Below, piece by piece: positions 1 to 27,206 of a stretch of DNA of 27,206 bases. Location: the NCBI GenBank assembly GCA_020725385.1, contig DYFC01000070.1, positions 1-27,206 on the forward strand. The letters are read 5' to 3'. The position numbers and the translations under genes are program-made. Numbering within the stretch: position 1 is the first letter of the stretch; every line of letters starts with the position of its first letter. This DNA comes from Nitrospira japonica (GTDB lineage Bacteria; Nitrospirota; Thermodesulfovibrionia; Thermodesulfovibrionales; SM23-35). The notes beneath the pieces were generated by a model. The model did not search any database. It was not told the DNA's origin and worked only from the letters and a program-made list of their open reading frames with translations.

Positions 1-459
1 GGTATTGGAACAACATTCAAGATATATCTTCCATTGACTAAAGAAGAAGAGCATTATGCAGGCTCAGAGGTAATGCAGAAGATAGAGGGCGGGACAGAGA
101 CGATACTATTTGCAGAAGATTCTCCGGATGTGAGGGAATCGACGGTGCATTTGCTTGAGGAATTTGGATACAAAGTGATAGAGGCATATGATGGAGAAGA
201 GGCTATAGAGAAATTCAAATTATATAAAGACAAGATACAACTTGTGATACTTGATTTAGTGATGCCAAAGAAAAATGGGATAGAAGTATATGAGGAGATA
301 AAGAAGATAGTTCCTGAGGTGAAAGTAATTTTCACGAGCGGATATTCAGAAGATGTTATTAGCAAGGGGACAATTTTAAAAGAAGGTTATGAAATAATCC
401 AGAAACCCGTTTCTCCAGCACAATTACTGGAAAAAATAAGAGAAATATTAAAGAAGTAG
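1..459 (+). CDS. Hybrid sensor histidine kinase/response regulator, C-terminal fragment (5' end outside the window)
   Basis: Frame 1 is open from base 1 and reads GIGTTFKIYLP (end of a HATPase domain), then a linker and a full receiver (ILFAED...ILDLVMP...TSGY...KP). The ORF-track start at 34 is therefore not the real start. Confidence 0.9.
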   Translation, partial: GIGTTFKIYLPLTKEEEHYAGSEVMQKIEGGTETILFAEDSPDVRESTVHLLEEFGYKVIEAYDGEEAIEKFKLYKDKIQLVILDLVMPKKNGIEVYEEIKKIVPEVKVIFTSGYSEDVISKGTILKEGYEIIQKPVSPAQLLEKIREILKK

Positions 460-1244
460 TGGACATTCCTTATAAAAGATGGTATGAAGCAATTTTCAGA
501 AGAAGATCCCGCAGATTATATAATGGTTTTCCTTTAGAGAGAGAAGCTTTCGAAAAATTAACCATGGTCTGCAACCATTTTCAGCCTTTCAATTCTGCCA
601 GGGCAGTTTTAATAGAAGATGCTAAAAGTGTATTCAAAGGCATTATTGGCGCTTATGGAAAGATCAGGGGAGCGCCTTGTTTTATTTCTTTTATTGGAGA
701 TATGAGAGATAAATATGTTCAGGAGAAAGCTGGCTATACAGGTGAAGGTATTATTCTTGAAGCAACTTCGCTGGGTCTTGGAACATGCTGGGTTGGAAAA
801 TCCTTTGACCCTAAGATTGCAGCTTCTTTTATTGAATTAAAAGAACATGAGAAGATTATCGCTGTAGCTTCCGTTGGATATGCTTCTTCAGAAGAATCTT
901 TTGAAGAAAGACTTTTAACAGGATTTGGTAAAACCCATCACAGGAAACCTCTTGAAAAATTAGTTAAAGGAATCAAAGAAAGTGAGTTTGGCGAATGGAT
1001 AAAGGAAGCCCTTCTTTCAGCACAGCTTGCCCCTTCAGCAGTTAACAGACAACCATGGCGTTTCTTTATAGAAAAAAATAGTATAACAATCTCGGTAGAT
1101 AATTTAAATGATAGCTACGGTATTTCAAAAAGACTTGATTGCGGAATTGCAATGTTGCACATTGAAGTTACAGCACTATATTTTGGCGTAAAAGGCAGAT
1201 GGGATTTTCTTGAGCTGCCAAATGTGGCAAGATTTAATTTTTAG
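459..1244 (+). CDS. Nitroreductase family protein
   Basis: RRSRR FMN-binding motif, ATSLGLGTCWVG and APSAVNRQPWRF motifs. The GTG start overlaps the upstream TAG by 1 nt. Confidence 0.9.
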   Translation: MDIPYKRWYEAIFRRRSRRLYNGFPLEREAFEKLTMVCNHFQPFNSARAVLIEDAKSVFKGIIGAYGKIRGAPCFISFIGDMRDKYVQEKAGYTGEGIILEATSLGLGTCWVGKSFDPKIAASFIELKEHEKIIAVASVGYASSEESFEERLLTGFGKTHHRKPLEKLVKGIKESEFGEWIKEALLSAQLAPSAVNRQPWRFFIEKNSITISVDNLNDSYGISKRLDCGIAMLHIEVTALYFGVKGRWDFLELPNVARFNF

Positions 1245-1282
1245 GGGATTTAAAATATTCTTGACTGTTTCAAAAGAAAATT

Positions 1283-2020
1283 TTAAACAAATCTTCTTTC
1301 AAACTCCAAAAACAAATTAATTCTATCGATTTTCTTGACAGAGTGTGAATACATAATCTGTGTTTCACCGGAGTAAAAATATTGCATCAATACCAATGCA
1401 GCAGAGCCTTCTTTTGTCTCAAGAAGCATGCTCTCATTCAATGAAAGATAAGTAATATCAATATTATTTTTAACCTTTGTTATTTTTATACCATGCTTCT
1501 TTTCGATAATATCAAAGAGAGGTTCTGAATCTATTCTCTCCTCGATTAGCATGGGACAGATATGATATGGAATGTAAGTTTCATTTATTAATATTGGATT
1601 ATTGTCAATGAAATAGAGACGTTTTATATAAATAACATGTTTATCCGGAGAAATATCGAGTTTTATATCAAGATCTTCTACAGGCATCATAACAGTCTGG
1701 GCAAGAATTTTTGTGTGAACAGGAAAATTTGTATCCAGCAGCATCTCTTTTAGAGTTGTTTGCATGGTTAAACCTTCAGACAGAGTGTTTCTGTAGATAA
1801 AAGTGCCTTTGCCTTGCTGTCTCATTAAATATCCCTGCCTGACAAGCTCAAGCACAGCATTTCTTACAGTTGCTTTGCTGACATTATACATTCTGCAAAG
1901 CTCTTCTTCTGTAGGAATCTGAGAACCTAATGCCCATTCACCACTTTCAATTTTGCTCTTAATTATATCAAGCAACTGACGGTATAATTTCTGGTGGTTT
2001 CCTCTGTCAATAACTATCAT
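1283..2020 (-). CDS. GntR family transcriptional regulator (HutC/UTRA type)
   Basis: wHTH (LYRQL...PTEEEL...VSKATVRNAV.ELV..G.L.RQQGKGTF) followed by a UTRA-like C-terminal domain. ATG at 2020 is preferred to the TTG at 2095, whose extension is low-complexity AT-rich sequence. Confidence 0.9.
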   Translation of the reverse strand: MIVIDRGNHQKLYRQLLDIIKSKIESGEWALGSQIPTEEELCRMYNVSKATVRNAVLELVRQGYLMRQQGKGTFIYRNTLSEGLTMQTTLKEMLLDTNFPVHTKILAQTVMMPVEDLDIKLDISPDKHVIYIKRLYFIDNNPILINETYIPYHICPMLIEERIDSEPLFDIIEKKHGIKITKVKNNIDITYLSLNESMLLETKEGSAALVLMQYFYSGETQIMYSHSVKKIDRINLFLEFERRFV

Positions 2021-2253
2021 AAAATAAAACCTTACAATATAAATTTCGTAGTATTTAATAATAATATTATTACAATAAAGCTTTTTGTTTGACAAGAGAA
2101 TTTTTATACGGATACAACCTATTCTGTTATTAAATAAAAAATAAGGATGTATACTAAATAATAATATTATTTAATTGTATAAATAAACAGTCAAATGATA
2201 TATTTAAATAATGAATTATTTTTCAATTTAAGTATAAATTATTATTCTGGAAA

Positions 2254-3981
2254 ATGAAAAAATTTAATCTTTCAAATTTTAAAGAATGGTTTATTTCTCA
2301 CGATTTATTCGGACTTTTAGGTTCAGACCGTTATAAAAGCCTTAAAAGAAGGATTGTTATTCTTGAGGTTGCTTTATCTATACTTCCACTTTTGATAGTT
2401 GTTACAATCAGCTATTTCTGGTTTCAGCAAATTCTTAAAGATGATTACAGGAATCAACTAAAGTGGGATATCGAAAATACCGGACAATCTATTGAGACAT
2501 TTCTTAATGAAAGATTGTCATTTCTAAGATTTCTTACGTTGTCTTATAAATATGATGAGCTCTCTGATTATAAAAAACTTTCAAATGTATTTTACGCATT
2601 CAAAAGAGAATTCCCGGGCATAGTTGATATTGGAATAATTGATGATAATGGTATTCAGATAGCATATGCAGGTCCATATAAATTAACAGGGGTAGATTAT
2701 TCTAATCAGAACTGGTTTAATGAAGTTGTAATTCGTTCTTCGAACATAAGCGATGTTTATATGGGATATAGAAAAATACCTCACTTTTCAATAGCAGTCA
2801 AAAAGGACTTACCTGAAAAAGAAGGTTTCTGGATTATAAGAGCTACGATTGATATGGAAACGTTAAAAAAATATGTCTATGCTTTAAACATCGGAGAAAA
2901 AGATGATTCTTTCATAATTAATAAGGATGGAATTCTACAAACAGATACTCGCTTTCACGGCAAGGCATTAAATAAATATATAGAGACACCGATACCCTCA
3001 AATGAACAAACATTGGTAAAAGAATGTGATATTAAAGTTCACGGACATCAAATATGTGGTTATTCTCCAATCAAAAATACTGATTGGTTTCTTATTACTG
3101 TTATACGTTCGACTCCGTATGCAAGAATACCCGGAATTTTCAGAAATGAATTATTTTTTATCATAATTTTTAGTATCTTACTGAATACTTTTATTACTAC
3201 AGTCATAGCACAGGCAATAGTGAACAAGATAAAACAGACTGACATGGAACGGGAGGAAGCTATTGCTTCCTGCGAACATGCCGGGAAGATGGCTTCAATT
3301 GGCAGGCTCGCATCAGGCGTTGCGCATGAAATAAATAATCCTCTGGCGATAATCAATGAAAAAGCAGGATTAATGAAAGATATTCTCGAATCTTCCGATG
3401 ACCTTCAAAAGAATAAGTATAAATTTCTTTCTTTATTAAATGGAATATTCGATAGTATTACACGGGCACGCACGATAACGCACCGGCTTCTTGGATTTTC
3501 ACGAAGGATGGATCTGTCCCATGATCTTTTTGACTTGAATGAAGCTATTAAAGAGGTAGTAAGTTTTATTGACAAGGAGATTCAGTTTAGAAATATTAAT
3601 CTTGTCTTAAATCTAAGTCCGGAATTACCAAGAATTGAAACTGATAAAGGACAGTTGCAGCAAGTAATTTTAAATATAATAAATAACGCTATAGATGCAG
3701 TGGAAGAAGACGGACGGATTGAAGTAATTACAGAAATGAGAGATAATAATAAAATTAGAATAATAATATCAGACAACGGGATAGGTATTCCAAAAGATAA
3801 AATAAAACATATATTTGAACCATTTTATACTACAAAAGAGAAAGGAAAAGGAACCGGTCTCGGGCTTTCTATATCCTATGGAATTATCCAGAAACTCGGG
3901 GGTAATATATCCGTGGAAAGTGAAGTAGGTAAAGGTACAACTTTTAGTATCGATATGCCGTTAAAGTACGAGGCTATTTGA
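2254..3981 (+). CDS. Membrane sensor histidine kinase with extracytoplasmic Cache-type domain
   Basis: Two TM segments flank a Cache-like region (DYSNQNWF...ISDVYMGYR..PHF.IAV). H box GVAHEINNPL, N box ILNIINNA, G1 DNGIG, F box FEPFYTTK, G2 GTGLGL. Confidence 0.92.
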   Translation: MKKFNLSNFKEWFISHDLFGLLGSDRYKSLKRRIVILEVALSILPLLIVVTISYFWFQQILKDDYRNQLKWDIENTGQSIETFLNERLSFLRFLTLSYKYDELSDYKKLSNVFYAFKREFPGIVDIGIIDDNGIQIAYAGPYKLTGVDYSNQNWFNEVVIRSSNISDVYMGYRKIPHFSIAVKKDLPEKEGFWIIRATIDMETLKKYVYALNIGEKDDSFIINKDGILQTDTRFHGKALNKYIETPIPSNEQTLVKECDIKVHGHQICGYSPIKNTDWFLITVIRSTPYARIPGIFRNELFFIIIFSILLNTFITTVIAQAIVNKIKQTDMEREEAIASCEHAGKMASIGRLASGVAHEINNPLAIINEKAGLMKDILESSDDLQKNKYKFLSLLNGIFDSITRARTITHRLLGFSRRMDLSHDLFDLNEAIKEVVSFIDKEIQFRNINLVLNLSPELPRIETDKGQLQQVILNIINNAIDAVEEDGRIEVITEMRDNNKIRIIISDNGIGIPKDKIKHIFEPFYTTKEKGKGTGLGLSISYGIIQKLGGNISVESEVGKGTTFSIDMPLKYEAI

Positions 3982-3992
3982 GGAGGCTATGA

Positions 3993-4376
3993 ATGTCACA
4001 GATAAAAGTTCTTCTTGTTGATGATGAAATTGAGTTTGTTTCAGCTCTGGCTGAACGTCTGCAGATGAGAAATTACATTGTTAATACAGCTTCAAATGGA
4101 CTTGAAGCAATGGCATTATTTCATAAAAGCCCTCCTGATGTTGTAATACTCGACCTTAGGATCCCCGGTATGAACGGGATAGAAATACTCAAAAGCATTA
4201 AAACATTTGATCCATCTATTGAGGTAATTATACTGACCGGACATGGTGATATAGAAAGTGTTGAACAAGGAATGAAAAGCGGAGCATTTGAATATATAAT
4301 GAAACCAATTGATATAGGTGAATTAACCGCAAAGATTGATAGTGCTATGGAGAAACGGAGAAAAAGTTTAACTTAA
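3993..4376 (+). CDS. Stand-alone response regulator (receiver only)
   Basis: LLVDDE, ILDL, LTGHG and KP receiver motifs; AGGAGG RBS upstream. Confidence 0.92.
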   Translation: MSQIKVLLVDDEIEFVSALAERLQMRNYIVNTASNGLEAMALFHKSPPDVVILDLRIPGMNGIEILKSIKTFDPSIEVIILTGHGDIESVEQGMKSGAFEYIMKPIDIGELTAKIDSAMEKRRKSLT

Positions 4377-4382
4377 AGGAAA

Positions 4383-5042
4383 ATGATGAACCTGAATTTT
4401 GAAGAATTACTACGCCAGCTTCAGATGAGATTCATCGGAAAGATTATCGCAAGTTTTACTCATGAAATTAAGAACCATCTGGCAATAATAAAAGAATCTG
4501 CTGGTTTAATGGATGATATGTTAAGAATAGGAAAGTCTTCTGTAAATACTAATCAATATCTTGATATTCTAAACTCAATTGTTGAACAGGTTGATAGAAG
4601 CATCGATTTGTTCAAGTTCTTGAACAGATTTGCTCATAGAATGGATAATCAATTTTGCAATTTTCAGGTTAATGAAAGTCTTGAAGAATTAATAGCATTA
4701 ATGACACGTCTTGCCAATCAGAAAAAAATTATCTTTGAAAAATCTCTTGAACCAGAACTTCCCGAGCTTTATAATAATCCGTCTTTATTACAGTTAGTCA
4801 TTTTTAGTTTCCTTGAAAAATTTATTCAACAGCTTGCCAGTGGAAGCAGTATTATTGTTGTAACCGGAAAAACAGATAATTGTGTTAAAATAAGTCTTTC
4901 CTTCAAAGGAGAAATTATAAAATCCGAACCATTAAATGATTCATCAGAAATTATAAACGCCATTGTTAAAGAAAAAATGAAAGGAGAAATTGAAGATAAA
5001 GCTGATGCTGTAATGATAACAATTTCTTCTGTTTCAAAGTAA
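4383..5042 (+). CDS. Histidine-kinase-like protein with intact H box and degenerate ATP-binding domain (putative phosphotransferase/pseudokinase)
   Basis: FTHEIKNHLAIIKESAGLM matches the H box of the upstream kinase. No recognisable N, G1, F or G2 box and no sensor domain. Confidence 0.75.
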   Translation: MMNLNFEELLRQLQMRFIGKIIASFTHEIKNHLAIIKESAGLMDDMLRIGKSSVNTNQYLDILNSIVEQVDRSIDLFKFLNRFAHRMDNQFCNFQVNESLEELIALMTRLANQKKIIFEKSLEPELPELYNNPSLLQLVIFSFLEKFIQQLASGSSIIVVTGKTDNCVKISLSFKGEIIKSEPLNDSSEIINAIVKEKMKGEIEDKADAVMITISSVSK

Positions 5043-5060
5043 TCTAATGGAAGTTAATGG

Positions 5061-5462
5061 ATGAAAACTGGTGAAATAAAATTACTCATTGTAGATGATG
5101 AAGTTGCATTTGCCAATACACTTACACAGCGTCTTAAAATCAGGAATATCGAAGCTACTCCTGTATATGATGGAGAGCAGGCTCTTTCAAAACTAAAGGA
5201 ATCAGTTTTTGATGTGGTTTTGCTTGACTTAAAGATGCCCGGTATGCACGGGCTTGATGTGCTAAGGCAAATAAAAAAAATATATCCGGAAATTCAGGTT
5301 ATAATTCTTACAGCTCATGGAACCGATAAAGATGAAGAGGAAGCAAGATTATTTGGAAGTTTTGATTTTTTAAAAAAACCTGCTGATATTGATAATCTTG
5401 AGCAGAAAATAAGGAAGGCTTACAGAGAAAAAAAGAATATTGAAAGAATTAATGGGGAATAG
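5061..5462 (+). CDS. Stand-alone response regulator (receiver only)
   Basis: LIVDDE, LLDLKMPG, LTAHG and KP motifs. Confidence 0.92.
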   Translation: MKTGEIKLLIVDDEVAFANTLTQRLKIRNIEATPVYDGEQALSKLKESVFDVVLLDLKMPGMHGLDVLRQIKKIYPEIQVIILTAHGTDKDEEEARLFGSFDFLKKPADIDNLEQKIRKAYREKKNIERINGE

Positions 5463-5502
5463 ATAAAAATTAGTAACTAATCAATAAAAAGGAGGATATT
5501 CT

Positions 5503-5943
5503 ATGGCAGAAGAACTTAATGCTAATGTTTTGCTGGTGGATGACGAAGAACAGTTCTTAAAAGTATTTTCTCAGAGGCTTGAAGGTAGAGGGTTAAAAGT
5601 TGATACATCAACGAGCGGAGAGGAGGCTATCAATAAAGTTAAAGGCAAAGAATTTGACGCTATAGTTCTCGACCTTGCTATGCCGGGCATGAGCGGTATA
5701 GAAACTCTTAAGAAAATCAAAGCTGAAAATCCTGATTTACAGATTATAATGCTGACAGGACATGGTTCAATTGATAAAGGAGTAGAAGCTATTAAAGCCG
5801 GCGCTATTGACTTCATGGAAAAACCTGCTGACCTTAATAAGATTATGGAAAAGATTGCAGAGGCTAAACATAAAAGATTTGTAATTGTTGAAAAGAAACA
5901 CGAAGAGCACATTAAAGAAATCATACAAAGTAAAGCCTGGTAG
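5503..5943 (+). CDS. Stand-alone response regulator (receiver with short C-terminal helix)
   Basis: LLVDDE, VLDLAMPG, LTGHG and KP motifs; AAGGAGG RBS. Confidence 0.92.
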   Translation: MAEELNANVLLVDDEEQFLKVFSQRLEGRGLKVDTSTSGEEAINKVKGKEFDAIVLDLAMPGMSGIETLKKIKAENPDLQIIMLTGHGSIDKGVEAIKAGAIDFMEKPADLNKIMEKIAEAKHKRFVIVEKKHEEHIKEIIQSKAW

Positions 5944-5961
5944 TTTATAAGAATTTCTGAA

Positions 5962-5996
5962 ATAGCAGAATAACTTTCATAATGTTATTCTGCTAT
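5962..5996. terminator. Hairpin between convergent operons (probable bidirectional terminator)
   Basis: Perfect 13-bp inverted repeat ATAGCAGAATAAC / GTTATTCTGCTAT with a 9-nt loop, lying between stops at 5943 (+) and 6001 (-). Confidence 0.75.
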
Positions 5997-6000
5997 AATT

Positions 6001-7362
6001 TTAATCAGATTCCAGGCCGTATTTTTTTAATTTTCGCCATAGAGAGACACGGTCTATTCCGAGTATTTGAGCTGCGAGAGTTTTACTATTATTGACCTCT
6101 TTAAGCACCCATTGTATATATGTTTTTTCCTGTTCGTCCAGAGATGGAATTTTACCGTCTTTTTTTCTGAACGTTTTTATACTGATTACCTTAAGATCTT
6201 CCGGTAATTGTTCAATATTTATTGTGTTGCCCGTACATAGTGCAACACCTCTTTCAATAATATTTTCCAGTTCTCTAATATTTCCGGGGAAATCATACTC
6301 CTGCAGGATTGCTATTACATCGGATGAAATTTCTTTTATATTTTTTTTCATAACAGCATTATATTTTTTTAGAAAATGATAACAGAGTATCGGAATATCA
6401 TCCCTTCGTTCTGACAATGGGGGGATTTTCAATGATACAACGTTTATTCTAAAATATAAATCTTCTCTAAAATCTCCATTTTTAATAGCTTTACTAATAT
6501 CTCTATTTGTTGCAGCTATGAATCTGACATCAACTTTAATTGGTACCGTGCTACCAACTCTTAAAACTTCTTTTTCCTGTATTACCCTTAAAAGCTTTAC
6601 CTGCATTGAAGGTGGCATTTCAGTTATTTCATCAAGGAAAAGAGTACCTCCTGATGCCATTTCTACCAGACCCTTCTTCATTGTCAGTGCACCGGTAAAA
6701 GCGCCTTTTTCGTGGCCGAACAACTCGCTTGATAGAAGTTCTTCTGTAAAAGCCCCGCAATTTATAGCAAAAAAGGGCCCTTCTGCACGCTTGCTGTTAA
6801 AATGCACATACTTTGCAAAAAGTTCTTTTCCTGTTCCACTTTCTCCTGTTAATAAGATATTGCAGTCTGTTGGTGAAATCTGTTTTGCTGTCTCAAGCAG
6901 TTTTTGCATTGCAATGTTCTGGGTTATTATTTTAACCTTTCCTTGAAAACTTTCAATCTGCTCTCTTAATTCCTTGTTTTCTTTTTTTAGCTTTACTTTT
7001 TCAACAGCTTCTTTAATTATATTTCTAACCAGGTCGAGTTTAAAAGGTTTGGCAATGTAATGGAAGGCACCTTTTTTCATTGCATCAACAGCAGATTCCA
7101 ATGTTGCATATCCGGTAATAAGAATTACCTCTGAATCGGGATGGTCGTTGCGGCATTTTTCAAGTATCTGAAGTCCATCAACTTTTTCCATTCTTAAATC
7201 GGTCAAAATAACATCGAATTTCTGCTCATCAAGCAATTTAAGGGCGTTTATGCCACTACTTGTACCAATAACATCGTAACCTTCTTTTTTCAAAATGTGT
7301 TCGAGATTCTTTACTGCAATTTTTTCATCATCAACTACCAGTATTTTAGTCTCATTAGGCAT
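6001..7362 (-). CDS. Sigma54-dependent response regulator (NtrC/AtoC family bEBP: REC-AAA+-Fis HTH)
   Basis: Receiver domain, Walker A GESGTGKE, GAFTGA loop, Walker B LFLDEI, PGNIREL, and HTH AAQILGIDRVSLWRKLKKY. Confidence 0.95.
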   Translation of the reverse strand: MPNETKILVVDDEKIAVKNLEHILKKEGYDVIGTSSGINALKLLDEQKFDVILTDLRMEKVDGLQILEKCRNDHPDSEVILITGYATLESAVDAMKKGAFHYIAKPFKLDLVRNIIKEAVEKVKLKKENKELREQIESFQGKVKIITQNIAMQKLLETAKQISPTDCNILLTGESGTGKELFAKYVHFNSKRAEGPFFAINCGAFTEELLSSELFGHEKGAFTGALTMKKGLVEMASGGTLFLDEITEMPPSMQVKLLRVIQEKEVLRVGSTVPIKVDVRFIAATNRDISKAIKNGDFREDLYFRINVVSLKIPPLSERRDDIPILCYHFLKKYNAVMKKNIKEISSDVIAILQEYDFPGNIRELENIIERGVALCTGNTINIEQLPEDLKVISIKTFRKKDGKIPSLDEQEKTYIQWVLKEVNNSKTLAAQILGIDRVSLWRKLKKYGLESD

Positions 7363-8858
7363 TAGATTTGCTCCCTTATGGGAAACCTTATCAGAAAAGT
7401 CGATCCCTTACCAATTTCACTACAAACTCCTATGCAACCATCATGTTCATGTATAATTTCCTGAACAATATAAAGTCCAAGCCCCACTCCTTTACCGACA
7501 TCTTTTGTAGTAAAAAAAGGATCAAAAATCTTCGGCAAAACGTCAGGTGGGATTCCGCTTCCTGTATCCTTGATTTCTATATCTATTGTGTCAGTTTTTA
7601 TTGGACATTCACCTGTACAACTACCCTGTTCTTTTGTGTAATCGCAACGTTCATCTATGTCGCCTTTCAAAATATGTTTATATGCTTTTATTGAAACAGT
7701 ACCTTCATTATTAATAGAGTCTATTGCATTTTTAATCAAGTTTAAAAACGCTTGCTGAATCCTCTGCTTATCGGCAAAAATTGTAAATTCATCCGGCACT
7801 TCAATATTGACAGCAATTCTCGTAGGTATTTCACCTTTTAGCAATTGTTTTGTCTCTTGCAGGATTTTATTTAATTGCAAATATTCTCTTTTGAATTTTT
7901 TATCCCTTGAAAACTCGAGTAAAGATTTCACAATATTTTTAGCTTTGTCTGTCTGTTCATCAATCTGGGATAACAATTCTTTTTTGAATTTATTATCAAT
8001 ATCATCGATTTCTTCGATTAATATCTGGCACGATGAAGATATATTTGATAGAGGATTATTCAATTCATGTGCAACTCCGGATATGAGAGTGCCGAGTGAA
8101 GCAAGTTTTTCACGCTGAACAAGATGTTTTTGTCGTAATTCAAGCTCGTAAAGCATTTTGTTGAATGCCTGTGTAAGAGATACAATCTCCCTATCTTTTG
8201 AAATATTAGTTATTTTTTTTAATTTTCCTTTTGAAATTTCATCCATCATTGTTTCAATATTCTTCAGCGGTTTAACGATCATTCTTGATAATATCTGTCC
8301 AACAACTATGCCGATGATTGAAAATGATAGTATCGAAATAATGATAAATTTCCTTATTGTATTGAGCATAGCCTGAATTCTGAGCCGCTCAACTTTTGAA
8401 ATGTTTTCAGCAAAATTTATTATTTCTTTACCTTTCTCCCTGATAGCATTTTCCACTAAACTCAACCTTTTATCATCTTCTGCACTTCTCAAAATAGAAA
8501 ACTGTTTCATTAATAAACGGTATTGATTTAGATTATTCTTTAATTTATCAATATCTACCGAAATAGCAAGATTTTTATAGTCTTTTGTATTCTTATTGAG
8601 AATATCCAGAGCTTTTTCTAAATAAAAAATAGTTTCATTATAGTCTTCAATCTTTTTATATAAAAAGAAATTCTTTTCAAACCTTCTCATTTCAAGGGTT
8701 GCATCGAAAAATTCTGTTACAATTTCTCCGAAGTGTACTTTTTTTTCGATATACCAGAGTTCAATCAAAGTGAAAAGAGAAAGACCAATGATAGCTATTA
8801 TTCCTAAAAAATAGCCCAATGTAATTTTTCGTCTTATGCTTGGATGATACAAAAACAC
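7362..8858 (-). CDS. Membrane sensor histidine kinase with HAMP domain
   Basis: Two TM segments, HAMP (KPLKNI...EIVSLTQAFNKM), GVAHELNNPL, FLNLIKNA, DTGSG, FDPFFTTK, GVGLGL. Its stop overlaps the start of the response regulator. Confidence 0.93.
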   Translation of the reverse strand: MFLYHPSIRRKITLGYFLGIIAIIGLSLFTLIELWYIEKKVHFGEIVTEFFDATLEMRRFEKNFFLYKKIEDYNETIFYLEKALDILNKNTKDYKNLAISVDIDKLKNNLNQYRLLMKQFSILRSAEDDKRLSLVENAIREKGKEIINFAENISKVERLRIQAMLNTIRKFIIISILSFSIIGIVVGQILSRMIVKPLKNIETMMDEISKGKLKKITNISKDREIVSLTQAFNKMLYELELRQKHLVQREKLASLGTLISGVAHELNNPLSNISSSCQILIEEIDDIDNKFKKELLSQIDEQTDKAKNIVKSLLEFSRDKKFKREYLQLNKILQETKQLLKGEIPTRIAVNIEVPDEFTIFADKQRIQQAFLNLIKNAIDSINNEGTVSIKAYKHILKGDIDERCDYTKEQGSCTGECPIKTDTIDIEIKDTGSGIPPDVLPKIFDPFFTTKDVGKGVGLGLYIVQEIIHEHDGCIGVCSEIGKGSTFLIRFPIREQI

Positions 8859-8880
8859 GAATTTCTAATATCTCCATTTG

Positions 8881-10890
8881 CTATACAAGCAATCTGCTAA
8901 TTATATCTTCAATTCTATCAGTCAAGATTATTTCAAGTCCTTTAATTACTTTTGGATCCAGGTTTTCAATATCTACTTTATTCTTAAATGGTAATATAAT
9001 TGTTTTTACTCCTGCCCTGCGGGCAGCGAGTATTTTTTCTTTTATTCCGCCGACCGGTAAAATTCTTCCGCTTAAAGTTAACTCTCCGGAGACTGCTACA
9101 TCCCTTCTGGCTGGTTTTCCTGTGAAAAGCGATATAAGCGAAGCGGCTATGGTTGCCCCTGCTGAAGGCCCGTCTTTAGGTATCGCACCTGCAGGAATAT
9201 GGATATGAATGTCATAGCCTTCAAGAATATTTTCGCTAATATTAAAAGATGATGCATTGCTTCTAATATAGCTCAACGCAGCTTGAGCCGATTCTCTCAT
9301 TACATTCCCGAGTGAACCTGTAAGTATTAAATTCCCCAGACCTTTCATACGGGCTGATTCTATAAAAATAATTTCTCCGCCTGTTTCCATCCAGACAAGT
9401 CCTGTAACAACTCCTATTCTATTGTTTTCATCGGCAACTTCAATGAAATATTTCCTCGGACCGAGATACCTTTCTACTAATTCCGGAGTAATATTAACAA
9501 GCCTGATAGATTCTTTATGATATACAAATTCAGTAGCTATCTTTCTGCATATATTTGATATCTGTCTTTCGAGGTTTCTTGTCCCGGCTTCCCTTGTATA
9601 ATCATTTATAATTTTAGAGACAGCCTCGACAGAAAAATTTGGCGGGTAATCGGATAATCCCTGTTCTCTTATTTGCTTGGGTATTAAATGAAGAAGCGCA
9701 ATATTGATTTTTTCATCTTCGGTATAACCGGAAAATTCGATAATTTCCATTCGATCCCTTAGAGGTCCCTGAATATTTTCAGCTATATTTGCAGTAGCTA
9801 TAAACATTACATTGGATAAATCAAAGGGAACATCAAGATAATGGTCAATGAAGCTCTGATTTTGTTCAGGATCAAGAACTTCAAGAAGTGCTGATTCGGG
9901 ATCTCCTTTAAAGTCCTGCCCTCCGACCTTATCAATTTCATCAAGCATAATTACAGGATTTAAGGATTCTGCTCTGCGGATTTCTTCTATAATACGCCCG
10001 GGCATAGCACCTGCATATGTTCTTCTATGTCCTCTGATTTCGGCTTCATCTTTCATTCCGCCAACTGAAATTCTGGCAAACTTTCTTCCAAGAGCATCAG
10101 CAATAGATTTGCCAATAGATGTTTTGCCTGTACCGGGTGGACCGGTAAAACAAAGAACAGAACCTTTTGTAGATATAGTTGATAATTTTTTATCAAGCGC
10201 ATGTTTTACTGTTGAACGTACTTCATCAAGCCTGAATGGCTTTGCAATATAATGGAAAGCGCCTTTTTTTATGGCTTCTATGGCAGAATCTACAGCAGCA
10301 TAAGCGGTTATCATTATTACCTGTACATCAGGATATTTGTTTTTTACTTTTTCAAGGAGAACGAGACCGTCAATCTTTTCCATCTTCAAATCTGTAAGCA
10401 CTACATCAAATGAAGAAGTATTTAACTTTTCAATTGCTTCAACTCCATTTGATGCTGTAACAACATCATAATTTTCCTTTTTAAGAATATGTTCAATATT
10501 ATTACGTGCAATCTCTTCATCATCGACAACGAGTATGTGTGGTTTCTTATTCATTACCAGAACCTTAACAGCAAGATGTTCCAATATTCTTTCTTTAACG
10601 TCATTTAAACCATAATGTCTCTCATCCAAAATTTTCTTAGCCTGATTTAAATCGAGATTATCAGAAGTTTTTCTGTCCCATGGAAGACTGACAAGATAAT
10701 CTATATATGAAAGACTAATAGTATATTCTGCAGATGCAGGACTCATTTTAGACATTATTTCAAGTTCTCTCTCAGCAATATGTTTTACATTCTCGGGCAT
10801 CTTTGCAGAATTTATTCTTTGCCTGAAGTCATTCAAGATTGTAATTTGTTGGCTGTCTTCTGTTTTTTTAAATATATTCATTATCGGCAT
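8881..10890 (-). CDS. lon: Lon-type (S16) ATP-dependent protease lacking the N-terminal domain and carrying an inserted receiver domain
   Basis: LPW...ILDERHYGLNDVKERILEHLAV, Walker A GPPGTGKT, GHRRTYAGAMPG, Walker B MLDEIDK, catalytic PKDGPSAG (Ser) and VGGIKEK (Lys). Receiver at about aa 116-235. Confidence 0.9.
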   Translation of the reverse strand: MPIMNIFKKTEDSQQITILNDFRQRINSAKMPENVKHIAERELEIMSKMSPASAEYTISLSYIDYLVSLPWDRKTSDNLDLNQAKKILDERHYGLNDVKERILEHLAVKVLVMNKKPHILVVDDEEIARNNIEHILKKENYDVVTASNGVEAIEKLNTSSFDVVLTDLKMEKIDGLVLLEKVKNKYPDVQVIMITAYAAVDSAIEAIKKGAFHYIAKPFRLDEVRSTVKHALDKKLSTISTKGSVLCFTGPPGTGKTSIGKSIADALGRKFARISVGGMKDEAEIRGHRRTYAGAMPGRIIEEIRRAESLNPVIMLDEIDKVGGQDFKGDPESALLEVLDPEQNQSFIDHYLDVPFDLSNVMFIATANIAENIQGPLRDRMEIIEFSGYTEDEKINIALLHLIPKQIREQGLSDYPPNFSVEAVSKIINDYTREAGTRNLERQISNICRKIATEFVYHKESIRLVNITPELVERYLGPRKYFIEVADENNRIGVVTGLVWMETGGEIIFIESARMKGLGNLILTGSLGNVMRESAQAALSYIRSNASSFNISENILEGYDIHIHIPAGAIPKDGPSAGATIAASLISLFTGKPARRDVAVSGELTLSGRILPVGGIKEKILAARRAGVKTIILPFKNKVDIENLDPKVIKGLEIILTDRIEDIISRLLV

Positions 10891-11078
10891 ACCTTAATTT
10901 ATAATTACTATTCAAATCAAATAATAAGCAAATATTATACCTTCCGAAAAAATCATACTTTATTAATGATGAATTCCTATTTATATATTGTTCGTCTTTA
11001 ATAAATAAGAAAAAATAAGGAAGTTTTATTGAAAGTCGATTACATATGTAAATCCTCATTATTCTCGGAATATTCTTT

Positions 11079-11180
11079 GTTGCATTATACAACAAAAACA
11101 ATATTTTATGTAACATCTCAAAACTCTTTGATAAAACTTAATATTTCTTCCCTTTACAATTTATAGTTGCATATTGCAAC
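11079..11180. promoter_or_regulatory. Two copies of the palindrome GTTGCA-N3-TRCAAC (candidate UAS for the adjacent sigma54 activator)
   Basis: GTTGCATTATACAAC at 11079-11093 and GTTGCATATTGCAAC at 11166-11180, in the divergent intergenic region. Confidence 0.6.
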
Positions 11181-11227
11181 AGCATCAATAACAACATTTA
11201 TATCCTCAAAACAATTTTTATTCGATA

Positions 11228-11272
11228 AATCAATAAGTTAGCAATATTTTACATCCAGGCATGGGAATTGAG
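11228..11272 (+). promoter_or_regulatory. IHF site and sigma54-type -24/-12 promoter
   Basis: AATCAATAAGTTA (11228-11240) is an exact WATCAANNNNTTR match. AGGCATGGGAATTGAG (11257-11272) is GG-N10-GA, ending 42 nt before the ATG at 11315. Confidence 0.65.
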
Positions 11273-11314
11273 ATATAGATTTCGTACAAAAGAAAATCAT
11301 GGAGACTTTTAGAA

Positions 11315-12145
11315 ATGGAAATAAAGAAATTAGTTCAGCAATTTGAGGATTTAATGTCAACTTCATTTTTTGAAGAAGGCAAATTGGAGACCCTGAAAAG
11401 AATGGTGAATAACCGTCACAAAATTCTTCTTGTTTTAACCGGAATGGAAGTTGATATAGATGCAGTAAAGTATTCACTAAATCTTAGCAGACGTATTGGA
11501 GCTGGAATTAAAATTTTATACCTAACCAGAGATAACTCGGAACTCCCGCGTATCGAAGATGCCCTCAATAAACTAAAAACCATAGGAATAAGTTATCAGA
11601 TTAAAGTTTTGGAAAATTCTGTAAAAGAAGAAATTGTTAATTACATAAATAAAGAAAAAGAAGCAGATATTAGTTTTGTAATAGTTGATTCGAGGGATCT
11701 GGGAATTCATTCACTTAATGGCCGGAACGTAGATTACCATGATTGGGAAAAAATGAGATGCCCGCTGGTTCTGGTATCAAAAACACCAAAAATTATTTCA
11801 CTAAAGAGGAGGATGGTTATGACACAAAATTATGTAAGCATGAGGAAGAAGCCGCTCGGTAAAATGGTAATTTATGGACTGGCTTCTGTTGCAATGTATG
11901 CAGCGTTACTTGTTAATCAAACAGCTATTACATCACTATTTACAAGAGGAGCATGGTATGCATTATTTCCTATAGCGACAGCTTTCGCTTTTTCGTTTGT
12001 GCACGGGAATTTTGCGGGCTATTTCTGGTCTGTCTTAGGTGTAGAAGCAACCAAAAAATCTTTGCGTAAAAGTCAGGAAGAGTATAAGCATATTGAAAGA
12101 AGAGAACGCCCTCAGCCACAGCCACGTCTGAGAGCAAGATTATAA
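11315..12145 (+). CDS. Apparent in-frame fusion of a degenerate USP-like protein and a small two-TM membrane protein (second start at 11819)
   Basis: The N-terminal part has a USP-like pattern (KILLV...AVKYSLNLSRRIGA.IKILYL...CPLVLVS). An internal AGGAGG (11807-11812) precedes an in-frame ATG at 11819 and a 108-aa hydrophobic segment. Confidence 0.65.
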   Translation: MEIKKLVQQFEDLMSTSFFEEGKLETLKRMVNNRHKILLVLTGMEVDIDAVKYSLNLSRRIGAGIKILYLTRDNSELPRIEDALNKLKTIGISYQIKVLENSVKEEIVNYINKEKEADISFVIVDSRDLGIHSLNGRNVDYHDWEKMRCPLVLVSKTPKIISLKRRMVMTQNYVSMRKKPLGKMVIYGLASVAMYAALLVNQTAITSLFTRGAWYALFPIATAFAFSFVHGNFAGYFWSVLGVEATKKSLRKSQEEYKHIERRERPQPQPRLRARL

Positions 12146-12166
12146 GAATAAGGAGGAGGTATAATT

Positions 12167-13255
12167 ATGCAAAACATAGTATTAGACGCAGCAAATTTTA
12201 TAGATCTAAATTCTGTGAATATACTTTATCTTTTTATTGTTGGGTTTATCGGTGGACTTGTCAGCGGTTTTATAGGTTCCGGAGGTGCATTTGTACTTAC
12301 ACCGGGCATGATGAGTCTTGGTGTACCGGGACTTGTAGCAGTAGCCAGCAATATGTGCCATAAATTCCCCAAGGCACTTGTAGGTGCAATTAAACGGGCA
12401 AAATACGGACAGGTAGATATTAAATTGGGGATTATATTTGGAATATTTGCAGAGGCTGGTGTATTTTATGGCGCACATATTCAGGAAAAAATTAAAGCAG
12501 CTTTCGGCGATGCAGGTTCTAACCTTTATGTAAGTGCAGCATTTGTTATTGTTCTTGCAATAGTAGGAGGTTTTGTACTGCGCGACGCGATTAAAACTTA
12601 CAAATCCGGCAATACAGACGCTGAGGAAAAAACATCAAGACTTGCAAGGATGGTCCAAGCTATAAATATTCCCGGCACCATGGTTTATTTCAAGAGCTTG
12701 AATGCAAGAGTATCTTTGCTTTTTTTAATACCTCTTGGTTTTTGTACAGGCATGCTTGCTGCAACCATAGCGGTTGGCGGATTTCTTGGAGTGCCTTCAA
12801 TGATATATGTACTTGGTGCCCCGAGCCTTATGGCATCAGCTACCGAACTTGTTGTTGCATTCGTAATGGGACTTGGTGGGTCATTTAAATATGCCCTTCA
12901 CGGGCTCGTTGATATAAGATTGTCAGCTATAATCCTTGCAGGTTCACTTTTCGGGATTCAATTAGGTGCAATCGGAACAACTTATGTCAAACCATTCATG
13001 ATAAAATTAGTTATGGGTGTTATAATGGTCATAGTTCTTTTTAGCAGAGCATTGATGATACCTGTATATCTTTCACAACTCGGTATAATTCAGACACTAA
13101 CTGAAGAAACTATAAAAATCCTAAAGAATACAAGTTTTGCTATAATGGCATTTGCACTTTTATCAGGTGCTTTTATTGTTCTGAGAGCAATGTGGATTGG
13201 TAAAAAGACCGAAAGTGCAATCGCGGAAAAAGAAGAAGCAATAGAAAATGTCTAA
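12167..13255 (+). CDS. TauE/SafE (TSUP, DUF81) family membrane transporter
   Basis: Multi-TM protein with the repeated motif GFIGGLVSGFIGSGGAFVLTP / GMLAATIAVGGFLGVPSMIYVLG; strong RBS. Substrate cannot be determined from sequence. Confidence 0.88.
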   Translation: MQNIVLDAANFIDLNSVNILYLFIVGFIGGLVSGFIGSGGAFVLTPGMMSLGVPGLVAVASNMCHKFPKALVGAIKRAKYGQVDIKLGIIFGIFAEAGVFYGAHIQEKIKAAFGDAGSNLYVSAAFVIVLAIVGGFVLRDAIKTYKSGNTDAEEKTSRLARMVQAINIPGTMVYFKSLNARVSLLFLIPLGFCTGMLAATIAVGGFLGVPSMIYVLGAPSLMASATELVVAFVMGLGGSFKYALHGLVDIRLSAIILAGSLFGIQLGAIGTTYVKPFMIKLVMGVIMVIVLFSRALMIPVYLSQLGIIQTLTEETIKILKNTSFAIMAFALLSGAFIVLRAMWIGKKTESAIAEKEEAIENV

Positions 13256-13274
13256 TTAAAGAGGATGGAATAGG

Positions 13275-14129
13275 ATGAATATTTATAGAAAAATACTCGT
13301 AGCAATAGATGGTTCTAAAACAAGCATGCATGCCTTAAGAGAGTTTATTAATTTCTCAAAATCGTATAATCCAGATATAACCATTATTTCTGTTATTCCA
13401 CCTTATGACGGAGACCTAAATGCGTTGTGGGTTAACAATATAGATAGTTCTATAAAAAGACAATGTGATACTGCGCTTTCGGATGCTTTAAAAATAGCTA
13501 AAGATGCAGATATATCAGTCAGTGCTGTTTGTGAAGAGGGAGAGATACATGAAAGAATTGTTGATTTTGCTGATTCAGGGAATTATGACCTGATTGTAAT
13601 GGGTAAAAAAGGAATGAGCTTAATTGAAAAAGCATTTGTTGGCAGTGTAACTTCAAGAGTAATTGGTTATAGCAGACAGGATGTTCTTGTTATACCTTTT
13701 GAATCGAAACTTTCGTGGGATAATATACTTGTAGCAACCGACGGTTCGGCATATAGTGAAGTTGCTGCTATGAGGGCAATAGAGATTGCCAGAAAATATA
13801 AAAGTAAAGTTAAAGTTCTTTCTGTTGTTGATGTAACTGTGGAATTCATGATACGCGCACAGGAAGTATATAATAATCTTGTAGAAAAGGCGAAAGATAT
13901 CACAAACAATATAAAAGCTAAGGCCTTTTCCCTTGGTGTTGGTGCAGAACCAATTGTCCGTGATGGTGAAGTATATAGAGTAATTCTTGATGTTGCCAAT
14001 GAATATAAAATAGACATGATTGTCATGGGGAGTCTTGGTAAGTCGGGTATTAAACGATTACTGATGGGAAGTACTACCGAAAGAGTGCTCGGGCATGCTA
14101 ATTGTCCGGTTCTGATTATTAAGCCATAG
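13275..14129 (+). CDS. Universal stress protein with tandem USP domains
   Basis: KILVAIDGS...DLIVMGKKG...VGSVT and NILVATDGS...DMIVMGSLG...LMGSTTERVL...CPVLII. Confidence 0.93.
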   Translation: MNIYRKILVAIDGSKTSMHALREFINFSKSYNPDITIISVIPPYDGDLNALWVNNIDSSIKRQCDTALSDALKIAKDADISVSAVCEEGEIHERIVDFADSGNYDLIVMGKKGMSLIEKAFVGSVTSRVIGYSRQDVLVIPFESKLSWDNILVATDGSAYSEVAAMRAIEIARKYKSKVKVLSVVDVTVEFMIRAQEVYNNLVEKAKDITNNIKAKAFSLGVGAEPIVRDGEVYRVILDVANEYKIDMIVMGSLGKSGIKRLLMGSTTERVLGHANCPVLIIKP

Positions 14130-14201
14130 TGTTTTATACTTTACGGGGGATTTTTACTATAAAAAAATCCCGCCACTTTGCTATTAGCATAATTTAGTAA
14201 A

Positions 14202-14242
14202 AAATAAAAAAGCTGTTTGGTAATCTAACAGCTTTTTTATTT
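14202..14242. terminator. Bidirectional intrinsic terminator
   Basis: 16-bp inverted repeat AAATAAAAAAGCTGTT / AACAGCTTTTTTATTT with A/T tails on both sides, between convergent genes. A second hairpin GGGATTTTT/AAAAATCCC lies at 14147-14171. Confidence 0.8.
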
Positions 14243-14289
14243 GAATAAGGAAGATTGTAAATTTTTCTAATTATAAATTTTGTTGAGTA

Positions 14290-15507
14290 CTATTTGTTAC
14301 CCTGTCTAATTTTTTCATTTGCTTTTTTAATTGTTTCACTTAATAGATTTACATCAACAGGTTTTTCAAGATAAGCGAATGCTCCGAGTTCCATACATTT
14401 TTTCCTGTCTTCTTCCGAGCCATGTCCTGTAAGAATGATAACTTCAATTTTCGGGTTTGTCTGTTTCACACGTTTAAGAACTTCAATACCATCGATTCCG
14501 GGCATTTTCAGGTCAAGTATCATAACTTCAGGTTCTTCTTCTTTGATTATATTCAGAGCGCTTTCACCATCGTAGGCTACAACAGAACCTATTTCTCTCA
14601 TGAGAAGTCTTTCAGAAAGTGTTTGAACAAACTGGCGTTCATCATCAACGAGCAATAATTTTGTCGGCATCTCAAGGTCGTATTTTCTGACAATATCTGT
14701 CTGGTAAAATTTTTTACCAACTTTTGTTGAGACAGACTTCACTCCAGGAACTTTTGTCGCTATGGCCTGTAATTCTTTTTCAAGTTTCTCAAGCATTAAT
14801 ACATTTTTATTTATTGTTAAAGTAACAGCACCGTCTTCTGCTTCTGCATTTATGAAATATTGTCCTTCATTGGCAAGAACAGTCTCAAATTTTGCAGCGA
14901 GGATAAAATCCTGAATAGCTTTCTTGCTCCGGTCGGTTGTTTTAAGAACATCCTTTTCCAGACTTTTTCTTACCATATCTGCTATTTCTTTTGAACTCAT
15001 CTTATCAGTTGGTAAAACCATATCGTAAAGTGAAATATTCCAGGGATCGTCTTTTTCAAGAATAGTTCTTGTCCATATAATCTTTTCCTCGTCGCTTTTG
15101 TGAATAATTTTCGAGGCATCACTTTCGGAAACGCCCGATGAAATAGCGACTGAAATTCTATATTTCATGTCTGCTATTAGGCATATTTTAAGAACATGTG
15201 AAATTTTTGGCGGTATTAAAAGGCTTGTAAAACCATTGATTAAAAGGTTGTCTTCGGATAGGGTTTCAGCAACAGCCAGTTTAAGGTATGCGATTGATTT
15301 TTCTTTTTCTCTTGTAAACTGATTAAAGATAGAAGTCTTTGAAGAAAAAGCTTTTGATATTTTATCTTCAGACATTCCGGACAATTTGGCTGCCTTAGAA
15401 ACAAAGTCAGAGTCAGTTAGATATTTATAGCCTGACATAGCTATAATTTCTTTTATAGCTATTTCTTCATTACAATACTTACCTGAAAAAATACTTATTA
15501 TTGACAT
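14290..15507 (-). CDS. Multidomain response regulator: cytidylate-kinase-like domain, BON-like domain and C-terminal receiver
   Basis: N-terminal IISIFSGKYC...VLKICLIADMKYR...DDPWNISLYDMVLPT pattern of CMK-like proteins; BON-like INAEAEDGAVTL...IATKVPGVKSV; receiver LLVDDE/ILDLKMPG/LTGHG/KP. Confidence 0.78.
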   Translation of the reverse strand: MSIISIFSGKYCNEEIAIKEIIAMSGYKYLTDSDFVSKAAKLSGMSEDKISKAFSSKTSIFNQFTREKEKSIAYLKLAVAETLSEDNLLINGFTSLLIPPKISHVLKICLIADMKYRISVAISSGVSESDASKIIHKSDEEKIIWTRTILEKDDPWNISLYDMVLPTDKMSSKEIADMVRKSLEKDVLKTTDRSKKAIQDFILAAKFETVLANEGQYFINAEAEDGAVTLTINKNVLMLEKLEKELQAIATKVPGVKSVSTKVGKKFYQTDIVRKYDLEMPTKLLLVDDERQFVQTLSERLLMREIGSVVAYDGESALNIIKEEEPEVMILDLKMPGIDGIEVLKRVKQTNPKIEVIILTGHGSEEDRKKCMELGAFAYLEKPVDVNLLSETIKKANEKIRQGNK

Positions 15508-15526
15508 TTTTCCCTCCGTTTATTAT

Positions 15527-17650
15527 CTAAACCTTGCAAACAGCGAGCAAGGGACATTCTTTTTCTAACTTGTCCTTATGGGTTGTTGGATAAATCTTGT
15601 TTATTGCCTCTTCCTGTGTCGGATATATATGGTCAGCACCTATTTTTTCAAAAAGATGTGTGCGTTTAAGTACAGCCATTACTGACTCATTTACTCCACT
15701 TAAGGATATATCCATACCGGAACTTCTTATCCTGTCAACAAGCAATGACAAAGTTTCCTCGCCGGAAGCATCCATTTCATTTATACCGTTAGCAATAAGA
15801 ATGATATGCTTTAAATTCTTCTTCTTTGAGATAATTTCTCTTATACTATCTTCAAGATAACTTGAGTTTGCAAAGAATAAAGGACCATCGAATCTGACAA
15901 CCGAAATATGTTCACATTCTTTAAGACCGTGAGTTTCAATGCAACGAAGAGATTTATCTTCATGCCTTGCAAGTAATGCAATCCTGGGTTTCATGCTCTT
16001 ATATAAGAATACCGAAATTGAAAGAACAACGCCAATCATTATACCCTTATCAAGATGCGGGGCAAAAGCCAGAGTTGCAATAAAAGCAAGTACCGAGATA
16101 ATTCCATCATATTTCTGGGCCTTCCATGCATGTACAAAACCCGAGACATTTATTAAGCCTATAACAGCCATCATAATAACAGCAGCAAGAACAGACTGGG
16201 GCAAATGATAAAGCAAGGGGGTAAAGAATAAAAGGACTATTAAAACAGCAAGGCTTGTAAAAACACTTGAGAGTCCTGTTATAGCGCCTGCCTGGAAATT
16301 AACTGCTGAACGTGAAAAAGAACCTGAAACAGGATAGCCTTTTCCTATAGCTCCTACTATATTTGCGATTCCCTGTCCTATAAGTTCCTGATTCGGGTCG
16401 AGCCTTTGCCCGGTTTTTCCTGCCAATGCCTTGGCTATTGATATTGCTTCCATGAATCCAAGCAGTGAGATAATTACAGCATAAGGAAGAAGATGTAAAA
16501 TAACCTTTAAATCTACAGGCGGTACTGTGAATGAAGGTAATCCTTTTGGAACAACACCAACAACAGCGCCACCACCAATAAAGCGTACAGAGTCTTCCTT
16601 TATGGGTTTATTTCCAACTCTAATTCTCCAGATTTTATTGTCAGCTGATAATCCTTGTGGCACTTCCCCTTTAAGATAAAAAGTCATAGTACCATCGGAT
16701 TGTTTAACACCTGTAAAAAACATTTCTCTAAGTTCTTTTCTTAAAGAAGCTTCTTTCATTTTTAATTCTTCCATACTTACATTAAGAACTTCTTCGTTTC
16801 GCTTTATATTTAGTATTTCTATTTTATTATTATTCTTTTTTGCTTCGTCCATAAGTCTTGTATTTTCAGTGCGTTGTTTTGAAAGCTCGGAAATATCATT
16901 TAGTGTTTTATTAAAGGTTATAATCATTTCGTGAACTTTTGGAGATTGTATATGGGAAATATCTACCCTGGTATCATTTTCAAACCCTATTGCCCATGAA
17001 ACAATTGTTGTGATTGCTACGGCTACAAGAACGTTGGGTATTTTTGGATTAATCTTTTTTAATCCGAACATTATAATAAAAGCAGCTACTCCCATAATAA
17101 ATGTTGGCCAGTGCGTGTAATGTATTGCAGCTTCTATAACTCTAATGACTGTTTCATAATGATGCGGAGCTTCATCAACTGAAACACCGAACATTTTTGA
17201 TAACTGTGAAGTGGCAATAATTATTGCCGCGCCATTAGTAAAGCCATTAACAACAGGATGGGATAAAAAATTTACAACAAGTCCGAGTCTTAAAACACCA
17301 AGCAAGAATTGAAAGGCACCTACAATTAAAGCAAGTAATATCGCATAAGCAATAAAGCTTTCACTACCTGCTGTAGCTAAAGGACTTAGAGATGCGGATG
17401 TCATTAGTGATACAACTGCAACCGGCCCGGTAGCAAGTTGTCTGCTTGAACCAAACAATGCTGCAAGCATCGGTGGTAAAAAAGAAGCATAAAGGCCATA
17501 ATAAGAAGGCAATCCGGCTAATTGCGCATAAGCCATTGATTGGGGTATCAATACTAACGCAACAGTAAGTCCTGCAATTGCGTCAGCTTTTAGTTTTGAA
17601 AAGTTGTAACCTTTCATCCATTCCAGAAATGGAAATATTCGTGCCAGCAT
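15527..17650 (-). CDS. SulP/SLC26 family inorganic anion transporter with STAS domain
   Basis: DAIAGLTVALVLIPQSMAYAQLAGLP, GSSRQLATGP, NQELIGQG, GSFSRSAVN, and STAS motif RFDGPLFFAN...MDASG. Confidence 0.93.
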   Translation of the reverse strand: MLARIFPFLEWMKGYNFSKLKADAIAGLTVALVLIPQSMAYAQLAGLPSYYGLYASFLPPMLAALFGSSRQLATGPVAVVSLMTSASLSPLATAGSESFIAYAILLALIVGAFQFLLGVLRLGLVVNFLSHPVVNGFTNGAAIIIATSQLSKMFGVSVDEAPHHYETVIRVIEAAIHYTHWPTFIMGVAAFIIMFGLKKINPKIPNVLVAVAITTIVSWAIGFENDTRVDISHIQSPKVHEMIITFNKTLNDISELSKQRTENTRLMDEAKKNNNKIEILNIKRNEEVLNVSMEELKMKEASLRKELREMFFTGVKQSDGTMTFYLKGEVPQGLSADNKIWRIRVGNKPIKEDSVRFIGGGAVVGVVPKGLPSFTVPPVDLKVILHLLPYAVIISLLGFMEAISIAKALAGKTGQRLDPNQELIGQGIANIVGAIGKGYPVSGSFSRSAVNFQAGAITGLSSVFTSLAVLIVLLFFTPLLYHLPQSVLAAVIMMAVIGLINVSGFVHAWKAQKYDGIISVLAFIATLAFAPHLDKGIMIGVVLSISVFLYKSMKPRIALLARHEDKSLRCIETHGLKECEHISVVRFDGPLFFANSSYLEDSIREIISKKKNLKHIILIANGINEMDASGEETLSLLVDRIRSSGMDISLSGVNESVMAVLKRTHLFEKIGADHIYPTQEEAINKIYPTTHKDKLEKECPLLAVCKV

Positions 17651-17887
17651 AGAAAAATCTCCTTTATAAACAAAATTTGCACCACTATTTTAACTAAAAT
17701 AATATTATTAGTACAATAAAATATTTTTATTATAATATCATAATCTTTATTTACATTTGCTAATATTTTAAAAAATAAATATCTAAGCTAACCCAGTATT
17801 TTCTAACAAATGTACAAAATAATTTTATCTTCTTGTAATTTAATTTAGCATTTGTTATATTATTTTCAAGAGTAAGGGGTATAAATT

Positions 17888-18961
17888 ATGAGGTATATAA
17901 TTCATCTGACTTTTAAGTGTAACCTTGATTGCGAATATTGTTATATCACTAAATCTAATAAAACGCTTACACTTGAAACTGCAAAAAACATTATTGATTT
18001 CATATTCAAGTATATGCCTTCAGGAGAAAAAATTGAAATTTTATTTACAGGTGGAGAGCCTTTAATCGAATTTGAACTTTTAAAACAGATTATGTACTTA
18101 ATAAAATTACAAAACTCACTTGAAAACAGGAATATTAAATTTTCAGTAATAACAAATGGTACTATTTTTTCAAAGGAAATAAAAAAATTTCTAAGTGAGA
18201 ACAATTTCTCGTTGTGTATAAGTTGCGATGGCCCTCCGGATATTCATGATATAATGAGATGTTTCCCGGATAAAAATAAAAGTTCTCATCTTGTTGAACG
18301 AACCTTAAAGGAAGCTGTTAATATATTTCCGGAGCTTTCTGTTCATTCAATCTACCATCCAGCAACATTTAAAAGACTTCATCATGTGGTTGAATATATT
18401 GCTTCAATCGGAGTTAAAAATATTTATCTTAATCCTGATTTTTCAGCAAGATGGACTAAAAGAGATGCAGATGTACTTCCTTCTATATATAATGAAATTG
18501 CAAAGTGGTACCTTACTTATTCACAAAAAAATAATCGATTATATATAAATTTAATAGATAATAAAATGGAAGTTATTCAGCGGGGAGGATATGTATCATC
18601 TGACAAATGCCAACCGGGTATAAAAGCTTTGGCATTTTCACCGTCAGGCGATATTTACCCGTGCGAACGTTTTATAACAGAATTTTCAAATAAAGAAAAT
18701 TGTATCGGAGATATTTATAATGGAATAAGACTTGAGAGAATAATTTTCAAAAATAATGAACTCAATTTTCAGGAAAAATGTGTTTTCTGCGATATTAAAA
18801 ATTTCTGTATGAACTGGTGTTGTTGTTCCAATTATTTAACATCCGGTTTTTACAATAGAACCGGTCCATTTTTATGCGCATCAGAAAAAACAGCCATAAA
18901 TACTGCTTTAAACATTTACAAAACGCTTAAGGGTAATTTATCCCAATCAGTCTTTATTTAA
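17888..18961 (+). CDS. Radical SAM protein with SPASM domain, substrate unknown
   Basis: CNLDCEYC, TGGEPL, TNGT, SCDGP; SPASM cysteines CQPG...GDIYPC...CVFCDIKNFCMNWCCC...FLC. Confidence 0.9.
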   Translation: MRYIIHLTFKCNLDCEYCYITKSNKTLTLETAKNIIDFIFKYMPSGEKIEILFTGGEPLIEFELLKQIMYLIKLQNSLENRNIKFSVITNGTIFSKEIKKFLSENNFSLCISCDGPPDIHDIMRCFPDKNKSSHLVERTLKEAVNIFPELSVHSIYHPATFKRLHHVVEYIASIGVKNIYLNPDFSARWTKRDADVLPSIYNEIAKWYLTYSQKNNRLYINLIDNKMEVIQRGGYVSSDKCQPGIKALAFSPSGDIYPCERFITEFSNKENCIGDIYNGIRLERIIFKNNELNFQEKCVFCDIKNFCMNWCCCSNYLTSGFYNRTGPFLCASEKTAINTALNIYKTLKGNLSQSVFI

Positions 18962-19471
18962 AATCCTCATAGAAATATTCTCAAAAACCTCATTCAACCT
19001 AACGAGTCCCGCGAATCTTCTTTTTTCTTCAAGAACAGGAAGAAGAATAAGATCGTTATGAAGCATTATATATGCTGCTTTGACAATTGGATCTTCAGGG
19101 TCAACAAAATGTTTTACAGGAAGCATTATATTATTTACAGTCTTTTCTGCAAGGTTTTTTGATTCTTTACTGAAGAGTTCATCCCATACCACGGTCAAGC
19201 TTACTGTATTATTCTCGGGTATTTCGGAAGTTAAAGTTGGTTTTAGAAATTCCGGTTCGAGACCCTTGAGAACTTCCTTTAAAGTTATAAAACCCATAAG
19301 ACTATACCTTTCATCAAATACAAGTACTGCTTTTGGATCAGGGGATTTTTTGTTCTGAAAAAATGAAGTTTTCATTATTTTCATGGTTTGTCCTATTGAA
19401 AACCAGTATGGCACATGGGGGTAATCGAAAATTCCTACCATTATGTCATTTACAGTCTGTTTATTTTCCAT
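18947..19471 (-). CDS. CBS-domain pair protein
   Basis: TVNDIM...AVLVFDE...GFITLKEVL and TVNNIM.P...VDPEDPIVKAAYIM...LPVLE...GLVR; AGGAG RBS. Confidence 0.85.
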   Translation of the reverse strand: MENKQTVNDIMVGIFDYPHVPYWFSIGQTMKIMKTSFFQNKKSPDPKAVLVFDERYSLMGFITLKEVLKGLEPEFLKPTLTSEIPENNTVSLTVVWDELFSKESKNLAEKTVNNIMLPVKHFVDPEDPIVKAAYIMLHNDLILLPVLEEKRRFAGLVRLNEVFENISMRILNKD

Positions 19472-19567
19472 CTTGCTCTCCTTTCGGTAGTTTTAAATGA
19501 AATGATTCTAACCTAAGAGATATTTTTTTTCCAGTAAAAATGGAAATATAAAATTCCTCTCATTCTA

Positions 19568-19657
19568 ACAAAATTGTAAGTAGCTACAATTTTGTAGATT
19601 TATTTATTTATAAAAACCTCTATTTATCAAGGAGTTTCAATTGGCACGTTTTTGGAT
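19568..19657 (+). promoter_or_regulatory. Sigma54-type promoter with tandem UAS and IHF-like site upstream of the first amt operon
   Basis: ACAAAATTGT (19568-19577), CTACAATTTTGTAG (19584-19597), TATCAAGGAGTTT (19625-19637, one mismatch to IHF consensus), TGGCACGTTTTTGGAT (19642-19657). Confidence 0.72.
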
Positions 19658-19678
19658 ATATATAAAACAGGAAACAAG

Positions 19679-19888
19679 ATGGAATCTCTTAAGGAAAAAA
19701 TAGAAGAGATTGAGAAAAAGGAGATCATCGAAGCTTTGATGAACTCCAACTGGATTATGTCAAGGGCGGCGCGCAAACTTGGCATTACAGAAAGAATGAT
19801 CGGATATAAGATCAAAAAATATAGAATTATCAGAAAGGAGGTGGAAGGTATCCGGAATACAGAGAATGAAGAAGCAAAAAAGCTTTAA
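19679..19888 (+). CDS. Stand-alone Fis-type helix-turn-helix protein resembling the NifA-family C-terminal domain
   Basis: EIEKKEIIEALMNSNWIMSRAARKLGITERMIGYKIKKY. ATG 19679 is preferred because the TTG at 19652 lies inside the promoter. Confidence 0.8.
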   Translation: MESLKEKIEEIEKKEIIEALMNSNWIMSRAARKLGITERMIGYKIKKYRIIRKEVEGIRNTENEEAKKL

Positions 19889-19932
19889 GATTCAATGAAA
19901 AAATACAAATTTAATAAAGGAGAATTATATAA

Positions 19933-20709
19933 ATGAAAAACTTAAAATTAACAGGCATTGCTTTAATCTTAATGTTACTTTTGACACTTATTACTTCTAT
20001 TGGCAACATATACGCACAGGAAACAAAAACATCGGGCAGCGCCTCGGTTGATTTAATGAGCAATTATGTATGGAGGGGACAGAAGTTAAGTAATAGCTGG
20101 GTTGTTCAACCATCTGTAGCCATTAACTATGGAGTCTTTGGCGCTAATATCTGGGCTAATTATGACTCGGATTCAAAGATTGATGAAGGAGATGGTCATG
20201 GTGAATTTACTGAAACTGATATAACCCTGAGTTATACCCGTTCAATGGATAAATGGACTTTTGGTACTGGGTATATATACTATGCTTTGAATAATGCTAA
20301 CGATACACAGGAAGTTTATCTTTCAGTTTCTTATGATACGTTTTTAAAGCCAACTCTTACAATATACTACGATTTTGATGAAGGTAATGGTGCATTTATT
20401 ACAGCTTCAATAGGTCATACAGTTGAAGTATTAAAAGATATTAATTGGAATTTTGGTGCATTGGCAAGTTATAACATCAATAACAAAGTTATGGGTCTTA
20501 ATAAAGATGGCGAAGATTTCAGCAATTTCTATAATGCAGAGGCTTCAATATCATTGAATATTCCGGTATGGAAAGCTATTACAATAACACCGAAACTCGC
20601 TTATTCAATACCTTTGAGCAGTGATGCAAAAGAAGCTATAAAATCAATTAGTGATGATGGAGATAGGTACATTCTGTATGGCGGAATCAATCTATCGCTA
20701 AGTTTTTAA
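19933..20709 (+). CDS. Outer-membrane beta-barrel protein (TorF/TIGR02001-like putative porin)
   Basis: Signal peptide ending IYA, SNYVWRG motif, alternating aromatic beta-strands, and C-terminal Phe (YGGINLSLSF). Confidence 0.75.
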   Translation: MKNLKLTGIALILMLLLTLITSIGNIYAQETKTSGSASVDLMSNYVWRGQKLSNSWVVQPSVAINYGVFGANIWANYDSDSKIDEGDGHGEFTETDITLSYTRSMDKWTFGTGYIYYALNNANDTQEVYLSVSYDTFLKPTLTIYYDFDEGNGAFITASIGHTVEVLKDINWNFGALASYNINNKVMGLNKDGEDFSNFYNAEASISLNIPVWKAITITPKLAYSIPLSSDAKEAIKSISDDGDRYILYGGINLSLSF

Positions 20710-20720
20710 GGAGGATTACT

Positions 20721-22091
20721 ATGAGAAAATTATCAATATTGGCATTTTTGATATTCATACTTTTTAGTAGCCAGGTAACGGCGGAAGAAGTTGCTAACCC
20801 CCCTTCTCCTCCGGCGGTTGAGCAGGCGGGTCCTGCTCAACCCATTCCTCCGGCACTTATAACCAAAGAAGAACCGAAGATAGACACAGGTGATACTGCA
20901 TGGATGATAGTTGCAACAGCTCTTGTGATGCTTATGACATTACCCGGTTTAGCCTTATTCTATGGAGGTCTTGCTAAGAGAAAAGACACACTTAATACTA
21001 TGGCAATGTCTTTTGTAACCTATTGTATAGTGAGCTTTCTCTGGGTAATATATGGATTCAGTCTAACATTTGGTACAGATATTGGCGGTATTATAGGAAG
21101 TACCGAGAAATTATTTTTATCCGGTGTTGGCGTAAACAGTATTAATGACCTTGCGAAAACAATACCCGAATATATCTATATTGTTTATCAGCTTACTTTT
21201 GCAGCAATTACTGTAGCACTTGCAAGCGGTGCTTATATAGAAAGAATGAAGTTTTCAGCATGGGTTCTTTTTACAATTTTATGGATGACTTTGGTGTATA
21301 TACCTGTTGCACATTGGGTATGGGGTGGAGGATTTCTTGCAAAACTTGGAGCACTTGATTTTGCAGGTGGAACAGTCGTACATATAAATGCAGGAATAGC
21401 AGCTTTAATGGGAGCTCTGGTATTAGGGAAGAGGCGCGAGGCATCATTAAAACCTAGTAATTTAACACTTGTTGTAACCGGTGCAGGCCTTTTATGGTTT
21501 GGATGGTTCGGATTCAATGCAGGTTCGGCAGTTGCAGCTAATGGACTTGCAGGCGCTGCTTTTATAAATACAAACACAGCAACAGCTCTGGCTGCAATAT
21601 CATGGATGTTTACAGAGTGGTTGCATACGAAAAAACCTACTGTTCTTGGTCTTGCATCAGGTGCAGTAGCCGGATTGGTAGCTATAACACCTGCTGCGGG
21701 TTTTGTTAATATTAAAGGAGCAATTATTATTGGAATACTGGCCGGTATAATCCCGTATTTTGCTGTTGCAAGCATAAAACCGAAACTCGGATATGACGAT
21801 TCTCTCGATGCATTCGGGATACATGGAGTTGGTGGTATTCTTGGTGCAATACTAACAGGAGTATTTGCAGACCCTTCAATTAATGAAGTTGGCAAAGGTT
21901 TGTTGTTCGGTAATCCCGGTCAAATGCTCACGCAGATTATTGCTGTAATTGTGACAATGGCTTACAGTGCTATTATGACTTTGATTATATTTATGATAGT
22001 TAAGGTTATAATTGGTGTAAGGGTTAATATTGAGCACGAAATAACCGGACTTGATGAAAGCCAGCATGGCGAAAAAGCGTATAGTTTGTAA
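20721..22091 (+). CDS. amtB: Ammonium transporter
   Basis: GDTAW, PGLALFYGG, DFAGGTVVH, WFGWFGFNAGS, DDSLDAFGIHG (both twin-His residues); signal peptide and Pro-rich linker. Confidence 0.96.
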   Translation: MRKLSILAFLIFILFSSQVTAEEVANPPSPPAVEQAGPAQPIPPALITKEEPKIDTGDTAWMIVATALVMLMTLPGLALFYGGLAKRKDTLNTMAMSFVTYCIVSFLWVIYGFSLTFGTDIGGIIGSTEKLFLSGVGVNSINDLAKTIPEYIYIVYQLTFAAITVALASGAYIERMKFSAWVLFTILWMTLVYIPVAHWVWGGGFLAKLGALDFAGGTVVHINAGIAALMGALVLGKRREASLKPSNLTLVVTGAGLLWFGWFGFNAGSAVAANGLAGAAFINTNTATALAAISWMFTEWLHTKKPTVLGLASGAVAGLVAITPAAGFVNIKGAIIIGILAGIIPYFAVASIKPKLGYDDSLDAFGIHGVGGILGAILTGVFADPSINEVGKGLLFGNPGQMLTQIIAVIVTMAYSAIMTLIIFMIVKVIIGVRVNIEHEITGLDESQHGEKAYSL

Positions 22092-22106
22092 TGAAAAAAG
22101 GAGTAA

Positions 22107-22448
<342 letters not shown>

Positions 22449-22497
22449 CTCTAAAGGCAAAGAGCTAATAGCAGAGAGCAAAGAGCCAGAAAACAGA

Positions 22498-22630
22498 AGC
22501 CGTGCCTGTTCTCCGATATCCGTAAAAGGCATTATAAAAACCAGAGGGGAACCATATCTGTAAGCACACAAAATGTAAGGTGAAATTAGATACCTGATAT
22601 TTTTAACAGACAAGAGGCACGGCTATTTTT
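22498..22630 (+). ncRNA. Candidate structured RNA of unknown family, 3' of the PII gene
   Basis: 10-bp GC-rich closing stem AGCCGTGCCT/AGGCACGGCT enclosing nested stems GTTCTCC/GGGGAAC, TCTGT/ACAGA and AGGTG/TACCT, followed by ATTTTT. Folded by eye; strand is not certain. Confidence 0.45.
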
Positions 22631-22679
22631 CGGGAAATATTTATATTATCTGATGAATTTAAAAGACAGTAATTTTCCA

Positions 22680-22885
22680 ACAAAATTGTAGGAACTACAA
22701 AATTGTATGAAATAACAGGCTCCTGATTAATCTTTATAATATATTGAAAAAAAATAATAAAATTTAGTTTATTGAACTCTTTTAATATTAAATCACACAA
22801 AATTGTAGGAAATTCCCAGCAATAAAAAATGTTCTTACATAAAACACTTTAATATCAACATGTTACAAATGGCATACTTTTAGAT
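22680..22885 (+). promoter_or_regulatory. Sigma54-type promoter with three UAS copies and IHF site upstream of amt2-glnA
   Basis: ACAAAATTGT at 22680, 22697 and 22797; TATCAACATGTTA (22853-22865, exact IHF consensus); TGGCATACTTTTAGAT (22870-22885). Confidence 0.72.
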
Positions 22886-22925
22886 AATAAGCTCAAGTAA
22901 GTTGCTGATATTAATCGGAGGTTTT

Positions 22926-24236
22926 ATGACAAAATTATGGAGCACAATGTTTTTCATATTTTTCTCACTTTCTGGTATAGCTTTAGGTCAAGAAAATACT
23001 TCCGCTGTTTCCGGAATCGATACGGGTGATACTGCATGGATTCTGTTTTCAGCTGCCCTTGTGATGCTTATGACACCCGGACTTGCTCTTTTTTATGGTG
23101 GCATGGTCAGAGGGAAAAATGTACTCGGAACGATTATGCAAAGTTTCGTAGCAATGGCTGTTATAAGTGTTCAATGGATATTAATAGGTTATAGTCTATC
23201 ATTCGGTCCGGATGTAAATGGTTTAATCGGTAATCTCGATTGGATAGGGTTAAATGGAGTAGGAATTAATCCAAATTCTGATTATGCACCAACAATACCC
23301 CATATTGCGTTTATGATATATCAAGCAATGTTTGCTGTTATTACTCCTGCTTTAATTACAGGGGCATTTGCTGAAAGGATGAAGTTCTCAGCATATTTTG
23401 TTTTTATACTTCTATGGTCAACCTTTGTATATGACCCTGTGGCGCACTGGGTGTGGGGTACCGGTGGCTGGCTTAAAAAAATGGGCACTCTTGATTTTGC
23501 AGGCGGTATAGTTGTTCATTTAATATCAGGAATCTCGGCTCTTGCTGCTGCACTGGTTATAGGTAAAAGAAAAGGTTATTTGCAGGAAGCAATATATCCG
23601 CATAATTTACCAATGACAGTGCTTGGAACAGGACTGCTCTGGTTCGGGTGGTTTGGTTTTAACGCCGGTAGTGCTCTTTCTGCCGGAACTTTGAGCACAT
23701 GGGCTTTTGTATCAACCCATACATCAGCTGTTGCTGCAACAGTTATCTGGATTATTATCGAATGGATACATAGAGGAAAACCAACAATGTTTGGTGCTGC
23801 GACAGGGTCGATTGCAGGACTTGCAACTATAACACCCGCTTCAGGTTTTGTAACTCCTATGTCAGCACTAATAATAGGTCTATTAGCAGGAGCTGTTTGT
23901 TATACATCATTAAACATAAAAGGTAAAATCGGATATGATGATTCTCTCGACGCTTTTGGAGTGCACGGAATTGGTGGAATAATAGGAACACTTGCGACAG
24001 GCCTCTTTGCCCAGACAGCAATAAATCCATCCGGAAGTAACGGTCTTTTCTTTGGGAATCATAAAATGTTTATGTCTCAAATGATAGCGATACTTGTAAC
24101 AGCAATATATTCATTCTTTGTAAGTTTGATAATATTGAAACTGATAGACAAAATTATCGGGTTAAGAGTCGATGAAGATTCAGAAATAAGTGGTCTTGAT
24201 ATATCCCAGCATGGCGAAAAAGGATATTCATTATAA
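22926..24236 (+). CDS. amtB: Ammonium transporter, second paralog
   Basis: GDTAW, PGLALFYGG, DFAGGIVVH, WFGWFGFNAGS, DAFGVHG. ATG 22926 follows GGAGG (22917-22921). Confidence 0.95.
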   Translation: MTKLWSTMFFIFFSLSGIALGQENTSAVSGIDTGDTAWILFSAALVMLMTPGLALFYGGMVRGKNVLGTIMQSFVAMAVISVQWILIGYSLSFGPDVNGLIGNLDWIGLNGVGINPNSDYAPTIPHIAFMIYQAMFAVITPALITGAFAERMKFSAYFVFILLWSTFVYDPVAHWVWGTGGWLKKMGTLDFAGGIVVHLISGISALAAALVIGKRKGYLQEAIYPHNLPMTVLGTGLLWFGWFGFNAGSALSAGTLSTWAFVSTHTSAVAATVIWIIIEWIHRGKPTMFGAATGSIAGLATITPASGFVTPMSALIIGLLAGAVCYTSLNIKGKIGYDDSLDAFGVHGIGGIIGTLATGLFAQTAINPSGSNGLFFGNHKMFMSQMIAILVTAIYSFFVSLIILKLIDKIIGLRVDEDSEISGLDISQHGEKGYSL

Positions 24237-24320
24237 AAGATTGGAGGTGAAAAGATTTTATTAATTTGAAGTAATTTATAACAAACAAAATATCCAAATA
24301 CAAACAAGGAGGAATCTATA

Positions 24321-25733
24321 ATGAATCCAAAAGAAGTAATTGATTTTGCAAAAAAGAACAAAGTTGTTATGGTGGACCTGAAATTCATGGATTTCCCGGG
24401 TCTATGGCAGCATTTTTCAATTCCAATGAGTGAATTTTCATCCGATATTTTTGAAGACGGACTCGGATTTGATGGTTCATCAATCAGAGGATGGCAGGCA
24501 ATCCATATGAGTGACATGCTCGTTATTCCGGATCCAACAACAGCTGTAATGGATCCCTTTACCCAGCATCCAACGCTGAGCTTAATTTGTAATGTAGTTG
24601 ATCCCATTACAAAAGAACCATATTCAAGGGATCCGCGCTATATTGCACAAAAAGCTGAAGCTTATATGAGGTCAACTAAAGTTGCGGATACAGCATATTT
24701 TGGCCCTGAGGCAGAATTTTTCATATTTGATGATGTACGGTTTGATTACACTGCAAATAGCGGGTATCATTTCGTGGATTCCATTGAAGGAATATGGAAC
24801 TCTGGCAGAGAAGAAAGCCCGAATCTCGGGTATAAACCAAGACATAAAGAAGGTTATTTTCCAGTTCCACCAATGGATAAACTTCAGGATATTCGCACAG
24901 AAATGGTTCTTGAACTTGAAAAAGCCGGCATAAACGTTGAGGCACAACACCACGAAGTTGCAACAGGCGGGCAGTGTGAGATTGATATGAAATTTTCTCC
25001 ACTTGTTAACATGGCTGATAAACTTATGATGTATAAATATATAATTAAAAATGTTGCCCTAAGAAACGGCAAGTCTGTTACACTTATGCCAAAACCATTG
25101 TTTGGTGACAACGGGTCAGGCATGCACACACATCAAAGCCTATGGAAAGGTGGAAAGCCACTTTTTTCCGGAAGTGGATATGCGGGACTATCCGAAATGG
25201 CTCTTTATTATATAGGTGGAATTTTGAAACATGCTCCTGCTCTCGCAGCAATAGTTGCACCTACAACAAATTCATATAAAAGACTCGTTCCGGGGTATGA
25301 AGCTCCAATAAATCTTGCTTATTCAAGTAGAAACAGATCTGCTTCAATCAGAATACCGATGTATTCGGCAAATCCGAAGACAAAAAGAATTGAAGTTAGA
25401 TTCCCGGATCCTTCATGCAACCCTTATCTTGCTTTTTCAGCAATGTTGATGGCAGGTCTTGATGGCATTGAAAATAAAATAGACCCGGGTGAACCATTGG
25501 ATAAAGATATATATGAACTCGGTCCTGAAGAACTTGCTAAAGTTCCAAGTCTTCCCGGTTCTCTTGAAGATGCTCTTGATTGTCTTGAAAAGGACCACGA
25601 GTTTCTTAAAAAAGGTGATGTATTCACAGAAGATGCAATTGAGATGTGGATTAGTTACAAAAGAGCAAAAGAAGTTGATGCGCTCAGACTAAGACCCCAT
25701 CCATATGAATTTTTCCTCTATTACGACATTTAA
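24321..25733 (+). CDS. glnA: Glutamine synthetase type I
   Basis: [72 protein letters not shown] corresponds to the adenylylation-site Tyr motif. Confidence 0.97.
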
Positions 25734-25743
25734 TAATACTCTT

Positions 25744-25782
25744 TTCCTCCATGTCTTCTTCAAATCCGGGGACATGGAGGAA
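25744..25782 (+). terminator. Hairpin after glnA (probable terminator or stabiliser)
   Basis: TTCCTCCATGTC / GACATGGAGGAA 12-bp stem starting 11 nt after the stop, with T-rich sequence shortly downstream. Confidence 0.7.
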
Positions 25783-25884
25783 CATTATTCATTTTTTTTC
25801 TAAAGTTATATTACCCCAATAAGAGTCAATAGATAATTTCACCAAAATATCTTTTTTTAAGTTAAAATATAACTCTTTCAAAGT

Positions 25885-25960
25885 GGGCGGTTAGCTCAGC
25901 TGGGAGAGCGCCACGTTCGCAACGTGGAAGTCGAGGGTTCGAATCCCTTACCGTCCACCA
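25885..25960 (+). tRNA. tRNA-Ala(CGC)
   Basis: 76-nt cloverleaf: acceptor GGGCGGT/ACCGTCC with G3:U70, anticodon arm CCACG-TTCGCAA-CGTGG, T loop GTTCGAATC, encoded ACCA end. Confidence 0.96.
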
Positions 25961-26600
25961 GGTTTTTTGTTTGTTTTAAGTCAGACGATAACCTGTCGGT
26001 CAATAATCTTATTAATGGTTTAATATCCTCGCATGCACAATCCATTAAAAATAAATCGGATTGCCCAAGCCATAAAAGTTTTCCATCTTCTATGTTGTAA
26101 AACGTTACCTCCATAACTGCAAAATAATTGTCTGTGAATTTTTTAGGAGAGGGAATAAAACTGTAACTATTACTGTAATATTCATACCAGTTATGATACC
26201 ATTCTCCGACTTGGCCGGTTTTTAAAAAAATATCTTTATTATCACTATCAATGTTAATTATCCTCATAATCAATAAGCAATCTGCGCTGTTATCGTTAAT
26301 TACCGACATGATAGTTTTTTTACTTGATAGAACGTGGTATCTTAATACAGTATAACTTGCAATAGAATCTATATTATTGAAGCTTAATCTTTTAACGAAT
26401 TCCTCCTCGGAATTTACTTTGATCACCGGGTCATTAACAACAACAAGAACAAAAATTTTTTTAAAAGTTTTTTCAGGATAATGCTCGTATACCCATACAT
26501 TTATAGCCGGGATTGTTGAACAGGAAAATATAAACGTTAAAGTAAAAAAACATAAAAATATTAATAATAGTTTTTTATTTTTGTAATGAATGCTTCCCAT
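25896..26600 (-). CDS. Putative lipoprotein of unknown function; 3' end runs antisense into the tRNA
   Basis: Basic N-terminus, hydrophobic stretch and lipobox IFSC, followed by an alpha/beta globular region. Confidence 0.7.
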   Translation of the reverse strand: MGSIHYKNKKLLLIFLCFFTLTFIFSCSTIPAINVWVYEHYPEKTFKKIFVLVVVNDPVIKVNSEEEFVKRLSFNNIDSIASYTVLRYHVLSSKKTIMSVINDNSADCLLIMRIINIDSDNKDIFLKTGQVGEWYHNWYEYYSNSYSFIPSPKKFTDNYFAVMEVTFYNIEDGKLLWLGQSDLFLMDCACEDIKPLIRLLTDRLSSDLKQTKNLVDGKGFEPSTSTLRTWRSPS

Positions 26601-26662
26601 TTTGGCAATTTAATTATAACAACTTGTTTCAGATTAAAAAAAGACTTATATTATCATATATC

Positions 26663-27178
26663 ATGGTTAGAATAATTTTTATTTTATTTTTATCTGTAAC
26701 CACTCTTTCTTTATTCAGTTGCAATATGCAATCTAAAAAAAGTGATTTACTACAGGTTAAGACAGGAAATAGCCCGCCTGACTTTTACGGTTATACATTG
26801 GACGGTGAAGAAGTACGGTTGCATAATTATCGGGGCAAAATTGTAATGCTTATTTTCTGGAAAACATGGTGTGAAGCATGTAAACAGGAGTTGCAGGAGA
26901 TGACATATGTTCAGGAAAAATATAGTAATCACTTAACAATACTCGCTATAAATATGGGTGAATCCAAAGACGCAGTGCGTTTTTTTAAGAGGAGATTAAG
27001 ATTAAATTTTCCTGTATTAATGGATCAAGATTTGATAATATCTTCTAATTATGGGGTAATTGTTTGGCCAACCACAATTTTAATTAATAAAGAAGGATTA
27101 GTACACTGGACAGGAGTTGGTCTTGAGACCGGAAAAATTAAAAAGGAAATAGAGAATCTTTTAAATTCACCCAAATAA
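26663..27178 (+). CDS. TlpA/ResA-like thiol:disulfide oxidoreductase lipoprotein
   Basis: Lipobox LFSC, FWKTWCEAC (CxxC), YGV..WPTTILINKEG cis-Pro loop. ATG 26663 is preferred over TTG 26624. Confidence 0.88.
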   Translation: MVRIIFILFLSVTTLSLFSCNMQSKKSDLLQVKTGNSPPDFYGYTLDGEEVRLHNYRGKIVMLIFWKTWCEACKQELQEMTYVQEKYSNHLTILAINMGESKDAVRFFKRRLRLNFPVLMDQDLIISSNYGVIVWPTTILINKEGLVHWTGVGLETGKIKKEIENLLNSPK

Positions 27179-27206
27179 TGCAGACATTGCTCAAAAATTT
27201 ATTTAA

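Follow-up and report, generated by a model that had tools for sequence, protein, structure and literature searches.

A Nitrospirota counterpart of DVU3303–3305: one histidine kinase that plausibly serves both a sigma-54 activator and a receiver-bearing Lon protease

A stress module of the DVU3303–3305 type, in which one histidine kinase serves two receivers and thus both transcription and a gated Lon protease, is probably encoded in the DNA analyzed here (a stretch of 27,206 nucleotides, hereafter the window). As judged from sequence, the locus is a Nitrospirota orthologue of DVU3303–3305 of Desulfovibrio vulgaris, for which a 'three-component system' with phosphorylation-dependent protease activity was proposed in sections 15 and 23 of Rajeev (2011; PMC3333781), where Thermodesulfovibrio yellowstonii is also named as an orthologue holder. 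Both loci comprise a receiver-carrying Lon, a histidine kinase and a sigma-54 response regulator, both have a divergent operon with membrane, anion-transporter and universal stress protein (USP) genes, and a palindromic binding motif is common to them. However, the host of the present locus belongs to an uncultured Nitrospirota lineage (Thermodesulfovibrionales-type), the ATP-binding domain of the window kinase has an insert of 24 residues that contains Cys, and the identity between the two receivers is about 60–64% in the window compared with 43–56% in the fetched Desulfovibrio-type loci. Because the prediction of this system was published in 2011, the window by itself adds little beyond another member. 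The additions made here are one old duplication behind the two receivers, the placement of receiver-bearing Lons (REC-Lons) on one branch of LonA, modules that lack Lon, and the covariation within genomes of kinase-facing and dimer-facing receiver columns. The available text of Rajeev (2011), Kazakov et al. (2015; PMC4641369) and Trotter (2023; PMC10102598) contains no analysis of the kinship between the two receivers.

The three genes of the module, taken from the list of open reading frames, are as follows.

8881–10890, minus strand: lon (REC-Lon), open reading frame of 669 amino acids
7362–8858, minus strand: kinase, 498 amino acids
6001–7362, minus strand: sigma-54 activator, 453 amino acids

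The earlier note had described three co-oriented genes with a 22-nt gap and a 1-nt overlap, and the reading frames agree: all lie on the minus strand, lon and the kinase gene are separated by 22 nt, and the kinase stop and activator start share one nucleotide (TAATG). Many further kinases and receivers are located at 2254–5943 in the window. The kinase contains HAMP (residues 190–236), HisKA (255–318) and HATPase_c (363–495) domains according to Pfam, and a region of about 130 residues at the N-terminus of this membrane histidine kinase is flanked by two hydrophobic segments. Its H-box helix, GVAHELNNPLSNISSSCQIL, is nearly invariant among 22 orthologues. In the activator, Pfam places a receiver (Response_reg, residues 7–116), a Sigma54_activat domain (PF00158, E = 8.8e-71), AAA_lid_14 and HTH_8; the GAFTGA loop and the C-terminal Fis-type helix–turn–helix are those of a sigma-54 enhancer-binding protein.

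The Lon protein has an unusual architecture. Pfam assigns Response_reg to residues 119–228, AAA to 246–387, Lon_lid to 409–459 and Lon_C to 467–668, and the following parts are distinguished.

10555–10827, minus strand: helical region left over from the Lon N-terminus, residues 22–112 (alignments to 3m6a and 6u5z_A)
10207–10536, minus strand: Lon receiver, residues 119–228 (PF00072, E = 9.7e-31)
8887–10155, minus strand: AAA+ ATPase, lid and S16 protease, residues 246–668 (Pfam)
7015–7344, minus strand: for comparison, the activator receiver, residues 7–116 (Pfam Response_reg)

Alignment to a close relative points to the ATG at 10881 as the real start of Lon, which would give 666 residues; this form matches database record P0001, and the counterpart in another locus (L007) begins MNIFKK. 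An AAA+ module with Walker A/B and an S16 Ser-Lys protease domain are present, as expected of LonA, and the TIGR00763 (NCBIfam) score of 728.6 bits exceeds the cutoff of 608; the N-terminal substrate-binding domain that also belongs to LonA (LON_substr_bdg, PF02190) gave no Pfam match in this protein. From its sequence, the protein is thus best described as a LonA without the N-terminal globular substrate-binding domain. In a PDB phmmer search, residues 22–112 align to residues 13–103 of Bacillus subtilis Lon (3m6a) and residues 238–669 to 103–531 of the same chain; residues 22–112 also align to residues 254–343 of chain 6u5z_A (784 residues), the alignment starting only at 254. In the predicted model (pLDDT 82.8, pTM 0.75) the remnant forms helices 33–47, 54–68, 81–91 and 96–114, and in ordinary LonA the corresponding helical region immediately precedes the AAA+ module. 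Set against solved Lon structures, the receiver is cleanly inserted: it follows the last N-terminal helix and precedes strand 1 of the AAA+ domain, and helix 221–241 of the model joins it to strand 245–249. The AAA+, lid and S16 protease parts are fully alignable with canonical LonA (endopeptidase La, TIGR00763; 3m6a, 6u5z_A) at E of about 1e-165; in contrast to canonical LonA, REC-Lon is without the N-terminal globular and coiled-coil part of about 240 residues and has a 125-residue receiver inserted just ahead of Walker A. Walker A (G250–S258, GPPGTGKTS), D317/E318, S576 and K619, which we take to be the catalytic residues, are invariant in 28 homologues. The host genome retains a separate canonical LonA of 818 residues, to which REC-Lon is 58% identical. 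In a quick tree of the AAA+ and protease parts, a single branch (SH-aLRT 99) splits 23 REC-Lons from 25 canonical LonAs, so that REC-Lons make up one branch within LonA.

The two receivers of the module are close relatives. From ILVVDDE to LDxVR, 68 of 107 residues are identical without gaps, a count already given in the earlier note and reproduced on recomputation, and BLASTP aligns the two with E = 2e-46. Among the 76 receiver domains of the 2.46-Mb genome they are reciprocal best matches (61% over 116 residues), and their next best matches reach 46% and 42%; the background for receiver pairs in this genome has a median identity of 30% and a 99th percentile of 54% (2036 pairs with at least 90 residues aligned). 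In a tree of 59 receivers, both fall into one starred clade (support 98/96) apart from other NtrC-type receivers, and the best solved relatives of the Lon receiver are NtrC-family receivers (3dzd, E = 6.8e-21; 1ny5, E = 7.8e-19). Both carry the acidic pair after strand 1, the acceptor Asp, Thr/Ser and Lys-Pro, to which we assign the usual functional roles, and would therefore be of the phosphorylatable type rather than pseudo-receivers. In the Lon receiver, no variation is seen at D123, D124, D167, K217 and P218 among 28 homologues, and almost none at T195 and Y214; when Lon and activator receivers are aligned as pairs, all pairs agree at columns 9, 52 and 102, 87% of them at column 8 and 91% at column 80.

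The age of this relationship can be judged from the codons and the tree. The same codon is used in 31 of 68 same-amino-acid codon pairs, compared with 32.9 expected from codon usage; synonymous sites between the two receivers are saturated. Across 22–23 genomes, the receivers cluster by protein, those of Lon with one another and those of the activator with one another, and no Lon receiver in the tree of 59 is sister to its own operon partner. Placing all Lon receivers in one clade is not rejected (p-AU 0.32), whereas a Nitrospirota-specific duplication or homogenization is rejected (p-AU 0.016 and 0.003), the groups for the latter tests having been chosen after the tree was seen. The saturated synonymous sites, the tree and the AU tests thus dispose of a recent duplication or gene conversion, and the two receivers derive from one old duplication. 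The earlier note was right that the receivers are related paralogues, as the shared clade (98/96) bears out. Its claim of duplication within the operon can be kept for the sister relationship and has to be given up for a recent or local origin. The note had also counted a grouping of Lon receivers apart from their operon partners against its own reading, and this grouping is literally what the tree gives.

The paired receivers were also compared by a partner-shuffle procedure, in which the identity of Lon and activator receivers within genomes was set against 5000 shuffles. For the columns of alpha1 and beta5–alpha5, identity was 0.578 within genomes and 0.527 when shuffled, with none of the 5000 shuffles as high; for the rest of the domain the values were 0.482 and 0.466, and the difference between the two excesses has p = 0.0014, in statistics that disregard phylogeny and amino-acid composition. 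In the key columns, the signal comes from parallel changes specific to lineages, perhaps three or four in number. The within-genome excess is greatest at columns that include 91, 97, 101, 104, 105, 109 and 114, in alpha4, beta5 and alpha5. Some of it falls on the alpha4–beta5–alpha5 face, which in other receivers serves for dimerization rather than kinase contact. The covariation fits a kinase shared by the two receivers. The co-evolution of paired receivers, which the earlier note had proposed to examine by phylogeny, has a mixed outcome: pairing is absent from the tree, whereas interface columns co-vary within genomes and the three genes are inherited together.

The module was followed through 24 REC-Lon loci, the window included. 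A kinase and a sigma-54 regulator were present within a few kilobases in the fetched DNA of 23 of them, from at least two phyla; in the 24th, the DNA stops about 1 kb beyond lon. The gene for the uncharacterized protein hyp276 (described below) and/or a TauE gene adjoins in 20 of the 24. The same groups emerge from the Lon tree, from the activator-receiver tree and from taxonomy. The genes for Lon, the kinase and the activator are inherited as a set. The co-oriented arrangement of the window is found in only five of the 24 loci; elsewhere lon is transcribed apart from the kinase–activator pair. Furthermore, Lon is missing altogether from four loci (L025–L028) that have the genes for the kinase, the activator and TauE/USP; the protease is therefore dispensable for the core pathway.

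Upstream of lon lies the divergent operon, with two predicted activator sites in the intergenic region. These were found by scanning for the DVU3305 binding motif, GTTGC-N5-GCAAC (Rajeev, 2011, Table S9).

10927–10942, minus strand: candidate promoter ahead of lon, AGGTATAATATTTGCT, three mismatches to the sigma-54 consensus
11079–11093, unstranded: predicted activator site, one mismatch, GTTGCATTATACAAC, kept in L007
11166–11180, unstranded: predicted activator site, exact palindrome, GTTGCATATTGCAAC, kept in L007
11258–11271, plus strand: candidate sigma-54 promoter of the divergent operon, GGCAT-N5-TTGA, read from the sequence
11315–12145, plus strand: hyp276, uncharacterized protein of 276 amino acids, first gene, hydrophobic C-terminal half
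12167–13255, plus strand: TauE/SafE-family anion exporter, 362 amino acids (PF01925, E = 2.3e-34)
13275–14129, plus strand: tandem universal stress protein, 284 amino acids (Pfam Usp in two stretches, E = 2.3e-60)

The two sites are 87 bp apart. Four open reading frames of at least 30 amino acids lie between lon and the divergent operon, and all four look accidental. The window contains four matches to the motif against 0.34 expected, and only two exact sites occur in the 2.46-Mb genome, one of them at 11166–11180. In 19 of the 24 REC-Lon loci the motif is found no more than 700 bp upstream of lon, and pairs spaced by 85–88 bp occur in 11. The candidate promoter of the divergent operon has a non-canonical −12 element, and its GGCAT-N5-TTGA is kept in L007. 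The candidate ahead of lon has the GG-N10-GC spacing of sigma-54, yet TATAAT lies within it, and it is not conserved in L007. A scan of the window for sigma-54 promoters with up to three mismatches gave 113 matches against 93 expected, and forward candidates upstream of lon were present in only some of the 19 loci scanned, at scattered distances. Since the window scan is uninformative and the candidates in the other loci are scattered, lon is not claimed to be activator-driven; the D. vulgaris lon operon is likewise listed without a sigma-54 promoter in the available text of Kazakov et al. (2015). The TauE gene is conserved beside the module, and its product is judged to be the counterpart of DVU3299, a putative anion transporter (Trotter, 2023). 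For hyp276 there was no Pfam or NCBIfam match and no name from NCBIfam or Atlas; the Atlas lead is to Thermodesulfobacteriota hypothetical proteins, with one cluster in which 11% of members have Usp.

In the proposed mechanism, the membrane HAMP histidine kinase would phosphorylate two paralogous receivers. The sigma-54 activator would bind the two GTTGC-N5-GCAAC sites and drive the membrane-protein/TauE/USP operon. The second receiver is spliced into a LonA lacking the substrate-binding N-domain, and its alpha5 continues as an unbroken helix into the ATPase; this placement and continuity lead us to expect that phosphorylation switches the assembly or activity of the Lon ATPase ring. Receivers control AAA+ ring assembly in NtrC1/DctD-type activators. 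REC-Lon resembles these (1ny5, 3dzd) in having a receiver followed by AAA+ and an alpha5 that runs on as a helix towards the ATPase, but its output is a protease rather than a sigma-54 contact module, and in the model its linker extends about ten residues beyond alpha5 without a long coiled coil. CheA with CheY and CheB is a branched 'one-to-many' two-component pathway. The present module would similarly have one kinase feeding two receivers with different outputs, the second output differing in being ATP-dependent proteolysis as predicted from the genes. The receivers have stayed alike under selection, most likely because each has to dock on one and the same kinase. The phrase of the earlier note, 'one kinase, two outputs', is plausible and describes what had already been proposed for DVU3303–3305; we infer phosphotransfer to both receivers, phosphorylation-gated proteolysis and the substrates of the protease. 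Its timer, its feed-forward circuit and the breakdown of activator or USPs by Lon are speculation. The literature searched yielded no phosphotransfer or proteolysis assay on any module member. In D. vulgaris, support comes from the pairwise cofitness of DVU3303:DVU3305, which is above 0.9; in chlorate the mutants in signalling genes gain fitness while the transporter mutant loses it (Trotter, 2023). Polar insertions could account for part of the cofitness because lon is first in the D. vulgaris operon, and the opposite behaviour of signalling and transporter mutants makes a simple model, in which the activator turns on the transporter, inadequate.

Other roles of the Lon receiver have to be weighed against this mechanism. 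It might pair with the activator receiver through alpha4–beta5–alpha5 and recruit the activator, in phosphorylated or unphosphorylated form, as a substrate, or hold it inactive, giving feedback on transcription. Such capture, itself compatible with a shared kinase, would explain why the KKGAFHYIAKPF stretch and its surroundings are nearly identical in Lon and activator and why the columns of top within-genome excess lie on alpha4, beta5 and alpha5; REC-Lon needs some other means of substrate choice because its normal substrate-recognition domain is missing, and the opposite chlorate fitness of signalling and transporter mutants hints at a negative arm. However, similarity on the dimer face is expected for any close paralogues, since receiver dimer faces are generally conserved, and removal of the activator predicts opposite lon and activator mutants, which the cofitness contradicts, although polarity could mask this; we regard this role as unlikely. 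A broader scheme, to which we attach a similarly small likelihood, would have the receivers alike for both kinase sharing and mutual pairing, with the Lon receiver as a substrate adaptor, one phosphorylation event leading both to transcription and to delayed proteolysis of the activator as a self-limiting pulse generator, and a rigid alpha5 through which Lon rings assemble on phosphorylation as in NtrC1-type proteins.

The Lon receiver could instead drain phosphoryl groups from the kinase and so tune the activator, with the protease constitutive or limited to self-turnover. The two CheY proteins of Sinorhizobium are a known sink layout; here two receivers with near-identical kinase-facing helices stand beside a single kinase, and the Lon-less modules L025–L028 would make Lon an accessory modulator. 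A stand-alone receiver would suffice for this, however, whereas the full ATPase and protease are kept with catalytic residues invariant across phyla, and the short linkers and continuous helix of the model couple the receiver to the ATPase, favouring output control; a pure sink is therefore quite improbable. Very unlikely, too, is the view that the similarity is merely inherited, the Lon receiver being served by another kinase or by small phospho-donors and the module consisting of two systems that share only a neighbourhood. Lon receivers do cluster together rather than with their partners, lon is not co-oriented upstream of the kinase–activator pair in 18 of the 23 REC-Lon loci with the pair, and the other kinases and receivers at 2254–5943 are close by. 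Against this stand the pair's presence within a few kilobases of REC-Lon in 23 of 24 loci from at least two phyla, the agreement of the Lon tree, activator-receiver tree and taxonomy, the interface columns that co-vary within genomes, and the D. vulgaris cofitness above 0.9.

If phosphorylation gates Lon as in the preferred mechanism, a two-component sensor would be linked directly to ATP-dependent proteolysis without adaptor proteins, and the module would be a natural case in which a single kinase drives transcription and degradation side by side. The findings added here provide concrete residues for phosphotransfer or rewiring work. Sulfate reducers and Nitrospirota commonly have the module, with at least 120 protein clusters at 90% identity among close relatives alone. 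Long tandem-AAA Lons among the top matches of a representative search were set aside as unrelated to the question of receiver-bearing Lons; the same search returned ordinary LonAs, shorter single-stretch matches (P0123, P0129, P0144 and P0155) and one full-length REC-Lon (P0122).

The lon, kinase and activator genes lie consecutively on the minus strand, with the spacing that the earlier note had read: a gap of 22 nt between lon and the kinase and a 1-nt overlap of the kinase stop with the activator start. The genes of the module and the predicted regulatory elements are listed below.

Features of the module and of the region between lon and hyp276 (a 276-aa protein)
6001-7362, minus strand: sigma-54 activator, 453 aa; Pfam Response_reg (aa 7-116), Sigma54_activat, AAA_lid_14, HTH_8
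7362-8858, minus strand: histidine kinase, 498 aa; Pfam HAMP, HisKA, HATPase_c
8881-10890, minus strand: Lon protease, 669-aa ORF; Pfam Response_reg (aa 119-228), AAA, Lon_lid, Lon_C
10927-10942, minus strand: candidate promoter before lon, AGGTATAATATTTGCT, with sigma-54 spacing; also contains TATAAT
11079-11093: predicted activator binding site, one mismatch, lon/hyp276 intergenic region
11166-11180: predicted activator binding site, exact motif copy, lon/hyp276 intergenic region
11258-11271: candidate sigma-54 promoter of the divergent operon, GGCAT-N5-TTGA, downstream of the exact site; kept in L007, the closest relative
11315-12145, divergent from lon: hyp276, uncharacterised, with a hydrophobic C-terminal half
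12167-13255, divergent from lon: TauE/SafE anion exporter
13275-14129, divergent from lon: tandem USP

Lon probably starts at the ATG at 10881; the database form of the protein (P0001) has 666 aa, and L007 starts at the equivalent MNIFKK. The HATPase_c domain of the kinase carries a 24-residue insert (aa ~385-425) with three cysteines (C-x9-C-x3-C), which is present in the window and L007, partial in L009, L011 and L012, and missing from all 17 of the remaining aligned orthologues, whether of Desulfobacterota type or not; the insert could be an element that responds to redox state or to metals.

No LON substrate-binding domain was detected in the window Lon by the Pfam scan. In structure alignments, aa 22-112 match residues 13-103 of Bacillus subtilis Lon (3m6a) and aa 238-669 match residues 103-531, and the full-length chain 6u5z_A (784 aa) is aligned only from its residue 254 onward. 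The receiver is thus a clean insertion of 125 residues between the last N-terminal helix and the strand into Walker A, and a globular and coiled-coil N-terminal part of ~240 residues is missing. An ordinary LonA of 818 aa is encoded on another contig of the same genome and is 58% identical to the window Lon across the ATPase and protease regions. Among 28 aligned homologues with this inserted receiver (REC-Lon), Asp123, Asp124, Asp167, Lys217 and Pro218 of the receiver are invariant and Thr195 and Tyr214 nearly so, as are invariant the Walker A stretch Gly250-Ser258, Asp317 and Glu318 of the ATPase and Ser576 and Lys619 of the protease; the functional roles of these residues are presumed here, Asp167 being taken as the phospho-acceptor and Ser576 as the catalytic serine. 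An AlphaFold2 model built from the same alignment (pLDDT 82.8, pTM 0.75) has a helix at 96-114, followed after three residues by the receiver strand 118-122, and a receiver alpha5 that forms a single long helix, 221-241, with the AAA+ strand 245-249 beginning three residues further on. Both junctions are therefore short in the model and the C-terminal junction is a continuous helix, which argues for a tight mechanical coupling of the receiver to the Lon ATPase. The short segments flanking the inserted receiver (window 10555-10536 and 10182-10155, minus strand; Lon aa 106-122 and 233-249) resemble each other, and both are similar to the one segment that precedes Walker A in ordinary Lon, the pattern being K-x-L, several residues, K and then hydrophobic I/V-L. 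The likeness may be a vestige of the insertion of the receiver into Lon.

The count of 68 identical residues among 107, ungapped from ILVVDDE to LDxVR, that had first been made by hand for the Lon and activator receivers (the twins) was exact, and the two match by BLASTP with an E value of 2e-46. Among 76 receiver domains extracted from the genome of the window (2.46 Mb, 71 contigs, 34.7% G+C), the twins are reciprocal best matches at 61% over 116 aa, the next best matches being 46% and 42%, and for the 2036 receiver pairs whose alignment covers 90 aa or more the median identity is 30% and the 99th percentile 54%. The similarity is therefore real and far above the receiver-domain background.

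The genes, the divergent operon and the binding motif match, feature by feature, the DVU3303-3305 module of Desulfovibrio vulgaris, in which DVU3303 is the Lon, DVU3304 the kinase and DVU3305 the sigma-54 regulator (Rajeev et al., 2011, PMC3333781). That paper gives orthologues in Thermodesulfovibrio yellowstonii and others, usually with a Lon regulator and a conserved binding site, and its Table S9 gives the DVU3305 sites as GTTGC-N5-GCAAC. Kazakov et al. (2015, PMC4641369) give the DVU3303-3305 operon without a sigma-54 promoter and DVU3302-3298 with one. According to Trotter et al. (2023, PMC10102598), cofitness exceeds 0.9 for each pair of the three genes, which are detrimental under chlorate, and the target transporter DVU3299 is important in chlorate (fitness -2.3). 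The window module is a further member of a system that was predicted in 2011 and genetically supported in 2023. The analysis adds modestly to that system: it shows that the receiver duplication is old and had one origin, that REC-Lon is monophyletic within LonA and that modules without Lon exist, and it gives a rigid helical receiver-ATPase junction in the model and a list of co-varying receiver columns. No biochemical study of a receiver-carrying Lon was found in the openly accessible literature searched.

The two predicted activator sites, 87 bp apart between lon and hyp276, are an exact copy and a one-mismatch copy of a motif that occurs four times in the window at up to one mismatch, against 0.34 expected and with four or more in none of 100 shuffles; the whole genome holds only two exact copies. 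Both sites are kept in L007. At least one copy (up to one mismatch) lies within 700 bp upstream of lon in 19 of 24 REC-Lon loci, and 11 of the 24 have site pairs spaced 85-88 bp. The GGCAT-N5-TTGA element is a possible sigma-54 promoter for the divergent operon, with a non-canonical -12 element; AGGTATAATATTTGCT before lon is not conserved in L007.

A word-indexed protein search returned at least 120 clusters of the same architecture at 72-100% identity, the protein of the window first, and the named clusters belong to Nitrospirota or Thermodesulfovibrionales. The locus scan, a sample that took one genome per species and required alignments to span both receiver junctions, kept at least 78 loci of 593 confirmed stretches. 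Together with the window, at least 24 loci encode REC-Lon. The hosts are Nitrospirota, MAGs labelled Pseudomonadota and several orders of Thermodesulfobacteriota (Desulfobacter, Desulfobulbus, Syntrophobacter, Desulfomonile and Desulfovibrio). The kinase and the sigma-54 regulator lie within the fetched DNA in 23 of the 24 loci, and hyp276 and/or TauE adjoin lon in 20; only five share the window arrangement in which lon, kinase and activator all point the same way, the kinase-activator pair being convergent or upstream in the others. Of the 24, L016 is close to a contig end, and in L032 (4987-6802), from a Desulfobulbales-type genome, the REC-Lon frame is split, with a receiver ORF overlapping an ATPase/protease ORF, which reads as a frameshift or sequencing error. 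At four additional loci (L025-L028) the kinase, activator and hyp/TauE/USP genes are present and Lon is absent, and REC-Lon is therefore an accessory to the core module; a similar Lon-less cluster of D. vulgaris, DVU0539-0545, is linked to molybdate stress by Trotter et al. (2023, PMC10102598). A quick maximum-likelihood tree, built on the ATPase and protease regions, has one branch that separates 23 REC-Lons from 25 canonical LonAs chosen at random (SH-aLRT 99). This split, and the insertion point that REC-Lons have in common, support the view that REC-Lon arose once.

Twin identity within loci is 43-60% with a mean of 50% (22 loci), and the largest value is that of the window, 59.7% across 119 aligned columns; comparisons between genomes give mean identities of 48% for Lon versus activator, 54% for Lon versus Lon and 56% for activator versus activator receivers. 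At the DNA level the window twins are 64% identical overall and 41% identical at third positions, against 31% from base composition alone, and the codons agree in 31 of their 68 same-residue codon pairs, where codon usage predicts 32.9. The synonymous sites are saturated, and so give no sign of a recent copy or of gene conversion. In a tree of 59 receivers (24 from Lon, 23 from partner activators, four from activators of Lon-less modules and eight others), a single starred clade (98/96) holds every module receiver and also L030 and L031, two rows labelled as outgroup; within it none of the Lon receivers has its own partner as sister. Another starred clade (97/87) unites 18 of the 24 Lon receivers and includes L031. 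Support is weak for a group of the four closest Nitrospirota Lon receivers, and L011 and L012 lie outside the resolved groups. Activator receivers cluster by taxon, and that of the window belongs to a six-member starred clade. Because its backbone is a polytomy, the tree is silent on whether Lon receivers arose from within activator receivers. By the AU test a single clade of all 24 Lon receivers was not rejected (p = 0.32), and one clade of Nitrospirota Lon and activator receivers was rejected (p = 0.016 with four loci, p = 0.003 with six), these p-values being weakened by the choice of groups after the tree was seen. The proposal of a receiver duplicated within the operon thus holds as regards the common clade of the twins, and fails as a recent or local event.

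Partnership was examined on columns 11-25 (alpha1) and 103-110 (beta5-alpha5 loop and start of alpha5), fixed before the columns were viewed, which we take, from solved kinase-receiver complexes, to be the kinase-facing surface. True within-locus pairs were compared with 5000 shuffled pairings, relatedness and amino-acid composition being ignored. At the interface columns of 23 loci, identity between true partners was 0.578 against a shuffled mean of 0.527, with none of the 5000 shuffles as high; for the rest of the domain it was 0.482 against 0.466 (p = 0.0026), and for the interface columns of 12 non-redundant loci 0.54 against 0.486 (p = 0.001). The interface excess exceeds that of the rest of the domain (p = 0.0014, in a shuffle test that ignores relatedness). 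By eye, the signal traces to a handful of parallel changes, each confined to a lineage: the Syntrophobacter group has Pro at column 101 and Arg at column 22, the Desulfobulbales group has Asp at column 24, and Nitrospirota have Phe at column 104. These alignments favour co-evolution of the twins within the module. The grouping of Lon receivers apart from their operon partners, which the earlier note had set as counting against its proposal, is literally what the tree gives; even so, the interface columns co-vary between partners. The H-box helix of the kinase is nearly invariant across 22 orthologues, which fits a conserved docking surface for both receivers.

The interface covariation would fit both a common kinase and receivers that touch each other. 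On the reading that we consider fairly probable, the histidine kinase would phosphorylate both receivers, with the activator and Lon as its two outputs: the activator would turn on the TauE/USP operon via the two upstream sites, and the phosphorylated inserted receiver would switch the truncated Lon, the probable means being assembly of the ring or activation of the ATPase, relayed along the alpha5 helix, by analogy with NtrC1/DctD-type activators. Pairing of the twins with each other, by which Lon would capture the activator, draws on the strong within-genome columns 91, 97, 101, 109 and 114, several of the strongest covarying ones, which lie on the alpha4-beta5-alpha5 face, the dimer surface in many receivers; it is judged unlikely. 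We give still less credence to a Lon receiver acting mainly as a phosphate sink, and hold it just as improbable that this receiver is served by a kinase of its own.

With respect to the sign of the two-output pathway, the D. vulgaris chlorate data do not fit a purely positive one, since the signalling mutants gain fitness while the transporter mutant loses it (PMC10102598). They leave room for a negative proteolytic arm, and polar effects are a possible contributor, lon being first in the operon.

Several other features of the window were recorded. A separate signalling cluster at 2254-5943 (plus strand) encodes a 575-aa dCache histidine kinase, three single-domain receivers of 127, 133 and 146 aa, and a protein of 219 aa that has an H-box-like motif, FTHEIKN, and no Pfam match; the cluster has the look of a multi-step phosphorelay. 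The receiver-encoding fragment at 1-459 (plus strand) is 95% identical to one that opens another contig of the genome (C12, 1-456), and the assembly was probably interrupted at the window start by two near-copies of a hybrid kinase gene. Convergent with the USP gene, 14290-17650 (minus strand) encodes a 405-aa protein in which a cytidylate-kinase-like domain is joined to a receiver at the C terminus, and a SulP sulfate permease of 707 aa that includes a STAS domain; the permease with TauE places two anion transporters side by side. A nitrogen-assimilation cluster at 19933-25733 (plus strand) comprises two Amt ammonium transporters, a P-II protein and glutamine synthetase.

What the first reader, a model, noticed from the sequence alone, without database searches (positions are those of the whole stretch)
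8881..10890. Lon protease with a phospho-receiver spliced into the ATPase module and no substrate-binding N domain
Seen: the protein begins at the helical region just before the AAA+ module, so the N-terminal Lon domain is absent. A complete receiver (about 10186-10545, with DD, phospho-Asp in LTDL, Thr and KP intact) sits between EHLAVKVL and the Walker A strand VLCFTGPPGTGKT, which are only a few residues apart in ordinary LonA. Walker A/B and the Ser-Lys dyad are intact. Inference: an AAA+ protease switched directly by two-component phosphorylation. I recall a similar Lon-REC/kinase/sigma54-regulator locus in Desulfovibrio vulgaris, so the architecture may already be catalogued (unverified), but I know of no biochemical characterisation.
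Basis: partly seen in the sequence, partly recalled or inferred. Interest (0 to 1): 0.85.

Follow-up and report, generated by a model that had tools for sequence, protein, structure and literature searches.

The report
Lon protease with inserted phospho-receiver domain
This gene encodes a Lon-type ATP-dependent protease that has lost its usual substrate-binding head and carries a two-component receiver domain inside its ATPase, a real and widespread design that was already noted in Desulfovibrio but has never been studied biochemically.

Summary
ORF 8881-10890 (-) encodes 669 aa. A complete receiver domain (residues 113-237) is inserted with no loss of Lon residues between helix alpha0 and the Walker A strand of a LonA-type AAA+ module. 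The LonA N domain is absent. The receiver's phospho-acceptor residues, Walker A/B and the Ser-Lys dyad are invariant or nearly invariant in 49 homologues.

It is not a chimera. Hundreds of homologues share the architecture, and independent contigs bridge both junctions.

The receiver is a paralogue (59% identity) of the receiver of the sigma54 activator encoded two genes downstream. One histidine kinase gene lies between them. The locus, including a divergent membrane-protein/TauE/Usp operon and a palindromic operator, is conserved across Nitrospirota and Thermodesulfobacteriota.

It matches the published description of the DVU3303-3305 "three-component system" of D. vulgaris. Rajeev et al. 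(2011) had already proposed phosphorylation-dependent protease activity. Trotter et al. (2023) reported cofitness above 0.9 for the three genes.

The architecture is therefore catalogued. I found no biochemistry in eight literature searches. The phospho-switch remains an inference, and I could not determine the direction of control, the substrate or where the receiver sits on the hexamer. Interest is moderate: this is a new member of a noted but uncharacterised kind.

The parts
8881..10890 (-). lon-REC coding sequence, 669 aa. The likely true start is M4 at 10881, which gives 666 aa.
   Evidence: (P0002)
10555..10890 (-). Residues 1-112: retained LonA helical region (helices 6-28, 33-47, 54-68, 81-91) and AAA+ helix alpha0 (96-114). 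The LonA N domain that should precede it is absent.
   Evidence: (48% identity to own LonA over 103 aa)
10180..10554 (-). Residues 113-237: inserted NtrC-type receiver domain. The phospho-acceptor D167 is at nt 10390-10392. The other active-site residues are D123, D124, T195 and K217.
9721..10179 (-). Residues 238-390: AAA+ alpha/beta subdomain. Walker A GPPGTGKTS is at 250-258 (nt 10117-10143), Walker B at D317 E318, and the pore-loop Tyr at Y292.
9496..9720 (-). Residues 391-465: Lon AAA+ lid subdomain.
   Evidence: Lon_lid 409-459
8884..9495 (-). Residues 466-669: S16 protease domain. S576 is at nt 9163-9165 and K619 at nt 9034-9036.
7362..8858 (-). Membrane histidine kinase (HAMP-HisKA-HATPase_c). 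It starts 22 nt after the lon-REC stop.
6001..7362 (-). Sigma54 enhancer-binding response regulator (REC, Sigma54_activat, HTH_8; GAFTGA present). Its start overlaps the kinase stop. Its receiver is 59% identical to the receiver inside Lon.
11079..11093 (.). Palindromic operator copy 1, GTTGCATTATACAAC.
11166..11180 (.). Palindromic operator copy 2, GTTGCATATTGCAAC, 87 bp from copy 1.
11257..11272 (+). Sigma54-like -24/-12 element aGGCATgggaaTTGAg, 43 nt before the ATG at 11315. The same TTGA variant points to the same operon in L007, L009, L010 and L011.
10927..10942 (-). Weak sigma54-like match (7 of 11 positions) upstream of lon-REC. It is probably chance.
11315..14129 (+). Divergent operon: a 276-aa Usp-like/membrane protein (11315-12145), a TauE/SafE-family transporter (12167-13255) and a tandem-Usp protein (13275-14129).

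Best explanation
Shown from sequence. This is a LonA-derived AAA+ serine protease, 56% identical to the genome's own canonical LonA over the ATPase and protease parts. It lacks the N-terminal substrate-binding domain. It carries an NtrC-type receiver inserted between helix alpha0 and strand beta1 (the Walker A strand) of the ATPase. All catalytic residues of the receiver, ATPase, pore loop and protease are conserved across the family. The receiver is a paralogue of the receiver of the sigma54 activator in the same operon. A single histidine kinase gene sits between the two genes, and the whole module is conserved across two phyla. The module comprises Lon-REC, the kinase, the activator, a palindromic operator and a divergent membrane-protein/TauE/Usp operon.

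Inferred. The locus is the counterpart of the D. vulgaris DVU3303-3305 three-component system. The kinase phosphorylates both receivers, giving a branched pathway. The phosphorylated activator turns on the sigma54 promoter of the divergent TauE/Usp operon. Phosphorylation of D167 in Lon-REC changes the protease's ATPase/proteolytic activity or its assembly. The predicted connectors are very short on both sides: alpha0 to receiver beta1 is 3 residues, and the long receiver helix alpha5 to the Walker A strand is 3 residues. Movements of the alpha4-beta5-alpha5 face would therefore be passed directly to the nucleotide-binding strand. I think activation by phosphorylation is the likelier direction, but the direction is not shown. 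The substrate is unknown; a product of the co-regulated divergent operon or a component of the pathway itself is the obvious candidate.
For: Architecture and clean insertion: (TIGR00763 lon 728.6 bits in two stretches, cut-off 608).

Conservation in 49 full-length family members: D123, D124, D167, K217, P218, Walker A, D317 E318, Y292, S576 and K619 are invariant; T195 is at least 90% conserved.

Fold model: pLDDT 86, pTM 0.78, a (beta/alpha)5 receiver with 3-residue connectors. The Lon body of the model superposes on N-truncated LonA structures with TM up to 0.91 (7yuh_A, 4ypl_F, 6u5z_A), so alpha0 keeps its usual place.

The gene is real. All 120 listed hits and all 120 carry PF00072 with PF00004. 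Of these, 117 and 118 also carry Lon_C, and none lists PF02190. In one search, 32 of 201 genomes of the phylum hold the whole junction, one copy each. In one search, contigs of runs X1 and X4 bridge both junctions.

Shared kinase. The two receivers are 59% identical (E 3e-51). Lon and activator receivers of 9 loci form one clade (100/99) apart from 4 other receivers of the window. The kinase-docking helix alpha1 is 66% identical within a locus, against 14-29% to the other receivers. Within-locus pairs are more alike than shuffled pairs in 5000 of 5000 permutations.

Synteny. Kinase and activator lie within 7 kb in 8 of 8 further loci. TauE and the small membrane protein are divergent in 7 of 8.

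Operator GTTGCA-N3-TGCAAC (2 mismatches or fewer). There are 16 hits in 6.3 kb of these intergenic regions (8 of 9 loci) against 1 hit in 133 kb elsewhere. It is present in 10 of 12 further Nitrospirota loci.

Literature. [quoted passage not shown] Trotter 2023 (passage) reports pairwise cofitness above 0.9 for the three genes.
Against: No experiment on any family member shows phosphotransfer to the Lon receiver or an effect on proteolysis.

The cofitness in D. vulgaris could partly reflect polarity, because lon-REC is the first gene of the operon. This is my caveat. The word 'polar' does not occur in the main text of that paper.

Orthology to DVU3303 rests on matching descriptions and on Desulfovibrionaceae loci L013 and L055. 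I did not align against DVU3303 itself.

I could not obtain coordinates, so the position of the receiver relative to the hexamer, the pore or the neighbouring subunit is unknown.

Within-locus similarity of the two receivers can also arise from shared ancestry and amino-acid composition. The outgroup of the receiver tree was only 4 receivers of the window, none of NtrC type.

The lon-REC operon has no conserved sigma54 promoter. Nine of 12 relatives have no match of 6 of 11 or better within 250 nt upstream of the start. Matches of 7 of 11 occur at 0.59 per kb per strand in the window. Kazakov 2015 marks DVU3303-3305 as lacking a sigma54 promoter. Autoregulation by the activator, if any, is therefore not of the simple sigma54 kind.

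In D. vulgaris, loss of the signalling genes helps growth in chlorate while loss of the target transporter hurts it. A plain 'activator turns on the transporter' model does not explain this.
Confidence: 0.6

Rival explanations
1. Phosphate sink or signalling modulator. The receiver in Lon mainly competes with the activator for the kinase's phosphoryl groups, or docks the protease on the kinase. Proteolysis itself is constitutive and is not gated by phosphorylation.
For: The two receivers are nearly indistinguishable on all surfaces. No position separates the two types at 7 of 9 loci or more, and helix alpha1 is 66% identical within loci, so they must compete for one kinase. Branched pathways in which a second regulator acts as a sink are known; this point is recalled, not from a call.
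Against: A sink does not need a 540-residue protease with every catalytic residue invariant. It also does not need insertion at one fixed point next to the Walker A strand with 3-residue connectors in every member. A free single-domain receiver would be enough.
Confidence: 0.15
2. Substrate or adaptor receptor. With the N domain gone, the receiver is the recognition module. Through its alpha4-beta5-alpha5 face it pairs, depending on phosphorylation, with the paralogous receiver of the activator (or with the kinase) and feeds it to the pore. This would give proteolytic feedback on the pathway.
For: The N domain is absent in every family member seen (0 of 240 listed hits carry PF02190), so another recognition element is needed. 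alpha4 and beta5 are 60-65% identical between the two receivers within loci. NtrC-family receivers dimerise through this face. That last point is recalled; related entries 1ny5 and 3dzd appear among the hits.
Against: If Lon-REC destroyed the activator, lon-REC and activator mutants should have opposite phenotypes. In D. vulgaris they behave alike (cofitness above 0.9), although polarity could mask this. There is no direct evidence for any receiver-receiver contact.
Confidence: 0.12
3. Artefact or decayed gene: an assembly chimera of a Lon gene and a response-regulator gene, or a pseudo-enzyme.
For: None found. A truncated relative with a degenerate Walker A and no protease domain does exist in other Nitrospirota, which shows that the family can decay.
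Against: Independent contigs from two studies bridge both junctions: X1 covers 9260-11035 and X4 covers 8700-10710. The same architecture occurs in isolates and on multi-megabase contigs. The reading frame is uninterrupted and the catalytic residues are invariant. The truncated form is not in this genome.
Confidence: 0.01

Closest known systems
DVU3303 of Desulfovibrio vulgaris Hildenborough (Lon-type response regulator of the DVU3303-3305 three-component system; Rajeev et al. 2011, Trotter et al. 2023)
   Same: The description matches: a response regulator with a Lon protease part, next to a histidine kinase and a sigma54 activator. The locus is divergent from an operon of membrane, UspA-type and anion-transporter genes. 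A conserved activator binding site is reported, and orthologues are reported in Thermodesulfovibrio. The Desulfovibrionaceae loci L013 and L055 show the same architecture and neighbours.
   Different: This is another phylum (Nitrospirota), with about 50% identity to the Desulfovibrionaceae members. I did not align against DVU3303 itself. The papers do not state the insertion point, the loss of the N domain or the paralogy of the two receivers, as far as the passages I saw go. The published motif is in a figure and in supplements that I could not see.
Canonical LonA (E. coli Lon, B. subtilis LonA, Meiothermus taiwanensis Lon; PDB 6u5z, 3m6a, 4ypl)
   Same: The AAA+ module, lid, S16 protease with Ser-Lys dyad, pore-loop Tyr and the helical region before the ATPase are all shared. 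The TIGR00763 score is above its cut-off. The model superposes on these structures with TM up to 0.91. It is 56% identical to the genome's own LonA.
   Different: There is no N-terminal substrate-binding domain. A 125-residue receiver sits between alpha0 and beta1. It naturally resembles the N-truncated laboratory constructs that were crystallised.
NtrC1/DctD/NtrC-type enhancer-binding proteins (a receiver controlling assembly of an AAA+ ring)
   Same: An NtrC-type receiver is joined by its alpha5 helix to an AAA+ domain. The best receiver matches are NtrC-family proteins. The receiver is a paralogue of that of the neighbouring activator.
   Different: The AAA+ domain is of the Lon clade, not the sigma54-interaction clade. 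The receiver lies inside the AAA+ module, after alpha0, rather than before it. The linker is about 3 residues instead of a coiled coil. Whether assembly is controlled is untested.
RssB and CpdR (receiver proteins that steer ClpXP proteolysis in trans; recalled, not from a call)
   Same: Two-component phosphorylation decides what an AAA+ protease degrades.
   Different: Those are separate adaptor proteins acting on ClpXP. Here the receiver is part of the protease chain of a Lon.

Membership tests
LonA (MEROPS S16, subfamily A; TIGR00763 endopeptidase La) | AAA+ module with Walker A and B, followed by the Lon lid | tested here: met
   Pfam AAA 246-387 and Lon_lid 409-459. GPPGTGKTS and D317 E318 are invariant in 49 sequences.
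LonA (MEROPS S16, subfamily A; TIGR00763 endopeptidase La) | C-terminal S16 protease domain with Ser-Lys dyad | tested here: met
   Lon_C 467-668, E 1.8e-78. S576 and K619 are invariant and align with E. coli S679 and K722.
LonA (MEROPS S16, subfamily A; TIGR00763 endopeptidase La) | N-terminal Lon substrate-binding domain (PF02190) | tested here: not met
   No PF02190 hit. The protein starts at about E. coli Lon residue 233. There is no upstream room. The only PF02190 in the genome is in the canonical LonA. None of 240 listed homologues carries it.
LonA (MEROPS S16, subfamily A; TIGR00763 endopeptidase La) | Score above NCBIfam's curated cut-off | tested here: met
   TIGR00763 scores 728.6 bits against a cut-off of 608, but in two stretches that are split by the receiver.
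Response regulator receiver (PF00072) | Acidic pair, phospho-acceptor Asp, Thr/Ser and Lys of the active site | tested here: met
   D123, D124, D167 and K217 are invariant and T195 is at least 90% conserved in 49 sequences. Pfam E 9.7e-31.
Response regulator receiver (PF00072) | (beta/alpha)5 fold | tested here: met
   The predicted model has five strand-helix pairs between 118 and 241, with block pLDDT 77-92. This is a prediction only.
Response regulator receiver (PF00072) | Phosphorylation by a histidine kinase, with an effect on output | not testable with these tools
   Indirect evidence only: an adjacent kinase gene, and helix alpha1 shared with the activator's receiver.
DVU3303-3305-type three-component system | Lon-type response regulator encoded with a histidine kinase and a sigma54 activator | tested here: met
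   Same-strand operon 10890 to 6001. The three genes lie together in 8 of 8 further loci.
DVU3303-3305-type three-component system | Divergent target operon with membrane, Usp-type and anion-transporter genes and a sigma54 promoter | tested here: met
   The 276-aa protein, TauE and tandem Usp lie at 11315-14129. TauE is divergent in 7 of 8 loci. The -24/-12 element is at 11257-11272, with the same variant in four other loci.
DVU3303-3305-type three-component system | Conserved binding motif of the activator | tested here: inconclusive
   A conserved palindrome GTTGCA-N3-TGCAAC is strongly enriched. The published motif is in Figure 8 and Table S9 of Rajeev 2011, which I could not see, so identity with it is not shown.
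DVU3303-3305-type three-component system | Sequence orthology to DVU3303 itself | not tested
Desulfovibrionaceae members L013 and L055 are 50% identical over about 640-660 aa.

The most novel reading that the evidence does not exclude
The receiver does two jobs in place of the lost N domain. It is a phospho-switch wired directly into the Walker A strand that sets ring assembly or ATPase activity. It is also the substrate receptor: through its alpha4-beta5-alpha5 face it pairs with the near-identical receiver of the sigma54 activator, or with a product of the divergent operon. One kinase signal would then both start transcription and time the proteolytic shut-off of its own pathway. This would be a cis-encoded version of RssB/CpdR-type control, here in a Lon.
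Probability: 0.12. Interest if true: 0.8.

Novelty: new member of a known kind. Interest (0 to 1): 0.5.

Why it matters
Regulated proteolysis by AAA+ proteases is normally steered by separate adaptors. Known links to two-component signalling (RssB, CpdR) act in trans on ClpXP. A Lon that carries its own receiver next to the Walker A strand would be the most direct link between a kinase and an unfoldase-protease.

The family is common in sulfate reducers and Thermodesulfovibrio-like Nitrospirota: 32 of 201 genomes of the phylum carry it, as do several families of Thermodesulfobacteriota. It is compact, lacks the N domain and has a genetic handle in D. vulgaris, so it is a tractable system for asking how an inserted switch domain controls an AAA+ ring.

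For this scan the result is sobering. The architecture and the phospho-switch hypothesis have been in print since 2011. This work adds the exact insertion point, the universal loss of the N domain, the paralogy and likely shared kinase of the two receivers, the conserved operator, and the spread across two phyla.

Tried and rejected
Receiver self-association. Complex prediction on residues 113-243, two copies, with alignment A2 returned 'no answer' (score 0.02, mark 0.42). This is neither support nor evidence against.

Expression. The look-up of sequencing runs listed no RNA holder, so I could not test co-transcription or start sites.

Sigma54 promoter for lon-REC. The window's match at 10927-10942 fits 7 of 11 positions. 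It is not conserved in relatives, and such matches occur at 0.59 per kb per strand. I rejected it as evidence. My first regular expression had the spacing wrong by one base and found nothing. I corrected it.

Receiver position on the hexamer. This was not done.

Alpha0 mimicry. BLAST aligned receiver alpha5 plus linker (219-243) with LonA alpha0 plus linker. I treat this as a chance likeness between amphipathic helices, because the activator's alpha5 looks similar and the model keeps alpha0 in place.

Type-specific receiver positions. None separates Lon receivers from activator receivers at 7 of 9 loci or more, so I could not read an output surface from the sequences.

Serine-protease architecture survey. 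PMC2605481 does not mention receiver or two-component domains.

Earlier findings of this scan.

Supplements of Rajeev 2011 (Tables S5, S9) and its Figure 8, which hold the DVU3305 motif and the orthologue lists, could not be seen. They may bear on the operator claim.

The 8 Lon-REC loci among its 80 are a sample, not a census.
Full report
**1. Observation**

The ORF at 8881-10890 on the minus strand encodes 669 residues. Pfam finds Response_reg at 119-228 (E 9.7e-31), AAA at 246-387, Lon_lid at 409-459 and Lon_C at 467-668. It finds no Lon substrate-binding domain. NCBIfam's endopeptidase La model (TIGR00763) scores 728.6 bits against a cut-off of 608, but in two stretches.

Against solved structures, residues 22-112 align to B. 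subtilis Lon 3m6a 13-103 and residues 238-669 to 3m6a 103-531. In E. coli Lon the matched ranges are 254-343 and 347-769. About 125 residues are therefore inserted at a point where ordinary LonA has at most three, and nothing of Lon is lost.

The protein begins at about the equivalent of E. coli Lon residue 233. The divergent gene starts 424 nt upstream. The genome's only PF02190 domain is in its canonical LonA on another contig. The probable true start is M4 at nt 10881.

**2. It is real**

All 120 best hits to residues 1-300 carry the receiver together with the AAA domain. Of these, 117 also carry Lon_C; the other three are 441-568 aa. None lists PF02190. A second search seeded with a 52%-identical member gave the same picture in a Desulfobulbus clade that includes the isolate D. 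propionicus DSM 2032: 118 of 120 with Lon_C and none with PF02190.

In a sample of 201 genomes of the window's phylum, 32 hold the whole junction segment in an open frame, one copy each. Among high-quality genomes this is 27 of 148, and by genus 20 of 82.

Contigs assembled independently from public runs bridge both junctions of the insertion. X1 covers 9260-11035 with no differences. X4, from another study, covers 8700-10710 with 15 differences. X8 bridges the N-terminal junction.

**3. Conservation and fold**

In 49 full-length members (49-94% identical to the window's protein), the following are invariant: D123, D124, D167, K217 and P218 of the receiver, the Walker A and B motifs, the pore-loop Tyr Y292, S576 and K619. 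T195 is at least 90% conserved.

An AlphaFold2 model built on this alignment has pLDDT 86 and pTM 0.78. Helix alpha0 (96-114) runs into receiver strand beta1 (118-122) after 3 residues. The long receiver helix alpha5 (221-241) runs into the Walker A strand (245-249) after 3 residues.

The Lon part of the model superposes on N-truncated LonA structures with TM up to 0.91. The receiver is therefore an excursion from an otherwise ordinary Lon body.

I could not obtain coordinates. Where the receiver sits on a hexamer is unknown.

**4. Surroundings**

Downstream on the same strand lie two genes. The first is a membrane histidine kinase (7362-8858), which starts 22 nt after the lon-REC stop. The second is a sigma54 enhancer-binding response regulator (6001-7362), whose start overlaps the kinase stop.

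Divergently upstream lie a 276-aa Usp-like/membrane protein, a TauE/SafE-family transporter and a tandem-Usp protein. The genome has rpoN.

Among 80 loci returned from the species-representative genomes, 8 are Lon-REC loci. They come from a Nitrospirota MAG, Desulfobacter vibrioformis, Desulfocurvus, two Syntrophobacteraceae, an unclassified deltaproteobacterium and two Desulfovibrionaceae.

In all 8, a homologous kinase and activator lie within 7 kb. In 7 of 8 (not L008), TauE and the small membrane protein are divergent neighbours. The tandem Usp gene is seen in 2.

**5. The two receivers**

The receiver inside Lon is 59% identical, without gaps, to the receiver of the activator in the same operon (E 3e-51).

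In a tree of the two receivers from 9 loci plus 4 other receivers of the window, the 18 form one clade (support 100/99). Within it they group by type rather than by locus, though the split is weakly supported (46/85). This fits one old duplication followed by co-divergence.

Within-locus identity is 46-60% (mean 51%), against 46% for between-locus pairs. No shuffled pairing reached the observed mean in 5000 permutations.

Helix alpha1, the main kinase-docking element by established knowledge, is 66% identical within loci, against 14-29% to the other receivers of the window.

No position distinguishes the two types at 7 of 9 loci or more.

This supports one kinase serving both receivers. The caveats are that shared ancestry and composition also raise within-locus identity, and that the outgroup was small.

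**6. Regulation**

The intergenic region holds two copies, 87 bp apart, of the palindrome GTTGCA-N3-TGCAAC.

With up to 2 mismatches, the motif occurs 16 times in 6.3 kb of the corresponding intergenic regions of the 9 loci. It is present in 8 of 9 (none in L012), often as pairs 81-91 bp apart. Elsewhere in the same loci it occurs once in 133 kb. It recurs in 10 of 12 further Nitrospirota loci.

A sigma54-like -24/-12 element with TTGA at -12 points to the divergent operon in the window (11257-11272). The same variant points the same way in L007, L009, L010 and L011.

Upstream of lon-REC itself there is only a 7-of-11 match, which is not conserved in relatives. This agrees with Kazakov et al. 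2015, who mark DVU3303-3305 as lacking a sigma54 promoter (table seen).

**7. What is known**

Rajeev et al. [quoted passage not shown] They report that DVU3305 binds upstream of its own operon and of DVU3302-3298 (membrane and UspA-type proteins). They also note orthologues with a conserved site in Thermodesulfovibrio yellowstonii, Thioalkalivibrio and Dechloromonas.

Trotter et al. 2023 (passage seen) find the three genes detrimental in chlorate, with pairwise cofitness above 0.9. The target anion transporter DVU3299 is needed in chlorate.

The window's locus matches this description feature by feature. I did not align to DVU3303 itself.

Eight literature searches found no biochemical or structural study of such a protein. 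The library lacks most subscription journals.

**8. Mechanism**

Shown: the anatomy, the conservation, the paralogy and the conserved module.

Inferred: the kinase phosphorylates both receivers. The activator drives the TauE/Usp operon. Phosphorylation of D167 alters the protease through the rigid alpha5-to-Walker-A connection.

The direction of control, the substrate and the role of assembly are open.

The opposite signs of the chlorate phenotypes, for the signalling genes versus the transporter, hint that the system's net effect on the transporter is negative. Proteolysis of a product of the divergent operon would allow this, but that is speculation, and polarity of insertions in the first gene is a caveat.

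The rivals are a phosphate sink, a receiver acting as substrate receptor in place of the N domain, and an artefact. The last is excluded.

**9. Verdict**

This is a new member, in another phylum, of a noted but uncharacterised family. Interest is moderate, mainly as a well-defined target for biochemistry and cryo-EM.

Noticed in passing
window 14290-15507 (-): A 405-aa protein with an N-terminal cytidylate-kinase-like domain (Cytidylate_kin2) and a C-terminal receiver domain. This is an unusual response-regulator architecture.
   Followed up: no
window 2254-5943 (+): A dCache histidine kinase followed by three single-domain response regulators and a 219-aa ORF with no Pfam match.
   Followed up: no
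window 26718-26732: The only copy of the GTTGCA-N3-TGCAAY palindrome outside the lon-REC intergenic region. It lies at the 5' end of an AhpC/TSA-type thiol peroxidase ORF (26624-27178), whose real start may be further downstream. It could be an extra target of the activator.
   Followed up: no
proteins P0139, P0145, P0180 and about 35 clusters (not in this genome): A family of 361-386-aa relatives in Nitrospirota that keep the helical region, the inserted receiver and the AAA alpha/beta subdomain. Their Walker A is degenerate, and they end before the lid and protease domains. They occur on contigs up to 87 kb, so they are probably complete genes. They are absent from the window's genome.
   Followed up: partly
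proteins P0136, P0143, P0147, P0148, P0152, P0161, P0177, P0179: Lon proteins of 889-1207 aa with two tandem Lon-type AAA modules before one protease domain. One of them (P0177) has N-terminal ankyrin repeats. None has a receiver.
   Followed up: no
window 11315-12145 (+) and homologues in L007, L009-L013, L055: The 276-aa divergent neighbour has no Pfam or NCBIfam match. Its conserved core is the C-terminal part of about 100 aa, which stands alone as a 100-136-aa ORF in L009, L012 and L013. The N-terminal part looks Usp-like by the Atlas search only. It is always next to TauE.
   Followed up: partly
L091-L094 (one genus of the phylum), last 60 nt before lon-REC: In these relatives the palindromes lie 30-60 nt before the start codon and overlap a sigma70-like TTGCAA-N18-TAAAAT. 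The activator's site may therefore repress lon-REC there, or otherwise act at its core promoter (read by eye).
   Followed up: no
window 15527-17650 (-), 20721-25733 (+): A SulP-STAS anion transporter next to the locus, and an amtB-glnB-amtB-glnA nitrogen cluster further on.
   Followed up: no
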